Source of the DNA: Blastocatellia bacterium | GTDB taxonomy: Bacteria > Acidobacteriota > Blastocatellia > RBC074 | Direction of reading: 5' to 3' | Assembly: GCA_016789725.1 (NCBI GenBank) | Contig: JAEUQN010000004.1 | Location: 99 to 64,098, forward strand | Length of the DNA: 64,000 nucleotides | Shown here: positions 1 through 64,000 of the stretch, piece after piece | Layout of the letters: each line of letters opens with the position of its first letter | Position numbering within the stretch: position 1 is the first letter of the stretch | Position numbers and translations under genes: made by a program | The notes under the pieces: model-generated | The model's input: the letters and a program-made list of their open reading frames with translations, nothing else | Databases searched by the model: none | What the model was told of the DNA's origin: nothing

Positions 1-212
1 TCGAGGTAGCGGTGTTTGCGGAAGCCGATAAACCGCTTGAGGAAGTGACGCCACTCTATATTCAAAAACATCGGCTGCGCAGCGGGAAGCAGAGGCTGAC
101 CATTCGCACGACACAGAAGCCAGGCCTTGCGGCGCTTGACCCGTTCCATAAAATGATTGAGCGTAGCGCGGGAAATAACAGCCAAAAGATAGCGGTGGTG
201 CCAAGCCGATAG
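1..212 (+). CDS. 3' end of a gene entering from upstream (C-terminal fragment, product uncertain; possibly M1-aminopeptidase/ABC-permease-fusion-type tail)
   Basis: Frame is open from base 3 to the stop at 210-212. The tail QKPGLAALDPFHKMIERSAGNN resembles the GIDPYNKLIDR..DN C-terminal tail I associate with that family (weak, from memory). Confidence 0.35.
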   Translation, partial: EVAVFAEADKPLEEVTPLYIQKHRLRSGKQRLTIRTTQKPGLAALDPFHKMIERSAGNNSQKIAVVPSR

Positions 213-236
213 CCCATTCCATTCCCTAAACGCCCG

Positions 237-911
237 TCACGCCTGCCGCCGCACCATTTCATTGATCCAGATTGGAGCGAAAGGAGAAGTGCATCCTTTG
301 GAAACAGGGTAGTCACGATAAATGCCCAAGGCTTCGCCGATGGCGATGGCGCGTTTGCGATATTGGGGATGATGGATGCCGATGCCTGCCAGACAGAAGT
401 TCATCGTCCATTGCACGGGCGCAACGGCGCTCGCCATTTCGGATTCAAGGCGGTCAAGTAAGGCCGACAGGTCAAGCCCTTCCGGGCTTCTGGCAATTCG
501 CGCTGAAGTCAGATTCCATCCGGCACGCGCTGCCCAAGGGTCATCTGCATTCATCCACTTTTGGCGCAGCGCCTCTTTGTCTGGATGGTTTTTGACGACG
601 TAGGAATTGAACCAGTCCGCCAACCACGCAAAGTCGGCGGCTCGCACCATCCGATCCATTTCGTCGCTGGACAGCTTGTTCGGTTTTATCAGCAGGATGG
701 CCAGCAACCGGGCATCAATGTTGCCGGTTTCCCAGAGCGCAAGGGCGAGTTCGTGATTAGTCTTCAGCTTGGCGGCCAGTTTGCGGATGTCGCCGAGCGG
801 CACGCCGAAGAGATTGTCGCCCGCGCCGTTTTTCTGGTGCAGCGCGCGCGTCTTCTCGTTGCCGAGCGATTGGAGCTGCGCCAGTGTTTCGTTGAGTACG
901 TTGGTCGTCAT
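237..911 (-). CDS. DNA alkylation repair protein (AlkD-like HEAT-repeat family)
   Basis: 224-aa all-helical ORF. The blocks LALALWETGNIDARLLA, FAWLADWFNSYVV and WTMNFCLAGIG are typical of the DNA alkylation repair enzyme family. Confidence 0.8.
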   Translation of the reverse strand: MTTNVLNETLAQLQSLGNEKTRALHQKNGAGDNLFGVPLGDIRKLAAKLKTNHELALALWETGNIDARLLAILLIKPNKLSSDEMDRMVRAADFAWLADWFNSYVVKNHPDKEALRQKWMNADDPWAARAGWNLTSARIARSPEGLDLSALLDRLESEMASAVAPVQWTMNFCLAGIGIHHPQYRKRAIAIGEALGIYRDYPVSKGCTSPFAPIWINEMVRRQA

Positions 912-987
912 TGGAGTCTCCCAGGCGAAATACTATGAATTCGTCGTCTTCACAATTTTCTATTTTAAGTCGGTTTTCAAATGGATA

Positions 988-1070
988 TAGGGGAAAAGTA
1001 CCACGGGGAGTGCGGAGCAGCTAAACAAGCTTCTTTTCCCCGTGTCCCCAGTGGTTCACTCCCTCCACTC
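988..1070. repeat. diverged copy of the 'cac(a/g)g(a/g)g' palindromic intergenic element
   Basis: gtaccacggggagtgcggag ... ccccgtgtccccagtggttcac forms imperfect inverted arms related to the elements at 18.3 kb and 61.3 kb. It lies between the ADH stop and the AlkD-like start. Confidence 0.45.
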
Positions 1071-1084
1071 AACTAAAAATTGAT

Positions 1085-2125
1085 CTAGAATTCGGTCACA
1101 ACCGTCACGCCCGCGACCTCAAACTGATCCATCTTCACGAGCGCGTCAATAGATTGTTCCAGCGAGATGGTTCGGCCAATGAGTTTTTCCGGCGTGAGTT
1201 TTCCGCTTTCAATCATAGCGAACAAGGCGTCGTAACGATGGGCCTGCATGCCGTGACTGCCGAGGATTTCTAATTCGTGCGCGATGACTTTGCTCATCGG
1301 AATCGCAGGCGTACTTTGCTCCGCGAGCATCAATCCAACTTGAATGTGCTTGCCGCGCTTACGCAGATTGCTGATGGAATTGAAACACGTCGTCGGATGG
1401 CCGAGCGCATCCAGCGAAACGTGCGCGCCACCTTTCGTAATCTCAATCACCGCTTCGGCGACATTGGCAACGTGCGCAGCATTGACCACAGCCGTCGCGC
1501 CCACAGCCTTTGCCATTCGCAGCGCATCGTCCGAAATATCTATTGCCACCACATTCGCGCCCATCGCATTGGCAATCATAATCGCCGACAATCCCACACC
1601 ACCGCAGCCGTGCACCGCGACCCATTGTCCGGCAGAAGTTTTTCCCTGATCCACGACCGCACGAAACGAAGTCACAAACCGACAACCCAAACTCGCCGCC
1701 GCCACAAAATCCAGCGTGTCAGGCAAGCGCACCAGATTCGTGTCGGCGTGATGAATTCCAACATACTCGGCAAATGATCCCCAATGCGTGAAGCCCGGTT
1801 GAAATTGATGATCGCAAACCTGCTGATTCCCGCTAGCGCATTGCGGGCAAGCGCCACAGCCACCGACGAACGGCACTGTGACGCGATCCCCGATGTGCCA
1901 TTTGGTTACGTTTTTGCCGACAGCAGCGATGACACCCGCCAATTCGTGGCCGGGTACGTGCGGCGGTTGAATGTCGGCATCGTGACCGACCCAGCCGTGC
2001 CAATCGCTGCGGCAAACGCCAGTGGCTTTGACTTGCACGACGACGCCGTGAGGTTCAGGCGTAGGATCGGGGACGTGTTTGAGTTGAGGTGGTGTATTAA
2101 AGGCTTCGTAGACGACAGCTTTCAT
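1085..2125 (-). CDS. zinc-dependent alcohol dehydrogenase (MDR family)
   Basis: GVCRSDWH and GHELAG catalytic-zinc motifs, structural zinc site [15 protein letters not shown], Rossmann motif GCGGVG. Confidence 0.9.
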
Positions 2126-2441
2126 GAAATTGGCTCCTTGTTGTAGATCATGCGTCCCCGATCTTAACTGGAAATGATGCGATACCGTTCATATTGAAAA
2201 TGATTTCACCAGCATTGTACACAGACGCAATGAATTCCCAATTCTGAGGACAGGCGCAATTTCGCACAGCAGGCTTCAGCACCTTTCACTAGGTGAAGTA
2301 CAATCGCTCGGCAACTCTACGTCACTGCCAGTCTTTCGGGCGTATCAGCCGCAGGGCGCGTCCGTGCGAAAGTCAATCGGGCCGAACAGGCTGGTAGTCT
2401 TTGCCTTGTCTAAGGCAGGTACGGCAGTTGGAAAAAATGCT

Positions 2442-3611
2442 ATGAATATCACTTTGGCTATCCCCTTATCACTTAGAGTTTGCGCCGTGCTTTGCCTCAC
2501 GGCGTTACCGCTTGTGGCACAAACGCCTGCGCCTGCTCCCACAACGATCCCCAGTCGGGATTACATCACGGCGCGGTTGACCGATTTGCGCAAGATTCAT
2601 ACGCCCGAAGGCATTGAGGTGCTGGAAGAAGTTACTATCGGCGGCGTGCGCCAGTGGGTTTCGATTCGCGGGCTGAATCGCGCCAATCCGGTGTTGCTAT
2701 TCATTCACGGCGGTCCCGGCACGCCGATGATGCCGATGACATGGGCTTATCAGGCACCGTGGGAAGATTTCTTTACTGTCGTGCAATGGGATCAACGCGG
2801 CGTCGGCAAAAACGCCAGCACCGCCGACCGCGAAGCCCTCAAGCCTACGCTCAACAACGAACGCCTCATCGCCGATGCCGAAGAGATGACCGCCTGGGTA
2901 CGCAAGCGGCTTAGCAAGGAAAAGATCGTGGTGATGGGCTATTCCTACGGCACTTCAATCGCGATGGCGCTGGCGCAGCGGCGACCGGAGTGGCTACACG
3001 CGTACGTCGGCGTAGGTCAGATGGGCAGCGGCAGCGGCGAAGAATACATTTACAAACGCCTGCTCGAACTGGCGACCAATTCCAAAAACGAAGAAGCCTT
3101 GCGCGAGTTGAAAGCTATCGCGCCGTATCCCGGCCCCAATCGCACGATGGCGGACACGCTGCTGGTGCGCAAATGGGCGCGACGGTTCAATGGTGGCTGG
3201 TACGGCAAGCCGAATTTTGATTTGTTGTTCTCCCTACCTGATTGGGCGCCCGAATACACGCAGGCTGACGTAGATGCACATGAGAAAGCTTCGCAATGGT
3301 TCTCCCGCACGGTCATGGCCAATTCGCGCGCACAAGCTGCCAGCGCTCTGCCCGAAAGCCAGAACGCCAGTAACCGTAAGTCTTTCAAAGTGCCTTTCAT
3401 CGTGATGATGGGGCGCAACGATTTGCACACGCCGTATGAACCTGCGAAAGCGTTTTTCGAGACGATTGAAGCACCGCACAAACGTTTCATCACGCTGGAA
3501 CGCTCGGCGCACGTCCCGATGCTGGAAGAACCTGGAACGTTTTTGCTGGCACTCATTCAGGAAGTATTGCCACTCACGGAAGGCCGCGCTGCTTTTGCGC
3601 CATCGCGGTAG
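2442..3611 (+). CDS. secreted alpha/beta hydrolase (prolyl aminopeptidase-like, S33)
   Basis: The ORF is 2364..3611; I moved the start to ATG 2442, which gives the signal peptide [27 protein letters not shown]. It has an HGGPG oxyanion motif and a GYSYG nucleophile elbow. Confidence 0.85.
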
Positions 3612-3652
3612 TCAGAATTCCTTCCCCTATTTTCTTCATCGGAGCTATAACT

Positions 3653-3922
3653 ATGTTCGTTCGATTTCTACTCGTAATCGTTTTGCTGTTGTCCGTCGCA
3701 ACAGGCACACGCCAGGTGCTGGCAACAAAACAGGCACTGCAAGCGGCGACGTCTGTGGCGGCAGAATGCTTCGGATTGGCGCAGCGCACTGGTGCCATCA
3801 AAGCCGGATTGGAAGCGGATCTGATCGTGGTCGAACGCAATCCGCTGGATCAACTCGGCAACCTGCAAGATGTCTTGCTGGTCATCAACAATGGCCGCGT
3901 CGCCATCAATCGCCTGCGGTAA
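3653..3922 (+). pseudogene. 3' remnant of an amidohydrolase gene (only the C-terminal ~60 aa retained)
   Basis: TKQALQAATSVAAECFGLAQRTGAIKAGLEADLIVVERNPLDQLGNLQDVLLVINNGRVAINRL is the canonical C-terminal strand-helix tail of ~400-aa metal-dependent amidohydrolases. No upstream catalytic barrel is present, because the preceding gene ends at 3611. Confidence 0.55.
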
Positions 3923-3967
3923 TAAAACAATATGCCGGTTTGTTTTACCGGAACTTCAAGCAAGATT

Positions 3968-5233
3968 ATGACCATCACACGTCGAAATTTTCTCTCGCAA
4001 TCCGCCAGCACATTGGCTCTAAGCGCTACGACCGCCTTCGCAAAAAAGTCACCGTGCATCCTGCTCCGTTCTTCGTGGCAGGTCGTCAACATCGGTGACA
4101 TCGCCCATACGCCGGGCGTGCTGGCGCTGCTCGAAAAATACCTGCCCGATGCCGAAGTCCGTTTGTGGGCGTCACCGGATTTGTCCGCCGAAGTCATGGC
4201 AATGGAGCATCGGCGCTTTCCGAAGCTGCCGATTATCAAAGGCAGTATTGATGAGAAGGGTAAAGCGTCAAATCCTGAATTACAGGCGGCGCTGAGCTGG
4301 TGCGATTTTCTGTTGCACGGTTCCGGCCCGTCGCTGGTTGCGTCCAAAGATGTAGCCGCGTTCATCAAACACACGGGCAAGCCGTTTGGCGTGTACGGCA
4401 TCACGCACGGTTCGTTTCAATCCGGCACGAATGACAGGGAACTGCTCACTCAGGCGAAATTTGTTTTCTTTCGCGACTCGCCTTCGCTGCAACTGGCGCA
4501 GCGCGAAGGCGTCAAAGCGCCCGTGATGGAATTTGCTCCTGACGGTGCCTTCGCGTGCGATCTGCGGGACGACGCAAAGGCGACGGCGTTTTTGCAGGCC
4601 AATCAACTCGAAGCCGGAAAATTCCTCTGCTGTATTCCGCGCCTACGCTACACGCCGTATTGGAAGATTCGCAATCAGCCGCTCAACGCCGAACGTGAGG
4701 CGCGCAATCAGGCGATGGCTGAGCACGATCACGCGCCATTGCGAGCGGCCATCACGGCAGTCATCCGCGAAACGAAACACAAGGTGTTGCTCTGTCCCGA
4801 AGACATGACGCAGATGGAAGTCGGCAAACAATGGGTTTATGACAAACTGCCCGAAGACGTAAAATCGCGTGTCGTCTGGCGCGAAAAGTTCTGGCTGACT
4901 GATGAAGCCCTGAGCGTCTACATCCGTTCTGCCGGGTTGTTCGGCCTGGAAATGCACTCGCCAATCATGGCGGTTGGTAACGGCATTCCCGCCATCGTCG
5001 GACGCTTCGCCGAACAGACCAGCAAAGGATTTATGTGGCGCGATATTGGCCTGGGGGAGTGGCTGTTTGATTTCGATCAGGACGCTGAAATCGCGAACTA
5101 TGTGCCGGCGGTGCTGGCAATGGCGAAGAATCCTGCTGCCGCCAAAGCTAAGCTTGCTCAGGCGCGGCGGTTCGTGCAACAGCGACAGCGCGATACGATG
5201 CAAATCTTGCGCAGGGAATTGGACCGGTTATGA
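3968..5233 (+). CDS. Tat-leader protein, polysaccharide pyruvyl transferase-like family
   Basis: Twin-arginine leader MTITRRNFLSQSASTLALSATTAFA. The body (VNIGDIAHTPGVLALLEKYLP ...) resembles pyruvyl-transferase family proteins (from memory). An alternative start exists at 3932. Confidence 0.65.
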   Translation: MTITRRNFLSQSASTLALSATTAFAKKSPCILLRSSWQVVNIGDIAHTPGVLALLEKYLPDAEVRLWASPDLSAEVMAMEHRRFPKLPIIKGSIDEKGKASNPELQAALSWCDFLLHGSGPSLVASKDVAAFIKHTGKPFGVYGITHGSFQSGTNDRELLTQAKFVFFRDSPSLQLAQREGVKAPVMEFAPDGAFACDLRDDAKATAFLQANQLEAGKFLCCIPRLRYTPYWKIRNQPLNAEREARNQAMAEHDHAPLRAAITAVIRETKHKVLLCPEDMTQMEVGKQWVYDKLPEDVKSRVVWREKFWLTDEALSVYIRSAGLFGLEMHSPIMAVGNGIPAIVGRFAEQTSKGFMWRDIGLGEWLFDFDQDAEIANYVPAVLAMAKNPAAAKAKLAQARRFVQQRQRDTMQILRRELDRL

Positions 5234-5268
5234 TCGCACTTTCAAAAGAGACACTTGGTAAAACGTAA

Positions 5269-5309
5269 TTGCCCGTCGTTGTGAATACTACGTTTGCAAC
5301 GACGGGCAA
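5269..5309. terminator. hairpin between convergent genes (possible bidirectional terminator)
   Basis: 13-bp perfect stem ttgcccgtcgttg / caacgacgggcaa. The flanking U-tracts are weak. Confidence 0.5.
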
Positions 5310-5334
5310 AATATGTGACAGATTGGTTTGAGCC

Positions 5335-7332
5335 CTATTTTACGGGGCGCTGCAAAACTTCGGCCAGCGCCTGCATCCGCTTCCCATCTATTGCACTCTT
5401 GGCATTCGGCGCGCTTTCCTTCAGCGTGCGTGCGAAGCTTTGGAGTTGGGCACGGCCTTTGGTTAGCCCTGAACTCTCGGCAGTCTGAATCGCATTTCGC
5501 ATCGCCGTGATTTGATCGGCGGGTAGGGATTGCGACCGTTCCAACTGATCGAGATAGGCTTTGGCAACGACCAATTTGTTCGGCCACACAATGCGTTCCT
5601 GGTTCTGCACATTCAGCGCCGCGACACGCACTGTTTTTGCGGCGTCAATTTCGTTTTGGGTGAGCAATTCGCCGGTGGTCAACTCAAAGACATCCAGACC
5701 GCGTGCGATTTCGGAAGAGTAGATGTGACCGTTGTACCAATATGTTGACCACGCACCGCCGAGGACGAGCATCTTCGGGTCAATCGGCCCACGGTCGAAA
5801 TAGGCAATTTCCACCGGACGAGACTCGTCGGTAAAGTCCATCACGGAAATGCCGCCCTGATACCAAGCTTGTACTTTGATGTCACGGCCCGGCACGGGAA
5901 CAAGCGAGCCATTGTGGGCAACGCAGTTCTCAGTGTCGCTTTGTGCGGCGGGCATCTTATAGTAGCTCGCAAAATCCAGCTTGTTCTCACGCAACCGAAA
6001 AATTGCGTTCGCGCCCCATACGTTCGGATCGGTAAGGCGGCAACGCGCGCCCATTCCTCCGCCCCACTCGTCGGTGAACACCACTTTGGTCCCATCGTTG
6101 GAAAACGAAGCCGAGTGCCAATAGGAATAGTTCGGATCGTTGACGGCGTCTATGCGTTTGGGATTCACGGGGTCTTTGATGTCGAGCACGATGCCATTGC
6201 CAGAACAGGCTCCGGCGGCTAATCCAAGCGCCGAGTATACTGTGATGTCGTGGCACTGGTCGCTGTCGGTGGGCTTCTCGGTGCCGTGCGAAGCGCCGCT
6301 CTTCAAGGCGTTGAGTGCTCCGGTACGAGCATCCATAAACACGCGCGGGCTGGAAACGACTTTGGCAGTGTTTGGCGCAGAGAGCGGGACTTTGATGACC
6401 TCAATGCGAAACAGCGAAGTGTTCGGGTCTTTGTCCGGGGCTTCGGCGGAACAGCCAGGCAACTCTTCGCCCTGCCGCACGAACGAAGTGCCGGACACGT
6501 AGATGTAAACGTTCTTCTTGTCCTTCGGATCAACGACCAGCGTATGCGTGTGCGAGCCGCGACAGGTTTGCACGGCGGCGATTTGTTTGGGGCGTTGAAT
6601 ATTGGAAATATCGAAGATTCTCACGCCACGAAAGCGGTCTTTGCTGGGCGCGGGCAAGGTTGGTTTGTTTTCCTCGCCTGCTTTGGGTGGAGGCGGTGGC
6701 GGAAAGCCTTCGATGCTGCAATCGAGGCGACCATTTGGTTGCTCGACCGACATAAACATCAGGTTCTTGTACACCGACACATCGCCTTGTCCGCCGGGGC
6801 AAACCATTGACGTAACCAGTTTGGTTTTCGCCGGGTTGGAGATGTCAAAGATGTTGACGCCATAAAAATTTCCCTGAAACAGATACCTGCCACGAAACGC
6901 GAGGTCAGAATTGGCGAATGCCAATTGCGCCATCACCAATTGAAACTGCTTCGGTATTTTGGTGGTGTCGGCGATGCCCATTGCGCCGAGGGTCTTTTGC
7001 ACTTTGGGATTCGCTGCGTCGTCGGAGCCGAGTTGAAACGCACCTGGTTTTTGATAAAGCATCAAGTGCTTCAAGCCCTTCGCGGTTTGTCCGGCGTCGT
7101 ACAATCCCGGTGTCAATTTGGTGCGCGGATCATTGGCATCAGAACCCGTCATGCCGGCGGGAAGCGGCGGCGCTTTCTCCGGTGCGAACGGATCATCCTG
7201 AGCTTTTTTCTGCTCGGTTTTTGTGTCGGTGGTTTTGGTGGGTTCCTGCGCTTGTATTTGAGCCGCGCAACACAGCGACAAAAGCAGCGCGATAGCGAAT
7301 AATTGGAGAGTCGAGGTGGTGTGTTTCATCAT
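5335..7332 (-). CDS. secreted LVIVD-repeat beta-propeller protein
   Basis: Signal peptide MMKHTTSTLQLFAIALLLSLCCAAQIQA. Recurrent LVIVD-type units are present (GVNIFDISNP, GVRIFDISNI, IVLDIKDP, GLDVFELT). Its start overlaps the upstream DUF305 stop by 4 nt. Confidence 0.7.
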   Translation of the reverse strand: MMKHTTSTLQLFAIALLLSLCCAAQIQAQEPTKTTDTKTEQKKAQDDPFAPEKAPPLPAGMTGSDANDPRTKLTPGLYDAGQTAKGLKHLMLYQKPGAFQLGSDDAANPKVQKTLGAMGIADTTKIPKQFQLVMAQLAFANSDLAFRGRYLFQGNFYGVNIFDISNPAKTKLVTSMVCPGGQGDVSVYKNLMFMSVEQPNGRLDCSIEGFPPPPPPKAGEENKPTLPAPSKDRFRGVRIFDISNIQRPKQIAAVQTCRGSHTHTLVVDPKDKKNVYIYVSGTSFVRQGEELPGCSAEAPDKDPNTSLFRIEVIKVPLSAPNTAKVVSSPRVFMDARTGALNALKSGASHGTEKPTDSDQCHDITVYSALGLAAGACSGNGIVLDIKDPVNPKRIDAVNDPNYSYWHSASFSNDGTKVVFTDEWGGGMGARCRLTDPNVWGANAIFRLRENKLDFASYYKMPAAQSDTENCVAHNGSLVPVPGRDIKVQAWYQGGISVMDFTDESRPVEIAYFDRGPIDPKMLVLGGAWSTYWYNGHIYSSEIARGLDVFELTTGELLTQNEIDAAKTVRVAALNVQNQERIVWPNKLVVAKAYLDQLERSQSLPADQITAMRNAIQTAESSGLTKGRAQLQSFARTLKESAPNAKSAIDGKRMQALAEVLQRPVK

Positions 7333-8075
7333 TTGTCCTTGGCAGAAATTTTTTCCAGCATCGTTTGCATAATCCGAATTTCAGCGCGCTGGCCGCTGTC
7401 TACATCGGTGGCGAAATTGAATATTTCAGCGTCCTGTCCCGCGCCCGCACTGTCGTGCAAATCTTTCACCATCGTCAATGCGCCGCCGTGGTGCTGAATC
7501 ATTCCGGTCAGAAAGAGACGGTCGAACTCCGCGCCTTTGGCGTTGCGGAGCGCGTCCATCTGTTCGGCGGTCAGCATTCCGGGCATCATCGCGTGCGACA
7601 TATTTTTATGGTTCGCGTGCATTTTGTGCATGTCGTGCGTGGGGTCTGCAACAGGCTGACCACGCGAAATGAGCCAGCGTTTCATAAACGCGATCTCGTC
7701 CGCTTGCGAATGGCTGATGCGCGCGCCGAGCGATCTTACATCCTTGTTTTCCGTGTGCGCTTCGATCAGTGCCGTCATTTCTACGGCTTGCGCGTGATGC
7801 GTAATCATGCCCTGCATGAACTGCACATCGGCAGTAGACAGGGGGGGCAGCTTGGCCTTCGTCGTCGCGGGAAGTGTGCGTGTCCGTTTGCCTGGCGCGC
7901 CCGGTTGCACCACGACCGGTTTCGTCGGAGCAGGCCGCTGTGCGTCGGCGCGCAAAGGGGACAAGCCGAAGAAAGAATTTGCTACAGCAAGCACGCAGGA
8001 ACATGCTGCGACGCTTACGACAGCCCGCATCGCCCAAGTCAAACAAAGTCTCACGTCACAAAAGTAGTTATTCAT
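7329..8075 (-). CDS. DUF305 family protein (ferritin-like four-helix, metal-associated)
   Basis: Duplicated His-rich helices MITHHAQAVEM and MIQHHGGALTM plus QADEIAFMKRWL. The start is ambiguous (ATG at 8075 or 8030); the 8297 start in the ORF track is unlikely. Confidence 0.8.
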   Translation of the reverse strand: MNNYFCDVRLCLTWAMRAVVSVAACSCVLAVANSFFGLSPLRADAQRPAPTKPVVVQPGAPGKRTRTLPATTKAKLPPLSTADVQFMQGMITHHAQAVEMTALIEAHTENKDVRSLGARISHSQADEIAFMKRWLISRGQPVADPTHDMHKMHANHKNMSHAMMPGMLTAEQMDALRNAKGAEFDRLFLTGMIQHHGGALTMVKDLHDSAGAGQDAEIFNFATDVDSGQRAEIRIMQTMLEKISAKDK

Positions 8076-8136
8076 TGTCGGTCTCGCATTATCAAATTTT
8101 TGCAGCAACTTCCAGCAATTCTCAATTGGAAGAAAA

Positions 8137-8263
8137 GCTGGCAGAAAAAGGAGGGCAGGAAAACCGCTGGCGCGCAAGAAGCGCGCGGCCGGGAGCCGAT
8201 GGTCGCCGCGCCTCACGCCATGCAAGGCAGTCCGCTTTTGCTTGCCTTCTTTTTCCTGCCAGC
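8137..8263. repeat. 127-nt element bounded by 23-bp imperfect inverted repeats
   Basis: gctggcagaaaaaggagggcagg (8137-8159) versus the reverse complement of cttgccttctttttcctgccagc (8241-8263): 19/23 match. There is an inner GC hairpin cgcgcaagaagcgcg. Confidence 0.55.
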
Positions 8264-8423
8264 ATTCTGGCTCCTTCGTTTTGTTCTGCGAATTCAATGA
8301 TGCCTTAAATACTATCAGTCTTGGCGATCTTTCAAAATGGATTTACCGCGCGCATCAGAGAAACCGCGCTGATGCTGATGGTGGGAACTATGTTTGCCTG
8401 AGGCTGACGTGTGGATTGGCGTA

Positions 8424-9647
8424 TCACTTGCGTGTCGGACTACTTCCCTGCTCCGCGAAGGCTTGCGCGATTTTCACCCCGATAGAGAACGTGTCGGCAT
8501 AGGACATATTCGACGTGACCGACACGACGATGCCGTATTCGGGAAACGTCATGAAAGACGCGACCATTCCGCCCAGCGACTTTCCGTCGTGTCCGACCAG
8601 AGTTGTTGGTGTTCCTTTCAGCGTGGCGGTTTCCAAGTCCCAGCCAAGACCGTAGCCAGTCTCCTGCCCTGAGGCCAGTCGCTGTGAGGTCTGGAGCAAT
8701 TGAACTGTAGCGGGTTGCAAGAGCTTGCCGCTGTTGATCGCCATCGCGAAGCGCACCAGATCGGACGGCGTGGACAGGAATACGCTGGAGCCTGCATAGC
8801 AGGAATAGTCGAGCGGGCGCGTTAGTTGCAGGCCATAGCGGGGATTCGCCGCGAACCTTGGGAAATAAAAAGTTGCCTGATTCGGGATTGACTTCGTTGC
8901 GGAATCGGCTGTGGTGTCGCGCATCCCCAGCGGCTCGAAGACTTGCTTCTGCATGAATGTGAGGAATGGTTCATTTGCAGCGGCCTCAACGGCTGCGCTC
9001 ACCGTAATCCAGCCGTAGCTCGAATAATGGTAATCAGTTCCCGGCTCAAACAACAGCTCACGTTCGTAGCCGCTGAAATATTTCAACGCTTCGACTGGTT
9101 GCTCGCAATGCTGCGAAAACAGTGGCCCTTCATCCCCGCCGTCGTTCGCGACGCCTGCCGTATGCCCCATCAACTGGCGCAATGTCACGGGCCATTGATA
9201 CTGAGGGAAAGCAGGCACGTACGTCTGAATTTTGTCGTCGAGCTTTAGTCTGCCTTTTTCCAGCAACAGGCCGACCGCAGCCGAGGTGAGCGCGGTGGAA
9301 GCTGTGCCGATTCTGAACCGCGTAGCTGGCGTGACGGGAACGCGATGATCAAGATCCGCATAGCCAAAGCCTTCAGCCCACACAATCTCGCCACCAACAC
9401 CGACTGCCACCGACAGACCCGGCAGGCTGTGCTCGGCGAGACTGGCGCGGGCGATTTGTTGCCCCTGTTTCACAGCCTCACCCCACTTTGGCAAGGGCGC
9501 CGAATCCGTCATGGATGGTATATCCTGCGCGTTCGGGTACAGGGGCGGAGTCGCCTTCATATACATCCAAACACCCGTGATGGCGGTGAGCAGCAGGCCA
9601 ATGCCGACGGCGATCATCACCAGCCAGGTCTGCGCACTTTTCGACAT
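8424..9647 (-). CDS. membrane-anchored serine-hydrolase (beta-lactamase/PBP4*-fold) homolog with degenerate catalytic motifs
   Basis: Start set at ATG 9647, preceded by GAGGAAG. An N-terminal TM helix is present. Family fold motifs are there, but SxxK reads TAST, YxN reads YSS and H/KTG reads HDG. Confidence 0.8.
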   Translation of the reverse strand: MSKSAQTWLVMIAVGIGLLLTAITGVWMYMKATPPLYPNAQDIPSMTDSAPLPKWGEAVKQGQQIARASLAEHSLPGLSVAVGVGGEIVWAEGFGYADLDHRVPVTPATRFRIGTASTALTSAAVGLLLEKGRLKLDDKIQTYVPAFPQYQWPVTLRQLMGHTAGVANDGGDEGPLFSQHCEQPVEALKYFSGYERELLFEPGTDYHYSSYGWITVSAAVEAAANEPFLTFMQKQVFEPLGMRDTTADSATKSIPNQATFYFPRFAANPRYGLQLTRPLDYSCYAGSSVFLSTPSDLVRFAMAINSGKLLQPATVQLLQTSQRLASGQETGYGLGWDLETATLKGTPTTLVGHDGKSLGGMVASFMTFPEYGIVVSVTSNMSYADTFSIGVKIAQAFAEQGSSPTRK

Positions 9648-9696
9648 GGTTCTTCCTCTCAGTTCTGACACTTCACGGTCTTGCTGTTGCTTACGA

Positions 9697-11049
9697 TTAC
9701 TTTTCCTTCGTAAAAACTCTTTCCCCACCGCCTCGTTTGATGGTCATCTGATTTTTCGCGGCGTTGAATTCAAAAACGATGCCGACAGCAGTGCCATTAT
9801 CGAGTTTGAATTTATCCTGCGCCGTGGCTTCGAGCGGAACAGCCGCTCCCGCTCCGGGCGGTTGCGCGTAAAGCGTCGCGCCGATGCGGGTGATCGTAAA
9901 TTTCACGGGCGCTTCGGGAGTCGAATAAACCCCGACGTATTTGTCCAGCACTTCCGTGCTGACGGCGATGGATTCAAAGGTGGGAATCTGAAACGGCTTA
10001 TTGTAGTAAATGTCCATAATGCCGCTCATGATGTCGCGGACTGGGTAAACCTTCGCGTTCGTGGTGTAGGCGACCGCCAGCTTTTCTTCTGGCTGGTACA
10101 TCAGCCACGCTCCGTAATTATCCGCACCGCCCGTATGCCCGTAGAAAGTCTTGCTGACGAAGGTGAAAGGCTCCATACCCTGCCCCTCGCCATCCCTGAT
10201 CGTTTTCATCTGATCCAGCCTCTCCTTTGACACGACTTGCGCGTCAAACAGGGCCTGGATGAATTTGGCCAGGTCGTTCGGCGTCGAAACAATCGCGCCC
10301 GCGCTGAAGAGGATGCTGGGATGCGTTTCGGACACCGGTTTCCAGCCGTCGCCGAAGTTCATATAGGTCAGAGCTTCGTTTTTGCTCACCTCAATATTTC
10401 CGGTGGCGAGGTAGGTATCCGCCAGCCCGATCTTTGACGTAATTCTTGTCTGTAGAATTTCCCCGTAGGGTTTGCCTGTTACCTTTTCAATGATCAGACC
10501 CAGAAGCTGATAGCCGGAGTTGCTGTAGGAACGCTTTGTGTCCGGTTCGAAATCCGGCGTGCCTTTGACGATCAGGGCAAGTATTTCATCTTTCGTTACT
10601 GGGATCGTATTCGCGTTTCCCTGAGCACTCTGCTCGCGCTTTACGTTCGGGATACCGCTGCGATGCCAGAGGATTTGCTCAATCGTAATTTTCCTGGCGT
10701 TGGGAACCTGCGGGAAAAATTTGTCGAGCGTGTCGGTCAGTTTTACTTTTCCTTCCTCGACAAGCTGCAAGATCATCGCGGCGGTGAACATTTTGGTGAT
10801 CGAACCGATGCGGAAGCGGCTCGTCGTAGTCAGCGGCTTTTTCGTAGTTCCGTCAATCTGAGCGTAGCCAATGGCGCGGGTGTAAACCACCTTGCCGTCT
10901 TTGGCGATGGTGAGGCTGCCCATTGCCTTGTTCTTTTCAGCGAGCCGGTCAAAGAACTGGTCGAGTTTGGCATTGTCCAAGGTCTGAGCAGCGCCTGTGG
11001 TGAACAACGCCAGTGTCAGTACAATTGCGAATAATAGTTTGATTTTCAT
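9697..11049 (-). CDS. secreted serine hydrolase (beta-lactamase family)
   Basis: Signal peptide. Canonical motifs are intact: FRIGSITKMF (SxxK), YSNSGY (YxN), GHTGG. Confidence 0.9.
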   Translation of the reverse strand: MKIKLLFAIVLTLALFTTGAAQTLDNAKLDQFFDRLAEKNKAMGSLTIAKDGKVVYTRAIGYAQIDGTTKKPLTTTSRFRIGSITKMFTAAMILQLVEEGKVKLTDTLDKFFPQVPNARKITIEQILWHRSGIPNVKREQSAQGNANTIPVTKDEILALIVKGTPDFEPDTKRSYSNSGYQLLGLIIEKVTGKPYGEILQTRITSKIGLADTYLATGNIEVSKNEALTYMNFGDGWKPVSETHPSILFSAGAIVSTPNDLAKFIQALFDAQVVSKERLDQMKTIRDGEGQGMEPFTFVSKTFYGHTGGADNYGAWLMYQPEEKLAVAYTTNAKVYPVRDIMSGIMDIYYNKPFQIPTFESIAVSTEVLDKYVGVYSTPEAPVKFTITRIGATLYAQPPGAGAAVPLEATAQDKFKLDNGTAVGIVFEFNAAKNQMTIKRGGGERVFTKEK

Positions 11050-11088
11050 AGTTGTGCTCCACTTTTGCCAACGATTTGTGCTTCCGCA

Positions 11089-11301
11089 CTACGCAAGGTC
11101 TTCTTTATATTCTAAAATATCTCCGGGCTGACACTCCAAAGCTCTGCAAATCGCCTCCAAAGTTGAGAGCCGGATCGCTTTGGCTTTGCCGTTTTTCAAG
11201 ATGGAAATATTCGCCATTGTGATGCCGACTTTTTCAGTCAGCTCGGTGACGCTCATCTTCCGCTTCGCCAACATGACGTCTATGTTGATGATGATTGCCA
11301 T
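11089..11301 (-). CDS. XRE/Cro-type helix-turn-helix transcriptional regulator (YozG-like)
   Basis: 70 aa; MSVTELTEKVGITMANISILKNGKAKAIRLSTLEAICRALECQPGDILEY is the classic short HTH that pairs with DUF2975 genes. Confidence 0.9.
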   Translation of the reverse strand: MAIIINIDVMLAKRKMSVTELTEKVGITMANISILKNGKAKAIRLSTLEAICRALECQPGDILEYKEDLA

Positions 11302-11311
11302 GCTGGTCTCC

Positions 11312-11794
11312 TTATACGGTTAAGTCGTTCTCGGACTTTATCTCTACGGCGCTTTGTAAAAGTTTCTCAAACACGGCTGCGGCAGTAGCGACTACGACCG
11401 AGATAAACATCATAATCAGACCGATCATCACACCGCCTGCAATGTCTTCCTTGCCGCGTTGAGCGATGAAGATGAACGCTTCTGCCCCCACAATAAAAGC
11501 GACCAGAGTCAGCGCGCAGTATTTGATCGTCCGCAAGGCTTTCACCGCGCGTTGCGAAAATACTTGATTTGCCCTTATGTAGCCCAACAGCTTGAAGGCT
11601 TGATAAAGCGCGACGAAAAAGGCAATAGACGCCGTATAGGCATACGCCAGAAATGGGTCTTTGAAGTAAATCTCAAAGGGCGTGGCGTTCGCATTCCTGC
11701 CTTCCAGGTGAGGTTCCCACAGCATCAGGGCAAGTACTCCGATCCCGATGAGTACGATGACGATCTGAAGAAATATGGTTGAGCTTCGTTTCAT
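11312..11794 (-). CDS. DUF2975-like integral membrane protein
   Basis: 160 aa with four predicted TM helices, immediately upstream of the YozG-like HTH gene, which is the usual gene pair. Confidence 0.75.
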   Translation of the reverse strand: MKRSSTIFLQIVIVLIGIGVLALMLWEPHLEGRNANATPFEIYFKDPFLAYAYTASIAFFVALYQAFKLLGYIRANQVFSQRAVKALRTIKYCALTLVAFIVGAEAFIFIAQRGKEDIAGGVMIGLIMMFISVVVATAAAVFEKLLQSAVEIKSENDLTV

Positions 11795-12302
11795 AATGGT
11801 TCTTCCTGTTTGAAGAGTGCTTTTTAACGAACTATTGGCATTTTCGTTTTACATTACATATTTATTGTTTGTCAATATACATTTACCGCGCTACGAGTAG
11901 CGGAGGTATCTAAATACGGGTACAGACGAGATGGACGTTGCCTTGCTAAATGCGAAAAAATTTACTCTCAGCCCGACCAAAATGTTGGTTTAGCGTCAAG
12001 CCACCTTCAGTTACTTACCAACAAAGGCGATGCGCTGCCCATATAAAATCGTATGGCTTGGCGTAAAAAATTCGCACAAGGCGAGGCTACCCCTAAATAG
12101 ACTGAAGCTTGCCTTCGGACACCGTGATCTTCCCAATGAAAAAGGGGATATGGAAGAATGGTTACGTGAAACCTTCTCCTTACTTCTTTTACCTGTTACA
12201 AAAAAATCGTATAAAGTGGTGGTACGCGCAACACAGTGAGAAATTCAGTGTAAAGCAGCAAACATAAATACCCCAGTGGTAAGAACCCAAAGGAGCTATT
12301 CC

Positions 12303-13355
12303 ATGCAACACCCCCGCTATGCCGCGCCTTTCGCATCTGTGTCAGGCTATTTTTCAGTCAGCCGCTTTCTACTGTGTGCTGTGCTCATTTTCTTTGGTGC
12401 AGCCATTTCCCGTGCCCAGAATACTAACGTCAAACCAGCGCCCGTCATTGATGTCCACGTCCACGCGATGGATGGCAACTTCCCCGGCGCACAGCCAATG
12501 TGTCCGAACACGCCGCAATTCCTCGCGTCTGATCCCAAAGGCAACGAAGAACGCTTCGGCTGGGCGAAAACCGCCTGCTCTCCGGCGCTCTACCCATCGA
12601 ACCCAGGCGAGTATATGAAAGATTTACTGGCCGAAATGGAACGCCTGAATGTCACCGCCGTCGTGATGGGCGATCCCAAGAGCGCGCAGAAATGGAAAGA
12701 TGCCGCGCCCGGTCGCGTGATCCTCGGGACGGGCATTGACAATCAGGCAACAGCGGACAAACGCGCTACGCTCGAAGAGTTGCGCAAGCTGTTTACTACA
12801 GGTGGATTTAAGGTGATGGGCGAAATCGGCTTGCAGTACCAAAACCTGTCGCCGAGCGATATGAGCGTGGATAAATACTTCGCGCTGGCCGAAGAACTCG
12901 ACGTGCCTGTAGCGATTCACATGGGCACAGGAGGTTCGGGCCGCGCGAATATCACTATGCCGAACTTTCGCGGCTCAAAGGGCGATCCGCTATTGCTGGA
13001 AGAATTGCTCGCGCGTCATCCCAAACTGCGCGTGTGGGTAATGCACGCGGGCTATCCGATGATTGACAACATGCTGACGCTGTTACAAGCCAACTCCCAC
13101 GTGTACGTGGACGTCGCCGGACTGATCTGGAGTTATCCCATCAAGGAAGTGAATCGCTACATTGAACGCCTCGTAGACGCTGGATTCGGCGACCGCGTGA
13201 TGTTCGGAACCGATCAAATGATTTGGCCGAAGCTCATGGCGTATTCGATTGGCATCATTCAGAACGCTGATTACCTGACCCCGCAGCAAAAGCGCGACAT
13301 CCTGTACAACAACGCCGCGCGCTTCCTGCGCCTTGAGACCAAACCAGGAAATTAA
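12303..13355 (+). CDS. secreted metal-dependent amidohydrolase (amidohydrolase-2/TIM-barrel type)
   Basis: AAGGAG lies 6 nt before ATG 12303. It has a signal-like N-terminus, the metal motif IDVHVHAM, and later VAIHMG and MFGTDQ. Confidence 0.85.
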   Translation: MQHPRYAAPFASVSGYFSVSRFLLCAVLIFFGAAISRAQNTNVKPAPVIDVHVHAMDGNFPGAQPMCPNTPQFLASDPKGNEERFGWAKTACSPALYPSNPGEYMKDLLAEMERLNVTAVVMGDPKSAQKWKDAAPGRVILGTGIDNQATADKRATLEELRKLFTTGGFKVMGEIGLQYQNLSPSDMSVDKYFALAEELDVPVAIHMGTGGSGRANITMPNFRGSKGDPLLLEELLARHPKLRVWVMHAGYPMIDNMLTLLQANSHVYVDVAGLIWSYPIKEVNRYIERLVDAGFGDRVMFGTDQMIWPKLMAYSIGIIQNADYLTPQQKRDILYNNAARFLRLETKPGN

Positions 13356-13367
13356 ATCGCTCCATCT

Positions 13368-13414
13368 GAAGAGCGGAAAGGCTAGACGCGGCACCTTGCC
13401 AGCCTTTCCGCTCT
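13368..13414 (+). terminator. terminator-like hairpin after the amidohydrolase gene
   Basis: Stem gaagagcggaaaggct / agcctttccgctctt, with no clear T-run. Confidence 0.4.
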
Positions 13415-13495
13415 TAATCAACAATAGAGGTCAAGTGTAGGTCTCAGGGTTGACTCGAATCCAACTTGTAACCCATCTCATTACAGGCATACATT

Positions 13496-13921
13496 ATGCG
13501 CATTGCTAGTCGTTTTGCTATTGCTGTTCATATCTTGTCCTTGCTGGGAACTTTCCCGGAAGAGTCGCTGACGTCTGATTGGATGGCCAGCAGCATCGGT
13601 GTCAATGCGGTGATCGTGCGCAATGTCATCGGAATGTTGCGGCGGGCTGGATTGGTCACGACACAACAGGGCGCAGCGGGAGCGTTTCTCGCTCGTCCGT
13701 TACAACAAATTACGGTTTTGGACGTGTATCGGGCCATTGGAATGGAAGACGATTTGTTTACCCTTCACCAAAGCCCGAACCCGAATTGCCCCGTCGGCAG
13801 GAACATTCAAAGAGCCTTGGGAACGGTTTTCACCAAAGCACAGCAAGAGATGGAAGCCCAACTCGCCAAAACGACGATGGCGCAGATTGTGCGCGAAATT
13901 AAGGCTGCCGATAAACCGTAA
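13496..13921 (+). CDS. Rrf2 family transcriptional regulator
   Basis: N-terminal winged helix MRIASRFAIAVHILSLL...SDWMASSIGVNAVIVRNVIGMLRRAGLV. Confidence 0.85.
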   Translation: MRIASRFAIAVHILSLLGTFPEESLTSDWMASSIGVNAVIVRNVIGMLRRAGLVTTQQGAAGAFLARPLQQITVLDVYRAIGMEDDLFTLHQSPNPNCPVGRNIQRALGTVFTKAQQEMEAQLAKTTMAQIVREIKAADKP

Positions 13922-14010
13922 AACACTGCCGCCTGGGGGAGAGCAACTCTCGTTATTTCGCGCCCACACTTGTAATAGCAACCATTACAAATCAACTAAA
14001 TCGGAGAAAA

Positions 14011-14961
14011 ATGATGAATACTACAAAAGGAATCATCAGAAACGTCGCCTGTTTGATGCTGACGTTCGCTGCGTGCCTGAGCAGCGTTCAAGCACAGGCT
14101 AATCACTCTCCATCGCAATCACCCGCTCAAAAGCCTGAGCAAAGCTTTCCGAAAGTGAGCGGCCCCTGCGACAGAGCGTGTCTTGAGCAAACGATGCAGG
14201 CGTTTCTCGTGGCGGCGACGACAAACCAATTCGGGAAAGTCCCCGCAATAGCGCAAGCAGAAATCCGTGAAAACGCGCGAGCCATTGCGCTGGCCGATTC
14301 AACTTGGGCGAAAGTCCGCGCGATTCGTTCTGTGTGGGTGTTCGCCGATGCGGTCACGGGCAATGTCATTGGCCGAACGGGCGTAGAGTTAGCCGATGGA
14401 AAGCCCGGCTATATTTCGACGCGGCTCAAGGTCGTGGCGGACGGCAAAATTGCTGACATCGAAATCGCGGCGGATACATCAAATCGCGTAGTGAAAGATT
14501 ACGTCTGGAATCTCGATCAGAACGTGGAAAAGCCGTTAGCGCCAGCAGAACGCATTGATCGAATCTCGCTGGAGGCGTTGGCGCTGCGCTATTTTATGTC
14601 GCTGTCTACGCACGTTGCTATGAAAGCCGATTTCGATGATCGCGCGTGCAATCGCTTTCACAGCGGGATGCAGATCACAAACGCCGCGCGCAACGCCGTC
14701 GAAGGCGGGCCAGCCCGCACCTGCGTAAGCTCCGTCGAAGGCAATCCGCCGTGGGGGCCTGCCACCGAGCAACGCGTCCCCGTGATTGATGAAGAGCGCG
14801 GGATCGTGATTGGGATTACGCTGCTGCATTACCTGAAATCGCCGCGTAACTCCAAGATGTATGTGTGGGAAGTCTTCAAGGTGGTGAATGGAAAAATTAT
14901 CCGAATAGATAACATCGGATTGATGCAAGACGGTCTTACAACGCTGGGATTTGTTCATTAA
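14011..14961 (+). CDS. secreted hypothetical protein
   Basis: 316-aa ORF with signal peptide (MMNTTKGIIRNVACLMLTFAACLSSVQAQA). I recognise no family. Confidence 0.6.
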   Translation: MMNTTKGIIRNVACLMLTFAACLSSVQAQANHSPSQSPAQKPEQSFPKVSGPCDRACLEQTMQAFLVAATTNQFGKVPAIAQAEIRENARAIALADSTWAKVRAIRSVWVFADAVTGNVIGRTGVELADGKPGYISTRLKVVADGKIADIEIAADTSNRVVKDYVWNLDQNVEKPLAPAERIDRISLEALALRYFMSLSTHVAMKADFDDRACNRFHSGMQITNAARNAVEGGPARTCVSSVEGNPPWGPATEQRVPVIDEERGIVIGITLLHYLKSPRNSKMYVWEVFKVVNGKIIRIDNIGLMQDGLTTLGFVH

Positions 14962-14971
14962 GCGTCTGTTT

Positions 14972-15658
14972 TCACTGCTTAGATTCATCATTCCGAATTT
15001 TCAAATCGGCAAAATAACCTTCCGTCCCAACGTCAACCCATAATCCAACTGCGCCGGATAAGTCAGCGCCATGTTTGAGATCATTCACAATCAACACGGG
15101 CTGTTTGGTGCCGTTGACAAAGAGTTTCGCTTTAGCACCTTTAACTTCGATTTTTAAGTCAATCCATTCATTCAGCCCGATGTCCACATACGATTCATAT
15201 TCGCCGGGCGCTTCTTTTCTGAGACGGTCAAACTTGAAATCGGAAAACGAAAAATATTGCGTCGAGCGATTTCTTCTGAGTTGAATCTCAACTCTGCCAT
15301 TGGTAGGCCGAACATAGATGCACTCAAATTTTGAATTGTTGTCATTGATTCTGAAGGCAAGGCCGATAAAGCCGCGAGCATCTGCGGGAGCATCTTTGAG
15401 TAACCGGCTCAACACCTTGACTTCAATCGTTCCATTTTTGAAGTTGACGCCTTTTAGTTTCGCAAACGTGGGTTCGTCAACCGCTTTCACGGCAGAGGCT
15501 TTGACAACTTGTATCGTACCCTTGCCCATGATTTTTGCAGATGACATGGACACGCTAACGGCTTCAAGTTTGGTGGTGTCGAGTTTGACGCTTTGGGCAT
15601 AAGTGGACGTTAGCCCGGCCACTGCCCAAACGATGAGCAAAAGAATGAATTTTTTCAT
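14972..15658 (-). CDS. secreted DUF1080/LamG-like (3-keto-disaccharide hydrolase fold) protein
   Basis: Signal peptide. The blocks FKNGTIEVKV, GFIGLAFRI, WIDLKIEVKGAKAKLFVNG and GAVGLWV are typical of the concanavalin-like DUF1080 family. Confidence 0.7.
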   Translation of the reverse strand: MKKFILLLIVWAVAGLTSTYAQSVKLDTTKLEAVSVSMSSAKIMGKGTIQVVKASAVKAVDEPTFAKLKGVNFKNGTIEVKVLSRLLKDAPADARGFIGLAFRINDNNSKFECIYVRPTNGRVEIQLRRNRSTQYFSFSDFKFDRLRKEAPGEYESYVDIGLNEWIDLKIEVKGAKAKLFVNGTKQPVLIVNDLKHGADLSGAVGLWVDVGTEGYFADLKIRNDESKQ

Positions 15659-15719
15659 GATGAATTATCTTTCTTGCCTGACGTTGGCGGCGATTTCGCC
15701 GACGAGCAGGCATAAGTGA

Positions 15720-16118
15720 TTAAGCGTTTGAGGGGTTGATGCCATTCGCCAATGGCATCTCTTTCACCCCGGCATAAAAGACAATGAAGACCGCAGGCGT
15801 AGCGCCGACCGTGCCGCGATGCACAGTTCTGACAGGTTCTGGGATTACCTGACCCGCCGTGAAATGCCGCTTGTTTCCGTCTTGTTCCTCCACCGTAATT
15901 TCGCCGGAAAGCACATAAGCCGCTGTCGGCATCGGGTGTTCGTGCCAACGTAATTGCTCATGCGCAGGAATGGTGATTTTCAGCACGGTGATTTCGGGAA
16001 CGCCTGCGGGATAGGCTTGATATGAAGCGTTGTTCCATGACGCACTGGTACGCAACAACGTCTGTGTCGTGATTTTAGCGGCCTCGCCGTCTTCGATGTT
16101 GATGGGAAGATTGTTCAT
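15720..16118 (-). CDS. cupin domain protein
   Basis: 132 aa with cupin motifs WHEHPMPTAAYVLSGEI and FTAGQVIPEPVRTVHRG. Confidence 0.8.
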   Translation of the reverse strand: MNNLPINIEDGEAAKITTQTLLRTSASWNNASYQAYPAGVPEITVLKITIPAHEQLRWHEHPMPTAAYVLSGEITVEEQDGNKRHFTAGQVIPEPVRTVHRGTVGATPAVFIVFYAGVKEMPLANGINPSNA

Positions 16119-16136
16119 TGTTGGTGTTTTCGTTCC

Positions 16137-17327
16137 TCACACACCGGGCTTCAGAAACAGCCCCGCGCCGATTTTCGCAGCCTCTGAACCTGCAACCGGA
16201 TGCAGGTAGTTGCGCCTGCTTTGGTCACGCTCAAACGTAATGGATTGCTCCGTAGTCTTGGTTCCGATCATTTCAAGAAAGCCTGCGTCAATGTCTTTGT
16301 ATTCGAGTCGCGCGCCAGTGCCAGAACCTGCCAGCCTGCGGTTATGCGCCAGATAGCTGTCAATGACTTTGTAATGAACTGCTTCTTTAGCCTGTGCTGT
16401 TGCAGGCGCAGCTTGTTGCCCGCCACGTCCTGCGGCATCGGCTGACGCGGAAGCTCCGCCCTGTGCCGTCCAAACGTAATTGCTGTCACTCACGACATTG
16501 TTCCTGTACTCAAAGTCATTGGCAATCGCTGCCGTCCAGACGGCGCTGCCATACAAATCGTGCAGCACGCAATGGTGCATTGCGTGGCCTGTGCTACCCG
16601 GCGTCCAGTAAACCACCGAAATTTTCTGACCACGGAAAATACAATGATGGACATTCACGCCATTGCCGTGAGCAATAATGGATACGTGATTCGGCGCGAT
16701 CAATTCATCGCCGACCAGCAAACATTGCGCGACTTCCAAGTCTTCCAAATCACGCCGCAGCCTGCTGATGGCATAGAGCCGCCGGATTTGTCCGGGCTTC
16801 GGACTTTCCACGACGGGGATACCAAGCACTCTCAAGCCCCGAATGGTGACGTGGCTGGTTTCAATCAGGATGCCATCGGCTACGCCGCCTAACGGGTCAG
16901 GACGTCCGTTCCAGGTTGAGCCAAGCGGCATCGTGTGAATCAAGGTCGGCATTCGTCCGACATTCCATTCCGGGTCATCGGGCAACACTTCGGCGCGAAT
17001 CGTGAGGCGATTTTCTTTGGTGAACTTTCTATTCTTCGGACTGAGCAAGACAGTTTCATCCACCGAATAGATGCCTTCAGCAAGGAAGGCGGTAAACGCG
17101 CTTGTGCCTGTGCTGGCATTCACACGGCGTGCGACTTCGGGCAGCGATTTTAAGGGTGCAGCTTTGGTTCCGGCGTTGCTATCACGCCCGTTGGCAGGGT
17201 GAACATAAATGGTTTCGCTTGCCTGCGTTTGCAGCTCGCGGGCGAAAAGAATTTCCGGTCGCAGCAATGAAGCGCCTGCTCCGGCTGCGATGGCGGTTTT
17301 CAGTAATTGTCTTCGGTTGGTCATCAC
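16137..17327 (-). CDS. Tat-leader right-handed beta-helix (pectin-lyase-fold) protein
   Basis: Leader MMTNRRQLLKTAIAAGAGASLL. Repetitive His/Asn-rich coils (NGVNVHHCIF, HAMHHCVLHD, EYRNNVV). Confidence 0.7.
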   Translation of the reverse strand: MMTNRRQLLKTAIAAGAGASLLRPEILFARELQTQASETIYVHPANGRDSNAGTKAAPLKSLPEVARRVNASTGTSAFTAFLAEGIYSVDETVLLSPKNRKFTKENRLTIRAEVLPDDPEWNVGRMPTLIHTMPLGSTWNGRPDPLGGVADGILIETSHVTIRGLRVLGIPVVESPKPGQIRRLYAISRLRRDLEDLEVAQCLLVGDELIAPNHVSIIAHGNGVNVHHCIFRGQKISVVYWTPGSTGHAMHHCVLHDLYGSAVWTAAIANDFEYRNNVVSDSNYVWTAQGGASASADAAGRGGQQAAPATAQAKEAVHYKVIDSYLAHNRRLAGSGTGARLEYKDIDAGFLEMIGTKTTEQSITFERDQSRRNYLHPVAGSEAAKIGAGLFLKPGV

Positions 17328-17445
17328 GGTTTTCCTCTCAAGAATTGGCGCAGCATTTGTGCGCGTTTCGATTCTTTAGACGATTGCCGTGATCCGACTG
17401 TGAAAGTTTCGCGGTGATTTTTTTGCGGCGAGGATGTTTTTTTCT

Positions 17446-18282
17446 TCAATCCACCCGCGCTGTGCTTCGGGCGTCGAGGGTTTCCATCAAACGGCGGGCA
17501 AAATTAATCGAGGAAGCGCGGGGCTGACTGGAACGGTGCAAGGCAAAAGCGCGTCGCGCTTCATCTACTTGTCTGACGACCGCACGCGCTTGTTGAAACG
17601 ACGTAGCGTTGGCGGCGTAGTTGCAGCCATCCGCACGCACCTTGCCAGCCCGCAAGGCGGCGGGAACTTGCCGGTTGCAGGAACACGTAGCCGCATCTGA
17701 CACCAGGCCACAGTGGCTTTGGGTAAACGTCAGAATTGCTGCACGCGCGGTTTGTAACCGCTTGCGGAAAAGGTCAGGCGAAATCTCCAACGCTTCGGCA
17801 GCTTCCGGCCCGGACATTTCCAAAATCTCTCCCAGCACGTAAGCCAACCGATGCGGGCGATCCAGACATTGCAGCATTCCCAACGAACAACCTACTTTTA
17901 CTTCCTCAATGAGCAAAGAGTGTTCCGTCTCATCCGGGGCTTCCATTCCCAGCCCTTCGTGCAAATCTTGCGCGAACTGCTCAAAGCTCAGGTGCAATCG
18001 TTCCACCGCGCTTTTCTTCACGTCGAGGATGTAGTTTGCCGCGACGCGAAAAGCCCAGGTCTTCAGCTTGCTGCGAAAATCAAATTGCGAGAGGCGCGTA
18101 ACGATACGCACCAGAATTTCCTGCGTCGCATCTTCCGCGTCCTCTCGATTGCACAACATCCGCAAGGCTAAACCATAGATGTCGTCTTGCAAGCTGCGAA
18201 CAAGCGTTTCCAGCGCGTCGCGTTCTCCATCAATTGCGCACCGCGCGACAGCTTCCAGCGACATTGCATTTGACTCAGTCAT
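17446..18282 (-). CDS. ECF-type RNA polymerase sigma factor with Cys-containing C-terminal extension
   Basis: Sigma region 2 (DATQEILVRIVTRL...WAFRVAANYILD) and region 4 (MSGPEAAEALEISPDLFRKRLQTAR), followed by ~100 extra aa containing HCGLVSDAATCSCN...C. Start at ATG 18282, preceded by AAAGGA. Confidence 0.85.
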   Translation of the reverse strand: MTESNAMSLEAVARCAIDGERDALETLVRSLQDDIYGLALRMLCNREDAEDATQEILVRIVTRLSQFDFRSKLKTWAFRVAANYILDVKKSAVERLHLSFEQFAQDLHEGLGMEAPDETEHSLLIEEVKVGCSLGMLQCLDRPHRLAYVLGEILEMSGPEAAEALEISPDLFRKRLQTARAAILTFTQSHCGLVSDAATCSCNRQVPAALRAGKVRADGCNYAANATSFQQARAVVRQVDEARRAFALHRSSQPRASSINFARRLMETLDARSTARVD

Positions 18283-18302
18283 GCTGGCGTTCCTTTTCCC
18301 AC

Positions 18303-18487
18303 CTCTTAGAACGTGTACGAAAACTGCCCCTGACAAACACTTTCACCGCCGAGGCACAGAGGGCGCGCATAGGGAGCGCAGAGGGAAAACCAAGAAAAAG
18401 AAAAAACCTTCCGAATAGGCTCTGCGAAGCTCTGCGCGACCTCTGTGCCTCGGCGGTGAAATGAGGTTTTCGTACACGCTCTTAGGC
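18303..18487. repeat. 185-nt composite palindromic 'cacagag' element (REP/MITE-like)
   Basis: Perfect 22-bp inverted repeat tttcaccgccgaggcacagagg (18341-18362) / cctctgtgcctcggcggtgaaa (18440-18461). Outer arms gaacgtgtacgaaaac / gttttcgtacacgctc match 15/16. The centre is A-rich. Confidence 0.7.
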
Positions 18488-18515
18488 AAAGCTGAAGCCC
18501 AGCTTCGTCATCGGC

Positions 18516-19916
18516 TTATTTCAATTTCAGTTGCACAGGGTCCCAACGAATGATTTTTTTCTTGAAATAGCTTTCGTTGCAGGCCAATGCGGGGGCAGCC
18601 GCTCTGAATCCAAATTCAGCATCTTCGACAACAGGTTTGCCCGTTCGGATAGCATCAAAGAAATTCGTGAAATGGTCTAAATGGTCGCTATAGCCAGCGG
18701 GAGGTCTGAACGTAATATCCGCTTTGGTTTTTCGGTTTTGTTGTTCGGGTGTCCACTTCGCGTCGTATTCTTTTTGCATCTCCTCCTGCATCTTTTTCGA
18801 GAACGTGAAAAGCGAATCGTAGCCACCCATCCCCGGTGCTTCTGGCAGGAGGCTATGTTTGACGGTGATGCTATTTCCTCTGACGACGATAATGCCTTCT
18901 GACCCGACTAACTGAATGATTTCTTGTCCGCCCGTACCGCTAATAAAATTCACTTGTAAGGTCATTTGGAAAGCCGCGTGTTCTTTGCTGTCGGGATATT
19001 GCAGCACGCCTGACATTACATCAGGCATATTGCGCCCGTCTTTCCAATAGCTGAACTGACCTGTGCTGTAAATGGATTCCGGGCCTTTTGAACCTGTAAT
19101 CAAGTGCGAACCGCTCAACAAATGAATGAATAAATCACCCGCTACGCCGGTTCCGACTTCTTTGAACGCGCGCCACCAAAAGAATTTTTTGGAGTCATAC
19201 GCCATCTTCTCCGTCGCTTCAATAAACTTATCCCAATTGGTCGTCGAGGCATCGGCGTCTTTGGGAATCGTGTATTCCCACGCCCCGATAGAGCTTTGTC
19301 TATCATAGACAGCATTGACCATATTGAGTTTGCCGATTTCACCCGCCGCCAACAATTCTTTGGCTTTGAGATAACCAAGACTACTTACCCGTTGGCTGCC
19401 GACTTGGAACACTTTCCCTGATTTTTTCGCGGCTGCCATGACGGGATAGCCTTCGGCGATTTTGTACACCATCGGCTTTTCGCAATACACATGCTTGCCC
19501 TTCGCCAAGGCGTCCAAAGTGATACGCGAATGCCAAACGTCGTGGGTACAAATCAACACGGCATCAACATCTTTCCGATCTAAAAGCTCTTTGTAATTGC
19601 GCGTCGTGTAAAGGTCGTTGCCGAATCTTTCTTTCGCATTTTCAAGCCTGCCCGTATACAAATCACAAATCCCTGCCAATTCAACGCCCGGCACTTTCAG
19701 CGCAGTATCAAGGTCCATGTGTCCTTGCACACCATAACCAATCACGCCTAACCGGATTTTGTCGTTGGGCGAGATTTTTTGTTCATAGTGCAAAATGCGT
19801 TCTTCCGCTTTTTCTCGCGCGGCAAGTGAAGCAAATGGTGTTGCGGCGGTCGCCACACTGGTTGCAGCTATTGTTTGTAAAAACTTTCTTCTTGATGCGG
19901 GATTATCGTTTTTCAT
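18516..19916 (-). CDS. Tat-leader Gfo/Idh/MocA family oxidoreductase
   Basis: Leader SRRKFLQTIAATSVATAATPFASLAA; Rossmann motif IRLGVIGYGVQG; EKPM motif (VYCEKPM). Confidence 0.9.
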   Translation of the reverse strand: MKNDNPASRRKFLQTIAATSVATAATPFASLAAREKAEERILHYEQKISPNDKIRLGVIGYGVQGHMDLDTALKVPGVELAGICDLYTGRLENAKERFGNDLYTTRNYKELLDRKDVDAVLICTHDVWHSRITLDALAKGKHVYCEKPMVYKIAEGYPVMAAAKKSGKVFQVGSQRVSSLGYLKAKELLAAGEIGKLNMVNAVYDRQSSIGAWEYTIPKDADASTTNWDKFIEATEKMAYDSKKFFWWRAFKEVGTGVAGDLFIHLLSGSHLITGSKGPESIYSTGQFSYWKDGRNMPDVMSGVLQYPDSKEHAAFQMTLQVNFISGTGGQEIIQLVGSEGIIVVRGNSITVKHSLLPEAPGMGGYDSLFTFSKKMQEEMQKEYDAKWTPEQQNRKTKADITFRPPAGYSDHLDHFTNFFDAIRTGKPVVEDAEFGFRAAAPALACNESYFKKKIIRWDPVQLKLK

Positions 19917-20111
19917 ACGTTTTTTTAGTTATCTGATTGATCGTTAAAGTAATTGTGTATTTGATGCTTTGAAAGCAGCTTCTCTCTTTTGGCTTTATCA
20001 GAATGCAGATCGGACGACTATTTTACAAGGGAATCTTGGCGAGACTCGAAGGTTTCCATCAGTCTCATTTCAGGCCTACTCATCTTGGCGTAGGAGGGAT
20101 CGTTAACGCGC

Positions 20112-20149
20112 AAAAAAAACAGCCGCCTTTATTCAAAGTAGGCGGCTGT
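20112..20149 (-). terminator. Rho-independent terminator of the VHL-like/CAP gene
   Basis: Stem acagccgcc / ggcggctgt, followed on the minus strand by T8 (plus-strand a-run 20112-20119). Confidence 0.75.
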
Positions 20150-20187
20150 TTTCATTCAGGCTAAGTCGAGGTGATTTGTCGTTGTTG

Positions 20188-21642
20188 TTACGGTGCGGCA
20201 GTGCCTCCGATCATGCAAAAGTACCATTTGCCATCACGACCTTTGGCGGCTCCAAGCCCGACCGTACGAACGTCAGCGCCGATGCTAAACCAGGGGCGAT
20301 AGTGCGTCTCGCTTTTCATCCAATTTTCAGGAAAGTCGAACGCCGCAGCGGGACCGCCAGCGCCTTCGCCAGCCGTTCCTATGTTGGGGGCGAAGTGTTT
20401 CAGGCGGAGGTCAAAGGTGCTTAGGTTTACCCCGTTGTAGTTGCGCGGGCCGTCATGGGTTGATCTGCCGATGGTCGCCTGATATTCGGCCTGAAACTGG
20501 CACGCTTCGTTGAGTTTCGGATCAAGGGTTAGCTCCTTGAAATAGGGCGCTGACGGATTGCTCTTGAAGACCTTTTCGCGCCCTCTATCGGTCACCGCAT
20601 CGCTGCCTCCAAAATTGGAAGCGTACCGATTCCCTTTACGATAGTCGGGATTGTTTCGTCCCAGGTTGCCGAGCTTCAACATACCGTTGCGGAAAGCGGC
20701 AAGATCAACCGGCACTTGCATGTCAGGGAAGTACGAACCCGCGCGCGTCTTTTCGGCAAGCTTGAGCTGGTTGGCCTTCACTTGATCCACCAGCGGCACG
20801 GCCTCGCTGAACTTCAGATTAGGCGGTTGAGATCCCTCAGCGCGCAGCACCAGCAAATCTACTTCACGCCACGGCGTGCTGGGGTTGGGGAGGGCGGCAG
20901 AATCCAGCGCAGCAATGACAGTGCGGTCATCTTTGAGCTTGGAATTATCCTTCCACAGATTGCTGCGCCAACGTTCGCGCTTGTCATCAATTCGTATCTG
21001 GCCGGTACGTGCCGGGGAAGAGCCGTTCGTGTCCCAGGTAAAGCCCTGTTGCACGAAGGTATAAGGCTTCCCGTTAATGGTCTTCGCCACCGTTTGCCCG
21101 CCGCCGCGCTCCGTTTGCTGAAGTACCCAGGACACCATGTAATCAGGCACTCTGACGTTATAAGTGTAGTTTGTGACCGTCGGCGTTCTTTGGACGGTGG
21201 GCAGCCAGTAAGTCGGTCCAGTTGCTGGCTGATTGCCAACAGTATTGGGCTGTGGCTTAGCAGCAGGCCCCTTGGCGGTTGCATTATTTGGCGTAGCAGA
21301 CCCAATAATAATCTGCGCTGGATTAGACGGGTTGGCGACGATTTCCTTGAGAAGATTGTTCGTGCCGACTTCACGAACGCGGAAAACGTGGCCGTTGTAG
21401 CCGAAGATATCAGTGGTACCGCCTGCGGCAATCTGCCGATTTGAACTTCCTTCCTTGCATTTGTGATCAACGAAATTGACGACGAAAGGCTTGCTCGTGT
21501 TATTGACGACCTTAAAATCTACCTTTTTTCCGTCCACTTCTTTTGAGCAGGCATTCTGCGCCGCAATGCTGTTGGCGGCGACCATCAGTAGCCCTAACAG
21601 CGTGATTACTGGTGCCAGTTTTCTCATCGGTTGTTTCCTCAT
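20188..21642 (-). CDS. secreted protein: VHL-beta-like N-terminal module + C-terminal CAP/SCP/PR1-like domain
   Basis: Signal peptide. The N-terminal module VVNNTSKPFVVNFVD...FGYNGHVFRVREVGTNNLL is paralogous to the next gene. The C-terminus (LNEACQFQAEYQA...STHDG...ENWMKSETHYRPWF...VGLGAA...GKWYFCMIGG) fits the CAP domain pattern. Confidence 0.75.
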   Translation of the reverse strand: MRKQPMRKLAPVITLLGLLMVAANSIAAQNACSKEVDGKKVDFKVVNNTSKPFVVNFVDHKCKEGSSNRQIAAGGTTDIFGYNGHVFRVREVGTNNLLKEIVANPSNPAQIIIGSATPNNATAKGPAAKPQPNTVGNQPATGPTYWLPTVQRTPTVTNYTYNVRVPDYMVSWVLQQTERGGGQTVAKTINGKPYTFVQQGFTWDTNGSSPARTGQIRIDDKRERWRSNLWKDNSKLKDDRTVIAALDSAALPNPSTPWREVDLLVLRAEGSQPPNLKFSEAVPLVDQVKANQLKLAEKTRAGSYFPDMQVPVDLAAFRNGMLKLGNLGRNNPDYRKGNRYASNFGGSDAVTDRGREKVFKSNPSAPYFKELTLDPKLNEACQFQAEYQATIGRSTHDGPRNYNGVNLSTFDLRLKHFAPNIGTAGEGAGGPAAAFDFPENWMKSETHYRPWFSIGADVRTVGLGAAKGRDGKWYFCMIGGTAAP

Positions 21643-21690
21643 AAAAATTTCTCTTTGTGATGTTCCCTAACGGTCACGTTCACCCGACCG

Positions 21691-21730
21691 GCCAAAGCCA
21701 TCAGGGAAAAGTGAACCCTGATGGCTTTGC
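21691..21730 (-). terminator. terminator-like hairpin after the VHL-like/lectin/protease gene
   Basis: 14-bp stem caaagccatcaggg / ccctgatggctttg, with no T-run. Confidence 0.4.
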
Positions 21731-21823
21731 CTGTAGATGGACAATCAGCGACTGCCGCACGGGTGAAGCGTCAAGTGCGGTTGATAAGTTTGCCGGTTCC
21801 CGGTTGTGAGATTACGTCCGCTG

Positions 21824-23224
21824 TTACGGCTTGAGGCCTTCGCACGAGAATGTTGCGCGAGACGAAAAAATCTCTTTCATCAAGGCTTCCTGATTCGCGG
21901 GCAAGGCCCCGCCGGGAGAACCAAACCACCGTTGGATCGCCCAAGCGAAATCCTCCCCAGGCGCACCGCCGGGGAAAGTCGTCTGTATCCGCTGACCCAG
22001 TTTGTAGCGTTGGTCAATGGCGTGACCGAATTCATGGATGACCTGATCGTAGGTTCTCAGCGTGTAGTCGGCCTTGTCTGGATAATCTGCGTTGACAGTC
22101 CTGACGCCTGCCTTGCAGATCATCTGTTCTTCGATCCATAGGAGATTGTAATTGGCCCCCCCACGTACGAGGTTTCTACTATTGGAGCCTCTTCCATTCT
22201 CCCCGAACGTTTGCAGTTCCTTCATCTTATCTAGCTGGGTTCCAGGTTCTCCGTTGGTCACATAAACCAGGAAGCCGTTAAATGTGCCTCGCGGGTAGGC
22301 GGGCTTGAATCGCTTGGTGAGTTCAGTATAGACATTGGCTACGGCATTCATTGCCGAGTCACTGACTAATTTCGTTCCTCTGATCGTAATTTTGGGATCC
22401 GGAAGCTCGATGCACTTTGACCACACCGCGTCTGCCTGACACGGGGTTACATTCGCTTTTACAATCACACTAGTGACTGGGCTGATGTTTCCATCACTGG
22501 CCCATAGAATCTCGCCCGTGGCGGAAACCAACTGAAGCGCCCCGCCAAACGTGAGGTTCAGCGTGGCATTGGGTGCAGGCTTGCCCGTAGATGTCCAAAG
22601 CGCTTTTCCTTTAGCGTCATAGACTGCGAGCTTGCCGTCCGGGGTGACTTCGACGCGCGCTGACTGGGAGAAATTGTTTGTGACGGTATTCAGTCCCCAA
22701 ACAAATCCGTCACCTCTAGTAGTGGCGACCACCACATTGCCGTCGTCAGCGAAAACGAGAAAGTGATTGCCCGACGGCGAAGGATATTTCACACCTTTCT
22801 TTAGGGCTGACCCGGCTGCTATTGGAAACTTAGTTGCTACCGTAGGAGAGGATGCGGCACCTATATTGCCAGCCGGTGGTGCAGTGCTGGGAGGTGCATT
22901 GACAATCGTAACTGGTTTGGAAGGATTGGCGACAATTACCTGGAGCAGCTTATTCGTGCCGACTTCACGAACGCGAAAGGCGTGACCGTTGTATGAGATG
23001 CCTTCAAATGTCTCACCGGGGGCAACCTGTTGATCTGACTTTCCTTCTTGACAGTTGGGGTCAACCCAATTGACGGTGAAAGGCTTGTTTGTTTTATTGA
23101 CGATCTTAAGGTTTACTTCTTTGCCATCTATGTCTTTTGAGCAAACATTTTGTTGCGCCGCATTTGGGACACTGATGACAAAGGCAATCGCCACGATGGA
23201 AAGAACGAGAAAAATAGGTTTCAT
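21824..23224 (-). CDS. secreted protein: VHL-beta-like N-terminal module + bulb-type (beta-prism II) lectin-like repeats + HEXXH metalloprotease-like domain
   Basis: Start moved to ATG 23224 (MKPIFLVLSIVAIAFVISVPNAAQ). Module IVNKTNKPFTVNWVD...ISYNGHAFRVREVGTNKLL. Lectin-like units FADDGNVVV, PDGKLAVYDAKGKALWTS, GALQLVSATGEILWAS. Zinc motif HEFGHAI. Confidence 0.75.
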   Translation of the reverse strand: MKPIFLVLSIVAIAFVISVPNAAQQNVCSKDIDGKEVNLKIVNKTNKPFTVNWVDPNCQEGKSDQQVAPGETFEGISYNGHAFRVREVGTNKLLQVIVANPSKPVTIVNAPPSTAPPAGNIGAASSPTVATKFPIAAGSALKKGVKYPSPSGNHFLVFADDGNVVVATTRGDGFVWGLNTVTNNFSQSARVEVTPDGKLAVYDAKGKALWTSTGKPAPNATLNLTFGGALQLVSATGEILWASDGNISPVTSVIVKANVTPCQADAVWSKCIELPDPKITIRGTKLVSDSAMNAVANVYTELTKRFKPAYPRGTFNGFLVYVTNGEPGTQLDKMKELQTFGENGRGSNSRNLVRGGANYNLLWIEEQMICKAGVRTVNADYPDKADYTLRTYDQVIHEFGHAIDQRYKLGQRIQTTFPGGAPGEDFAWAIQRWFGSPGGALPANQEALMKEIFSSRATFSCEGLKP

Positions 23225-23456
23225 ATCTCTTAAGTCTCCTGGGAAATTTTGGTGTGGGGCAATCCCCGGTAATTTCTGACAACAATTCCTCACTAGAAAC
23301 GATGAGATTCGTTGCAATCATTTTGCCGGATTGCACAATGAAACGACTCATCGCCTAATCCAGAATTGATGGCATTTTGAAGGGGTCAAAATGTCTGTTT
23401 GATCTTTAGCAAACCGCCAGCGATGGCAACATTAGTTTTTTTACCCTTTTGAGTCT

Positions 23457-23577
23457 GGATTTTTTTCGGAGTTTTTTTGGATTTTATGTGTACCCGCAAC
23501 ACAACTTGATGACAAACAGATCGTCCGCTATAGTTTGGGCATCCCACGTTTGGATTTTTCGGATTTTTTTGGGAGTG
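23457..23577. promoter_or_regulatory. two clusters of phased GGA(T/G)TTTTT repeats in the divergent promoter region
   Basis: Units start at 23457, 23468 and 23479 (exactly 11 nt apart), and at 23552, 23561 and ~23572 (9-11 nt apart). Confidence 0.45.
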
Positions 23578-23610
23578 TGCCGGCATTTGAACCAATGCGG
23601 AGAATTCATC

Positions 23611-25044
23611 TTGAGTCATCACCTGCAAGAAACAAAAGGGATTTACCGCTTTAGCATATTTCGGCTGGACGTGACGGAGCGTTGTTTGTGGGCCGACAAG
23701 GAGCAGATTTCGCTCACGCCCAAACAATTCGATTTACTTGTTTATTTTGTCGAGAATGCCGGGTACGTGATGAAAAAGAGTCAACTGCTCGACGCGATTT
23801 GGGCAGATGCTTATGTTGAAGAAGCAACGCTGGCGCGCAATATTTCATGGCTTAGAAGCAAACTCGAAGAACACACGAATGGCGAGTCGCTGATTGAGAC
23901 CGTGCCGAAACGGGGCTATCGGTTTACGGCAGAAGTGGCGCGCGTTGCCGATAAGAACAATGACCCCGTCCGCGCTGAACAAACTGCGCAAACCTTTCCC
24001 GATCAGGAAACGATTGAATTGGCTGACAGCACAAGCGAAGAAAACGATGAGCAGGTGAATAGAAATGAAGAACGGGAGCAGCCATCGCGCATAACGCCAA
24101 ATGTTCCCTCGCGTCGTCATCCCTTATCCACTTTTGCAATTCTCTGCCTTATTGTGATCGTTTGCGTCGCGTTCGCAGGAAGCGGTTATATGCTTTCTCA
24201 AGACGCTCCTAAAGCTGACACGCAAACGCCCAAGACTGGCACGCCAACTTCTGCGGTACGGGTTAACGCCACGATTACGATTAAAAACATTGCGGTTGAT
24301 GCAACCCAACAAGCGACAGATGCCGGAATCAAAGTTCTGCCGGGAGACATCGTCATGGTCGGTGCTGAAGGGCTACATCAACCTGACACAGGACAAAACT
24401 GGACGCTTGAGGGTGATAAGGGGGCGAAAGTCTCCGGCAATCAGGCGTTCCAACAAGCCGATCCCTGGTCATTAGTCGGTTGGATTGGCACGACGGAAGC
24501 AGATCGAACAAACTATTTTCAGGTCAGTAAAACCAATCCGATCACGTCAAATAAAAGCGGGGTTCTCTATCTTGCCATCAATGACTGGCAGCAGGAATAT
24601 GCCAATAATCGCGGCGGACTGCTTGTCACGGTTACCTTAACTCGTACTTTTGATATTTCTGCTGAGACTGATGATGCGCAGGGGGCTTGGGGGAATGGAT
24701 TGGTAGAGCTTCACAAAGAAGATACGCTTGCCGTTACTGCCGCTGGAACGGTTTCTTATTGGCTTGGCGGAGAGCTTTATGACCCGAATGGGTCACACCA
24801 CAAACTTGATGGTCTGCTGGCACCAGCGATTAATACGCGTTCTTTGATTGGAAAAATTGGCAGTCGGAATCCGTTCAAACTGGGGATGAACTACCCGCCG
24901 CAAAGGGTAGGTGCGAACGGTTGCTTATTCATCAGTGTCAATGATCAAATCACTAGACGCGGTGCTTTCAAAAATAACAGCGGCAATATTTCCGTTGGTA
25001 TTGAGGTCGTGCGTTCCCCAGAAATATTTACAAATCCTATTTGA
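23611..25044 (+). CDS. ToxR/CadC-like membrane-anchored transcriptional regulator with two extracytoplasmic PA-IL (LecA)-like lectin domains
   Basis: OmpR/PhoB-type winged helix (YRFSIFRLD...LTPKQFDLLVYFVENAGYVMKKSQLLDAIW...ETVPKRGYRF), one TM helix (LSTFAILCLIVIVCVAFAGSGYML), then two LecA-like repeats (PGDIVMVGAEG..., LYLAINDWQQEYANNRGG; LFISVNDQITRRGAFKNNSGN). The start is uncertain: TTG 23611 (GGAG 9 nt upstream) or ATG 23509. Confidence 0.8.
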   Translation: MSHHLQETKGIYRFSIFRLDVTERCLWADKEQISLTPKQFDLLVYFVENAGYVMKKSQLLDAIWADAYVEEATLARNISWLRSKLEEHTNGESLIETVPKRGYRFTAEVARVADKNNDPVRAEQTAQTFPDQETIELADSTSEENDEQVNRNEEREQPSRITPNVPSRRHPLSTFAILCLIVIVCVAFAGSGYMLSQDAPKADTQTPKTGTPTSAVRVNATITIKNIAVDATQQATDAGIKVLPGDIVMVGAEGLHQPDTGQNWTLEGDKGAKVSGNQAFQQADPWSLVGWIGTTEADRTNYFQVSKTNPITSNKSGVLYLAINDWQQEYANNRGGLLVTVTLTRTFDISAETDDAQGAWGNGLVELHKEDTLAVTAAGTVSYWLGGELYDPNGSHHKLDGLLAPAINTRSLIGKIGSRNPFKLGMNYPPQRVGANGCLFISVNDQITRRGAFKNNSGNISVGIEVVRSPEIFTNPI

Positions 25045-25105
25045 CCCCCTCCAGCTAAACATCGAAGTGTTATAGCGGGAGAGGGTTCAATTCTCACCTC
25101 CACCT

Positions 25106-27349
<2,244 letters not shown>

Positions 27350-27358
27350 GGGGTCTCC

Positions 27359-27883
27359 TTACTTCTTATTCGGTAACAAGCTCGCGCCCACGCGTGACGC
27401 CTTCGTTGCAGGTTTCGCAGCCTTATTCGAAGCCGTCATCTCTGCCGCCTTGTGAATCGCGGCGCGGATGCGCAGATAGGTTCCGCAGCGGCACAGATTG
27501 CCGTTCATCGCGCTGTCAATTTGCGCATCGGTGGGCTTCGGTGTTTTCGCCAACAAGGCACACGCCGACATGATTTGCCCAGCCTGACAATAGCCACATT
27601 GCGGCACATCGAGTTCCTGCCACACCACTTGCACTGGGTGCGTGCCATCAGCCGAGAGTCCTTCAATTGTCGTCACAGCCTTGTTCGCTGCCGCCGACAT
27701 TGGCGTCGAGCACGAACGCATCGGCTGCCCGTTGATATGCACAGTACACGCACCGCACAAGCCCATACCGCAACCGAACTTCGTGCCTTTCAAATCAATC
27801 TCATCGCGCAAATACCACAGCAGCGGCATTTCGGGATCACCATCGAATTGTTGGTTATTTCCGTTTACTTTCAGTTTGATCAT
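27359..27883 (-). CDS. (2Fe-2S)-binding small subunit (IorA-like)
   Basis: [11 protein letters not shown] and [10 protein letters not shown]...CRCGTY cysteine clusters. Confidence 0.9.
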
Positions 27884-27929
27884 AAGTTTCTCCTCTGAGT
27901 CGCCGTTGTTGTTTAAGGTATTGCTAAAG

Positions 27930-28445
27930 CTATTTCCAAAGGTCTTTGCCGTTTAGCCAATCACTTAGCCAATCCTCAATTGAGGGCTTGTGAAATTTGA
28001 TGATGCTTTCCATCGGTTCGCCCGGCTCTTTGTCGGAAACGCTAACCCAATAGACCGGAGATGTTTCTTGGCTACAATCAATTGCCGAATAGATAACGCA
28101 TCCCCAATGACAGATTGGAAGAAATTTTTCCGGCCATTGCCATGTGAGGTCTTCGGGATCAAGTTGCCGATATACTTCAAATAAATCCGCGACTGTATGC
28201 CCTAAGTCGTCAGTGAAACCTCGCTCGACCCCCATCACACCATAGCCTGGGCCAAAACCCCCATTGGCAACATTCAAATAAATCTGTCTGAGCGTAGCGG
28301 GAATGCTAAAGTTCAATCGTTGTTCTGTCGTCGTAATATCTTTTTGACTAGCAGGAGAGAAAGCACGGAATGCGTTACCGACAACATCCGTGCTTTCTTT
28401 ATTCCAGCGGAGGCGACTTGCTAACCGTTTGACTACATCATCCAT
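27930..28445 (-). CDS. SMI1/KNR4 (SUKH-1) family protein
   Basis: 171 aa; [33 protein letters not shown] and [11 protein letters not shown] fit the SUKH immunity-protein superfamily. GC is lower than the neighbours by eye. Confidence 0.75.
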
Positions 28446-28490
28446 CTTGTCTTTCCTTACACTTGAGTCTTACACTCTCCTGATGAAAAG

Positions 28491-29804
28491 CTACTTTTTC
28501 TTCACGTCGTAGCAGAGCAGCAAATCCTGATCGCGGATATAGAGTTTGCCATTGGCAATGACCGGATGTGGCCACGCTTGCTCGCGGGTGCGTTCCGGCT
28601 GCTCGAAGCGGCCACGTTCAATAAACTTCTCGCGGTTGGGTTCGATCAGGATCATCGTGCCCGACTCGGCGCGTAAATACAGCCGCCCATCCGCCATCGC
28701 CAGCGAGCCTTTCGGAGCCTGACGTTCACGCCACAACACCTGACCCGTTTTGAAATCCATACAAACCAGAAAGCCGCCTTCGTTGCCGCCTGCCGCGCCG
28801 TACAAGGCACCGTCCACAACAATCATTCCGCCGTGATGGTTGCGCATGTGGTTGGTGAAATAGACTTCGGTGGCCTTGATTTTGCCGTCGGCATCTTTGC
28901 TCAATTTGACCGCGCCGCCGCCGCCATCATACGCCGAAGAGCCGAACACCAGACCGTCCTGATAGATCGGCGTGGAGCAGGTAATCTGCGCGGCAACGGG
29001 ATCGTATTGCCACAGGACTTTTCCGTCGGTGGCCGAAAAACCGCCGAGCGTTTTCGCGGTGAATTGCACGTACTGACGCTGTCCCTCGAAATCTATCGCA
29101 ATGATCGAAGCATAGCTCGCGCCCGCTTCTGGGCCGCGACCAGCGCCACCACGACCGCGACCGCCCTGCTCACTGCCTGATGTTTTACGGGTAGGGACTT
29201 CGCTGCGCCAAATGACCTTGCCGGTCATTTTGTTCAGCGCCATCAGCGCCGCGTTTGGAGCGCCCGGTGAGCAGATCAGTTTGTCGTCATCTATCAGAAC
29301 CGACTCGGCATAGCCCCACGTCGGCACCGCCGCGCCGTGATCTTTCACGAAATCGGTACGCCAAAGCTCTTTGCCTTCGGTCGTGAAACAAACCAGTTCC
29401 CCGAACTGCGTCATCAGATAAAGTCGGTTGCCATCCACCGTCGGCGTCCCGCGTGGCCCCGGTGGTGTCACAAAATTTCCGACTTCGCCACCGCGTCCCA
29501 ATTTGGCTTTCCAGATGAGTTCGCCAGTTGCCTCTTTCAGCGCGAAAACCCAAGACGCATCGCCAACATCGCCTGAAGTGTAAATCCGGCCTTTGCTGAT
29601 GGCGACGCCACCCATCCCGCTGCCGATGCCCTTGGCCTTCCACGCCAGCGGCGGCCCTTTTTCAGGCCAGGTTTGGAGCAATCCGCCCTCTTTGGAGATG
29701 GCATTGCGATCTGGCCCCTGCCATTGCGGCCAATCGAAAGTTCCTTGCGCAAAGGCTGATGTGCGGAGAAAAGCCAGCACCAGAAAAAATGCAAAATGTT
29801 TCAT
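28491..29804 (-). CDS. secreted PQQ-like (BamB-type) beta-propeller repeat protein
   Basis: Signal peptide. Repeated G.hy..s.dG.l.ald..tG..lW units. Confidence 0.85.
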
Positions 29805-29835
29805 GAAGATAATCTCCTGTTTTATAGACCTGACT

Positions 29836-30735
29836 TCAGCTCAGTTGTTTTTTCAAAAACCTAATGACTTTATTTCTGATCTCATCCACGTCGTACATTG
29901 CGCCAAAGTGCGGCGCATCTTTCACAATAATTAACTCGCTCGGAACGCCGACCGCCTGAAGCCAACCGTGCAGTAATTTCGATTGTTGGTTCGGAACGAG
30001 GTTGTCTTTCTCGCCGTGAAAAATCAGAAACGGAGGATCGTTTTTATCCACATACGTGACCGGGCTGGCAATTTTGGCTAAATCCGGTCGCGCCAGTGGT
30101 GCGGCTCCGAGCAGTACCGCTTCGGGGGACTTGTGGTCGTCACTGCTTTTCAATGAAGTCAATTCTGACGGGCCGTAAAAATCTACGACCGCCTTAAAGC
30201 GAAAAGTTTTCGTTGTCTTGGGCATAAAAAACGCAGCGACGTTATTGTTCTTCGAGAGTCCCATCAGTGCAGCCAGATGCCCGCCCGCTGAAAATCCCAT
30301 CACCGCGAAGCGCGTGCGATCCAGCCCGTATTTATTGGCGTTGTCATAAAGAAACGAAGCTGCCCGATTGCAATCCTGAATGAGCGCCGGAAACGCCGCT
30401 TGTGTGGCAAGGCGATAGTCAATCGAAGCCAACGCAAAACCACTGCTGACAATTTCAGCAATCGTTTTTTTCATGTAGCCCATATCGGCGTATTTATCGT
30501 TGGAAATCCAGCCGCCGCCATGCACAAAAATTACTAACGGAATTTTGCCGTTCGCCTTCACTGGCAAATACAGGTCTAACAAATGTCTGGGGTCAGCATC
30601 GTTGTTATACGGAACGTTGTCGTGAATGATCGTCCCCGGCGGAAAGACGTTGACGTAAGGATTGGGCTTCTGCCCCAGGGCAAATATCGGGTGCATTAGC
30701 ACCCAGATTGCGACAAGTAGAATTTTGCTTTTCAT
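29836..30735 (-). CDS. secreted alpha/beta hydrolase (esterase/lipase, HGGG type)
   Basis: VFVHGGGW oxyanion motif and GFSAGGHLA nucleophile elbow. Confidence 0.85.
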
Positions 30736-30750
30736 AAGTTGGGCTATAAT

Positions 30751-31653
30751 TTATTTCTTCTCGAAAACTTCTTTGGCTATGCCAATCGCGGTGATCGCGC
30801 TCGGCCAGCCCGCGTAAAACGCCATGTGAGTGATGGTTTCAATCAACTCCTCTTGTGTCACGCCATTGTCACGCGCCCGCGCAAAGTGAGAGCGAAGCTG
30901 ATCGGGGCGATTCATCGCAATCAGTGCCGCGACCGTGACCAGACTGCGATCACGTTTGCCAAGCTGTGGACGCTCCCACACATCCGCATAAAGCACGTCA
31001 TCGGTAAGCTGCGCCAGCTTGGGAGAAAAGTCGCCGATTGCTCGTTGAGACGGTCGCGGTTGCTGATTGGATACAGCATTAGGCGCGGCTGACCCAAGTA
31101 GCAACGTTGCTGCCTGCGCTTGAATTGGTGCGCTGTATTGCGCATCGCTGACCTTTTCCATCCAATCAACGCGCTTGCCGTCGCTCTGTTGTTCGGTCAG
31201 AGCAATGTGCGTCATCCGGTCAGTAGCGGTTGCGCCGTGCCAGTGCTTCACGCCCGGCGGAGTCCACACAACATCGCCCACTTTGATTTCCTGCTTCTCC
31301 CCGCCTTCCTGCTGCACCCAGCCCGCGCCCGTCGTCACAATCAGCGTTTGCCCCAGCGGATGTGAATGCCAGGCAGTGCGCGCGCCCGGCGCAAAAGTCA
31401 CACGACCAGCAGCAAGGTGCGAAGGTGCAGTTGCCTCTTGCAGGAATTCGACTCCGACCAACCCCGTGAAGTTTTCGGCCTCCCTCATCTGCGGTGGTGG
31501 CGCACTGTTGCGCGTGATGCTAATTGTCTTTGACACTTGCGAGACGGCACCATTCCTTGCTGTGGCCCCTGCCTGATTGGTTTGGCCGTTCGTTTTGGAA
31601 GGTGCTGAAGCGAGCAAAGAAAACAACATAACCGTTGCGGCGAACAGTTTCAT
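30751..31653 (-). CDS. secreted cupin domain + carboxymuconolactone decarboxylase (CMD/AhpD-like) fusion protein
   Basis: Signal peptide. Cupin motifs ([24 protein letters not shown]) followed by a CMD-type C-terminus ([49 protein letters not shown]). Confidence 0.8.
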
Positions 31654-31683
31654 TTTTGTCCTTTCGATTCTGATTGGTTTGGC

Positions 31684-32697
<1,014 letters not shown>

Positions 32698-32829
32698 CTA
32701 TTGTTTGAGTTGTATTCTAAGGGCTTCGGGATTGGGAGCGATAAGACGATACTCGCAAATGATTGTACAATCCTGCAAAAAAACGGTGCGCAGCGTGCAG
32801 ATGGAAATCAAAGAGGCTAAGATAAATTT

Positions 32830-33756
32830 ATGAATCCAAATGAAGCAAAACGTGAAGCGCAAAGGGCAAACAGCAACCGCGAGGAACTGGTTGAGCGAAT
32901 CGCACGAGTACTTCCCCAAAACGGAATCCTGGATGTCTCTACCAGCTTTCGCCTCGCTCGTTCCTCCTGCCCGACGGAGCCGATTCATTCCCTGTATCAG
33001 CCTGCCTTTTGCGTGGTCGCCCAGGGCCGCAAACAGGCGCTTTTGGGCGATGAAGTCTTCCGCTACGATTCGGGACATTACTTGATTTACACGGTTGACT
33101 TGCCGCTCACCTTCCAAGTGGAGGAAGCCTCAGAGGAGCGACCATATTTGGGCTTCCGGCTCAACCTGGATTCTGCGCTCGTCGCCTCGGTCATGATGGA
33201 ATCCGGTATTCAGCCGAAAAAGGGCGACGCGAGCCTGAAGGCGATGGACGTCAGCCCGATGGACGCCAATCTGCTGGACGCAGTAGTTAGATTAGTCCGG
33301 CTGCTGGATGCGCCCAGTGAATACAAGGCCCTCGCCCCGCTCATCACCAGAGAGATCATCTTTCGGCTTTTGGCAGGAGGGCAGGCCGCACGGCTTAGTC
33401 ATCTTCTGGCGTTAGGAGCAGACACACACCGCATTTCCAAAGCGATTGGCCATTTGCGCGAACACTATGATGCGCCATTGAAAATTGAACATATCGCGCG
33501 CGACCTTGGCATGAGCGTTTCCGGCTTCCATCATCACTTCAAATCCGTCACGGCCATGAGTCCGTTGCAGTTTCAGAAACAAATCCGATTGCAGGAAGCG
33601 CGCCGCCTGATGCTCGGCGAAGACTTGGACGCCGCGAGCGCCGGGTTTCGTGTGGGCTATGAAGACCCCGCCTACTTTAGCCGCGACTACAAAAAGCTGT
33701 TCGGCGCACCGCCACAACGTGACATCGCCCAGCTTCGTAGCAACCTTGAACTGTAA
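32830..33756 (+). CDS. AraC family transcriptional regulator (AraC_N-type sensor domain)
   Basis: C-terminal double HTH (IEHIARDLGMSVSGFHHHFKSVTAMSPLQFQKQIRLQEARRLM...VGYEDPAYFSRDYKKLFG). Divergent from the AKR gene. Confidence 0.9.
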   Translation: MNPNEAKREAQRANSNREELVERIARVLPQNGILDVSTSFRLARSSCPTEPIHSLYQPAFCVVAQGRKQALLGDEVFRYDSGHYLIYTVDLPLTFQVEEASEERPYLGFRLNLDSALVASVMMESGIQPKKGDASLKAMDVSPMDANLLDAVVRLVRLLDAPSEYKALAPLITREIIFRLLAGGQAARLSHLLALGADTHRISKAIGHLREHYDAPLKIEHIARDLGMSVSGFHHHFKSVTAMSPLQFQKQIRLQEARRLMLGEDLDAASAGFRVGYEDPAYFSRDYKKLFGAPPQRDIAQLRSNLEL

Positions 33757-33784
33757 GGTTGAGTGTTGTAATCGTAATTTCTCC

Positions 33785-33961
33785 TTATTGATTCTGGGCT
33801 GACCAAAAACGTTTCGTATCCAACCAGTGGGACAAGGCGTGCAAGCGGCGATTGAAGCGCGAGACACTCAAACTCCGGTGCCTATAGTCCAACTCGCGCA
33901 AGACCAGCAGGGACCGCTCGTGATGGTTTTGAAAGTAGCGCGCTGCCACGACACTTCGGCC
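33785..33961 (-). mobile_element. short fragment of a DDE transposase gene (IS982-family-like N-terminal region), non-functional
   Basis: My own minus-strand translation gives RSVVAARYFQNHHERSLLVLRELDYRHRSLSVSRFNRRLHALSHWL, bounded by stops. This matches the ...AA.YF.NHER....L.E.GY....LS.SRFNRRLH block I recall from IS982-type transposases. There is no DDE domain and I saw no terminal repeats. Confidence 0.4.
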
Positions 33962-34119
33962 TCACAGCCATGCGCGCTTGGCGTCCACTTTGGGTGCAGA
34001 GTTCGTCTAATAACAAAGACCGTTATCATCCATTCCGCGTCCATCAGTTCCGCCTGAAGATGTGGTTTTGTTCACCAACATTTCAGAGATCATACCTCTG
34101 GGCGCAAACTAGCAATCAT

Positions 34120-34243
34120 GGTAAAGATACGCTCACCATTTCCGCACCAGGATTGACCGCGCCGGTGCCGGAACCAGCCACGCTATTGTTATTGGGAACA
34201 GGCCGCGCTGCGCATCAGACAGCGGCGCGGTAAGCGGAGATAA
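34120..34243 (+). pseudogene. frameshifted PEP-CTERM sorting-signal remnant (3' end of a lost exoprotein gene)
   Basis: One frame reads PVPEPATLLLLGTG, then a 1-nt frame change gives AALRIRQRRGKRR-stop (stop at 34241-34243). Together these make a canonical PEP-CTERM tail split by an indel, with no credible upstream domain. Confidence 0.5.
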
Positions 34244-34509
34244 AGTCACCCAAACCAGTATCCAGCCATGATTGCAACAGCATCGCGTCTATCGCAGCGC
34301 AGCGTTCTCTAATGCGACAGACCGGCAAGGCCTCGGTCAAGGGGAAGAGCCTGTGATTTGCATTTCTTTCGAGTCATCAATTCGAGTGGCGAATCCATCG
34401 CAAAATATTTCAGGCAAGATGGCAGATTTGTTTTGCCAAACGCGCCTGTAGAAATAGAGGAACGATTGCTTTGAACTTCTTGAACTCAGAGAAAAGAAAG
34501 GACGCTGAA

Positions 34510-35028
34510 ATGAGATTATTATTCGCTCCAAAGATTTTTTCTCACGCCAGAATGGCTCTGTTCGTCAGCATTTTCGTAGTCATCTTCTGCGCAGAACTCA
34601 AGGCAGTGGCTGTCACAACCAGCTTACAACCACCAGGGCAACTATGGACGTTTGAGATGTTGTTTGACAATGCGAATGCCGCGATAGGGTTTCCCTTTTC
34701 GGCGTTTCCCGGGCTGAACGGTTCCGACAAAACCAAATTTGTTTCAGACCAACTGATCAACCAACACGAATTAATTCATCTAACAGCCTTTCTGGAGGGA
34801 CAATTACAGATTATGATCCGTTTCATGCCGACCCTCACGGAACTAGGACAACAACAGGTCAATAACTGCAAGTTTTTGCTCCAGCGATTTTATCGAATTG
34901 CATCGGCAACCGATAGCAAGGGGAGCCAAGCCATTAGTCTGACCGATATTGAAAAGCTTTTTGCGCCACCCAGCCCAGAAAAAAATCGTACAGGTGATCA
35001 TTCCTCAAACCACATTCAGCAGAGGTAA
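34510..35028 (+). CDS. hypothetical secreted/membrane protein (low-GC ORF)
   Basis: AAAGGA lies before ATG 34510. The N-terminus is hydrophobic (MALFVSIFVVIFCAELKAVAV). The ORF is followed by a strong intrinsic terminator at 35098-35135. I recognise no family. Confidence 0.5.
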   Translation: MRLLFAPKIFSHARMALFVSIFVVIFCAELKAVAVTTSLQPPGQLWTFEMLFDNANAAIGFPFSAFPGLNGSDKTKFVSDQLINQHELIHLTAFLEGQLQIMIRFMPTLTELGQQQVNNCKFLLQRFYRIASATDSKGSQAISLTDIEKLFAPPSPEKNRTGDHSSNHIQQR

Positions 35029-35097
35029 GGCTTGTGGTGGCGGTGCCAGGTTTGATGTGATTGAGAGCGTAAGGTTTTATAGCGTGGGACAGGCCGC

Positions 35098-35135
35098 AAC
35101 GGCGGTGTAAGCCATCAACTTACACCGCCGTTTTT
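35098..35135 (+). terminator. Rho-independent terminator of the low-GC ORF 34510..35028
   Basis: Stem aacggcggtgtaag / cttacaccgccgtt, followed by ttttt. It abuts the mobA stop. Confidence 0.7.
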
Positions 35136-35739
35136 AGCCTTCAAGCCTTTGATAGTCTTCCAGCGTATTCACATTCAGGAGTAAGCGCTTTGCGTTTGGC
35201 AAGTGAGCGTACTCGGCCAAGCTCACCTCCCGCGTAGAAACGCGTTCTTGCAGCAAGCGCGCTTTCAATTCATCTGCTGCGAGCATCGCCGAAATTGGCG
35301 GTAAGCAAGTCGCGGCATAAATCGCAGCGAGCATCTGCGGGCGTCCAGTCTCATCCAGCGGCACCGTCAGATCACCTTTTTCTGCCTGATGAATTTGTGC
35401 CAGCAATCGCAAAAACTCTTCCGACAAAAACGGCAAATCACAGGCCAGAATCAGCGCCGCCTCCCCTTCCCCACCTTGCCGCAGCGCCGTTTCAATACCG
35501 CCCAATGGCCCGCGATAATTGTGCAGATCGTCAATCACTTCGGCCTGCCAAGCAGCGGCCAGTTGCTGATACTGCGCCACGTTCGGAGTTGAGGGATTAA
35601 TCACAATTGCCAATCGGTCAGCAACAGCCCGCGCCGCCGTCAGAACCTGTTCGATCATCGGACGCCCGTCTATGGTGAGCCAGGCTTTGTCCTCGCCCAT
35701 CCGCAAACTGCGCCCTCCGGCTTGAATTGCTACAATCAT
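35134..35739 (-). CDS. mobA: molybdenum cofactor guanylyltransferase
   Basis: N-terminal AIQAGGRSLRMGEDKAWL motif and the LACDLPFL block. Confidence 0.85.
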   Translation of the reverse strand: MIVAIQAGGRSLRMGEDKAWLTIDGRPMIEQVLTAARAVADRLAIVINPSTPNVAQYQQLAAAWQAEVIDDLHNYRGPLGGIETALRQGGEGEAALILACDLPFLSEEFLRLLAQIHQAEKGDLTVPLDETGRPQMLAAIYAATCLPPISAMLAADELKARLLQERVSTREVSLAEYAHLPNAKRLLLNVNTLEDYQRLEG

Positions 35740-35830
35740 TTCGGAACTCCGTAACAGGATATGTTATATTTCTCGCCGTTCAGACGTTTTACTTCTGAAT
35801 CATACAACGTTCGGCCAAGAGGTAAACATT

Positions 35831-37690
35831 GTGCTTATGAATCGCCTGATTTTATTGCTTCTGCTCCTTGGATTGACTTTTACGACGTTCGCTCAAACTG
35901 CGACTCCAAACAATCCCAGCTCCAAAACCCAAAATCCAAAATCCACGGAGTTTTATCCACTCTCGCAAATCCGCAAAGGACAACGCGCCACGGCTTATAC
36001 CGTCTTTGAAGGCAACGAGCCAAAGGCCTTTGAGTTGGAAGTGCTGGGCGTTTTGGAAGGCTTCAATAGCCCCAAGCAAAACGCGATCATCGTCAAACTG
36101 ATTAGCCCGGATACCGACCGCACAGGCGTCTTTGCCGGGATGAGCGGCAGCCCTGTGTACATTGATGGCAAGCTGGTCGGTGCCATTGCCTTTGCGTATC
36201 AATTCTCCAAAGAAGCTATTGGCGGCATCACACCGATTCAGGACATGGTAGACATCTTCGAGGTCAAACAAGGCGGCAATCCATCGCCCTCGCAACCGCG
36301 TTCGATTTCATTTTCGGAGCTTTCTTTTAATGAAAATTCACGGGCGTTTTCTGAGTTTGTGAATCCGCCGAAGTCTGCGATGACCAGTGTTTCCGGCGTC
36401 AACGCGCCCGTGCTGAAACCAATTGCAACGCCGCTGGCAATCACTGGCGTGGCCCCTGAAATCATTGAACGGTTCGCTCCACAGTTTCAAGCGCTGGGCT
36501 TGCTGCCGGTTGCCGGGGCAGCGGGCGCAGCACCGATCACAGAACTCAGCAAAGCCAATGGCAACACGCTCAAGCCCGGCTCAACCATTGTAGTTCCACT
36601 GGTACGCGGCGACATGTCACTCTCCGCTTCCGGCACCGTCACGCATCGAGACGGCAATAAAATTTATGCGTTCGGGCATCCGTTCTTGTCCGTCGGCGTC
36701 ACCGAATGGCCGATGAATGAAGGCGAGGTCGTGATCGTGGTGCCAAGCGTGGCGAACTCCTTCAAGCTCGCCAAACCAACCGCGATGGTCGGCACCATGC
36801 GCGGAGATCGTTCGACGGGCATCTTTGGCGAACTCGGCATTGCGCCCACGATGATTCCGGTGGAAATCAATTTGAAAACCAGTCGCGGTGAAAGCAAAAA
36901 CTATCAATTTGAAATCGTCAATGACCGCTTTCTATCGCCATTGCTGATGCAAATCACGACGCTCTCGACCTTGACGGGCAGTGAACGGCAAATCGGCGAC
37001 GCGACCTTGCAATTGCAATCGCGCATCAAGCTCAAAGGCCAGGAAGAAATCAAGCTGGAAAACCGTGTTTCGTCCGGCAATGCAGCAATGGCCCTGACCT
37101 TCGCCGCGACCCAACCTATCAGCGCGATTATCAACAGCGGCTTCAAAGATCTGCGCATCGAAAAGATCACGCTGGATGTCGCCTCACGCGACGTGCGCAG
37201 TACGGGCAAGCTCGAAAAACTCTGGGTAGATCGCACCGAAGTCAAACGCGGTGACAAGCTGATGCTGCACGCGTTTGCGCGCACCGAAGGCGGCGGCGAA
37301 TACGTCGAACGCATTGAAATACAAATTCCCGAAGACGCACCGCTCGGCAATCTACAACTAATGGTCGGCGATGGCGCAGCGGTGCAGGCATCCGAGTCAC
37401 GCACCGGCTTCGTCCCGAAATCCATTGACCAACTCGTGCGCGAAATGAACCGCATTCGCAAAGCAGATCGCTTGTACGTGCGCCTGTCCCGCTCCGACAA
37501 CGGAGCCGTCATCAACAACGAAGAAATGCCGAACCTGCCACCGTCGGTGCTGGCGACGTTAGGTTCAGAGCGCACGACAGGCGGCTATGTTGTGACTCGC
37601 TCGGTGACGGTGTTCGAGAAAGAATTGGCTCCGGCAGAGTTTGTGTTGTCAGGATCGAAGTCGCTGACGGTGAATGTGGTGGAGAAGTAA
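35831..37690 (+). CDS. secreted SpoIVB-type (S55) serine peptidase domain protein
   Basis: Signal peptide. GMSGSPVYIDGKLVGAIAFA (S55 serine motif) and IYAFGHPF (His motif). Confidence 0.75.
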   Translation: MLMNRLILLLLLLGLTFTTFAQTATPNNPSSKTQNPKSTEFYPLSQIRKGQRATAYTVFEGNEPKAFELEVLGVLEGFNSPKQNAIIVKLISPDTDRTGVFAGMSGSPVYIDGKLVGAIAFAYQFSKEAIGGITPIQDMVDIFEVKQGGNPSPSQPRSISFSELSFNENSRAFSEFVNPPKSAMTSVSGVNAPVLKPIATPLAITGVAPEIIERFAPQFQALGLLPVAGAAGAAPITELSKANGNTLKPGSTIVVPLVRGDMSLSASGTVTHRDGNKIYAFGHPFLSVGVTEWPMNEGEVVIVVPSVANSFKLAKPTAMVGTMRGDRSTGIFGELGIAPTMIPVEINLKTSRGESKNYQFEIVNDRFLSPLLMQITTLSTLTGSERQIGDATLQLQSRIKLKGQEEIKLENRVSSGNAAMALTFAATQPISAIINSGFKDLRIEKITLDVASRDVRSTGKLEKLWVDRTEVKRGDKLMLHAFARTEGGGEYVERIEIQIPEDAPLGNLQLMVGDGAAVQASESRTGFVPKSIDQLVREMNRIRKADRLYVRLSRSDNGAVINNEEMPNLPPSVLATLGSERTTGGYVVTRSVTVFEKELAPAEFVLSGSKSLTVNVVEK

Positions 37691-37980
37691 TGAACCCAAT
37701 AAAACGTACAACACATCCGCACATCGTCAAAATTCCTGGCGTCTGTGGCGGAGCGGCGATTATCGAAGGCACACGACTTGCCGTTTGGCATATCGTTGGC
37801 TACTACTACAAAGTAGGCATGTCGGTGGAAGCGATCTTGAGTGATTGGGATTATCTGACACCCGCACAGGTGTTTGATGCGCTGGCCTATTACCATGATA
37901 ATCGGCAAGAGATTGATCGGCTGATCCGAGAGAATAGCTACGAATATTGGAAAGAGTCTCAATTCAATGTCGCTGCCTGA
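37690..37980 (+). CDS. DUF433 family protein (putative antitoxin)
   Basis: PGVCGGAAIIEGTRLAVWHIVGYY...GMSVEAILSDWDYLTPAQVFDALAYY. The ATG overlaps the upstream stop (TAATG). Confidence 0.85.
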   Translation: MNPIKRTTHPHIVKIPGVCGGAAIIEGTRLAVWHIVGYYYKVGMSVEAILSDWDYLTPAQVFDALAYYHDNRQEIDRLIRENSYEYWKESQFNVAA

Positions 37981-38329
37981 AGCCCCGCGTTTACATCTAA
38001 ACGAAAATCTGTCACCACGCTTAGCTGAACAATTGCGCAAGCATGGTTTTGATGTGACCACGTCACACGAAATGGATATGCTGGCCGAACCAGACGACGT
38101 GCAATTGGCGTTTGCGACGGCAGAGCAACGCGCTATTGTCAGTTTCAATGTCCGCGATTTTGCCCCGCTCCACGATGAATACCAGGCCGCAGGCCGGGAG
38201 CATTGGGGCATGATCTTTTCCACGCAGGAACCTCTCAACATTCTATTTCAACGTTTACTACGGCTCCTGAATGCTGTGTCAGCAGAAGATCTGAAAAATC
38301 AGATTCGCTGGCTCAATGAATTTCAGTAA
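37967..38329 (+). CDS. DUF5615 (PIN-like/Mut7-C-like) protein (putative toxin)
   Basis: LHLNENLSPRLAEQLRKHGFDVTTSHE. It overlaps the DUF433 gene by 14 nt, which is the usual DUF433-DUF5615 pair. Confidence 0.8.
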   Translation: MSLPEAPRLHLNENLSPRLAEQLRKHGFDVTTSHEMDMLAEPDDVQLAFATAEQRAIVSFNVRDFAPLHDEYQAAGREHWGMIFSTQEPLNILFQRLLRLLNAVSAEDLKNQIRWLNEFQ

Positions 38330-38354
38330 TCCATCTACGAACTTCTGCAAGCAA

Positions 38355-40538
38355 ATGAAAAAAATCTTTACGCTTACTTTTCCCCTTATTTTTGCCTCTG
38401 TCATCTTTGTTACCGCCTTTGCGGGCGGCCCGGTGTTCTGGCGTGTCAGCACGCGCGCGGACATTGAACGCGGGGATGCGAATGGCGTTTCGATTGCTGA
38501 CAACGGCGCGTTGACGCTGGCTCCGGCGTTCACGGAAGTCTACGACACGAAGCAGGCATACGTGTGGGCTGCGGTCGCCGACAACGCGGGCAATGTCTAT
38601 CTCGGCACGGGACACGAAGGGCGCGTTTTCAAAGTGGATGCGACGGGTAAAGGTTCCTTGCTCTACAAAACCAGCGAGCTTGATGTGATGGCGCTTGCGG
38701 TGGATGCCAGCGGCAATGTGTATGCGGGGACTGCGCCCGATGGCAAAGTTTACAAGATCAACTCACGCGGCGAAGCGTCGGTGTTTTTTGAGCCGAAGAC
38801 GAAATACATTTGGGCGCTCGCGTTCGATGGGCAAGGGCGATTGTTGGTCGGCACGGGCGACAAAGGCGCAATCTATCGCGTAACGCCCGATGGTAGAGGC
38901 TCCGCGCTGATTCGCACGTCGCAAGCGAATATCACTTCGCTGAAAGTCGAACCAAACGGCAACATCATCGCGGGCACTGATCCCGGCGGTTTGGTGCTGC
39001 GCATTTCGCCCGAAGGCAAAGCGTTCACGCTGTTCGATTCGGCGCAAAAAGAAATCCGCGAAATCGTGCTCGGCAAAGACGGCAACGTCTACGCGCTCGC
39101 ATTGGCAGAATCGGCAGGCGGCGGTTCAAGCAATGCCGCATCAGCATCGTCTTCGTCATCCGCTGCGCCCATCGTGCTCAGTGCCGACGAAGGCGTGACG
39201 GTCACGATCAGCGACATTCAGGTGTTGGATTCCGGCTCGTCATCCGGTGCGACTACGACAACGGCAAGTTCCGGCGCACAGGCCAAAAGCGCGCTCTATC
39301 GTATTGACGCAAACGGCGTGACCGATGTCGTGTGGAGTTCCAACGACATCACGGCATTCACCGCCAACATTGACGACAACGGACGTGCGTTAATCGGCAC
39401 AGGACAGAAAGGCCGGATTTACAGCGCGATGCTGCACGGCAAACCGTCGTTGCAAATTCAATCCAGCGAGGCGCAAACGTCGCGCATCGTTCGCACGAAT
39501 GCGGGCCAGCTTTATGTCGCTTCGTCAAACCTCGGCAAACTTTTCAAACTTGGCGGCAGCACGGTTGCGAGCGGCACGTACATTTCATCCGTGCGCGATG
39601 CCAGCACCGTTGCCACTTGGGGCCGCGTGAATTTCGTGGGCGAAGGCGACATCGAAGTGCAAACCCGCAGCGGCAACACCGCGAATCCCGATTCGACCTG
39701 GAGCGAGTGGTCAGCCGGAATCAAGACCGCCGACGGCGGCGCGATTGCCAGTCCGCGTGCGCGCTACCTGCAATGGCGTGCGACCTTAAAAGGCGTCTCC
39801 ACCAAACTGCGCGAAGTCAACGTGTCGTATCTACCACGCAACCTCGCACCGCAACTCACGTCGCTGACGTTGACACCCGCTGGCGTAGCATTGCAGCCGC
39901 TGCCACAACAACCGCCCGATTCTGGCATCGAACAAGCCGGTCTTGATCCTGCGATTTTTGGCCTCTCGACCAACCTGCCACCGCGCAAGTTCTATCAAAA
40001 AGGTGCGATTTCGTTGCAGTGGACAGGCGAAGACCGCAACGGCGACAAACTGGAATATGCCGTGTTTTATCGCGCGGCGAATAGCACCGATTACTTCCCG
40101 CTCAAAACTGGCATCACCGAAAACTACTTCACCGTAGACGCGAACGGCTTGCCCGATGGACGCTATATTTTCAAAGTCGTCGTCAGTGATGGTCAGTCAA
40201 ATCCCGGCGCGATGGCGCTCACAGACGAAGAAGAAACCGAGCCGATTGAAGTAGACAATTCCGCGCCCGTCGTAACCGCTGGCACGCCGCAAGTCTCCGG
40301 CACAACCGCCGAAGTCACGTTCCAAACCGAAGACAAAACTTCGATCATTCGCCGCGCCGAATATCAAGTGGACGGCGGCGAGTGGAAGCCTGTGTTTCCA
40401 ACCGACGGCATCGCCGATGCACGCCGCGAGGAGTTCAAGGTTTCAGTCACATTGCCGGATCGCAAACCGCACGTGATCGCGCTGCGTGTGTTTGATGCGA
40501 ATGCGAATGTTGGAAGTGCGCAGGTGGGCGTGAAATAG
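38355..40538 (+). CDS. secreted beta-propeller protein with C-terminal Ig/Fn3-like domains
   Basis: Start moved to ATG 38355 (MKKIFTLTFPLIFASVIFVTAFA). At least 8 repeats of the GNVY.GT...G.VYK/R type are followed by beta-sandwich-like sequence (YEVFYRA..., GRYIFKVVVSDG). Confidence 0.75.
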   Translation: MKKIFTLTFPLIFASVIFVTAFAGGPVFWRVSTRADIERGDANGVSIADNGALTLAPAFTEVYDTKQAYVWAAVADNAGNVYLGTGHEGRVFKVDATGKGSLLYKTSELDVMALAVDASGNVYAGTAPDGKVYKINSRGEASVFFEPKTKYIWALAFDGQGRLLVGTGDKGAIYRVTPDGRGSALIRTSQANITSLKVEPNGNIIAGTDPGGLVLRISPEGKAFTLFDSAQKEIREIVLGKDGNVYALALAESAGGGSSNAASASSSSSAAPIVLSADEGVTVTISDIQVLDSGSSSGATTTTASSGAQAKSALYRIDANGVTDVVWSSNDITAFTANIDDNGRALIGTGQKGRIYSAMLHGKPSLQIQSSEAQTSRIVRTNAGQLYVASSNLGKLFKLGGSTVASGTYISSVRDASTVATWGRVNFVGEGDIEVQTRSGNTANPDSTWSEWSAGIKTADGGAIASPRARYLQWRATLKGVSTKLREVNVSYLPRNLAPQLTSLTLTPAGVALQPLPQQPPDSGIEQAGLDPAIFGLSTNLPPRKFYQKGAISLQWTGEDRNGDKLEYAVFYRAANSTDYFPLKTGITENYFTVDANGLPDGRYIFKVVVSDGQSNPGAMALTDEEETEPIEVDNSAPVVTAGTPQVSGTTAEVTFQTEDKTSIIRRAEYQVDGGEWKPVFPTDGIADARREEFKVSVTLPDRKPHVIALRVFDANANVGSAQVGVK

Positions 40539-40566
40539 TGATAAAATGTGGCAGGAGAAGTAACCG

Positions 40567-40884
40567 ATGACAGAAAATCTAAAGACTGCGATCAACGTCG
40601 TAACGCAACTAACGCCCGACGAGCAATTAGAATTGATTGCCACAGTTTCACGCGCACTCCAGAAACGATTCCCTACAGCACAGCAGTCTGTTTCGGGGCA
40701 ACCGCCGTCGGCAGCAAAGGCCATTCCCTCCACAGTCAGACGCACTCCACCCATGCAACAACTGTCCCAATTGAAAGCCGAGTTTTGGCCTGAAGACGAA
40801 ACCGCTGACGACATCAACAATTTCGTGGAGCAGCAACGAAAAGACGATTTACGAAGAGAATTCAATGAATATGGTGCTGCTTGA
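40567..40884 (+). CDS. putative antitoxin of the adjacent VapC (family not recognised)
   Basis: 105-aa acidic C-terminus ORF that overlaps the PIN gene start by 20 nt. Confidence 0.6.
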   Translation: MTENLKTAINVVTQLTPDEQLELIATVSRALQKRFPTAQQSVSGQPPSAAKAIPSTVRRTPPMQQLSQLKAEFWPEDETADDINNFVEQQRKDDLRREFNEYGAA

Positions 40885-41266
40885 TACCAACATTGTTTCT
40901 TACCTTTTCAAAGGCGACAGTCGAGCGGATCAATATGCCCCGCACCTGCTCCAGCAGGAATTAGCCATTTCGATGATGACTGTAGCAGAGTTATTTCAAT
41001 GGGCAGGAATACGCAATTGGGGAACGGTGCGAATCGCCCAGTTAGAGGCGCTACTGAACTCATATACGATCTTGCCGAGTGATTTGGAAACCTGTCGTAG
41101 CTGGGCAAATGTTCGCGTCGAACGCCACAATCTGGGACATCCGATTTCGCCTCAGGATGCGTGGATCGCAGCCACTGCATTGCGTTATGGAGTAAGTCTC
41201 GTCACACATAATCCAAGCGATTTTCAAAAGATTACAGGACTTTCAGTCATCACTGAAGCTACCTAA
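40865..41266 (+). CDS. vapC: PIN-domain ribonuclease toxin VapC
   Basis: MVLLDTNIVSY (first acidic residue), QDAWIAATAL and LVTHNPSDF motifs. Confidence 0.85.
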   Translation: MNMVLLDTNIVSYLFKGDSRADQYAPHLLQQELAISMMTVAELFQWAGIRNWGTVRIAQLEALLNSYTILPSDLETCRSWANVRVERHNLGHPISPQDAWIAATALRYGVSLVTHNPSDFQKITGLSVITEAT

Positions 41267-41301
41267 AAAACTAGAGGCCAGAAATGGTCTTTCTGGCCTC
41301 T
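41265..41301 (-). terminator. Rho-independent terminator downstream of acs (hairpin shared with the vapC end)
   Basis: 12-bp stem agaggccagaaa / tttctggcctct. T6 follows on the minus strand (plus-strand aaaaaa 41265-41270). Confidence 0.65.
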
Positions 41302-41326
41302 GGCTTAATCCTGACTCAAGCTCAGA

Positions 41327-43279
41327 TTACTCGTCATCATCGCGCAATTTCTCTAACACTGAAAAATCTTCCAGCGTCGTCGTATCGCCTGCGACTTTGC
41401 CGCTCGCAGCCAATTCGCGCAACAAGCGCCGCATGATCTTGCCTGACCGCGTTTTGGGCAGCATGTCCGTGAAGCGAATGTCGTCGGGTTTCGCAATCGC
41501 GCCGATTTCTTTCGCTACGTGATTGCGCAATTCGTTTTTCAATTCGTCACTTCCCTGCCGCCCGCCTTCCAGCGTCACGAAGGCCACTATCGCGGAGCCT
41601 TTCAAATCATCAGGTCGTCCCACGACGGCGGATTCCGCGACCATCGGATGCGAGACAAGGGCGCTTTCGACTTCAGCAGTGCCGAGGCGATGGCCAGCGA
41701 CGTTCAGCACATCATCCACGCGACCCATAATCCAGAAGTAGCCGTGATTGTCCTTGCGTGCCCCGTCGCCAGCGAAATAATAGCCGGGGATTTCTGACCA
41801 ATACTGTTGTTTGTATCGCTCATCGTCGCCCCAAATCGTGCGCAACATTCCTGGCCAGGGTTGTTTGATAACCAGATAGCCGCCTTCGTTCGCGCCGCAA
41901 CTCTTGCCTTCTTTTGTGATGACATCAATCGCAATGCCGGGAATCGGGCGTGTCGCTGTTCCCGGAACCGTTGGCGTCGCACCCGGCAGCGGCGAAATCA
42001 TGATGCCGCCGGTTTCGGTTTGCCACCACGTGTCTACAATCGGGCAATGGCCTTTGCCTATCGTTTGGTGATACCACATCCACGCTTCGGGATTGATCGG
42101 TTCGCCCACTGTGCCGAGCAGGCGCAGCGTTGTCAGATCGTGCTTGAGCACCCACTGCTCGCCCCATTTGATAAAGGCGCGAATCGCAGTCGGCGCGGTG
42201 TAGAAGATGTTCACCTTGTACTTGTCAATGATCTGCCAGAAGCGATCCGGGTTCGGCCAATTCGGCGCGCCTTCGTACATCAAACTCGTCGCGCCGTTCG
42301 CCAGCGGGCCATAGACAACATAGCTGTGCCCCGTCACCCAACCGATGTCCGCCGTACACCAATAGACATCTTCGTCTTTGAGATCAAAAACCCATTTCGT
42401 AGTCAGCGCGGCTTGCGTCAAATAGCCGCCCGTCGTGTGCAGAATACCTTTCGGTTTTCCAGTCGTGCCCGACGTGTACAAAATGAAGAGCGGATGTTCG
42501 CTGTCGAGTTGTTCGGCGTCGCATTTGTCATCCACAATTTCCATCATCTCGTGCCACCAGTGATCGCGCCCCGGCTGCATCGTGATTTGCGAGCCAGTGC
42601 GTTTGTATACAACGCACGATTGCACGGTCGGCGTATGATGCAACGCTTCATCCACTGCGGGTTTGAGCTTCACTTCACTGCCGCGCCGCCATCCGCCATC
42701 CGCTGTCACGACCAACTTACAACCGCAATCGTTGATGCGATCTTTCAGCGCGTCCGCTGAAAAGCCGCCGAAGATAATCGTATGCGTCGCGCCAATCCGC
42801 GCACACGCCAGCATTGCAATCGCCAACTCAGGAACCAGCGGCATGTACAACGCGATGCGGTCACCTTTCTGCGCGCCGAGTTTCTTCAGCACGTTCGCAA
42901 ACTTGCAGACTTCGGTGTGCAATTGTTGATACGTCAGCGTGCGCGTATCGCCCGGCTCGCCTTCCCAAATGATCGCCGCCTTGTTGCGCCGCCACGAAGT
43001 CAGATGCCGATCCAGACAGTTGTACGCGACATTCGTTTTGCCGCCGACGAACCATTTCGCAAAAGGCAAATTCCACTCCAACACCGTGTCCCATTTCTGA
43101 AACCAGTGCAGCGATTCCGCGTGCTTCGCCCAATAACTTTCCGGGTCAGCTTCAGCTTCGGCATAGAGGCGTTCGTATTCGTCCATGCCTTTGATATGTG
43201 CTTGCGAGACAAATTCTTCGGAAGGTGGAAATAAACGTGATTCGTTGAGGACAGATTCAATCGTAGTTGATTCAGACAT
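41327..43279 (-). CDS. acs: acetyl-CoA synthetase (acetate--CoA ligase)
   Basis: Start at ATG 43279 ([11 protein letters not shown]). Blocks [29 protein letters not shown] and [11 protein letters not shown]. Confidence 0.95.
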
Positions 43280-43300
43280 TGTAGAAAGACCTTTCAGTTT

Positions 43301-43470
43301 GAAATCAAAAGCGGCTCGTCGCAAATCAAAAGGCAAATATCAAAAGGCAAACGGCAAAAGTTCATAAAGCACTTAAAACAACTGAAGACAAAATCAAAAG
43401 AAAAATAAAGTGCCGACCTTTTGCCGTCAGTTGCGACTGTTTGAGATTTGCCTTTTGCCTTTTGATTTTG
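43301..43470. repeat. 'caaaaggcaaa' repeat-rich imperfect palindrome between actP and acs
   Basis: aaatcaaaag occurs at 43302 and 43391 (with the near-copy aatcaaaagg at 43324), and its complement cttttgattt at 43460. acggcaaaag (43351-60) pairs with cttttgccgt (43418-27). There are multiple caaaaggcaaa units. Confidence 0.6.
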
Positions 43471-43492
43471 TGTGAAGCCTTTGCTTTCATCG

Positions 43493-45055
43493 CTAATGCG
43501 ATGTTGCTTTTTCTGCGCCGAGGCCCGTGTTCGCGCGCACATTCAATTCGTCATATTTCGCTTCAGCCGCTGGTTCGCGTCCAAGCATCGTTCCAATGAT
43601 CGCGCCTAAAAAGCCCAGCGGGATGCTAATAATCCCAGGATTTTCCAGCGGGAAAATCGGATTCGTTTTCATAACGCTTGGGCTAATAGAAATCAAGATC
43701 AACGACGCCAACAAGCCTGTCGCTAACCCCCCGACTGCCCCTTTGGTATTGAAGCGTTTCCAGAACAGCGAGAGCACGATGACCGGCAAGTTCGCTGAAG
43801 CGGCGACGGCAAAGGCCAGGGCAACTAAAAACGCAACGTTTGCGGTTGGCCCCAGTGCAATCGCTATCGCCATCGAAATTCCGCCTACCACAAAAGCCGT
43901 GATTTGCGCCACGCGGACTTCTTCGCGCGCCGTCGTTTCTTTGCCATGCTTCAAAACGTTCGTCCAGAAATCATGCGCAAACGACGTCGAAGCCGAAATC
44001 GTGAGCCCAGCGACGACCGCCAAAATCGTAGCGAATGCAATCGCCGAAATAAACGCAAAGAACACATCGCCCGCGATCACTTTTGCCAGCAACGGCGCAC
44101 TCATATTCGTGCCGCCGTTTTGGGCAATGAAATCGCGCCCGACAATCGTCGCCGCGCCAAAGCCAAGAAACGTCGTCAGGATATAAAACAGCCCGATGAT
44201 CGCCATCGCCCAAACAACACTGATGCGCGCGGTCTTCGCGTCCGGCACCGTGTAAAAGCGGATCAAAATATGTGGCAATCCAGCCGTGCCAAAAATCAGG
44301 GCGAGGCCCAGCGAAATCAAATCCAGCGCGCCGTACGGTGGTTTGTAGCGCAAACCCGGCGTCAAGAAATTCTGCGTCACCAAGTTGCCGGAAGCGTCGT
44401 GATATTGCACGTTCGCTACGGCATTGAAGAAATTGCCGAAGCTGAAGCCGAAATGTTTCAGCACCAGAAAGCTCAGCAAAATCGTGCCGCTCATCAACAA
44501 CACGGCTTTGATAATCTGCACCCACGTCGTCGCCAGCATTCCGCCAAACACAACGTACACGATCATCAAAAGACCTACGCCGATCACTGCGGTTTGAAAG
44601 CTGATGCCCGAATCTTTCAGCAACAACGACACCAGCGCGCCTGCGCCAACCATCTGCGCGATCATATAAAACGTGCTGACCGTCAACGTACTCAACGCGC
44701 CCATCGCTCGCACGGGTCGCGGTGACAAGCGATACGCCAGCACATCCGCCATCGTATATTTGCCCGCGTTGCGCAACGGTTCCGCCACGACTAATAGCAC
44801 CGTCAAATACGCCACCAGCCAGCCGACCGAATACATAAAGCCGTCGTAGCCCGAAAATGCGATCAGCCCCGCGATGCCTAAAAACGAGGCCGCGCTCATG
44901 TAATCGCCCGCGACGGCCAAGCCGTTTTGCCAACCGGTAATCGAACGCCCGGCGGCGAAATAGGCACTTGATCCCGACGATTTTCTCGCGGCCCAATACG
45001 TTACGCCCAGCGTGATAGCAATGAAGATCAGAAACATCAAAAGTGCTGCGGACAT
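43493..45055 (-). CDS. actP: cation/acetate symporter (SSS family)
   Basis: Start at ATG 45055. Multi-TM SSS-family sequence, with the classic DUF485-actP-acs arrangement. Confidence 0.9.
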
Positions 45056-45096
45056 GAAATCTCCTGAAAGAATGTGGCGCGATTTGCCAAATCGCA

Positions 45097-45417
45097 TTAC
45101 TTGCGAAGCTTGCCAATAATCTTCTCTGCCAGCGCGTCAAAGCGTCCGGCTTTTTTCACGTAAATGGCGGCCAATATCCACGCCATAAAAAATTGCGAGA
45201 GCGCGAATAAATACGCCAGATTCACAACACCGAAGATTTTCGTCTTCATCAACTCTGGGGCGTACCCCACCAACACCAGCAACGCGAAGTAATACACGAT
45301 GAAAAAAATCACGGCGGGCAAAATGAATTTGCGCTTCGTGACGACCAACGTTTTGAAGTCGTCCGTGTTTGCGATGTGTTCCCAGTCTTGGGGCGTCAGC
45401 TCTTCTTTCTCAGCCAT
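45097..45417 (-). CDS. DUF485 (YjcH-like) small membrane protein
   Basis: About 105 aa with two TM helices, immediately upstream of actP. Confidence 0.85.
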
Positions 45418-45500
45418 TGAGAGGTACTCCACTTGATCAGATTTGAATTACAGGAATGCGTATCTACGGCGGGCATTATAGGCGAAGGCGCACAAACACA

Positions 45501-45530
45501 AAAGGTGACACCGTGATTGGTGTCACCTTT
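45501..45530 (-). terminator. terminator-like hairpin after ORF 45563..45994
   Basis: 12-bp perfect stem aaaggtgacacc / ggtgtcaccttt, followed on the minus strand by a T-rich run ttgtgtttgtg. Confidence 0.5.
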
Positions 45531-45562
45531 ACGAAAGCGAATGACTTTGAAGTGCCAGACTC

Positions 45563-45994
45563 CTAATCCGCTTTTTTCGCCCAGCGCGCAAACAAGTTCC
45601 GGCGGCTTTCCAGAATTTGTTTGGCCTTTGGCTGTTTCATCGCCAGTGTTTCCAGATGGGCCATATAGCTGGCTTCGCCAAACATTTCGCGCACTTCCGC
45701 AATGAATGGTTCAAGTTTGGAAAAAACGCCAAGGTATTCGCTGCCAGCCTCAGTGAATAGTTTTTCATCAATGCCACCATTGTTCACGAATGACGCCGCC
45801 ATATCCCAGTATGATGTAATCATTCGGTAATACGCGCTCGGCTCTTGTCCGCTGAGCATGAGTTTCGCAATGTCGGCTGCACTTTGTGGCTGAAATTCGG
45901 TGAAGTACCACACGCGCGCGGCGCGCATCTTTTCCTCACGGCGCAGTTCATAAAGTTTCAGAATAGCCAGTACATCCTGTTGTTTCGATTCCAT
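45563..45994 (-). CDS. hypothetical cytoplasmic protein
   Basis: 143-aa helical ORF with protein-like composition. No family recognised. Confidence 0.55.
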   Translation of the reverse strand: MESKQQDVLAILKLYELRREEKMRAARVWYFTEFQPQSAADIAKLMLSGQEPSAYYRMITSYWDMAASFVNNGGIDEKLFTEAGSEYLGVFSKLEPFIAEVREMFGEASYMAHLETLAMKQPKAKQILESRRNLFARWAKKAD

Positions 45995-46007
45995 GTGATG
46001 AGTCCTT

Positions 46008-46706
46008 TCATTGTGCTTGAGTCGTGGTTTTCAGACTTGCCAGCAACGTGCGGCTGGATGAGTTTATCAACGCGCGGCACAGTTTCAGATTTTCATTCGC
46101 GGCTGTCAATTGCCCGTTCGATTGATATAGCGCCAGCTTGAATTCGCTCACAGCTTCATCGTAGCGGCCCCGCAAGGCCAGCAGTACGCCCAAATTGTTA
46201 TGTCCGCCGGGAAACGCTTTGCCAGTGTATTTGATCGCCTGTCGCAGCTTTTTTGCCGCTGTCTCCTGATCGCCTTCGCGCGCCAGCAATAACGCCCATT
46301 GAAAAAGCGCTTCAGCATCGCGTCCGCCTGATGCTTCGACTGCCTGCGCAAAGGCGATTTGAGCTTCCTTCCAATCGCGTAGCTCATTTAACACGAGACC
46401 GAGGGCAAAAGAAGCTTTCACGTAATGCCCGTTTTTCAGATGGATTGCGGCTCGATAGGAAGCAACCGATTCTTTCAACTGTCCCAACTGATGATAACAA
46501 ACACCCATATTGAAATGAGCTATCGGCTGATATTCGTGCGACCACGAAGCGACCACACGATACTGCGCGATCGCCATTTCGTACTGCCCCAACCCGAAGA
46601 ACCGATTCCCTTGTTCCAAGGCGTTGTCGCCGCTCTGTGCGTGCGCCGCAACCAACCCCACAAATGCGAAAAGAGAAAGAAACACATAAGCTTTGAATGT
46701 TGACAC
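46008..46706 (-). CDS. secreted tetratricopeptide repeat protein
   Basis: Signal peptide. Several 34-aa TPR units with the A..Y..A pattern. Confidence 0.8.
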   Translation of the reverse strand: MSTFKAYVFLSLFAFVGLVAAHAQSGDNALEQGNRFFGLGQYEMAIAQYRVVASWSHEYQPIAHFNMGVCYHQLGQLKESVASYRAAIHLKNGHYVKASFALGLVLNELRDWKEAQIAFAQAVEASGGRDAEALFQWALLLAREGDQETAAKKLRQAIKYTGKAFPGGHNNLGVLLALRGRYDEAVSEFKLALYQSNGQLTAANENLKLCRALINSSSRTLLASLKTTTQAQ

Positions 46707-46888
46707 ATTTCCTCCAGGTTCATGTTGTTCTTGTTCGATTGGTGGAAAGTGTAAAAGACAATGATTGCGGCGTCTTTCGACGGCTTGCTAATTTTTACGC
46801 GAGCTTGCGGTGATGTTTTGAGATGGTTCGACCAACGGGCAGGCGCAAGATTTGCCGGACACGCAATTGCCAACTGACCTAAAATCAA

Positions 46889-46929
46889 CACTCGCCAGAC
46901 GCGGCTCACAGGTCAGCATCTGGCGAGTG
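46889..46929 (-). terminator. terminator-like hairpin after the TonB-dependent receptor gene
   Basis: 11-bp stem cactcgccaga / tctggcgagtg, with T-rich tracts on both sides. Confidence 0.45.
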
Positions 46930-46978
46930 GTTGTTTTCGATAGCTTCAAAGCTAGTTGGCTATTCTTTCAAAATAAAA

Positions 46979-49900
46979 TCAGAAATATAACCGCGCCGCG
47001 AATTGCACCTGGCGCGGGTCTTCGGTAGTCGTAATCACGCCAAAATTCGCGCCGCCCAATGTGGTTCCGGGCGCTTGGAAATTCGCGCGATTGAGCAGAT
47101 TGAACGCCTCCGCACGAATTTGCAATTTCGTATGCTCCGTAAATTTGAAATCGCGCTGCAACGAAAAGTTCGCCGCCAGATAACTGGGGCTGCGCAAATC
47201 GGGCAACGTGCGCGGCGTGTTGCCAAAGCTGTAGGGTACAGGCTGCGCGAACGCCGTCGTATTAAAATATTGCTTGATGCGATCCGCTTTGGAACCGCTG
47301 CTGACAAGGTAGTTCCCTACGATATTAGGCCGCAAAGAATTGAACGCCAGCCCTTGCACCGAAGCGTTGGTCGCGCTGATTGAAAGCGGGAAGCCGCTCT
47401 GCGCCTGCACAATGGTGTTCACCGCAAATCCGCCAATGATTTTGCCGAGTACGCCTTCTTGCAGAAAACGTTGTTCGCGTCCGAACGGCAATTGCCACGT
47501 CACATCGCCAATGAAGCGATGGCGCACATCGAAATTCGAGAGTGATTTATCTGCGCGCCGGTTGTGATAATCCTGAAAATATTGCACCTGAATCGTCTGA
47601 TTGTTCAGCGACATCGAAGTCAGATCATCAATCAGCTTCGAGAACGAATACGCCGCGCTGAACGTCACGCTACTCGTCACACGCCGCGCGACGGTAAGTT
47701 GCAGCGAGTGATACGTCGAGTGCGATTCGTTCTGGCTGTAAGAAACGATATTGCCAAATTGCGGATATGGGCGCAGCAGTTGTGCCACGGTCACGGTCGA
47801 ACGCCCCAGAATCGAAGTCGAAGCCGGACGCTGATCCGTCGGCAAATTCAGAAACGGATTCGTCACGGTCAGATTGCCGAGCGGAACGCCGTTCACCACT
47901 TTGCTGGCCAGCGCAATCGCTTCGGGCGAAAGCTGATTGATGTCGGTTGCGCCGCTGAGCAAACCGATGCCCGCGTTTCCGGCGTATGCGACTTCCAGAT
48001 TGATTTTGCCAGGCAATTCGCGCTGCACATTCAGGTTCCATTGCGCGATGAACGGCTGACGAATGTTGCGCAAACGAACCGGAACCGATTGCCGTCCATA
48101 GCCGGTCAAGGGCCCCAAATAATCATTGGTTGGGGCGACGATGCCCGACGGAAAGGGGTTGCTGAGATTCGTTCCGGCAACTGGACTAATGCCATTGTTG
48201 AGCGAGGCGATGAACGGCGTTTCAGCCAAACCATCCATTGCGGCTGTGACGATATTGAATCCGCCACCACCAAGCGGTGCATACAAAATCGCACCGCCGG
48301 AGCGAATCACGGTTTTCTCATTCAGCTTGTATGCCAATCCCACACGCGGGCCGAAGTTGTTGTAATCGTGATCGTAGTTTTCGCGCGTCTTGACGCCGCC
48401 GCGCCCGACCGGAGTGACGACACCACGCAACGCAATCGCGCGCGTTCCCAACCCCGTTGCATCAGGAAAGGCGACTGAAACGTGGTTGATCGGAAACGCC
48501 GCTTGGTCATCAAAATTCAGCAGCCGATTGAAGCGTTCGGTGTTGCCCGTTTCAAATTCCCAGCGCAAGCCGAGATTCAGCGTCAATCGCTCATTCACCT
48601 TCCAATCATCCTGCACAAAAGCCGCGTAATACTTGCTTTGCAATGCGGGTTGCGGCGCAATTGCCAATCGTCCTGAAGCCGGATTGCCAAGCAACAACGC
48701 AGCAATCGCATCGCCTGTTTGCGGCGTGGTTTCGACCGGCACGCGCTGCGTAAAGTTGCGCGCGAAGGTGAAGTTGCCAGCCGGATCATCCGGGCGATAG
48801 TTGTACATCCGATAGATGCGTTCGTTCGCGCCAAACTTCAGCGCGTGATTGCCGCGCAACCAACTCACATCCTGATTCAAACTGTAGACATCCTGATTGT
48901 TGTTATAGAAGCCAAAATTGCGCGGCGGCCCCAATGATGTGTAACCCGCCGGATTCAGCGTCGGGAAAATGCCCGTGTCGTCCGAAGCGTTCTTCACATA
49001 CGCAGGCAAGCCCAAACTGGTCACATCAAAGCCGCGCGAAAAATGGATCGCGTCGTTATTGAAGCGCGTCATTCCGGCGTTCAGATGCAGCACGACTTTC
49101 GATGACAACGTGTTCACGTAATTGACAACATGCGTTCCTGGCACGGACGTTTGCTTTGGGTTCTGAATCGGCGAAGCAATGCTGGTCGGAAAGGGGCCGG
49201 AATTGTAGAGCGTGATCTGGTCTTTGATGATGCGCCAGAATATTTGCTGCGTCGAAGAAAGGTTGTAATCCACGCGCGCCGTAATCTGATAACTGTCGTT
49301 CGTCGCAATCGTATTGGCAATGTAGTTGTTGCTGAAGCCCAAGCCGTTCGCGTTGCGTACGCCCGCCGCATTCGGCAGCGGAAAATACGCGACCGCCGCA
49401 CGTCCCACTGGATTGATGAGCGCATCAGGAATGATGTTGTCCGCAAACGCCACGCGCGAACCTGCACCCGGTTGTCCGGCAGGAACGACTGTCCCCGGCA
49501 CATAAATCTGGCCGATGCGTGCGGGGATCAATTGGCCGCGCGTGTCTACAACTGTCGCACCCGGAATCGTTGCGCCGAGCAATTCAGAAAAATCGCCGCT
49601 GCGCATTTTCGCTGTGGGCACAGCCGAAGGAGTTTGTTTGGTTTGCGAAATCCGCAGCGCTTCGTAGTTGAAAAAGAAAAACAGCTTTTTGCTTTTGCCA
49701 ACGCCCGGCAGCCACACGGGGCCGCCGACATTGCCGCCGAACTGATTGAAGCGCAGTTTTTCCTTCACGCCGTTCGGATTCGCATTCACAAAAAAGCTGC
49801 GCGCGTCGAAGGCATCGTTACGGAGATATTCAAATAGCGTCGCGCGAAATTCAGTCGAGCCGGAACGGGTCGAGAAATTCAATGCGCCGCCGCCCGTGCG

Positions 49901-50605
49901 TCCGTATTCCGCTGGAAACGAATTCGTCACGATTTGAAATTCCTGCACGGCATCGGGCGAAGGCCGCAGCGAAATACGATTGTCGCCTTTGTTCGCCAGC
50001 GGAATGCCGTCTACAAAAGCTTCTGTGTTGAGCGTGCGTCCACCATTGATTGAAATTTCGCCCGATGCCGTCAAATCAGGGTTTGCGCCGCGTGAGCCGG
50101 GGGCAGAGGCCACGCCGATTTCCAGTTGTGCAAGCTGAAACACGTTGCGTCCGTTGAGCGGCAGGACTTCGACACGTTGCCGTCCGACGATGCCACCGAG
50201 CGCGCTGGTGGTCGTGTCGAGATTGACAGGTTCGGTGGCTGTGATGTTTACGGTTTCCGCTACGTCACCGGGCGCGAGTTGTAGATTGAATTCAGCGGTT
50301 TGCCCCACTTCTAAAATGACGTTTGGTTTGCGTGAAATTTTGAAGCCCTGCGCTTGTGCTTCGATGGCGTAAGTGCCGGGGACAAGAAACGTAAAACTGT
50401 AATGACCGCCTTCGTCCGTCACGAATGTTTTCTGCAAGCCAGTCGCTGCATTCGTGAGCGTTACGGTTGCGCCGGACAAAACTTGATCGTTGCCATCGCT
50501 GATGATGCCTTTGAGCGTGGCCGTAGCGGTTTGCGCTTGCGTCACCCAAGAGAAGGTCAGCACAGCGAAAATGAAGAGCAGAGAGCGAATCTTAGAGAGC
50601 AGCAT
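46979..50605 (-). CDS. TonB-dependent receptor with N-terminal CarboxypepD_reg-like domain
   Basis: Start moved to ATG 50605 (MLLSKIRSLLFIFAVLTFSWVTQAQTATA). TLKGIISDGNDQVLSGATVTLTN...GGHYSFTFLVPGTYAIEA is the carboxypeptidase-regulatory fold. A long barrel follows, ending in QFAARLYF. Confidence 0.9.
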   Translation of the reverse strand: MLLSKIRSLLFIFAVLTFSWVTQAQTATATLKGIISDGNDQVLSGATVTLTNAATGLQKTFVTDEGGHYSFTFLVPGTYAIEAQAQGFKISRKPNVILEVGQTAEFNLQLAPGDVAETVNITATEPVNLDTTTSALGGIVGRQRVEVLPLNGRNVFQLAQLEIGVASAPGSRGANPDLTASGEISINGGRTLNTEAFVDGIPLANKGDNRISLRPSPDAVQEFQIVTNSFPAEYGRTGGGALNFSTRSGSTEFRATLFEYLRNDAFDARSFFVNANPNGVKEKLRFNQFGGNVGGPVWLPGVGKSKKLFFFFNYEALRISQTKQTPSAVPTAKMRSGDFSELLGATIPGATVVDTRGQLIPARIGQIYVPGTVVPAGQPGAGSRVAFADNIIPDALINPVGRAAVAYFPLPNAAGVRNANGLGFSNNYIANTIATNDSYQITARVDYNLSSTQQIFWRIIKDQITLYNSGPFPTSIASPIQNPKQTSVPGTHVVNYVNTLSSKVVLHLNAGMTRFNNDAIHFSRGFDVTSLGLPAYVKNASDDTGIFPTLNPAGYTSLGPPRNFGFYNNNQDVYSLNQDVSWLRGNHALKFGANERIYRMYNYRPDDPAGNFTFARNFTQRVPVETTPQTGDAIAALLLGNPASGRLAIAPQPALQSKYYAAFVQDDWKVNERLTLNLGLRWEFETGNTERFNRLLNFDDQAAFPINHVSVAFPDATGLGTRAIALRGVVTPVGRGGVKTRENYDHDYNNFGPRVGLAYKLNEKTVIRSGGAILYAPLGGGGFNIVTAAMDGLAETPFIASLNNGISPVAGTNLSNPFPSGIVAPTNDYLGPLTGYGRQSVPVRLRNIRQPFIAQWNLNVQRELPGKINLEVAYAGNAGIGLLSGATDINQLSPEAIALASKVVNGVPLGNLTVTNPFLNLPTDQRPASTSILGRSTVTVAQLLRPYPQFGNIVSYSQNESHSTYHSLQLTVARRVTSSVTFSAAYSFSKLIDDLTSMSLNNQTIQVQYFQDYHNRRADKSLSNFDVRHRFIGDVTWQLPFGREQRFLQEGVLGKIIGGFAVNTIVQAQSGFPLSISATNASVQGLAFNSLRPNIVGNYLVSSGSKADRIKQYFNTTAFAQPVPYSFGNTPRTLPDLRSPSYLAANFSLQRDFKFTEHTKLQIRAEAFNLLNRANFQAPGTTLGGANFGVITTTEDPRQVQFAARLYF

Positions 50606-50615
50606 AACGGGTTCC

Positions 50616-51086
50616 TTATAAAGTTGAGGTCGTAAATGTTCGGGGTGAAAGTAAGAGTTCCGGGTTGGCGAGCGCCGCCAAGCGACGACGTGCCAGCCGC
50701 AATAATTCGTAGCCGCCGCAAGGCATCGCGCGATAAGCGGACAACACGCCTGCCAAGTCAGGCGCATTCGTGAGCCGCGTGATATCCACCAAAATCGAAA
50801 TGGCCTCGCAGTTCTGGCTGGCACGCAGTTGAGAAAGCACGGCGCGCAACGAATCAGGCGCGACATCCACAATAGCTAAATCGTGATCACACCAACACGC
50901 GCGATGATCTTCTGCAAATAGATGCACAACCGTGACGGCGATTTGATCCTGGCTGAGCGCGGCGTGTAAGTGCGATGCGCCCATGACGGAATCGGTAATG
51001 ATGATGACTCTTGGTCGTGTCGTTGTGGGCGCGAACGGTTGGTTCCACTGGTGAAATGCTTTTGTTGTTGGTACTGCTGTATTCAT
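50616..51086 (-). CDS. hypothetical protein, CheY-receiver-like topology with incomplete acidic pocket
   Basis: The pattern RVIIITDS ... HDLAIVDV ... ISILVDI mimics receiver beta1/beta3/beta4, but the DD pair and the conserved Lys are not evident. It ends 10 nt before the TonB-receptor start. Confidence 0.45.
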   Translation of the reverse strand: MNTAVPTTKAFHQWNQPFAPTTTRPRVIIITDSVMGASHLHAALSQDQIAVTVVHLFAEDHRACWCDHDLAIVDVAPDSLRAVLSQLRASQNCEAISILVDITRLTNAPDLAGVLSAYRAMPCGGYELLRLARRRLAALANPELLLSPRTFTTSTL

Positions 51087-51095
51087 AACACCTCT

Positions 51096-51138
51096 GAAAA
51101 AAGAAAACCCGTTATCGGTTGGGAAACCTGATAACGGG
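51096..51138 (-). terminator. Rho-independent terminator closing the cys/Tmk-like transcription unit
   Basis: Stem cccgttatc / gataacggg, followed on the minus strand by ttttcttttttc. Confidence 0.7.
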
Positions 51139-51298
51139 TCAGTCGCTTACAATCTTGCACAACGTTATTCCCTGCGATCAGGCTTGTGGTGGAGCGTCCA
51201 GAAACACATACAGCGTCCTGGACAACAACACAGACAGCTTGTCGGCGTCGGAAAAGAAAAAGCGTACAAGAGATTTTTTGTGATTCGTTTCATGACGA

Positions 51299-51967
51299 TT
51301 AGGCCGTTGCTTGTCGTGGCAACTTGATGAACTTGGGTGTTGCAGATTTTGGTGCGGGCTGACGCAACGGCTGCGAGAACCGTTGTACTTCAGTGCGCTC
51401 CAAAAGTTGATTGGTGCGATAAATGATTTGTCGCTCAATCAGCGCCGCACTTTGCTGCGCGGGAATCAGATAGACCGGCCAATCCGCTTGGGCGATCATT
51501 TCGAGCCAGCGCGCTTCTGTCTTCGCCAGGAATGATTCAGACTGAACCCAATCTCGAATCGCAGCAGGATTCGTGGCCGCTTCAAAGTTCAATGCGCCAT
51601 TCCAGCCATCGGCTAAATCCGATTCCAGGACAAACGACAAATCGGGTTTGATGCGGGTTCGCACCACTTTTTTTCCGCGCGCCAGCTTAGGAAAGGGAAC
51701 ATCGGGCAGTTGATTGTGCCAGGGGGGTTCGCTATCAAAAAATCCTTCGGCGAGAACAGTGCAGCCGCCCTTCAGAGCTGTATCAATGACCGATAAGTGT
51801 TCAGCATGAATCGTTCTGCGTTGCGGCCCGGCTTGCGGCCAAAGCGGTTCGCGTAAATCCAAGACAGTGCGTCCGGCATCAATGAGATATTGCGCCAGAC
51901 GGTGCAGATGTTGTGTCCGATTACTGCCCGCGATTCCTTCAATCGTAATGAGTTTTCCATTCCGCAT
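51299..51967 (-). CDS. thymidylate-kinase-like protein with degenerate P-loop
   Basis: AAGGAG lies before ATG 51967. GKLITIEGIAGSNRTQ...VLDLREP parallels Tmk G.fI..EG.DG.GKST...REPGGT, but with D>A, G>N and K>R. Confidence 0.6.
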   Translation of the reverse strand: MRNGKLITIEGIAGSNRTQHLHRLAQYLIDAGRTVLDLREPLWPQAGPQRRTIHAEHLSVIDTALKGGCTVLAEGFFDSEPPWHNQLPDVPFPKLARGKKVVRTRIKPDLSFVLESDLADGWNGALNFEAATNPAAIRDWVQSESFLAKTEARWLEMIAQADWPVYLIPAQQSAALIERQIIYRTNQLLERTEVQRFSQPLRQPAPKSATPKFIKLPRQATA

Positions 51968-52080
51968 AGCATTTTCTCCTTCGTTGATTGCGTGGGCGTT
52001 TCTGCCCGGAGTTGATTGCTTCTGCTTTCGTTTCCCAGCAAAACAGGAGCAAGGTTTGCCGCTGTGATTCCAGCGACATT

Positions 52081-52947
52081 TCATCCAATTCGTCGTGTGT
52101 GTTTTTTGTAGTATTCCATCGCCAGCAAAATGCTGAACGAGATCAGTGCCAGCACCAATGCCATCGCGTTCGCGCCCACTTCATTGCGATCATCCAGCGA
52201 GCGAAAAATGAATAACGTTGCGGTTTCGGTTAACCGACTGACGCTGCCGCTGACCACCAGCACTGCACCGAATTCGCCGAGCGCACGCGCGAACGTGAGC
52301 GTCACGCCATACAGCAAACCCCATTGAATATTGGGCAGCGTGATGTGCCAGAACGTTTGCCAATAGCTTGCGCCGAGTGTGTAGGCCGCGTGTTCCTGCT
52401 CTTCACCCAAATGAATCAGGACAGGAACGATTTCGCGCACTACGAAAGGCAGCGAAACAAAGATCGTCGCCAGCAACATCCCCGGCAACGCGAATACGAT
52501 TTTGAGATTCGCCGCTTCCAACCACGACGCAAACCAGCCGTTGCGACCAAACAACAAAATCAACATGAAGCCCGCAATCACAGGGGAAACCGCGAACGGC
52601 AAATCTACGATACTGTTTATGAAGGATTTTCCTTTGAACTTGTCGCGCGCCAGCACCCACGCGATGCACAAACCAAACAACGTATTGATGACCGTTGCCG
52701 CGACGGCCATCAACAGCGTCAACCACAAAGCATTTAAGGCCGCCGCCGAAGTCAGTTCGCGCCATAACGCGCCCGCCCCCGAAGCAAACGCGCCACCAAT
52801 GACAGCCACCAACGGGCCGCCCAATAAAAACGCGGCGTACAGCACAACGACAGCGATTAGCAACCACGCCAATTTGCCCGGACGCGCGCTGCGTGAATGC
52901 GGCATAAAATCCGTCGCCGCCGGAATGGTTGTTTCAAGCTGCGACAT
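52081..52947 (-). CDS. cysW: sulfate ABC transporter permease CysW
   Basis: Typical CysW sequence (FKGKSFINSIVDLPFAVSPVIAG, EEQEHAAYTLGAS). The start at 52947 overlaps the cysT end. Confidence 0.9.
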   Translation of the reverse strand: MSQLETTIPAATDFMPHSRSARPGKLAWLLIAVVVLYAAFLLGGPLVAVIGGAFASGAGALWRELTSAAALNALWLTLLMAVAATVINTLFGLCIAWVLARDKFKGKSFINSIVDLPFAVSPVIAGFMLILLFGRNGWFASWLEAANLKIVFALPGMLLATIFVSLPFVVREIVPVLIHLGEEQEHAAYTLGASYWQTFWHITLPNIQWGLLYGVTLTFARALGEFGAVLVVSGSVSRLTETATLFIFRSLDDRNEVGANAMALVLALISFSILLAMEYYKKHTRRIG

Positions 52948-53791
52948 GCGTGACTCCTTTGCGTCGTTGCAACCAATCCACAGCAAACATCAATGCGAAT
53001 GACAACACCAATAACAATAGCGAAACCGCGCTTGCGCCGTGCTGATTCTGCGATTCGATTTGCCCGAAGATGTACACCGGAGCCGTCAGCGTGCGTCCCG
53101 GAATATTGCCCGCGACAATCACAATTGAACCGAATTCACCGAGCGCCCGCGCAAAGCACAGCAGCGCGCCGGTCATCATCGCCGGACGAATCGCGGGAAG
53201 AATGATGTGCAAAAATGTTTTCCATTCCGACGCGCCGAGCGTCCACGCCGCTTCTTCTTCCGTGCGATCAATCTCCATCAGCACGGGCTGCACGGTGCGA
53301 ATCACGAACGGATACGTGACGAACAACAGCGCCATCACAATGCCCGGCGTCGCAAAAATCACTTGCACGCCGTGTGCTTCCAACCACGCGCCGAGTGTGC
53401 GTTGCGGCCCGTATAGAACAACCAGCATCACGCCCGCGACCAGTGTCGGAATCGCAAACGGCAAATCAATAATGCTATTCAGCAAACGCCGCCCAAAGAA
53501 TTCATAGCGCACCAGCACATACGCCGTCAGCGTTCCCATCAACGTATTGATGACCGTCATCGCAATCGCCGCTGTCAACGTGAGTTTGAGCGCCCCCCAC
53601 GCTAACGGATTCGTCACATCGTTGAGGAACGCGGCCAGTCCATTGCTGAATCCGTGTTGCAGCATCGCCGCTAGTGGAAGCAGCAAAATCAAACTTAGAT
53701 ACAACACGGCAATGGCGCGCAAACTCCATTTGCCCCACGGACAAACGGTCGCGGACTGCAAGGCTTTGAGATGTATTGCGGATGCGCTCAT
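52934..53791 (-). CDS. cysT: sulfate ABC transporter permease CysT
   Basis: FFGRRLLNSIIDLPFAIPTLVAG and EEAAWTLGASEW. 4-nt overlap with the sbp stop. Confidence 0.9.
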   Translation of the reverse strand: MSASAIHLKALQSATVCPWGKWSLRAIAVLYLSLILLLPLAAMLQHGFSNGLAAFLNDVTNPLAWGALKLTLTAAIAMTVINTLMGTLTAYVLVRYEFFGRRLLNSIIDLPFAIPTLVAGVMLVVLYGPQRTLGAWLEAHGVQVIFATPGIVMALLFVTYPFVIRTVQPVLMEIDRTEEEAAWTLGASEWKTFLHIILPAIRPAMMTGALLCFARALGEFGSIVIVAGNIPGRTLTAPVYIFGQIESQNQHGASAVSLLLLVLSFALMFAVDWLQRRKGVTHVAA

Positions 53792-54840
53792 TTTGCGTTG
53801 TAGAGTTCAGCAAAGACTTTCGTATACGCGCCTTGCGCGCCGTAAATATCGGCTTCGACTTTTTTCCACCCACCGAGGAAATCAATGTCCCATAAATCCT
53901 CGACAGGCGGATATTGCGCCTGCACTTCTTTGGCAATATCGGAATCAAGCGGGCGCAAGCCGTATTTCGCGTAAGCACGCTGTGCTTCTTTGCTGCTCAA
54001 AAATTGGATGAAGGCTTCGGCCACTTCGCGCACACCATGCTTGTCGGCATACTTGTCTATAAGTGCAACCGGGTTCTCAATCAGGATGGTCGAGCGCGGA
54101 ATCACGTAGTCATATTGTTGCCCAGCTTGTCGTCCGACCAGCACTTCGTTTTCGTATGTGATCGCTACATCGCCGACGCCTTTTTCAAAATTCGTGATGG
54201 ATTCGCGCCCGCCTTTGTCCAGAATTGTCACGTTGCGAAAGACATCTTTCAGAAAGCCCGCCGCCGCACTCACATCGCCTTTCGGCACACCTGCAAAGCC
54301 ACGTAGCGCTGCCCCGTACATCGCGTTTACATTCCATTGTGCGCCACCCGAAGTTTTTGGATCAGGCGTCAACACATTGACGCCCGCTTTGGTCAAATCC
54401 GTCCAGTCACGAATCTGTTTCGGATTGCCCGGCCTCACCGCTAACACCACAATCGAAGTGCTGACGATGCCGCGATTCCCATTGGCTTTCCAATCGTGCG
54501 TAATCAATCCGGCTTCGGCGATGTCGTCTATGTCGCCCTCCAGCGAAAGCGCGGCAATGTCGGCTTCAAAGCCGCTGGCAATCGCACGCGCTTGTGCGCC
54601 ACTGGCTTGATAGGATTCCTGAAACTCGACGTCCTGCCCGGTTTTCTCTTTCCAGTATTTTTGAAACGCAGGCAAAATCGCTTTGCCATACGCTTCGCGC
54701 GGCGTCGTGTACGCGCCCAGCACCAATGTCACCTTCTTGCTGTTCGCCGTCGTCGCATCACTCTGGCACGCGCTCAGGAATGAGAGGCTAAACAATAAGC
54801 ACAAACACAAAAAGATTCGGTTGTTCGGATGCAGTCGCAT
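53788..54840 (-). CDS. sbp: sulfate/thiosulfate ABC transporter substrate-binding protein
   Basis: Lipoprotein-like leader (LSFLSACQS). Sbp/CysP blocks YTTPREAY, SGAQARAI, NVLTPDPKTSGGAQWN. Confidence 0.9.
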   Translation of the reverse strand: MRLHPNNRIFLCLCLLFSLSFLSACQSDATTANSKKVTLVLGAYTTPREAYGKAILPAFQKYWKEKTGQDVEFQESYQASGAQARAIASGFEADIAALSLEGDIDDIAEAGLITHDWKANGNRGIVSTSIVVLAVRPGNPKQIRDWTDLTKAGVNVLTPDPKTSGGAQWNVNAMYGAALRGFAGVPKGDVSAAAGFLKDVFRNVTILDKGGRESITNFEKGVGDVAITYENEVLVGRQAGQQYDYVIPRSTILIENPVALIDKYADKHGVREVAEAFIQFLSSKEAQRAYAKYGLRPLDSDIAKEVQAQYPPVEDLWDIDFLGGWKKVEADIYGAQGAYTKVFAELYNAK

Positions 54841-54857
54841 TCGCTTCTCTTCTATTG

Positions 54858-54874
54858 CCTAGTAAATAACTAGG
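54858..54874. promoter_or_regulatory. 17-bp perfect palindrome upstream of sbp (candidate operator)
   Basis: CCTAGTAAATAACTAGG lies 18-34 nt upstream of the sbp ATG and directly downstream of the Rrf2 gene. Confidence 0.35.
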
Positions 54875-54931
54875 AGTTTGGGGCAAACAAAAACAAAAAC
54901 TACGTTCGAGAAAAAATTGTCTGGGGATGAT

Positions 54932-55384
54932 TTATTTACGTGAGGCTGTTTTTAGGTCAATCACCTTCGGGCGACTGACCGGCGTACATAAGTCCGCAAT
55001 GGTCGTTTGATCCAGCACGCCGAGCATTGCGGCGCGCGTGCGTGCCCACAGCGTTTTTAGTCCACAACCATCTTCAAATTCGCACGGTTCGTAATCCGAA
55101 GTGCTGACACAGCCCATCGGAGCGATACGACCGTCCAGAGTGCGAATGACTTCGCCCGCCGTGATTAAAGTTGCCGGACGCATCAGGCGATACCCGCCGC
55201 CGACGCCCACTTGACCGCTAATAATTCCGGCTTCTTTTAGGGTTTTCAGGATTTGCTCCAAGTATTTCACAGGAACGCTCCACTTCTCCGCGATTTCGCG
55301 GGCAGGCGTCGCTTCATGACTGTTTTTGCCAGCCAGGTAAATCAGCGCGCGCAACCCATATTCGCTTTTGGTGGAGACGTTCAT
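54932..55384 (-). CDS. Rrf2 family transcriptional regulator with three-Cys cluster motif (IscR/CymR-like)
   Basis: MNVSTKSEYGLRALIYLA winged helix, followed by C-x9-C-x5-C (GCVSTSDYEPCEFEDGCG). Confidence 0.9.
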   Translation of the reverse strand: MNVSTKSEYGLRALIYLAGKNSHEATPAREIAEKWSVPVKYLEQILKTLKEAGIISGQVGVGGGYRLMRPATLITAGEVIRTLDGRIAPMGCVSTSDYEPCEFEDGCGLKTLWARTRAAMLGVLDQTTIADLCTPVSRPKVIDLKTASRK

Positions 55385-55493
55385 ACCTAATTCCCATTAA
55401 GACAGTGGGAGTTTTACACCAAACAAAAATATGCGTCAACGGCTAACTCATCTTTTTTCGCGCACCCGTTACGTTTTACGAAACTGGTGTCCG

Positions 55494-56186
55494 TTAGACT
55501 TCCAGTTTTACGGTTGGTTTGGTGTTGGGAAAGATTTTTTCTACGGCGGCTTGCTTGGGCATTCCATACGCATTCACGGGCTGCGAACGATTGACCCACA
55601 ACGTGTAATACAGGTGATCGGCGCGCGGATCAGTGGTGTTCGGATGCAACAGAATGGTCAGGCCCAAACTATTAAGCTGTAACCACGGCACAATGATCGG
55701 CAACAGGTCGTTGGTGAAACCGAAATAGAACGATGGTGTGACGTGCGGGCCGCGCGGTTCCAGATTCCAATTGCCTAATTCCACGGGAAAGCGTTCAAGA
55801 GACCACTTGCGCACGAGCGCCGCTTTCTCGTAGCTATCTTCGTCGAAGTAAAAATGCGCGTGATAGCTCTTGATATCTGTGTAGGGGCGCGGTGCTTTGG
55901 GCAAGCCCGCCTCTTCGCCCGGTCGAATGTTTTTCGGACGCGGCGTCAGTTCCTTGATCGTTTCGTAACCCCACGGACTCTTGCCCACATCGGGCGGCGG
56001 CACAATTGGCTTGAACGATAAACCATTAGCGGCGGCATCTTGTGCTTCAGCTTCAATGTTGCCTGCTGTTAATCCGGCAGCAGTTAGTCCTGCACCAATG
56101 ATGAAGTTGCGACGTGTCGGCGCAAGCCAATCCGCCCACGCTTGATCCTCTTCTGTGTTTTGAATGATTCGTTCTTCGCTCGACAT
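55494..56186 (-). CDS. Tat-leader DOPA 4,5-dioxygenase family (DODA-like) protein
   Basis: Leader TRRNFIIGAGLTAAGLTAG. Core YHAHFYFDE...GPHVTPSF...VPWLQLNSLGLTILLHPNT...DH matches the DOPA_dioxygen family pattern (from memory). Confidence 0.7.
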   Translation of the reverse strand: MSSEERIIQNTEEDQAWADWLAPTRRNFIIGAGLTAAGLTAGNIEAEAQDAAANGLSFKPIVPPPDVGKSPWGYETIKELTPRPKNIRPGEEAGLPKAPRPYTDIKSYHAHFYFDEDSYEKAALVRKWSLERFPVELGNWNLEPRGPHVTPSFYFGFTNDLLPIIVPWLQLNSLGLTILLHPNTTDPRADHLYYTLWVNRSQPVNAYGMPKQAAVEKIFPNTKPTVKLEV

Positions 56187-56211
56187 AAATGCCTCCTCGT
56201 TTCGATGTTCA

Positions 56212-58215
56212 CTAAATCAATCCTGCACCGCGTCCGTTTTTGAGATTCCAGATCGCGGCGATCAGCGCATCAATTTCTTCGCAGGTGTTATAAAACGCGA
56301 GCGACGGACGGACGGTGCTTTCCACGCCGAAGCGCCGCAAAATCGGTTGCGCGCAATGATGACCGGTGCGCACAGCAATCCCCTCTTTGTTCAGCGCCTG
56401 TCCGACTTCATCGTTGGTAAAGCCGTCTAATACGAACGACAACACGCTCGCCTTTTCGCGCGCCGTGCCGATCAAACGCAAGCCGGGGATGCGCTGCAAT
56501 CCTTCGGTCGCATAGACCAGCAAATCGTGTTCGTAGCGTGCGATGTTTTCCATCCCGATGCGATCTACATAATCAATCGCTGCACCTAAACCGACCGCAT
56601 CGGCAATGCTGCCCGTACCAGCTTCAAAGCGGAACGGCGCAGGATGGTAGACCGTTTTCTCGAACGTCACATCCACGATCATATTGCCGCCGCCTTGCCA
56701 CGGAGGCGTCGCTTGCAGCACGTCTTCTTTGCCGTAGACTACGCCAATGCCCGTTGGCGCGAAAACCTTGTGACCAGAGAAAACATAAAAATCGCAGTCG
56801 TAAGCCTGCACGTCTACGCGCATGTGCGAAACAGCTTGCGCACCGTCCACCAGCACTTTTGCGCCGTAGCGATGCGCGATGGCGACCATTTCTGGCACGG
56901 GCGTGACCGTGCCAAGCGCGTTGGAGACTTGTGCAAAAGCCACAAGTTTTGTTTTTGGCCCCAGCAGTTTTTCGTATTCGTCGAGCAGAACCTGCCCGCT
57001 GTTGTCTACCGGAGCGACACGCAATCGTGCGCCTTTTTCGGCACACAACATTTGCCACGGCACGATGTTGGCGTGATGCTCCAAATGGCTCACGACAATC
57101 TCATCGCCTTCGTGGATGTTTTGTGCGCCCCAGCTTTTGGCGACGAGGTTAATCGCCTCTGTCGCCCCACGCACGAACACGATTTCGCGCGTCGAGCTGG
57201 CGTTTAGAAAGCGCCGCACTTTTTCGCGCGCTCCGTCATACGCATCGGTCGAGCGCGCCGCCAATTCGTGTGCGGCGCGATGCACGTTGGAATTTTCGTG
57301 TTCGTAAAAATACTTCAGACGATCAATCACTGCTTGCGGTTTTTGCGTCGTCGCCGCGTTGTCTAACCAAATCAACGGACGCCCGTTGACACGCTCCTGC
57401 AAAATCGGAAAGTCGCGCCGCACCGCATTCACATCGAACAATCCAACTGACAAGGCGGATTGCGGCGGCAAATTCGGATCGTTGCCAACTGGTTCCAGAA
57501 CAGGCGCAACTGCTGTGAGCGAACGCGCAGAATCCAAAAACGGAAACGACGTCGCATCGTAACCACGTGGCACAGGCGCACCCGGAATTTGCGGCGTAGC
57601 GACTGAAGCAACAGGCATCGTCGGAACCAATGTTGGCGCGTGTCCCGGCAACGTCGGCGCATATCCACGCACTTCGGTTTCGGTCGGCAGCTTGATGGCA
57701 GGCATCGCCACTTGCTCTGTCTGCTTCACCGTTTGCTCAAACAGAGAACGCGCTTCGCTCAAAAATCCAAACGAAGGCACATCCGAAAAATCTGCTGCCG
57801 ACGCGCCGCCGGGAATGCCGAGCGCGTTGGGTTCGGCCAACAGAAGCTGCGCCGGGGAAGTGGGAATCGTCGTGCCGCTGATGCCCGCCGCTTCAGCCGC
57901 CACTTTGTGCAACTCTGCTTCTGTGAGATGCGGCGGTGCAGAGATAGCAGACAGATGCGGCGCGACACCAAACGGAGAATAGGTCGCAGGCGGCGCAGCG
58001 CGTGTCGGCAGATTTGTCAGCGCGGCTTCTGGCGTTTGCGGAATGTTTGGCGCGGGCAATTCACTCGCAGCGCCCTGTTGCTGCAACCCCTGATAAATCT
58101 GATTGGCAAAGCGCGCCAAGACCGTTGGATCAGGCAAGCCAGCGGCCAAGGCTTGTGCTGCGCCAGACAAATCCGCCGCAATGTCTTCGGGCGTGAAATT
58201 AGTATTTGTACTCAT
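56212..58215 (-). CDS. cysteine desulfurase (SufS/CsdA-like class V PLP enzyme) with ~255-aa disordered N-terminal encapsulin-loading domain
   Basis: Start at ATG 58215 (MSTNTNF). The N-terminal part is Pro/Ala-rich and contains LARFANQIY. The C-terminal part has RDFPIL...IWLDNAATTQKP, SGHKVFAPTGIG (PLP Lys) and RTGHHCAQP (catalytic Cys). Confidence 0.9.
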   Translation of the reverse strand: MSTNTNFTPEDIAADLSGAAQALAAGLPDPTVLARFANQIYQGLQQQGAASELPAPNIPQTPEAALTNLPTRAAPPATYSPFGVAPHLSAISAPPHLTEAELHKVAAEAAGISGTTIPTSPAQLLLAEPNALGIPGGASAADFSDVPSFGFLSEARSLFEQTVKQTEQVAMPAIKLPTETEVRGYAPTLPGHAPTLVPTMPVASVATPQIPGAPVPRGYDATSFPFLDSARSLTAVAPVLEPVGNDPNLPPQSALSVGLFDVNAVRRDFPILQERVNGRPLIWLDNAATTQKPQAVIDRLKYFYEHENSNVHRAAHELAARSTDAYDGAREKVRRFLNASSTREIVFVRGATEAINLVAKSWGAQNIHEGDEIVVSHLEHHANIVPWQMLCAEKGARLRVAPVDNSGQVLLDEYEKLLGPKTKLVAFAQVSNALGTVTPVPEMVAIAHRYGAKVLVDGAQAVSHMRVDVQAYDCDFYVFSGHKVFAPTGIGVVYGKEDVLQATPPWQGGGNMIVDVTFEKTVYHPAPFRFEAGTGSIADAVGLGAAIDYVDRIGMENIARYEHDLLVYATEGLQRIPGLRLIGTAREKASVLSFVLDGFTNDEVGQALNKEGIAVRTGHHCAQPILRRFGVESTVRPSLAFYNTCEEIDALIAAIWNLKNGRGAGLI

Positions 58216-59146
58216 GATAGTTTCCGACTTCCACGTCATCGAGGGCAGCAATCGCATCGTCCGTCAGAATCGCGGCGGAGCAATACAACGACACCAGATA
58301 TGAACCAACTGCATTGTGATTCAGGCCCATAAATCGCACGGACAGTCCCGGCGTTTGTTCGCCCGGCAAGCCCGGTTGATACAGTCCGACAACACCTTGT
58401 TTTTGCTCGCCAACGCGCAACAACAAAATGCTAGTCTTGCCGCCTTCGCCCACAGCCGGAGCTGTTTTGCCGTCCACCATTAACTTATCAGTTGGAACTA
58501 AAGGAATGCCGCGCCACGTCAAAAATGATGAACCGAACAATGTTGCCGTCGGCGGAGGCACGCCGCGTCGTGTGCATTCGCGTCCGAACGCCGCAATCGC
58601 GCGCGGATGCGCCAGAAAGAACGATGGTTCTTTCCACACTTTAGAAATCAAATCATCCAGATCATCCGGCGTCGGCGGTCCTTTGCGCGTTTTGATGCGC
58701 TGTGCGGCAGGCACGTTTTTCAGCAAGCCGTAATCGTCGTTGTTAATGAGTTCGCTTTCCTGCCGTTCTTTGACAGTTTCGATGGTCAAGCGCAATTGCT
58801 CTTTGATTTGATCGTATGGATTGCTGTACAGGTCAGACGTGCGCGTGTGAACGTCCAGCAAGGCCGAGATGGAATTCAGCGTGTATTCACGCGGCTTTTC
58901 TTCATACGGCACATAAGTGTCGGGTAATGGCTGGGTTTCTTCCTGCCCGCAAACAACATCTACCGGATTATCGCTGACGACGCGATTGACGCGCAGCGTG
59001 CCTGCTTCGAGGGGTTTCCAATCCAGCAACCGCACCAGCCAGCGCGGCGTGATTGCGCCATACTGCGGCGGGGTTTTCGTGACATTGGCCAATTGATAGG
59101 CCGCTTGATCGCTGAGGGTGTGACGTACTTTATCGTTCTTAGCCAT
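58199..59146 (-). CDS. Family 2A encapsulin shell protein (HK97-fold, SrpI/MMP-I-like)
   Basis: 315 aa. Full-length block similarity (from memory) to Family 2A encapsulins: ITPRWLVRLLDWKPLEAGTLRVNRVV, PREYTLNSISALLDVHTRTSDLY, QLRLTIETVKERQESEL, PTPDDLDDLISKVWKEPSFFLAHPRAIAAFGRECTRRGVPPP, KQGVVGLYQPGLPGEQTPGLSVRFMG. No cNMP-binding insertion. Confidence 0.9.
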   Translation of the reverse strand: MAKNDKVRHTLSDQAAYQLANVTKTPPQYGAITPRWLVRLLDWKPLEAGTLRVNRVVSDNPVDVVCGQEETQPLPDTYVPYEEKPREYTLNSISALLDVHTRTSDLYSNPYDQIKEQLRLTIETVKERQESELINNDDYGLLKNVPAAQRIKTRKGPPTPDDLDDLISKVWKEPSFFLAHPRAIAAFGRECTRRGVPPPTATLFGSSFLTWRGIPLVPTDKLMVDGKTAPAVGEGGKTSILLLRVGEQKQGVVGLYQPGLPGEQTPGLSVRFMGLNHNAVGSYLVSLYCSAAILTDDAIAALDDVEVGNYHEYKY

Positions 59147-59159
59147 GATCTTTCCCTGG

Positions 59160-59173
59160 GAGAAATATTTCTC
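59160..59173. promoter_or_regulatory. 14-bp perfect palindrome just upstream of the encapsulin start (candidate operator)
   Basis: GAGAAATATTTCTC lies 14-27 nt upstream of ATG 59146. CTCGTAG is repeated at 59171 and 59221 (50 nt apart). Confidence 0.3.
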
Positions 59174-59293
59174 GTAGTTTGGTTATTTTCGCAGCAACGG
59201 ATGAACGTCTATTGCCCATACTCGTAGCTCATTTTTCGGCGTAAGTTCCACACAATGTCATAACTCTTGTCAAGGATCATCTCGAAAAACTCG

Positions 59294-60733
59294 TCAAAGT
59301 TTGCGCGAAGAAAAATGCCGTTGCGCTTGCGAACGATACTGATTCCACTGCGTAGGCAAGCCCGATTTAGTAGCCAGCAAAATTTCCAAAATAGCGCGGC
59401 GATCTTTGGGTGAAAGTTTGGCGTAGGCGGGAGATTGATCCTGTCCTGTTAAGACTTCCAGCAACCGACGATAGACATATTCTTTCGCGGGCGCGGGCAA
59501 GGCCTCGAACGCTTCAGAGTAAATCAGATAGCTGCACGGATATTTGAAGAGCCGCGTTTGCAAATCGAATTCGCGCAGCGAACGTCCGCGCTTGTCGTGC
59601 GGCCCGCGCGCGGCGAATTCCTCGGCAAACGACGTGCTGCCCTGAATGCGAGTGCCGAGCGGCGCTTCGTTTACAAAAAGCAGATACCGCACCAATTCTT
59701 CGGCAGGGGCTTCAAACTTGCGCCGCGCGGCTTCGGATATTTCGTGCGCGGGCAGCCCTGCCGCTTGGTTGCGAATGGCATCTTCGTGCAGCGCCAGACG
59801 GGTCTGATAGTTCGTGAGCGTAATCAGATTGTGCATCTGTGTCTGATGCGCCTGCACGAGTTGTGCCACGATGTCGCTGTGCGGCGTGAGATAGGGTGAG
59901 GTATCAAATCGTTTCGTCAGATCATTCAAGTTGGCCCCGGCGGCACGGTCAAGCTCTTCGGGATTTTCCTTATTGGTCACGACCACATTGCCCAGATGTG
60001 TTTGCTCGCCGTGTTTGCCCGTCACGTACCAGCCGCCAAAGCGTTCGCTCAAGGGGCTTTCGTTCCCGGTCACAAACGACGCGGCGCGCGTGGCCTGTGT
60101 GCCGGAAGGATTGGTGTAGACCGAACGCACAAACACACCGGGTACGCCGCGCGTGGCTGCCGCTACGTGGCATTGCGTGCAATCCAATTCGGCGCGCTCA
60201 AACGTGGGGCGTTCCAGCTTTTCAGTATCCGTTTCGTTGAGCTTTTGCTCGTCGAGAATATAAAAAATCGCGCCTTGTACCGGATCGAACGAAGCGATTT
60301 CCAAGACCTTGCCTTCTTTCACCCAACCGACATACACATCGTCATTGAAGTACAAGGCACGCGGCGTTTGAGGCGAAATTCTCTTGTACTGAAAACTCGT
60401 TTTGGAAAAGACGAGCGTTTGCGAATTGACGGGAATATTCAATTCCTTCAGGACGGATCTCAGATAGCCAGTTCCCGGCTCAAATTTCAGGCGCACTTCG
60501 CCCTTGTCAATGCGCTGTTGTAATTTCGCTACCGGATCATTGACCGGCGCAGTGCGATAGTTGATCGGCGCTTCGCTGAACGGCACGAAGCCCTGATTTC
60601 TAACCGCGATTTGTCCGTGCAACGGCAACGCCAACACGCCCAACACCAATGCACAGGCAACGATCAGCAGCTTGGTTGTTATGGTTTTAGAATTTGTTTG
60701 CATACGCATCTCCACAGTAAGTTGATGATTCAA
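59294..60733 (-). CDS. secreted hypothetical protein with a single CXXCH heme-c motif
   Basis: Signal/TM segment (LLIVACALVLGVLALPLHG). Contains ELDCTQCHVAAA. No family recognised. Alternative starts at 60709 and 60703. Confidence 0.65.
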   Translation of the reverse strand: MNHQLTVEMRMQTNSKTITTKLLIVACALVLGVLALPLHGQIAVRNQGFVPFSEAPINYRTAPVNDPVAKLQQRIDKGEVRLKFEPGTGYLRSVLKELNIPVNSQTLVFSKTSFQYKRISPQTPRALYFNDDVYVGWVKEGKVLEIASFDPVQGAIFYILDEQKLNETDTEKLERPTFERAELDCTQCHVAAATRGVPGVFVRSVYTNPSGTQATRAASFVTGNESPLSERFGGWYVTGKHGEQTHLGNVVVTNKENPEELDRAAGANLNDLTKRFDTSPYLTPHSDIVAQLVQAHQTQMHNLITLTNYQTRLALHEDAIRNQAAGLPAHEISEAARRKFEAPAEELVRYLLFVNEAPLGTRIQGSTSFAEEFAARGPHDKRGRSLREFDLQTRLFKYPCSYLIYSEAFEALPAPAKEYVYRRLLEVLTGQDQSPAYAKLSPKDRRAILEILLATKSGLPTQWNQYRSQAQRHFSSRKL

Positions 60734-60753
60734 AGCTCACCGCGTATCTGTTT

Positions 60754-61272
60754 TTATTGCGGATTTTGAATTTCGAGGGGTACTTCCAACTTCACCGCTT
60801 TAGGAGGCAGGCAAAGTCCCGTCGTACAGGCTTGATAACGCACTTGCACAATCAACGTTTGCTTTCCCGCGCTTGCATTGGCCTCGACGACAAACGGAAC
60901 GGTGAAGGTTGCAGCGTGTTCGTAATACTCCAAATCCGTATTGAAATTGTTGTCGAAGGCGCGCAACGGTTTGGGTGCGACAATCTCTCCAGCCAGCGCA
61001 AAAGCTTGTCCGGTCGCCGCACTAAAACGCGTAGGGCGCGGCCCAAGCTCAATTTCTTTAGTCGAATACAAGTGCCAGTTTTCTTCGATGGTGGCGACGA
61101 TTTGCACAGCAAACTTTTCACCAATCTTCAACGCACGCGCCGACAAGTCAGACTTGACAGCCCATTTGATCGGATCGAGTTTGCGCGAATCGCTTTGTCC
61201 CAAGACCGTCATTGTCAAGATAAGAAGCAACCCTGCGCCGTGTGTCAGGTGCAGAAAATATTTTTTCATCAT
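60754..61272 (-). CDS. secreted DsbD N-terminal (alpha) domain-like thiol-disulfide protein
   Basis: Signal peptide. WHLYS block and the C-terminal YQACTTGLCLPP cysteine pair are typical of the DsbD-N/DsbC-corrector domain. Confidence 0.7.
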   Translation of the reverse strand: MMKKYFLHLTHGAGLLLILTMTVLGQSDSRKLDPIKWAVKSDLSARALKIGEKFAVQIVATIEENWHLYSTKEIELGPRPTRFSAATGQAFALAGEIVAPKPLRAFDNNFNTDLEYYEHAATFTVPFVVEANASAGKQTLIVQVRYQACTTGLCLPPKAVKLEVPLEIQNPQ

Positions 61273-61299
61273 TGGTGTAATGAGTTTGATGGAATTCTC

Positions 61300-61390
61300 T
61301 TTTCACCACAGAGACACAGAGCGAACACAGAGGTACTCAGAGATTTACTCCGTGCAACTCTGTGCCTCCTCTGTGTCTCTATGGTGAAAA
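61300..61390. repeat. 91-nt palindromic 'cacagag' element (REP/MITE-like)
   Basis: ttttcaccacagagacacagagcgaacacagagg versus the reverse complement of ctctgtgcctcctctgtgtctctatggtgaaaa. It fills the TlpA-like / DsbD-N-like intergenic gap. Confidence 0.7.
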
Positions 61391-61399
61391 AAATCATCG

Positions 61400-62695
61400 C
61401 TATCGGCTATTCGCTTTCGATACCGCAGCCGCTTCCACAGGGCGTTCCGCTAACAATTTTTCAATGGTGGCGACAAAGTCGGCTTTCAGTTGTTCGTGAT
61501 AGATGCCGCTCGCGGGTGCGGCAAACCCCGCGTGAATCTTTTTCACCTTGCCATCACGTCCGATGAAGAATGTCGCCGGCCACGTGTTCAGATTCACGCC
61601 TTGCGGCACTTTTTCCCACATCTCGACTGGCGCGCCCGCCAATAAATACGGATATTGCACGCCATATTTTTTCACGAAGGCTTTGGCGCGATTGAGTTCG
61701 TCCTGTTGCTCTGGTTCTTCAAAATCCAGCGCGACGATTTCCAATCCTTTGTCTCGGTATTTCTTGTCGAGTTGCACGAGGTATTGCGCTTCATCGTGGC
61801 AATTCGGGCACCACGTTCCCGTCACGACTGCGATGATGACTTTGTCTTTGGAGCGGGCGTCCGTGTTGGAAACGAGTTTGCCATCGAGATCAGGGAAGCT
61901 GAATTTGAAGACTTCGTTTGGATCACGCACGGTGGTGTGTGCGGTGAAGTTGGCGGGTTCAGGCAAGCCTTTCGCGCGGGCGACTTCAGGACGATACGCG
62001 ACCAGCTTGCCTTGACGCGGCCCACCGCCGCCTTGCAGCAGGTTCAGTGAACCATCCGTAGCAGGCGTGATTTCAAGGCGTAGCGGACGCGAACCATCAA
62101 AATGGCTGAGGACGAACTTGTCGCCTTTCCAGGAGCCGGTCAGCGAGCCGGTGTCACCATCCACGCGCAGAATCGCCGCTGATACTTCCGCACCTTTTTG
62201 TTTCACGATGAAGCGCCACGCCTTTTCGCCTTTTTGGCTTTCGTACGGGATTTCCCACAAGCCATCAATCGAAGGCACGTTGGTCGCGGCGACAGCAGGA
62301 CGAGCAACATAGCGTTCCGCTTTGAATGGGCTGCCCGCGCTGTCCTTGTCCTGACGGGTTTGCAGTTTGCCTTCAAGCTTGCCGTCCTTGAGCGTCGCGA
62401 CGATTTTGGTCAGGTAATGCTCAAAGTGCAGCACCAGTGTGCCGTTCTCGAATTTGGCGTTCGTGGTGGTCTGCGGCACATCGCCATTGTAGACCGTCGC
62501 TTTGACATTCGCGCCCGTGCCGGAAAGATCAAGGCGGAACGGAATTTCCGCCTCGCGAATCGTGACGCTCGCATCCCAGCGCCCTTCTATCTTCTCGTTG
62601 CCATTGGTCGCTGCGAGCGCAAAGCTGCTCAGCCCTGTTAATACCAGCAGCAGCGCCAGCAAGTGACGAGATGATCTGCTTGTAAATTTACTCAT
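61400..62695 (-). CDS. secreted TlpA-like thioredoxin-fold thiol:disulfide oxidoreductase with ~270-aa N-terminal extension
   Basis: Signal peptide. The C-terminal thioredoxin fold has the active site WCPNC (VTGTWCPNCHDEA). Confidence 0.85.
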   Translation of the reverse strand: MSKFTSRSSRHLLALLLVLTGLSSFALAATNGNEKIEGRWDASVTIREAEIPFRLDLSGTGANVKATVYNGDVPQTTTNAKFENGTLVLHFEHYLTKIVATLKDGKLEGKLQTRQDKDSAGSPFKAERYVARPAVAATNVPSIDGLWEIPYESQKGEKAWRFIVKQKGAEVSAAILRVDGDTGSLTGSWKGDKFVLSHFDGSRPLRLEITPATDGSLNLLQGGGGPRQGKLVAYRPEVARAKGLPEPANFTAHTTVRDPNEVFKFSFPDLDGKLVSNTDARSKDKVIIAVVTGTWCPNCHDEAQYLVQLDKKYRDKGLEIVALDFEEPEQQDELNRAKAFVKKYGVQYPYLLAGAPVEMWEKVPQGVNLNTWPATFFIGRDGKVKKIHAGFAAPASGIYHEQLKADFVATIEKLLAERPVEAAAVSKANSR

Positions 62696-62791
62696 ACGGT
62701 TTGTTCCTTTCGTAAAAGTTATGGGTGATTGGTTTTCAGTGTTTACTCGAATCGCAATTGATCCGAATGTGTCTGTGCATAAAGCATTGCC

Positions 62792-64000
62792 TCAGAAGTT
62801 AAATTTGAATCCGAGTTGAAATTGACGGGCATCAAGGGCGACCGGATTGCGCAGCGAAAAATCCGGCAACGCCGCCGTCAAACTGCCATCGGCATTCGTC
62901 GTGACAACGCTGTTGATTTGAAACACGCTGCGTTGATTGAAGACGTTAACGAATTCCGCAATCACCTCGGCATTGAACCGTTCGGTGAAAGTCAGATAAC
63001 GAGTAAAGCGAAAATCCACATTCTTCTGCTTTGGCGTGCGTCCCGTGTTGCGCCCAATAAATAAAGGGCGATCCGAGCCGGTCACGCCGTCCGCATTCAA
63101 ATCCAGATTGCTGGTGATATTGAAAGTCTCGCCGCTGTTGGTAGTTGCAATCACACCAATCTGATTGTCATTGACCAGCCGCTTGAGGAATCCATTTTGA
63201 ATGTCGAAGATCGGGCGTCCGACAAAACTCAGCACAAAGGTGTGGCGTTGATCCGCAACCGAATTGCCGCGATCTCGACGACGATTGGTCGGATCAGATA
63301 ACACCGCGTCCGTCACCGCTACGAGGTTCTGCTCCGGGGCATCGTCAATCGAATGTGACCAGGTGTAATTGGCACTGAATTGATAGCCTTTGGCAAAGCG
63401 GCGTGTAAGCTGCAAAGTTCCGGCGTTGTAATCCGAATTGCCGACCGATTCCGCCAGCAGCACGTTATTGAAATTCGGGAAGCGGCGCGTGTTGGCATTA
63501 ATCGCGGTATCAAACCTCGGACGACCATCCGCCAACGTGGCAATCGGGTTAATCGGATTGATGTTGCGATAAATAGGCAGGTGATTGCCGCGCGAACGAA
63601 TGCCGCCAATCGTCAGCGAGAAATTTGGCGAGAGTGCCTGCTCAAGCTGCACGTTCGTGTGAAGCGCGACCAGATTTACAAAATCAGGCGACACGCCCGT
63701 GATGCTCTGGCGCGGCGTGGCGACGCCTGCGGGCAGGCTGCCAAGTGTGCCAGGAAAACGCGGCGCGCCGGGACTGGTCGGATTAAAGCTGTAACTGAGA
63801 AATCGGGGATTGCCGTTGCCCTGCAACGCGCGCCGATACACGTCAATCAGCGGCGGATCGTAATACAACCCTGCACTGGCGCGAATAACCGTCGGACGAT
63901 CCCCCGTGCGCAGGCCATAGACAATGCCGAGGCGCGGCGCAAAATTGTTTTTGTCCAGCTTGAAATCTTGCGACAAGGCTAACGGCGAACTGGCATCCGC
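62792..64000 (-). CDS. TonB-dependent receptor, C-terminal part (gene continues beyond the window end)
   Basis: Beta-barrel sequence ending in QFQLGFKFNF. The frame stays open to base 64000, so the M at 63976 is internal. Confidence 0.85.
   Translation of the reverse strand, partial: ADASSPLALSQDFKLDKNNFAPRLGIVYGLRTGDRPTVIRASAGLYYDPPLIDVYRRALQGNGNPRFLSYSFNPTSPGAPRFPGTLGSLPAGVATPRQSITGVSPDFVNLVALHTNVQLEQALSPNFSLTIGGIRSRGNHLPIYRNINPINPIATLADGRPRFDTAINANTRRFPNFNNVLLAESVGNSDYNAGTLQLTRRFAKGYQFSANYTWSHSIDDAPEQNLVAVTDAVLSDPTNRRRDRGNSVADQRHTFVLSFVGRPIFDIQNGFLKRLVNDNQIGVIATTNSGETFNITSNLDLNADGVTGSDRPLFIGRNTGRTPKQKNVDFRFTRYLTFTERFNAEVIAEFVNVFNQRSVFQINSVVTTNADGSLTAALPDFSLRNPVALDARQFQLGFKFNF

What the first reader, a model, noticed from the sequence alone, without database searches (positions are those of the whole stretch)
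23611..25044. One-component ToxR/CadC-like regulator whose sensor is a pair of PA-IL (LecA)-type lectin domains
Architecture read from the translation: cytoplasmic OmpR/PhoB winged helix, an acidic linker, one TM helix, then two ~125-aa repeats. Each repeat resembles Pseudomonas LecA/PA-IL (PGD-hydrophobic-x-hydrophobic-x-A-x-G ... W ... GD; hLhG.IG; hyLaiND....Y.NN.G). This would be a membrane regulator that senses an extracellular glycan directly. It is divergently transcribed from the lectin/protease effector gene, which suggests a dedicated sugar-sensing regulatory module for the two secreted VHL-like proteins.
Basis: partly seen in the sequence, partly recalled or inferred. Interest (0 to 1): 0.6.

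Follow-up and report, generated by a model that had tools for sequence, protein, structure and literature searches.

The report
Membrane gene regulator with lectin sensor
A soil-type acidobacterium encodes a membrane-anchored gene switch whose outward-facing part is two copies of a sugar-binding (LecA-type) lectin domain. It sits next to genes for secreted lectin-like proteins, so it is a plausible but untested direct sugar-to-gene sensor of a kind not yet described.

Summary
The gene at 23611-25044 (+, TTG start, 477 aa) encodes four parts in order:
- an OmpR/PhoB winged helix (Pfam Trans_reg_C, E 4e-21; best solved match is the CadC DNA-binding domain);
- an acidic, poorly conserved linker;
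- one transmembrane helix;
- two PA-IL domains in tandem.

The Pfam PA-IL score is marginal (24.1 bits against a cut-off of 22.5). Independent evidence backs it. An ectodomain profile finds only LecA, PllA and one other PA-IL lectin in the PDB. An AlphaFold model (pLDDT 92.5) matches only LecA, PllA and EclA-N (TM 0.7-0.8). The LecA calcium ligands (D100/N107/N108) align to near-invariant ND...(N/D)N.G motifs in both repeats. The galactose-contact residues (H50, Q53) are not conserved.

About 50 homologues exist, nearly all in Acidobacteriota metagenome genomes (Pyrinomonadaceae/Blastocatellia), with generic names only.

In 9 of 10 informative loci the regulator lies beside genes for secreted modular lectin-like proteins. 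Some of these are 42-52% identical to the regulator's own ectodomain.

Sister regulators replace one or both PA-IL domains with a MIR-like beta-trefoil. The same tandem PA-IL module also follows a transmembrane helix in Ser/Thr kinases and in a TIR protein.

Conserved, helically phased GGA+T-run repeats lie upstream.

Verdict: a new variant of the ToxR-like regulators. Glycan sensing and the regulatory targets are inferred, not shown.

The parts
23611..25044 (+). Regulator gene, 477 aa (TTG start): winged helix, acidic linker, transmembrane helix, two PA-IL domains
23701..23925 (+). OmpR/PhoB-type winged-helix DNA-binding domain (residues 31-105); no receiver domain precedes it
   Evidence: Pfam Trans_reg_C E 4.4e-21. 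Best PDB match is the CadC DNA-binding domain 5ju7, E 2.8e-11. Recognition-helix region TLARN.SWLR is invariant in 30 homologues.
23932..24120 (+). Acidic, poorly conserved cytoplasmic linker (about residues 108-170)
24124..24189 (+). Single transmembrane helix (about residues 172-193), with SRRH on the cytoplasmic side
   Evidence: Hydropathy scan
24190..24255 (+). Thr/Pro/Lys-rich periplasmic tether
   Evidence: the first six residues of the model (protein residues 206-211) have pLDDT below 50
24256..24657 (+). PA-IL (LecA-fold) domain 1, residues about 216-349
   Evidence: Profile hit to LecA 1l7l, E 1.7e-4. Foldseek LecA 2vxj/1l7l, TM 0.71-0.81.
24580..24618 (+). Calcium-ligand motif of domain 1: N324 D325 ... 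Y330 . N332 N333 . G335 G336. D325, N332 and N333 align to LecA D100, N107 and N108.
   Evidence: The same ligand pattern is described for EclA-N in PMC11875179.
24658..25020 (+). PA-IL (LecA-fold) domain 2, residues about 350-470
   Evidence: Profile hits to PA-IL 30ew (E 8.7e-4) and PllA 5odu (E 4.4e-3)
24940..24984 (+). Calcium-ligand motif of domain 2: N444 D445 ... N455 N456 S G458 (invariant in 30 homologues)
23456..23489 (+). Upstream repeat cluster 1: GGA followed by a T-run, starting at 23457, 23468 and 23479 (11-nt period). Candidate operator for the winged helix.
   Evidence: Conserved block in a four-locus footprint.
23506..23534 (+). Sigma-70-like promoter TTGATG-17-TATAGT between the two repeat clusters
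   Evidence: a consensus match only. The TTGA is invariant in the footprint; the -10 hexamer is not conserved in L003 and L010.
23551..23577 (+). Upstream repeat cluster 2: GGA followed by a T-run at 23552, 23561 and 23572
21824..23224 (-). Divergent neighbour and likely target: secreted protein with a VHL-like N-domain, a B-lectin (putidacin-like) domain and an HExxH domain
   Evidence: Orthologue next to the regulator in L001 and L010.
20188..21642 (-). Second secreted protein: VHL-like N-domain plus a CAP domain
   Evidence: orthologue in L001

Best explanation
This is a ToxR-like transmembrane one-component transcription regulator of an acidobacterium (family Pyrinomonadaceae or close to it).

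Shown by sequence and structure:
- The cytoplasmic OmpR/PhoB winged helix is tethered by an acidic linker and one transmembrane helix to a periplasmic sensor.
- The sensor is two LecA-fold (PA-IL) beta-sandwich domains.
- Both domains keep the calcium-ligand triad that, in LecA, PllA and EclA-N, holds the ion bridging the sugar hydroxyls.

Inferred mechanism:
- A calcium-dependent carbohydrate ligand reaches the periplasm. It could be an oligosaccharide or an envelope-derived glycan. Its specificity is unknown and probably not LecA-like galactose.
- The ligand binds one or both PA-IL domains and changes the oligomeric state or stability of the regulator.
- The winged helices then occupy the helically phased GGA+T-run direct repeats in the 386-bp divergent spacer.
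- This controls the regulator's own promoter and the adjacent genes for secreted lectin-like effector proteins (21824-23224 and probably 20188-21642).

The sensor is a paralogue of lectins that such cassettes secrete. Sensor and cargo therefore probably recognise related glycans.
For: Architecture.
- Trans_reg_C E 4e-21 and PA-IL above its cut-off.
- The closest NCBIfam models are CadC and HilA N-termini, far below their full-length cut-offs.
- Best PDB match is the CadC DNA-binding domain.
- One transmembrane helix with positive charges on the inside.

PA-IL identity.
- An ectodomain-only profile finds only LecA, another PA-IL lectin and PllA below E 0.01 among 177,635 PDB sequences.
- The AF2 model has pLDDT 92.5 and pTM 0.88.
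- Its ten best Foldseek hits are all LecA, PllA or EclA-N.
- D325/N332/N333 and D445/N455/N456 align to LecA D100/N107/N108. All are invariant or N/D in 30 homologues, apart from H or K at position 332 in two sequences.
- The same ligand set is documented for EclA-N.

Sensor role.
- The tandem module also follows a transmembrane helix in three Ser/Thr kinases and one TIR protein.
- Sister winged-helix regulators carry PA-IL plus a MIR-like trefoil, or the trefoil alone.

Regulatory link. Secreted lectin-like genes lie next to the regulator in the window and in L001, L003, L005, L007, L010, L011, L090 and L093. These include:
- secreted tandem PA-IL proteins 42-52% identical to the ectodomain;
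- a secreted PA-IL + VHL-like fusion whose VHL-like part is 44% identical to the window's neighbour.

Operator candidate.
- The two GGA+T-run clusters are the best-conserved blocks of the spacer across four loci.
- The phased pattern is rare by chance: 2 matches against 0.09 expected.
- A related motif lies just upstream of winged-helix paralogue genes in 7 of 8 loci that have it.
Against: - No experiment or expression data exist.
- The Pfam PA-IL score is marginal.
- The LecA sugar-contact residues H50 and Q53 are not conserved. EclA-N, which likewise keeps only the calcium site, has no identified ligand. Carbohydrate binding is therefore not guaranteed.
- The sensor is periplasmic, so large external glycans cannot reach it directly.
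- The repeat clusters keep their position relative to the regulator gene, not relative to the neighbour. In L010 another gene lies between them. They may serve only autoregulation.
- Similar motifs lie upstream of many paralogues. This argues against a regulator-specific operator.
- The neighbour gene families vary between loci, so the targets are not a fixed orthologous set.
Confidence: 0.55

Rival explanations
1. The PA-IL ectodomain is a protein-interaction or oligomerisation module, not a glycan sensor. It would pair with the secreted PA-IL or VHL-like proteins as they cross the periplasm (cargo or feedback sensing). LecA-type domains self-associate, so this is plausible. Alternatively it would simply dimerise the regulator.
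For: - Secreted tandem PA-IL proteins encoded next to regulators are 42-52% identical to the ectodomain over their full length.
- The sensor modules (PA-IL, MIR-like trefoil) mirror the modules of the adjacent secreted proteins.
- LecA, PllA and EclA-N are oligomers (general knowledge; EclA-N dimer in PMC11875179).
- The Gal-contact residues are not conserved.
Against: - The window's own genome has no secreted tandem PA-IL paralogue. Its only other hit is a distant single-domain protein on another contig, so there is no partner here.
- The calcium-ligand residues are kept under strong constraint in both repeats, which points to a ligand site.
- The same module is used by kinases and a TIR protein in other contexts.
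Confidence: 0.2
2. The ectodomain senses something other than a carbohydrate. Candidates are calcium or another divalent cation itself, pH, or a non-sugar diol-bearing small molecule. The PA-IL fold would serve only as a scaffold.
For: - Only the metal ligands are conserved with LecA, not the sugar-specificity residues.
- EclA-N binds calcium but has no known sugar ligand.
- ToxR-like regulators such as CadC sense pH or small molecules (general knowledge).
Against: - All characterised members of the fold with a known ligand are calcium-dependent lectins.
- The regulator consistently co-occurs with lectin-module proteins: B-lectin, PA-IL and MIR-like trefoil.
Confidence: 0.12
3. The regulator controls distant or unrelated genes. 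Its position next to secreted lectin-like genes would only reflect shared residence in a variable, horizontally moving islet.
For: - Patchy distribution: 3 of 14 genomes of the genus and 0 of 47 other relatives.
- Locally lower G+C: 48.9% at 22-24 kb against about 54%.
- Neighbour families differ between loci, and one locus has a transposase next door.
- The repeat clusters track the regulator gene, not the neighbour.
Against: - The association with secreted lectin-type proteins persists across regulators only 47-55% identical and across different neighbour families.
- In most of those loci the secreted genes are transcribed divergently from the regulator. This orientation is typical of a local regulator.
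Confidence: 0.1

Closest known systems
ToxR-like transmembrane transcription regulators (E. coli CadC, Vibrio ToxR/TcpP, VtrA, Salmonella HilA N-terminus)
   Same: An N-terminal cytoplasmic OmpR/PhoB winged helix without a receiver domain, a flexible linker, one transmembrane helix and a C-terminal periplasmic sensor. The CadC DNA-binding domain is the best solved match.
   Different: - The periplasmic domain is unrelated to the CadC, ToxR or VtrA sensors. It is a tandem PA-IL lectin fold.
- No ToxS/VtrC-type partner gene follows.
- The host is an acidobacterium.
- A survey of such regulators (PMC10269533) mentions no lectin sensor.
PA-IL / LecA family lectins (P. aeruginosa LecA, Photorhabdus PllA, Enterobacter EclA N-domain; Pfam PF07828)
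   Same: Beta-sandwich fold (TM 0.6-0.8), 18-26% identity, PGD and GxIG motifs, and the Asp/Asn/Asn calcium ligands in both repeats.
   Different: - Here there are two domains in tandem on one chain, anchored to the inner membrane and fused to a transcription factor.
- The galactose-contact residues H50 and Q53 are replaced.
- LecA and PllA are single-domain soluble tetramers.
- EclA was reported in 2024 as the first LecA domain fused to another domain.
Extracytoplasmic glycan-sensing signalling proteins (PASTA-domain Ser/Thr kinases; Bacteroides hybrid two-component SusR-like sensors)
   Same: The logic is the same: a carbohydrate-binding module outside the cytoplasmic membrane is coupled through one polypeptide to a cytoplasmic output. 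The tandem PA-IL module is also found on Ser/Thr kinases.
   Different: The sensor fold is different and the output is direct DNA binding. This comparison rests on general knowledge and was not tested here.

Membership tests
ToxR-like transmembrane transcription regulators (architectural class) | N-terminal OmpR/PhoB winged-helix DNA-binding domain with no receiver domain | tested here: met
   Trans_reg_C at residues 31-105, E 4.4e-21, starting about 30 residues from the N-terminus; CadC DNA-binding domain is the best PDB hit
ToxR-like transmembrane transcription regulators (architectural class) | Single transmembrane helix, N-terminus in the cytoplasm, C-terminal domain outside | tested here: met
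   One hydrophobic segment at 172-193 (mean hydropathy 2.7), with SRRH before it. This was a hydropathy scan only; no dedicated topology predictor was available.
ToxR-like transmembrane transcription regulators (architectural class) | Binds DNA and regulates transcription while membrane-bound, in response to a periplasmic signal | not testable with these tools
   Indirect support only: conserved phased direct repeats upstream and conserved synteny
CadC / ToxR orthologues | CadC-type or ToxR-type periplasmic sensor domain | tested here: not met
   The NCBIfam CadC model matches only model positions 23-191, at 64 bits against a cut-off of 400. The ectodomain is PA-IL.
PA-IL / LecA lectin family (PF07828) | Match to the family profile above the curated threshold | tested here: met
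   24.1 bits against 22.5, two stretches; marginal. Many homologues carry the precomputed PF07828 hit.
PA-IL / LecA lectin family (PF07828) | LecA-type beta-sandwich fold | tested here: met
   AF2 pLDDT 92.5. The ten best Foldseek PDB hits are all LecA, PllA or EclA-N, with TM (target) 0.61-0.81.
PA-IL / LecA lectin family (PF07828) | Calcium-ligand side chains (LecA D100, N107, N108) | tested here: met
   By alignment: D325/N332/N333 and D445/N455/N456. All are invariant or N/D across 30 homologues, except position 332, which is H or K in two sequences. The geometry in the model was not measured because the script machine was lost.
PA-IL / LecA lectin family (PF07828) | Galactose-contact residues (LecA H50, Q53) | tested here: not met
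   They align to K and G in a variable loop. The same is true of EclA-N.
PA-IL / LecA lectin family (PF07828) | Calcium-dependent carbohydrate binding | not testable with these tools
   Needs glycan array or ITC on the purified ectodomain

The most novel reading that the evidence does not exclude
The tandem PA-IL module is a previously unrecognised, general extracytoplasmic sensor domain. It is reused with at least three outputs: a winged-helix transcription factor, a Ser/Thr kinase and a TIR domain.

In Acidobacteriota it forms sensor-cargo pairs. The regulator's sensor is a paralogue of the lectins it switches on. The cell would then detect a target glycan (for example from prey, competitors or plant or fungal polymers) with the same recognition module that it deploys in its secreted lectin-effector proteins. 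The PA-IL and MIR-trefoil sensors appear to be swapped in step with the cargo.
Probability: 0.35. Interest if true: 0.75.

Novelty: new variant of a known kind. Interest (0 to 1): 0.6.

Why it matters
Direct one-protein coupling of a lectin to a DNA-binding domain would be the simplest known route from a glycan to gene expression. Known ToxR-like regulators sense pH, bile salts or small molecules through unrelated domains. LecA-family domains are known almost only as free-standing virulence lectins.

The finding has four consequences:
- It gives a testable function to a family annotated only as a "winged helix-turn-helix protein" in Acidobacteriota, a major and poorly studied soil phylum.
- It offers a compact chassis for glycan biosensors.
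- It links the enigmatic secreted VHL-like and lectin-like proteins next door to a dedicated control circuit.
- It suggests that PA-IL tandems are a reusable sensor module, also found on kinases and TIR proteins.

Tried and rejected
- A PDB profile search with full-length rows was swamped by winged-helix hits. I repeated it with an ectodomain-only alignment.
- My first motif pattern had the wrong period (12 nt) and found nothing. I corrected it to 11 nt.
- The genome-contig scan seeded on winged-helix peptides, so it returned mostly paralogues. Only L010 and L011 are full-length members, and L012 is partial.
- YGGATTTTT elsewhere in the window (57761, 62857) lies inside unrelated coding regions and is not significant overall.
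- I considered the downstream molybdo-oxidoreductase genes as targets and rejected them. They are convergent, and syntenic only in the closest relative L001.
- I considered a longer protein starting at TTG 23449 (531 aa) and rejected it. The extension is the translated T-rich repeat DNA (LDFFRSFFGF). Homologues start at the 23611-equivalent position.
- The Pfam VHL model gave no hit at E <= 1 on the neighbours. I therefore did not confirm their VHL-like nature myself.
- Five literature searches found no description of a PA-IL-fused regulator.
- Earlier scan notes hold no look-alike.
- The Python machine was lost. I could not measure calcium-site geometry or compare the two-domain packing with the LecA dimer.
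Full report
**1. What is there**

The open frame runs from 23449 to 25044 on the + strand. I accept this start for three reasons:
- The database copy is 100% identical and 477 aa long, and 87-91% identical homologues begin with M at the same position.
- A GGAG lies 10 nt upstream.
- The 54 extra codons of the longer frame are a translation of T-rich repeat DNA ("LDFFRSFFGF"). Gene callers have also translated this repeat in a few distant homologues.

**2. Domain anatomy**

- Pfam finds Trans_reg_C at residues 31-105 (E 4.4e-21). It finds PA-IL at 24.1 bits against a gathering score of 22.5, in two stretches.
- The best NCBIfam models are the N-terminal parts of CadC and HilA, far below their full-length cut-offs.
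- The best solved relative of the N-terminus is the CadC DNA-binding domain, 5ju7.
- A hydropathy scan shows one strongly hydrophobic segment at about 172-193. SRRH lies on its N-terminal side, so the N-terminus is cytoplasmic.
- Residues 108-170 are D/E-rich and poorly conserved. A Thr/Pro/Lys-rich tether follows the membrane helix.
- The two ectodomain halves match each other (BLASTP E 8e-5).

**3. Is the ectodomain really PA-IL?**

The Pfam score is marginal, so I tested it independently.
- A profile of the ectodomain plus six ectodomain-only relatives was searched against all PDB sequences. Below E 0.01 it hit only PA-IL lectins. Repeat 1 matched LecA (1l7l, E 1.7e-4). Repeat 2 matched another PA-IL lectin (30ew, E 8.7e-4) and PllA (5odu, E 4.4e-3).
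- An AlphaFold2 model of the ectodomain, built with 38 aligned sequences, has mean pLDDT 92.5 and pTM 0.88.
- Its ten best Foldseek matches in the PDB are all LecA, PllA or the EclA N-domain. Target-normalised TM-scores are 0.61-0.81 and identity is 18-26%. The next match has a probability of 0.06.

**4. Binding-site residues**

The HMMER alignment numbers LecA so that Y36, H50, Q53, D100, T104, N107 and N108 fall at the literature positions. That these residues form the calcium/galactose site is my own knowledge. The equivalent ligand set (Asp114, Asp121, Asn122 plus two backbone oxygens) is described for EclA-N in PMC11875179.
- In repeat 1, D325, N332 and N333 align to D100, N107 and N108.
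- In repeat 2, D445, N455 and N456 do the same.
- Across 30 homologues D325, N333, D445, N455 and N456 are invariant. Position 332 is N or D in all but two, which have H or K.
- The galactose-specific H50 and Q53 align to K and G in a variable loop.

So the metal site is conserved in both repeats but LecA-like galactose specificity is not. EclA-N shows the same pattern and has no known ligand. This is a real caveat for the sugar-sensor reading.

**5. Relatives and distribution**

- A word-seeded search of 5.8 billion proteins found about 50 full-length homologues (44-91% identity). Where named, they come from Acidobacteriota metagenome genomes (Pyrinomonadaceae, Blastocatellales) and are annotated only as winged helix-turn-helix or transcriptional regulator proteins.
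- An exhaustive HMMER search of 1.84 billion cluster representatives with the ectodomain found only 102 proteins at E <= 1e-3 and 18 at E <= 1e-10. The module is rare.
- Within the genus, 3 of 14 genomes carry the gene. None of 47 other genomes of the family and class do.
- Local G+C is lower, 48.9% against about 54%. The gene looks like an accessory gene.

**6. Variants that speak to function**

(a) Secreted proteins exist with a signal peptide followed by the same tandem PA-IL. They are 46-52% identical to the window's ectodomain.

(b) Sister regulators have other sensors: winged helix-TM-one PA-IL plus a domain of about 250 aa, or that domain alone. The domain has three internal repeats. 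A moderate-quality model (pLDDT 70.6) matches MIR-type beta-trefoils, namely the Pmt2/3/4 MIR domains and the RyR and IP3R N-terminal domains. This is another ligand-binding fold.

(c) The tandem PA-IL also follows a transmembrane helix in three Ser/Thr protein kinases and in a TIR-domain protein.

Reuse of one extracytoplasmic module with several cytoplasmic outputs is the signature of a sensor domain.

**7. Genomic context**

I examined ten loci in which the flanking DNA next to the regulator (upstream in nine, downstream in L007) is present.

| Locus | Regulator identity to window | Neighbouring secreted genes |
|---|---|---|
| Window | - | Divergent: VHL-like + B-lectin (putidacin-like, NCBIfam E 1e-14) + HExxH protein, then VHL-like + CAP protein |
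| L001 | 76% | Both orthologues |
| L010 | 68% | A small secreted protein, then the orthologue of the first |
| L003 | 67% | A secreted MIR-like protein, 37% identical (E 9e-29) to the ectodomain of regulator P0072 |
| L011 | 54% | A secreted PA-IL + VHL-like fusion (VHL-like part 44% identical to the window's neighbour, E 2e-20); a secreted tandem PA-IL 42% identical to its own regulator's ectodomain (E 7e-68) |
| L090 | 55% | A B-lectin protein and a secreted tandem PA-IL |
| L005 | 47% | A beta/gamma-crystallin + HExxH protein (34% identical to the window's neighbour); a 738-aa repeat protein |
| L093 | 45% | The homologue of that large repeat protein |
| L007 (PA-IL + trefoil regulator) | - | Beside (convergent): a secreted tandem PA-IL and a Vps62-like protein |
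| L092 | 48% | Only a transposase next door |

Nine of ten loci thus pair the regulator with secreted proteins. In seven these carry recognised lectin-type modules. L005 and L093 have other secreted proteins (a crystallin + HExxH protein and a large repeat protein). The gene families differ but the theme persists. This supports a local regulatory relationship but does not prove one.

The downstream molybdo-oxidoreductase genes are convergent and are syntenic only in L001, so they are unlikely targets.

**8. Upstream DNA**

- The 386-bp spacer contains GGA+T-run units at 23457, 23468 and 23479 (11-nt period) and at 23552, 23561 and 23572.
- The phased pattern occurs twice in the window against 0.09 expected.
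- In an alignment of the spacers of the window, L001, L010 and L003, these two clusters are the best-conserved blocks, with invariant GGA triplets.
- A sigma-70-like TTGATG-17-TATAGT lies between them. It is a consensus match only, and the -10 hexamer is not conserved in L003 and L010.
- A related motif lies just upstream of winged-helix paralogue genes in 7 of the 8 loci that contain it.

Direct repeats at one helical turn are the usual site type for OmpR/PhoB-family proteins (general knowledge), so they are a reasonable operator candidate. However, they track the regulator gene rather than the neighbour, and paralogues share them. Autoregulation or a common promoter element are therefore equally possible.

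**9. Interpretation**

Shown:
- The architecture.
- The PA-IL fold and conserved metal ligands.
- The rarity and patchiness of the gene.
- Reuse of the module as an extracytoplasmic domain.
- The conserved association with secreted lectin-like genes.
- The conserved phased repeats.

Inferred:
- A calcium-dependent carbohydrate ligand binds in the periplasm. Acidobacteriota have two membranes (general knowledge), so the ligand must be small enough to enter or be envelope-derived.
- Binding alters oligomerisation or stability.
- The winged helices then act on the divergent promoter region.

Main rival: the ectodomain pairs with paralogous secreted lectins (cargo sensing). The 42-52% identity between sensor and cargo favours this. 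The absence of a secreted tandem PA-IL in this genome weakens it.

**10. Comparison and novelty**

The protein belongs to the architectural class of ToxR-like transmembrane regulators, but it is not a CadC or ToxR orthologue because its sensor domain is different. It is a member of the PA-IL family by profile, fold and metal ligands, but it lacks the galactose residues.
- I found no paper describing a PA-IL domain fused to a transcription factor.
- A 2024 paper calls EclA the first LecA domain fused to any other domain.
- A survey of transmembrane regulators mentions no lectin sensors.

I rate it a new variant of a known kind, with interest 0.6.

**11. Limits**

- The script machine was lost, so there was no geometric analysis of the model.
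- I did not test the VHL-like nature of the neighbours. Pfam gave no VHL hit at E <= 1. An earlier follow-up (e1-2887057) reports that it is confirmed.

Noticed in passing
L003:4951-5655 (-); proteins P0051, P0054, P0060, P0062, P0064, P0072: A roughly 210-250 aa three-repeat domain occurs in two forms. It is a secreted protein next to a PA-IL regulator, and it is the periplasmic sensor of sister winged-helix regulators. It has no Pfam hit. The AF2 model (pLDDT 70.6) matches MIR-type beta-trefoils (Pmt MIR domains, RyR and IP3R N-terminal domains).
   Followed up: partly
proteins P0129, P0132, P0133 (Ser/Thr kinases) and P0207 (TIR): Metagenomic proteins in which a cytoplasmic Ser/Thr kinase or TIR domain is joined through one transmembrane helix to the same tandem PA-IL module. 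In the kinases, repeat 1 has lost the ND/NN calcium motif while repeat 2 keeps it. Their taxonomy is unknown.
   Followed up: partly
L005:5633-5908 (-) and L090:4580-4879 (-): A conserved 91-99 aa protein (ATNRRY..C..CGE.MLTTEQAA..F.I.QRRIF) lies immediately divergent from the regulator in two distant loci. It looks like a small Cys-containing helix-turn-helix protein and could be a co-regulator. It is absent from the window.
   Followed up: no
own genome contig C221, L009:1051-1902 (+): The only other PA-IL-like sequence in this genome is a 283-aa secreted protein with a single, distant C-terminal PA-IL-like domain (Pfam 19.9 bits, below the cut-off). It lies next to a lytic transglycosylase-like gene and an ABC permease gene.
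   Followed up: no
window 23449-23610: The T-rich repeat DNA upstream of the regulator is open in frame and translates to LDFFRSFFGF / VWIFRIFLG. The same peptide appears as an N-terminal extension in some database homologues (P0060, P0072, P0027). This is probably a start-codon miscall caused by a conserved DNA motif.
   Followed up: partly
window 21824-23224 (-): The middle domain of the divergent secreted protein matches the putidacin L1 lectin-like bacteriocin model (NCBIfam E 9.8e-15). The C-terminus carries HEFGH. The cassette may therefore encode antibacterial or other glycan-targeted effectors. Homologues swap the N-terminal modules for beta/gamma-crystallin domains (L005:1099-2547).
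   Followed up: partly
L010, L040, L044, L067, L077 record titles: Several metagenome genomes carrying typical acidobacterial winged-helix regulators are titled Heliomicrobium or Heliobacteriaceae (Firmicutes names) in the public records. This is probably a taxonomy-label problem rather than real distribution outside Acidobacteriota.
   Followed up: no
window 22001-24000: G+C is 48.9% here against about 52-56% in most of the window. The regulator is present in only 3 of 14 genomes of the genus. This fits a variable accessory islet.
   Followed up: partly

Follow-up and report, generated by a model that had tools for sequence, protein, structure and literature searches.

The locus is probably a mosaic, in which an encapsulin module was inserted into a sulfate-import operon that is typical of this lineage and seems to be Rrf2-regulated, and from which cysA was displaced. 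In the window (the whole 64 kb stretch of DNA that we analyzed), eight genes run in the same direction on the minus strand, which is the strand of all features below. They encode an encapsulin shell (enc), a cysteine desulfurase (CyD), a DOPA-4,5-dioxygenase (DODA)-family protein, an Rrf2-family regulator (rrf2), a sulfate-binding protein (sbp), two permeases (cysT and cysW), and a thymidylate kinase (Tmk)-like protein. From enc to the Tmk-like gene, the intergenic distances are -17, 25, 109, 91, -4, -14, and 113 nt. An earlier sequence-only reading had listed these eight genes in this order, with gaps of 25-113 nt or overlaps and a terminator, and profile matches, measured gaps, and hairpin folding agree with it throughout. 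Family profiles confirm its gene identities, and it was right to see a physical linkage of the nanocompartment with sulfate import and a three-cysteine Rrf2 regulator. It had also thought this combination undescribed, and the encapsulin module with a sulfate transporter and a three-cysteine Rrf2 is not among the published Family 2A operon types. Its overall interpretation is partly supported: a single eight-gene unit, Rrf2 as the peculiarity within the block, and a pseudo-kinase-like gene in place of the ABC ATPase are not what we find.

The transporter genes encode a sulfate-binding lipoprotein (Sbp, with lipobox LSAC; 53788..54840; TIGR00971, 234 bits, cutoff 155.5; also PF13531) and the sulfate ABC permeases CysT (52934..53791; TIGR02139, 285 bits, cutoff 246.1) and CysW (52081..52947; TIGR00969, 312 bits, cutoff 240; but 296 bits against TIGR02140, under its cutoff of 329). 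cysT overlaps sbp by 4 nt and cysW overlaps cysT by 14 nt. The permeases are under purifying selection (dN/dS ~0.05), and their EAA loops are intact (EEAAWTLG-x9-IILP in CysT and HAAYTLG-x9-ITLP in CysW). Both these loops and the sulfate-specific TIGRFAM matches are as in the CysPTWA or Sbp-CysTWA transporters of E. coli, Synechococcus, and Mycobacterium (SubI-CysTWA). The unit is closed by a predicted intrinsic terminator (51096..51138), a hairpin of -20.7 kcal/mol (z = -3.4; 0/200 shuffles were as stable) and then a U-run, UUUUCUUUUUU. A consensus terminator scanner made no call at 51096-51138 because the loop exceeds 8 nt; the related loci L001, L004, and L169 have an equivalent hairpin after cysW or the Tmk-like gene. 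Beyond the terminator, and outside the originally reported interval (51299-59146), is the transporter's conserved downstream neighbor, a gene for an outer-membrane beta-barrel protein (OMP; CarboxypepD_reg + OMP_b-brl_4; 46979..50602; PF25183, 730 bits). It comes after the transporter in L001-L004, L165, L167, and L169, and directly after cysA-rrf2 in L170, at 76-93% identity. Unlike in the known sulfate transport systems, this large protein always follows in this lineage.

As the sequence-only reading had noticed, the 64 kb contain no gene for an ABC ATPase: the motif G..G.GK[ST] is absent from all six frames, and tblastn of the window with the lineage's own CysA gave a best E-value of 0.36. 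Among relatives, a cysA-class ATPase gene lies directly upstream of rrf2 (L167, L168, and L169) or 369 nt upstream of enc (L004). In the L001 genome, it shares its strand and contig with enc, which it precedes by 11.4 kb. The lineage's CysA scores 293 bits against the sulfate ATPase model TIGR00968. Along its entire length, it shares 49% identity with the ATPase that L009 encodes in a complete sbp/cysT/ATPase set. Judging from these comparisons, it is the cognate type of ATPase for this transporter, and cysA has probably been displaced out of view in the source genome, not lost from the lineage. (As the window holds no cysA, the source genome may have lost it, or may use an unrelated shared ATPase.) In contrast to CysPTWA, the order here is cysA first, then the regulator, and then sbp-cysT-cysW. 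This leaves cysA upstream of the rrf2 promoter/operator, where it is easily separated; the 64 kb of the window do not include it.

Gene order in relatives indicates that rrf2 is regularly part of the acidobacterial sulfate operon and that the encapsulin module is the newcomer. For example, L169 has cysA-rrf2-sbp-cysT-cysW-hairpin-OMP, without the encapsulin module or the Tmk-like gene, and its proteins are 94% (Rrf2), 89% (Sbp), 93% (CysT), and 94% (CysW) identical to those in the window. L167 has the same order, with cysA at 71%, and L170 has cysA-rrf2-OMP. The ground state would be cysA-rrf2-sbp-cysT-cysW-terminator-OMP. In L004, the order is cysA-enc-CyD-DODA-rrf2-sbp-cysT-cysW-OMP. Comparison shows two apparent insertions, whose direction is assigned by parsimony over about 10 loci, mostly metagenomic contigs: enc-CyD-DODA, with its own promoter-like box, went between cysA and rrf2 in a narrow clade of Blastocatellia, and a module of p128 and the Tmk-like gene went between cysW and the terminator. 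The cysA/rrf2 junction would be insertion-prone, and after further rearrangement there, the source genome would have its cysA either over 4.9 kb upstream or over 51 kb downstream.

The regulator (54932..55384; PF02082, 126 bits; TIGR00738, 123.6 bits, cutoff 73.3) falls below every equivalog cutoff; the best was CymR, with 91 bits vs. 195. It shares the winged-helix Rrf2 domain with CymR and with the Fe-S regulators IscR, NsrR, and RirA. Like the Fe-S regulators, it has three clustered cysteines in the putative ligand region (Cys92, Cys101, and Cys107), and these and Cys133 are conserved in L001-L004. To our knowledge, CymR lacks the cluster cysteines. With C-X8-C-X5-C, the cysteines are spaced differently than in IscR, and the protein is a putative Fe-S binder. 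Also, its proposed target is a sulfate transporter, unlike the Fe-S assembly or NO detoxification genes that are controlled by IscR, NsrR, or RirA.

Upstream of rrf2 is a putative promoter-like box with an operator (55390..55439). The box (TTGACG at 55439-55434, N17, and TAAAAC at 55416-55411) is overlapped by the palindromic candidate operator 1, AACTCCCACTGTCTTAATGGGAAT (55413-55390). Both are kept in L001-L004 and L165, and also before rrf2 in four loci with cysA at 62-88% identity (L167, L168, L169, and L170). Candidate operator 2, the palindrome AACTCCTAGTTATTTACTAGGCAAT (54854..54878), lies 13 nt upstream of the start codon of sbp; its arms, CTCCTAG and CTAGGCAAT, are invariant in L001-L004, L165, and L169, while the spacer varies. 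In the whole window there are exactly two copies of the motif, one ahead of rrf2 and the other ahead of sbp. All the relatives retain it, even where cysA is at 62-71%, and additional copies follow cysA in L084 and L002. As in the Rrf2-family regulators named above, the regulator's own promoter-like box is overlapped by a palindrome, which fits the CC-N13-GG skeleton of the IscR type-2 box. Both sites fit the full skeleton (A-N3-CC-N13-GG-N3-T), but as the window has 20 matches to the skeleton alone, this is weak support. Since a conserved promoter-like box with a palindrome precedes rrf2 and another palindrome precedes sbp, the sequence argues for at least three transcription units and disfavors one operon.

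The palindromes could instead be RNA elements, that is, hairpins in the 5' leaders that control the translation or stability of rrf2 and sbp. Both are on the transcribed strand within 40 nt of start codons, and one pair among the variants of the arms (TCCCA/TGGGA, TCCCA/TAGGA, and TCCTA/TAGGA) is compensated. However, that pair, in L002, where a change in one arm is compensated on the other, is compatible with either a DNA operator or an RNA hairpin. We consider RNA elements improbable because the flanks beyond the arms (AAC..., ...AAT) are invariant, the -10-like box lies partly within site 1, an arrangement that autoregulated repressors have, and there is no match to an Rfam family. The fit of both sites to the IscR skeleton adds weak support.

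The Tmk-like gene is a variable accessory gene that encodes a thymidylate-kinase-derived protein of 222 amino acids (51299..51967). Its ORF spans 51299-52084, but all 7 homologs have 217-230 amino acids, so we place the real start at 51967. Homologs form just 7 clusters among 5.8 billion proteins. A profile search of the PDB found only thymidylate kinases (E = 1e-8), the top Foldseek matches agree, and the P-loop, the "REP" segment, and the "PDL" lid region can be aligned to Tmk. Unlike in Tmk, the P-loop is degenerate (GIAGSNRT), with an invariant arginine (Arg17) in place of the Walker-A lysine; DRY is replaced by EGFF; and the TIGR00041 score is far below the cutoff (25 vs. 83 bits). At 46-87% identity, vs. 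85-99% for its neighbors, this gene evolves much faster. With p128, it forms the second variable insert, after cysW. In the window, CysW ends with ...KKHTRRIG*, vs. ...KKHARRPL* in L003 and L166, while p128 ends with ...LIG*, so the last two codons of cysW appear to derive from a deleted p128 gene. In other words, p128 would have been deleted later and left a scar in the stop region of cysW.

Could the block be one eight-gene sulfur-starvation operon that lost its ATPase, with the Tmk-like pseudo-kinase in its functional or regulatory place? The co-directional genes, short gaps or overlaps, and single strong terminator fit one operon, the 64 kb without an ATPase fits the loss, and the Tmk-like gene shows purifying selection (dN/dS = 0.11-0.18). 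Nevertheless, this seems very unlikely. CysT and CysW retain the loops that dock the ABC nucleotide-binding domain, and conserved promoter-like and operator elements lie within the block. As a substitute for cysA, the Tmk-like gene is rejected: both genes are present in L001 and L002, the same transporter occurs without the Tmk-like gene in L004 and L169, and the protein lacks the Walker-A lysine and any ABC signature.

Turning to the inserted module, the shell gene (58199..59146) encodes an SrpI-like Family 2A encapsulin of 315 amino acids, without the cNMP-binding insertion (NF041162, 513 bits, cutoff 380; PF19307, 346 bits). It is 92-98% identical in L001, L003, L004, and L165, with dN/dS = 0.015-0.045. 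The cargo gene, CyD, overlaps it by 17 nt (56212..58215, 667 amino acids; the ORF spans 56212-58257, and homologs support the start at 58215). CyD scores 899.5 bits against NF041166 (cutoff 800) and 565 bits against TIGR01979, and it has an N-terminal loading domain of about 270 amino acids and a SufS-like domain. The motifs in the loading domain, LARFANQIYQ and SFGFLSEA / SFPFLDSA, correspond to LARLANEFFS and AASPYYFLDG of Nichols 2021. The module thus resembles the Family 2A cysteine desulfurase (CD) encapsulins of Synechococcus elongatus PCC 7942 (SrpI/CyD) and Acinetobacter baumannii: the shell is above the NCBIfam equivalog cutoff, the cargo is above the f2_encap_cargo1 cutoff and has a disordered loading domain with both published motifs, and the shell gene directly precedes the cargo gene and overlaps it. 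It differs in that the published accessory genes (rhodanese and serine O-acetyltransferase) are missing, a predicted Tat-exported PF08883 protein follows the cargo gene, and the module lies within a sulfate ABC operon that we propose is Rrf2-controlled. The papers that we consulted on these encapsulins do not discuss the host phylum, Acidobacteriota.

A putative promoter-like box lies upstream of enc (59245..59273; TTGACA at 59273-59268, N17, and TGGAAC at 59250-59245) and is followed by a conserved leader of about 100 nt. A sigma-70 consensus scanner made no call at this box, but TTGACA-N17-nnGAAC is kept in the window, L165, L003, L001, L005, and L054, and L012 retains TTGACA with a variant second box. 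At the other end of the module, 25 nt after CyD, is the gene for the DODA-family protein (55494..56186; PF08883, 76.7 bits), which has a Tat signal with the twin-arginine motif T-R-R-N-F-I-I; TRRNFIIGAG and 106 invariant columns are found in its alignment (A2). Its relatives in the PDB are annotated only as "putative dioxygenase" (2peb and 2nyh). This putative dioxygenase-family protein is probably periplasmic. Its gene also adjoins enc-CyD in L005, L012, L054, L042, L045, and L101, and the association recurs in distant Acidobacteria.

L001, L003, L004, and L165 have the same gene order, although dS in the three where it was measured (L001, L003, and L004) is ~0.5-1 or more, so the arrangement is more than chance. 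The synteny is not unique to one strain, but the full block is confined to a narrow clade of Blastocatellia, in a few related soil Acidobacteria, and the sulfate transporter is missing at 79 of the 80 more distant enc loci (71-84% identity). Because the adjacency is limited to a small clade, the functional coupling of encapsulin and transporter may be weak. The adjacency might even be neutral, if the cysA/rrf2 junction is a rearrangement hotspot and enc-CyD-DODA functions independently of the transporter. Other cargo sits at the same junction in L001 (DUF1684, OMP, and AhpC/DsbD_N) and in L002, which lacks enc (cysA, DUF1684, transposase, tRNA-Cys, DODA, ChrA, and then rrf2); the flank upstream of enc differs among L165, L004, and the window; and a motif scan of the 64 kb found no Rrf2-type operator upstream of enc. 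On the other hand, the inserted genes are themselves sulfur-related, the order was maintained at such dS, and, in a published survey, 38% of Family 2A shell genes had ABC permease genes nearby and 30% had ABC ATPase genes. Also, Occallatibacter (L042) has an independent enc-CyD-Rrf2-DODA grouping, with a YeiH-like transporter and a CDO/rhodanese fusion. Neutral adjacency is a real but minority possibility, and we favor the mosaic.

When sulfur is limiting, Family 2A CD systems are induced, and they serve as stores of elemental sulfur (PMC8049743, PMC10836720). In the mosaic that we propose, the three-cysteine Rrf2 would bind the two palindromes (AACTCCyAs-N7/8-sTrGGmAAT), at its own promoter-like box and before sbp, and with its Fe-S cluster it would repress rrf2 and sbp-cysTW. 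Scarcity of cysteine or sulfur, or oxidative stress, would lead to loss of the cluster and release of the DNA. The transporter would still depend on the relocated cysA. Going by published Family 2A work, the imported sulfate would be assimilated to cysteine, whose sulfur the encapsulated desulfurase would convert to shell-protected elemental sulfur. Adjacency would favor the co-inheritance, and perhaps the co-expression, of uptake and storage. Overall, what is new is the operon context, as the Family 2A encapsulin itself is of a known kind. Of the leads, the sulfate operon with its proposed Rrf2 control and the link to DODA are the fresher ones.

Each of the eight minus-strand genes that the sequence-only reading had described as a sulfur-acquisition block (51299-59146) was identified by curated models. 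With start codons set by homologs, the gaps between them are -17, 25, 109, 91, -4, -14, and 113 nt, so the claim of short gaps or overlaps holds. Homologs place the start of the cargo cysteine desulfurase (CyD) at 58215, and they place the start of the last gene, which encodes a thymidylate-kinase-derived (Tmk-like) protein, at 51967 (222 aa) instead of at the ATGA-overlapping start of the open reading frame at 52084. The proposed terminator at 51096-51138 was also borne out: it forms a hairpin of -20.7 kcal/mol (z = -3.4) with a U-run after it. The transporter genes, all on the minus strand, encode a sulfate-type periplasmic binding protein (sbp; TIGR00971, 234 bits, cutoff 155.5) and the permeases CysT (TIGR02139, 285 bits, cutoff 246) and CysW (TIGR00969, 312 bits, cutoff 240; TIGR02140, 296 bits, under its cutoff of 329). 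As had been noticed, there is no ABC ATPase in the window: no frame of the 64 kb contains the Walker A motif GxxGxGK[ST], and tblastn of the window with the lineage's own CysA found nothing (the best E-value was 0.36). Overall, the observation was confirmed, and its interpretation was supported in part only.

The first two genes encode a shell protein and its cargo. The shell protein (enc) is an SrpI-like protein of 315 aa with the HK97 fold and without the cNMP-binding insertion (NF041162, 513 bits, cutoff 380; PF19307). Next to it is CyD, a SufS-like desulfurase whose N-terminal loading domain is disordered (NF041166, 899.5 bits, cutoff 800); the CyD motifs LARFANQIYQ and SFGFLSEA / SFPFLDSA correspond to LARLANEFFS and AASPYYFLDG of Family 2A cargo. 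Judging from these similarities, the two genes belong without difficulty to the Family 2A CD encapsulins. In published Family 2A operons, the only additions to this core are a rhodanese and/or a serine O-acetyltransferase, which occur in three of the four types. Neither family is among the genes that we scanned (46979-63976), so the locus corresponds to the two-gene core type. In the supplementary table of the Family 2A survey, ABC permease genes are found near 38% of shell genes and ABC ATPase genes near 30%, so linkage to a transporter is not new in general. That table of neighbors does not list Rrf2, PF08883, or the Tmk-like gene, and a literature search found no paper that ties encapsulins to Acidobacteria. 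The earlier suggestion that this combination had not been described agrees with the published Family 2A operon types, none of which has it. We view the locus as a new operon context of a known Family 2A system.

We gathered related loci (L001 to L170) from contigs with Tmk-like homologs, from a genome scan anchored on the Tat-signal PF08883 protein (DODA), from a metagenome scan anchored on enc, and from look-ups of CysA homologs. Locus L169 has the order cysA-rrf2-sbp-cysT-cysW-hairpin-OMP, where OMP is a CarboxypepD_reg/OMP_b-brl_4 outer-membrane protein; its Rrf2, Sbp, CysT, and CysW are 94%, 89%, 93%, and 94% identical to the window's. L167 has cysA-rrf2-sbp-cysT-cysW-tRNA-Cys-OMP (71% for cysA), and L170 has cysA-rrf2-OMP (62% for cysA). 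L004 has cysA-enc-CyD-DODA-rrf2-sbp-cysT-cysW-OMP. L001 and L084, which are on one contig, have cysA-DUF1684-2x tRNA-Cys-OMP-DsbD_N-unk477-AhpC-enc-CyD-DODA-rrf2-sbp-cysT-cysW-TmkL-tRNA-Cys-OMP, where TmkL is the Tmk-like gene. L002 has cysA-DUF1684-transposase-tRNA-Cys-DODA-ChrA-rrf2-sbp-cysT-cysW-p128-TmkL-orf154-OMP, where p128 is a 128-aa gene. In L003, L165, and the window, a variable upstream flank is followed by enc-CyD-DODA-rrf2-sbp-cysT-cysW-(p128)-TmkL-(orf156)-OMP. The simplest reading is that the standing operon is cysA-rrf2-sbp-cysT-cysW-terminator-OMP. We conclude that it has two apparent insertion sites: one between cysA and rrf2, which takes up enc-CyD-DODA and other material, and one between cysW and the terminator, which takes up p128 and the Tmk-like gene.

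The order of the block recurs in L001, L003, L004, and L165. At 80 further enc loci (71-84% identity), enc and CyD are always paired wherever the contig allows, but DODA is present in only one and a sulfate-type transporter in only one, so the full block is specific to one clade.

The sequence-only reading had also proposed that the missing ATPase was replaced by a pseudo-kinase-like gene. The comparison argues against this. First, L001 and L002 carry cysA as well as the Tmk-like gene, and L004 and L169 lack the Tmk-like gene entirely. Second, the Tmk-like protein lacks the motifs of thymidylate kinases: it has GIAGSNRT for the Walker A motif GxxGxGK[ST], with an arginine (Arg17) that is invariant across the family in place of the lysine, and EGFF in place of DRY (DR[YFH]). 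Third, CysT and CysW both keep their EAA coupling loops (EAA-x3-G-x9-I-x-LP, from direct reading of the sequences), and their dN/dS of about 0.05 indicates strong purifying selection. From the coexistence, the relatives without a Tmk-like gene, and the intact permease loops, we concluded that cysA is probably elsewhere in this genome. Rearrangement at a junction prone to insertions, along with the limited span of the window, would explain why it is absent here. (A gene that is "missing" from a fixed window of sequence may simply lie outside it.)

Among the relatives, cysA adjoins rrf2 or enc in L004, L167, L168, and L169, and it is on the same contig in L001 and L002. The orthologs from L002 and L004 are 93% identical. 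L009 has a complete sbp/cysT/ATPase set, and the lineage's CysA shares 49% identity with that ATPase along its entire length; it scores 293 bits against the model for the sulfate-ATPase subfamily, which is under the cutoff of 343. We conclude that the lineage's ATPase is of the cognate type. If this genome's cysA is elsewhere, then a AACTCCCAC...GGAATT box would probably be found just downstream of it. We rejected the placement of cysA by synteny with L001, as the OMP that separates cysA from enc there shares only 29% identity with the partial OMP at the end of the window (62792-63976). In the closest relative, L165, the genes upstream of enc encode an amylase and a transglutaminase, unlike the flanks in either the window or L001.

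Among 5.8 billion proteins, only seven clusters are homologous to the Tmk-like protein, and an exact-sequence look-up of the window's protein found no record. It has no Pfam match, and its sole match to a model is to dTMP kinase, below threshold (TIGR00041, 25 bits vs. a cutoff of 83). An AlphaFold2 model from an alignment of 8 sequences had a pLDDT of 50, and its top Foldseek matches were weak (Thermus Tmk, TM about 0.45); we set the prediction aside because such matches add little beyond the sequence profile. The gene evolves quickly (46-87% identity, vs. 85-99% for its neighbors), with dN/dS of 0.11-0.18. It is a real and dispensable gene, and its product is most likely a non-catalytic or re-purposed nucleotide-binding accessory. 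Upstream of it (51968-52080, minus strand) is an element of about 45 nt, TTGCTCCTGTTTTGCTGGGAAA..AAGCAGAAGCAA and then AACTCCGGGC, which could form an imperfect hairpin. Across the window, L165, L166, L003, L002, and L001, this element is conserved better than the protein itself.

In L002, L003 (9482-9868), and L166 (1755-2141), cysW and the Tmk-like gene are separated by p128, which has no Pfam match. In the window and L165, the end of cysW (...KKHTRRIG*; 52081-52095, minus strand, in the window) corresponds to a cysW ending in ...KKHARRPL* that is fused to the last two codons of p128 (...LIG*). By this alignment of the ends, p128 was removed from the window and L165 by a deletion that left a scar at the C terminus of CysW. 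An open reading frame of 156 aa lies between the terminator and the OMP gene (50616-51086, minus strand); it is conserved in L165 and L166 (85% identity) and in L002 (62%), whereas L001, L003, and L004 lack it. The one similarity found for it is weak, to the receiver domain of response regulators (PleD, E = 0.002).

The presence of rrf2 inside the block had seemed peculiar, but the regulator is a normal member of the lineage's transporter operon. It has a winged-helix domain (PF02082, 126 bits; TIGR00738, 123.6 bits, cutoff 73.3), and Cys92, Cys101, and Cys107 are candidate cluster ligands that are conserved in five orthologs. Its scores against the equivalog models are all under the cutoffs (CymR, 91 vs. 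195; IscR, 68 vs. 208; NsrR, 68 vs. 182), and it is not equivalent to any of the named members IscR, NsrR, RirA, or CymR. A literature search found no paper that connects Rrf2 to cysA, cysW, or sbp.

Two palindromes are candidate operators for this regulator. Operator 1, AACTCCCACTGTCTTAATGGGAAT (55413-55390, minus strand), is before rrf2 and overlaps a promoter-like box, TTGACG-N17-TAAAAC (55439-55411, minus strand). Operator 2, AACTCCTAGTTATTTACTAGGCAAT (54878-54854, minus strand), is before sbp. These are the only two places in the 64-kb window with this motif. The box and the palindrome are found before rrf2 in the window and in all the relatives, also those whose cysA is at 62-71% identity, and operator 2 is likewise conserved across the relatives. 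An extra copy of the operator lies directly after cysA and before DUF1684 in L084 (11366) and L002 (1103), so DUF1684 may belong to the same regulon in those genomes. Operator 1 also resembles the B. subtilis CymR box, with the spacing off by 2 nt; we did not use this likeness. The IscR type-2 box (PMC4169559) has the skeleton A-N3-CC-N13-GG-N3-T, to which both palindromes conform; this is a lead only, as the window contains 20 matches to the skeleton by itself. A third box-like site (20096, minus strand) was rejected because of its 10-nt spacer and because the gene that follows it, for a GFO/IDH/MocA oxidoreductase, has no sulfur connection.

The encapsulin gene has its own conserved upstream box (TTGACA-N17-nnGAAC) and a leader of about 100 nt (59147-59245, minus strand) that is kept in the window, L165, L003, and L001 and that contains a hairpin, GCAATG..CATTGC. 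There is no Rrf2-type site in the box or the leader. We considered TAGGCAAT in the leader as a distant Rrf2 half-site, but it is better explained as one arm of the hairpin. No Rfam family matches the leader, and an Rfam scan of 46000-64000 for riboswitches or small RNAs found nothing credible. A scan of 50400-61500 for the sigma-70 consensus found 0 promoter-like sites (vs. 7.1 +/- 2.6 in shuffled sequences); the conserved boxes have a good -35 element (TTGACr), and their second hexamer (TAAAAC or nnGAAC) is atypical. The shared direction, short gaps, and final terminator fit a single eight-gene operon, but the conserved box and operators before rrf2 and sbp are internal to it. A single operon seems unlikely given these elements, and there might still be read-through transcription.

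DODA (55494-56186, minus strand) belongs to PF08883 (76.7 bits, cutoff 25), has the twin-arginine leader TRRNFIIGAG, and matches the structures 2peb and 2nyh, both annotated as "putative dioxygenase." Its homologs share 61% identity or more across Acidobacteriota, Planctomycetota, Sphingomonas, Stenotrophomonas, Brevundimonas, and Massilia. Its alignment (A2) has 106 invariant columns, and even the 24 or so residues ahead of the twin arginines are conserved (DQxWADxLxPxRR). DODA adjoins enc-CyD in differing arrangements in the Blastocatellia loci L005, L012, and L054, and it is beside enc-CyD in L045 and L101 as well. Occallatibacter savannae (L042) carries these genes as DODA-CDO/rhodanese fusion-PIG-L-enc-CyD-YeiH-like-Rrf2, and in L002, DODA is coupled to a chromate/sulfate-analogue transporter (ChrA). 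These recurrent sulfur-linked neighbors support a sulfur-related role in the periplasm but point to no specific chemistry, and this context argues against betalain-type chemistry. We did not find a bacterial member of PF08883 with a known substrate, or a general neighbor of DODA across phyla; the clusters in Stenotrophomonas and Sphingomonas reflect lineage-specific synteny.

Upstream of enc (59294-62695, minus strand), three genes encode proteins that are exported: an AhpC/TSA-redoxin protein of 431 aa, a protein with a DsbD_N domain, and one of 479 aa without a Pfam match. Homologs of the three also group beside DODA in Granulicella (L047) and in Silvibacterium (L051); L012, L043, and L054 show part of this arrangement. 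Between the AhpC/TSA-like and DsbD_N genes is a long, near-perfect hairpin (61287-61405) with only sub-threshold matches to miRNA precursors in Rfam. In other Blastocatellia (L009, 5222-9073; L015; L030; L054), a second compact sulfate-type ABC set, with an Sbp-like protein, a single CysT-like permease, and a CysA-like ATPase, lies 1.4-4 kb downstream of DODA.

The OMP gene (46979-50602, minus strand) encodes a 1207-aa barrel and comes after the transporter in all the relatives. L170, which has no sbp-cysTW there, has it directly after cysA-rrf2, at 76-77% identity. OMP may work with the system as its partner in the outer membrane. The sulfate/cysteine neighborhood also contains five copies of tRNA-Cys(GCA) at four loci (L001, 10939-11012; L084, 12921-12993 and 13138-13212; L002, 3599-3672; L167, 13090-13164), usually just before the OMP gene. 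Three of the copies are within about 25 kb in one genome, and there are none in the window.

A model can start from what was observed: the genes present, the architecture of the insertions, the cis elements that are conserved, and the conserved Cys92/101/107 triad of Rrf2. Holo-Rrf2 would repress rrf2 and sbp-cysTW via the two palindromes, and a shortage of sulfur or cysteine, or oxidative damage to the cluster, would lift this repression. The imported sulfate would then be assimilated to cysteine. In Acinetobacter, the encapsulated desulfurase deposits sulfur inside the shell, and in Synechococcus and Acinetobacter, the Family 2A module is induced by sulfur limitation (PMC10836720, PMC8049743); by analogy, the desulfurase and the enc module might behave similarly here.

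Tentatively, and with considerable doubt, Blastocatellia and related Acidobacteriota might control sulfate import by a dedicated in-operon Fe-S Rrf2 sensor (sulfur-status feedback like that of IscR), with Family 2A encapsulin and Tat-exported PF08883 recruited to the regulon in some lineages, and PF08883 might be a previously unrecognized periplasmic partner of encapsulin sulfur metabolism. We consider the Rrf2-linked sulfate operon with its candidate operator, the series of loci with and without the encapsulin, and the recurrent PF08883 partner to be the more interesting leads. Family 2A encapsulins are a recently characterized sulfur-storage organelle, and close relatives that share the Rrf2-associated sulfate operon, with or without the encapsulin module, offer a natural comparison for what the compartment adds. 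The recurrent Tat-exported PF08883 neighbor, conserved from Acidobacteria to Stenotrophomonas, is a further lead. And the candidate Rrf2 regulator with two defined sites gives a concrete way to approach sulfate uptake in a phylum where gene regulation has received little study.

Follow-up and report, generated by a model that had tools for sequence, protein, structure and literature searches.

The window, that is, the whole 64,000-nucleotide stretch of DNA that was analysed, carries a Family 2A encapsulin shell gene (58199..59146, minus strand) followed directly by a gene for a Family 2A encapsulin-associated cysteine desulfurase (56212..58215, minus). The shell protein, the presumed binding partner of the desulfurase's N-terminal tail, is 315 residues long and is identified by NF041162 (513 bits; cut-off 380) and by the SrpI-like family PF19307 (E=1e-103). 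It has no inserted domain, which fits the Family 2A criterion of an HK97 fold with no cNMP-binding insertion, and its best PDB matches (phmmer) are 8T6R from A. baumannii (E=2e-139) and 6X8M, which is SrpI (E=5e-132). Two of its residues, F272 and Y283, align with F262 and Y273 of SrpI, the residues that adjoin cargo density in the S. elongatus SrpI structure, and both are invariant across an alignment of 12 diverse shells.

The desulfurase passes the NCBIfam model NF041166 (899.5 bits; cut-off 800), and the match takes in the N-terminal domain: residues 35-672 of the longest open reading frame align with profile positions 12-623, beginning before the motif called motif 1 below and reaching the C-terminus. 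The C-terminal 400 residues are of the SufS type (PF00266, 3.8e-148, covering residues 296-665 of the long reading frame; TIGR01979 SufS, 565 bits), and both the PLP-lysine motif SGHK (at 480) and the catalytic-cysteine motif GHHCAQP (at 618) are found. The closest solved structure to this catalytic domain is PDB 8KG1 (E=1.6e-189), whose alignment begins at residue 258; measured against 8KG1 and E. coli SufS structures, SufS homology sets in at residue 258-260. The protein is evidently an orthologue of the cargo proteins S. elongatus CyD, A. baumannii CD and M. smegmatis Enc-CD.

The longest reading frame (56212-58257, minus, 681 residues) extends without a stop to an ATG at 58257 within the shell gene. 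Its translation gives AAGLPDPTVLARFANQIYQGLQQQ and also APNIPQTPEAALTNLPTRAAPPATYSPFGVAPHLSAISAPPHL, the stretch quoted in an earlier, sequence-only reading of this DNA, and its N-terminal part reads QALAAGLPDPTVLARFANQIYQGLQQQGAASELPAPNIPQTPEAALTNLPTRAAPPATYSPFGVAPHLSAISAPPHL. The most likely start of the desulfurase is the ATG at 58215, the third of those in frame (M15 of the longest frame), because an identical database protein (P0005, 667 aa) uses the same ATG and because the N-terminus M-S-T-(S/N) is kept in at least 90% of orthologues. The in-frame ATGs at 58257 and 58239 were rejected as starts: MST at 58215 is conserved, and the codons upstream of it are the 3′ end of the shell gene. 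From this start the protein has 667 residues, and its ATG sits among the last codons of the shell gene, so that cargo start and shell stop overlap by 17 nt (58199..58215, minus; cATGAGTACAAATACTAA). An overlap of 14 or 17 nt recurs at every one of the 51 loci that allowed both gene ends to be placed.

Around the two genes lie a sulfate-binding protein gene and an Rrf2 regulator, with thiol-redox genes upstream; the operon partners are sbp-cysTW, the Rrf2 regulator and a DOPA-dioxygenase-like gene. These neighbours match the sulfur context reported for Family 2A desulfurase systems. A scan of 55300-59400 returned no promoter-like sites, and terminator-like sites in the same interval were no more numerous than at shuffle level.

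The N-terminal tail and its conserved islands

Residues 1-259 of the desulfurase (57439..58215, minus) make up a putative N-terminal cargo-loading domain that is Ala/Pro-rich and predicted to be largely disordered, a description drawn from database searches, composition, AlphaFold2 confidence and homologous tails. The sequence-only reading had placed a domain with no recognisable fold at 57441-58215, and both limits and the lack of a fold hold up: the upper limit is the conserved ATG, the lower one falls within one codon of the onset of SufS homology, and at E<=10 the 259-residue tail matched no family in Pfam and no chain in the PDB. Its description of the domain as Pro/Ala/Gly-rich is right for two of the three residues. 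In residues 1-263, Ala accounts for 16.7%, Pro for 13.7%, Thr for 8.4%, Ser for 7.2% and Gly for 6.5%, the last being lower than the 8.4% of the catalytic domain and therefore no enrichment. Pro, Ala and Gly together reach 36.9% (24.3% in the catalytic domain), or 52.5% with Ser and Thr added (32.7%); charged residues stand at 11.8% (22%), and Trp and Cys are absent from residues 1-263. The tail is thus Ala/Pro(/Thr/Ser)-rich. AlphaFold2, given the full protein and an alignment of 27 sequences, produced a poor model overall (mean pLDDT 47, with a catalytic domain that was also patchy), in which pLDDT stays below 50 over residues 46-274. Because the whole model is poor, the low values in the tail argue only weakly for disorder, and the model was used only in that sense and for one local feature: within the limits of a mean pLDDT of 47, the sole longer predicted helix of the tail spans residues 30-48, over motif 1, and has the highest pLDDT within the tail. 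The same model (mean pLDDT 47) also places short helices on both F-x-F-L motifs.

To avoid circularity, loci for comparison were gathered by shell similarity only. The 80 loci obtained come from Acidobacteriota, Bacteroidota, Ignavibacteria, Planctomycetota, Leptospira, Armatimonadota, Hydrogenedentota, Melainabacteria, Cyanobacteria and a betaproteobacterium, among others. At 78 of the 80, the shell stop is where a desulfurase begins whose N-terminal extension measures about 110 to 540 residues; at the remaining two, contig ends interrupt the desulfurase and a tail fragment is still visible. Homologous tails are present on all of the scorable shell-adjacent desulfurases (78/78). When all tails are placed in a local-pair alignment, the best-conserved island is AGLPDPA.LARMANEFF..LP, followed by P..PGG, S..PSFSFL.EARPLF, PQ.PG and F.FL...R.L. 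This set agrees with Benisch et al. (2024; PMC10836720), who describe “five relatively short motifs”. What the cross-phylum, shell-anchored view adds is that the tail, which otherwise evolves fast, is most conserved at the island AGLPDPxxLAR[M/L]ANEFF.

The tail of the window protein carries at least four short motifs that are conserved, motif 1 among them. Motif 2, VPSFGFLSEARSLFE (residues 146-160; 57736..57780, minus), contains the first F-x-F-L-x-x-A-R copy; its profile scores above all shuffles in 70 of 78 tails, and F149, F151 and R156 are each at least 90% conserved. Just upstream of it lies a small P..PGG island, LGIPGGASA (57796..57822, minus), whose PGG is kept in 70-90% of the 78 tails. 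Motif 3, KLPTETEVRG (residues 175-184; 57664..57693, minus), is conserved in part of the family only, with 23 of 78 tails scoring above the highest shuffle. Motif 4, SFPFLDSARSL (residues 223-233; 57517..57549, minus), is the second F-x-F-L-x-x-A-R copy, recognised from alignments and profile scoring. Both SFGFLSEARSLF (148-159) and SFPFLDSARSL (223-233) have the form of the second published motif (AASPYYFLDG / F-x-F-L type), and motif 2 is, as far as the pattern of residues tells, the same kind of element as AASPYYFLDG of S. elongatus.

Motif 1 and the search for further carriers

The motif 1 island, AGLPDPTVLARFANQIYQG, spans residues 25-43 (58087..58143, minus), and its core LARFANQIY occupies residues 33-41 (58093-58119, minus), which by translation is exactly where the sequence-only reading had put it, near the N-terminus of the 667-residue desulfurase. 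The form LARLANEFF that it gave for such motifs is also borne out by Nichols et al. [quoted passage not shown] The island is the local form of the first of these. It is predicted to be an amphipathic helix with a PDP N-cap. The helical hydrophobic moment of TVLARFANQIYQGLQQ is 0.60, a value reached in 0.06% of shuffles (p=0.0006); V32, L33, F36, A37, I40, Y41 and L44 lie on one helix face, and Pro-Asp-Pro precedes the helix.

The motif is conserved in orthologous loci, the outcome asked of an alignment when it was first proposed. In 66 of the 78 shell-anchored tails the motif 1 profile scores higher than in every one of 1,560 shuffled tails, and within these 66 the consensus residues of the core occur 53 (L), 56 (A), 50 (R), 61 (M/L), 66 (A), 54 (N), 56 (E), 54 (F) and 58 (F) times. 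One locus beyond the 66, L031, carries the island on a frameshifted fragment. By the same profile scoring against shuffles, about 12 of the 78 tails have no recognisable motif 1, and in Leptospira and some other short tails the motif is degenerate and the shell is retained; motif 1 may therefore be dispensable. LARFANQIY aligns column for column with the LAR[M/L]ANEFF of orthologues and differs from this consensus at four of nine positions (4, 7, 8 and 9): F replaces M/L, Q stands where E is usual, and F-F is exchanged for I-Y. A search that used the tail as its sole query found 28 relatives with the consensus AAGLPDPAxLARLANEF, among which the exact LARFANQIY occurs in the three closest only (at least 84% identity); the F4/Q7/I8/Y9 spelling is limited to these closest relatives. 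The nearest relatives are Acidobacteriota/Blastocatellia MAGs, and in relatives of the same clade motif 1 ends in ELY or EMY. LARFANQIY is a lineage-specific form of the conserved LAR[M/L]ANEFF core.

The sequence-only reading had also offered the variant motif as a means of finding further cargo, and this expectation failed. LAR[FL]AN has eight matches in the six-frame open reading frames of the 7.77-Mb genome, seven of which are unrelated and have no PDP context: the bare hexamer is near chance level. The 19-residue island behaves quite differently, scoring 42.1 bits (E=2.3e-10) against the motif profile in a six-frame scan of the same genome, with the runner-up at 9.9 bits. Neither the profiles of motifs 1-4 nor that of the whole tail revealed another carrier in the genome beside the window desulfurase. 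The whole-tail profile also matched an ordinary SufS on contig C4 at its N-terminal edge, a match that was set aside because the tail set had included about 25 SufS-domain residues; the genome has one shell gene, and this second SufS has no tail. No other cargo was found at the 80 loci, where every extra match is a piece of the same desulfurase gene, frameshifted or cut short. Finally, a profile of 47 tails was searched against 1.84 billion representative proteins and gave 328 matches, the best 150 of which were listed. The motif 1 core is present in 122 of these best 150 (of 328), and among the 20 longest of the 150 no other cargo class was found: 12 have Aminotran_5 and eight are truncated or frameshifted desulfurase fragments. 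Within the genome, the 80 loci and the listed database matches, the tail has therefore been seen on cysteine desulfurases only. For future searches, a profile of the 20-residue island works cleanly, and short regular expressions such as LAR[FL]AN are unfit for cargo hunting.

How the tail could load the desulfurase

Taken together, the sequence evidence favours, with a probability of about 0.88, the reading that residues 1-259 form the intrinsically disordered domain for cargo loading in a desulfurase encapsulin of Family 2A (SrpI/Mmp1 type) and that LARFANQIY is the lineage form of LAR[M/L]ANEFF. The proposal that this desulfurase is encapsulated accordingly gains support, within what sequence can tell, from the NF041166 match, the Family 2A shell gene directly upstream and the conservation of the motif across loci chosen by their shells. 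In published systems the tail is needed for loading in S. elongatus, A. baumannii and M. smegmatis (PMC8049743, PMC10836720, PMC11659603), and it is sufficient for GFP loading (PMC8049743, PMC11659603). In the window protein, the motif core lies within an island of about 20 residues, AGLPDPxxLARxANxxx..L, for which a short amphipathic helix is predicted after a Pro-Asp-Pro cap. The hydrophobic face of this helix (V32, L33, F36, A37, I40, Y41, L44) most likely docks on a conserved non-polar patch of the inner shell surface, the candidates being the surroundings of the threefold axis (F272/Y283) and the area beneath the A-domain; both a contact of motif 1 with the shell and its site are something we infer. 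The two F-x-F-L-x-x-A-R motifs and the smaller islands would bind other patches, separated by long Pro/Ala-rich linkers, and such an arrangement of motifs and patches would make loading multivalent and partly redundant. The tethered SufS-type dimer would work inside the shell, its gene standing in an operon with sulfate-uptake genes. Our reading of motif 1 is that it is one of several short linear motifs that jointly tether the desulfurase dimer to the shell lumen.

Another view would hold that LARFANQIY is enough for targeting by itself, as short C-terminal peptides are in Family 1 encapsulin cargo, and that the rest of the tail is a mere spacer. Motif 1 is indeed the best-conserved island of the tail, and in S. 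elongatus the first 100 residues, which include the motif, load GFP (PMC8049743). However, that segment loads less well than residues 1-225, and the AASPYYFLDG segment by itself does not load (PMC8049743). In M. smegmatis the single motifs (1-21, 35-55 and 107-121) each fail to load, whereas loading does occur with just the leading 50 residues, or with just the middle region, so that either half of the tail can do the work (Tang et al., 2024; PMC11659603). Cryo-EM of the A. baumannii system shows several separate contact densities (PMC10836720), and the roughly 12 of 78 tails in which motif 1 is not recognisable also speak against a self-sufficient peptide. This view is therefore unlikely. The label “targeting motif” given by the sequence-only reading needs the same adjustment: a motif of the published type is present, but it is one of at least four, and single motifs were insufficient in the published truncations (PMC11659603, PMC8049743).

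It is less probable still that the motif 1 island serves a purpose other than shell binding, for example touching a sulfur acceptor, regulating the desulfurase or acting in shell-coupled translation, with encapsulation left to the other motifs. Such a role would sit well with the published structures, which assign no cargo sequence to the shell densities (PMC10836720) and hence no shell contact to motif 1, and with the degenerate motif 1 of the short-tailed Leptospira cargo. Yet removal of the tail in M. smegmatis left basal enzyme activity unaltered (PMC11659603), and in the genome, the 80 loci and the listed database matches the tail is found only on shell-adjacent desulfurases. A translational role also fits poorly with motif 1 lying at least 72 nt downstream of the gene overlap and being conserved at the protein level while codons and phyla vary. 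As for a chance resemblance to LARLANEFF in a low-complexity region, which the eight LAR[FL]AN matches in the genome's six-frame open reading frames might suggest, it is refuted by the genome profile scan (42 bits for the extended island against 9.9 for the runner-up), by shuffle scoring and by the column-for-column alignment with the motif of orthologues.

A further idea about the local spelling is that in the Blastocatellia-like Acidobacteriota clade the change from E-F-F to Q-I-Y, E-L-Y or E-M-Y, together with shell substitutions, makes a co-adapted motif-pocket pair with distinct specificity. The shell of the window's clade does have clade-specific substitutions (for example T103, Y256 and N278), and if the idea were true, a Q-I-Y-type motif with its pocket would be a natural loading tag orthogonal to the LARMANEFF majority. 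The idea is a long shot. A comparison of motif and shell (Y9 versus F9) gave 15 discriminating shell columns that are confounded by ancestry, all seven Y9 sequences belonging to one clade, and Y256 fails as a co-adapted residue: SrpI has Tyr there alongside an FF motif.

Comparison with known systems

The system is an already known one: a standard desulfurase encapsulin whose cargo tail follows the published plan with a local motif spelling. The locus is of the sulfur-storage nanocompartment type in a soil-type Acidobacteriota genome, and the analysis mainly confirms its annotation. One close counterpart is CyD (Synpcc7942_B2661) with SrpI in S. elongatus PCC 7942 (Nichols et al., 2021, eLife; PMC8049743; PDB 6X8M/6X8T). 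There, as in the window, a Family 2A shell gene is followed by a SufS-type desulfurase whose disordered N-terminal domain, some 225-260 residues long, has a motif of the LARLANEFFS type close to the N-terminus and one of the aromatic-F-L type beyond it; SrpI F262 and Y273 are kept as F272 and Y283, and a sulfur acquisition context is common to both. The two differ in that the window motif is spelled LARFANQIY, the F-x-F-L-x-x-A-R motif is present in two copies, and the window shell has a 9-residue insertion (residues 226-234) relative to SrpI. The operon differs too, with sbp-cysTW, Rrf2 and a DOPA-dioxygenase-like gene in the window against srpGH and rhodanese genes at the S. elongatus plasmid locus, as does the phylum, the nearest relatives being Acidobacteriota/Blastocatellia MAGs.

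The shell of Acinetobacter baumannii 118362 (Benisch, Andreas and Giessen, 2024, Sci Adv; PMC10836720; PDB 8T6R) is the best PDB match of the window shell (E=2e-139). Its cargo-loading domain of about 225 residues is Pro/Gly/Ser-rich, whereas the window tail is Ala/Pro/Thr-rich, and it has five partly conserved short motifs; sulfur storage in the window organism is putative. The closest solved catalytic domain comes from the Mycobacterium smegmatis Mmp1 / Enc-CD system (Tang et al., 2024, Commun Biol; PMC11659603; PDB 8WOL, 8WON, 8KG1). Enc-CD, like the window protein, has a disordered N-terminal tail with multiple short motifs, which in M. smegmatis was shown to direct loading; that tail is shorter (155 residues against 259), and its motifs are individually insufficient.

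A tail confined to the shell-linked desulfurase

The same genome encodes a second SufS-type desulfurase, a 419-aa ORF on the minus strand of contig C4, which begins right at the catalytic domain (..EFDVAKVRADFPIL..) and has no N-terminal tail. [quoted passage not shown]

Across loci the tail spans from about 110 residues in Leptospira to about 530, a variation seen in L042, L047, L048, L052, L055, L061 and L064 (Leptospira) and in L072, L073 and L075 (Acidobacteriota). In the short Leptospira tails motif 1, the LARFANQIY-type island, is degenerate (e.g. DPNLIAEWSKKFF). The second motif type, F-x-F-L-x-x-A-R, is present in 0-3 copies per tail, and its copy number rises with tail length (r=0.61), which suggests that tail modules are gained and lost. 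Separately, the desulfurase frame is split or shortened in five loci from MAG contigs (L025, L028, L031, L032 and L044), reflecting either assembly frameshifts or real pseudogenes.

The shell/cargo junction and downstream genes

The shell and cargo genes overlap at 58199-58215 (minus strand), and the cargo start codon falls among the codons for the conserved C-terminus of the shell (..Y-H-E-Y-K..); the shell reading frame therefore dictates the conserved M-S-T-(S/N) N-terminus of the cargo. Of the 80 loci gathered by shell similarity alone (L001-L080), 51 allowed both gene ends to be placed, and every one of these shows an overlap, of 14 nt in 42 cases and of 17 nt in the other 9. This recurrence suggests that translational coupling of shell and cargo is conserved across phyla.

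Downstream, the cargo gene is followed after 25 nt by a DOPA 4,5-dioxygenase-family gene (55494-56186, minus strand); beyond it lie an Rrf2 regulator gene and one for a sulfate-binding protein. The dioxygenase-family protein carries PF08883 at residues 108-205, and an N-terminal extension of about 100 residues precedes that domain.

Comparison with solved Family 2A shells

Relative to 8T6R and 6X8M, two Family 2A shells of known structure, the window shell has a 9-residue insertion, GKTAPAVGE (58445-58471; shell residues 226-234). Most of the 80 related shells carry an insertion of 8 or 9 residues at the same site.
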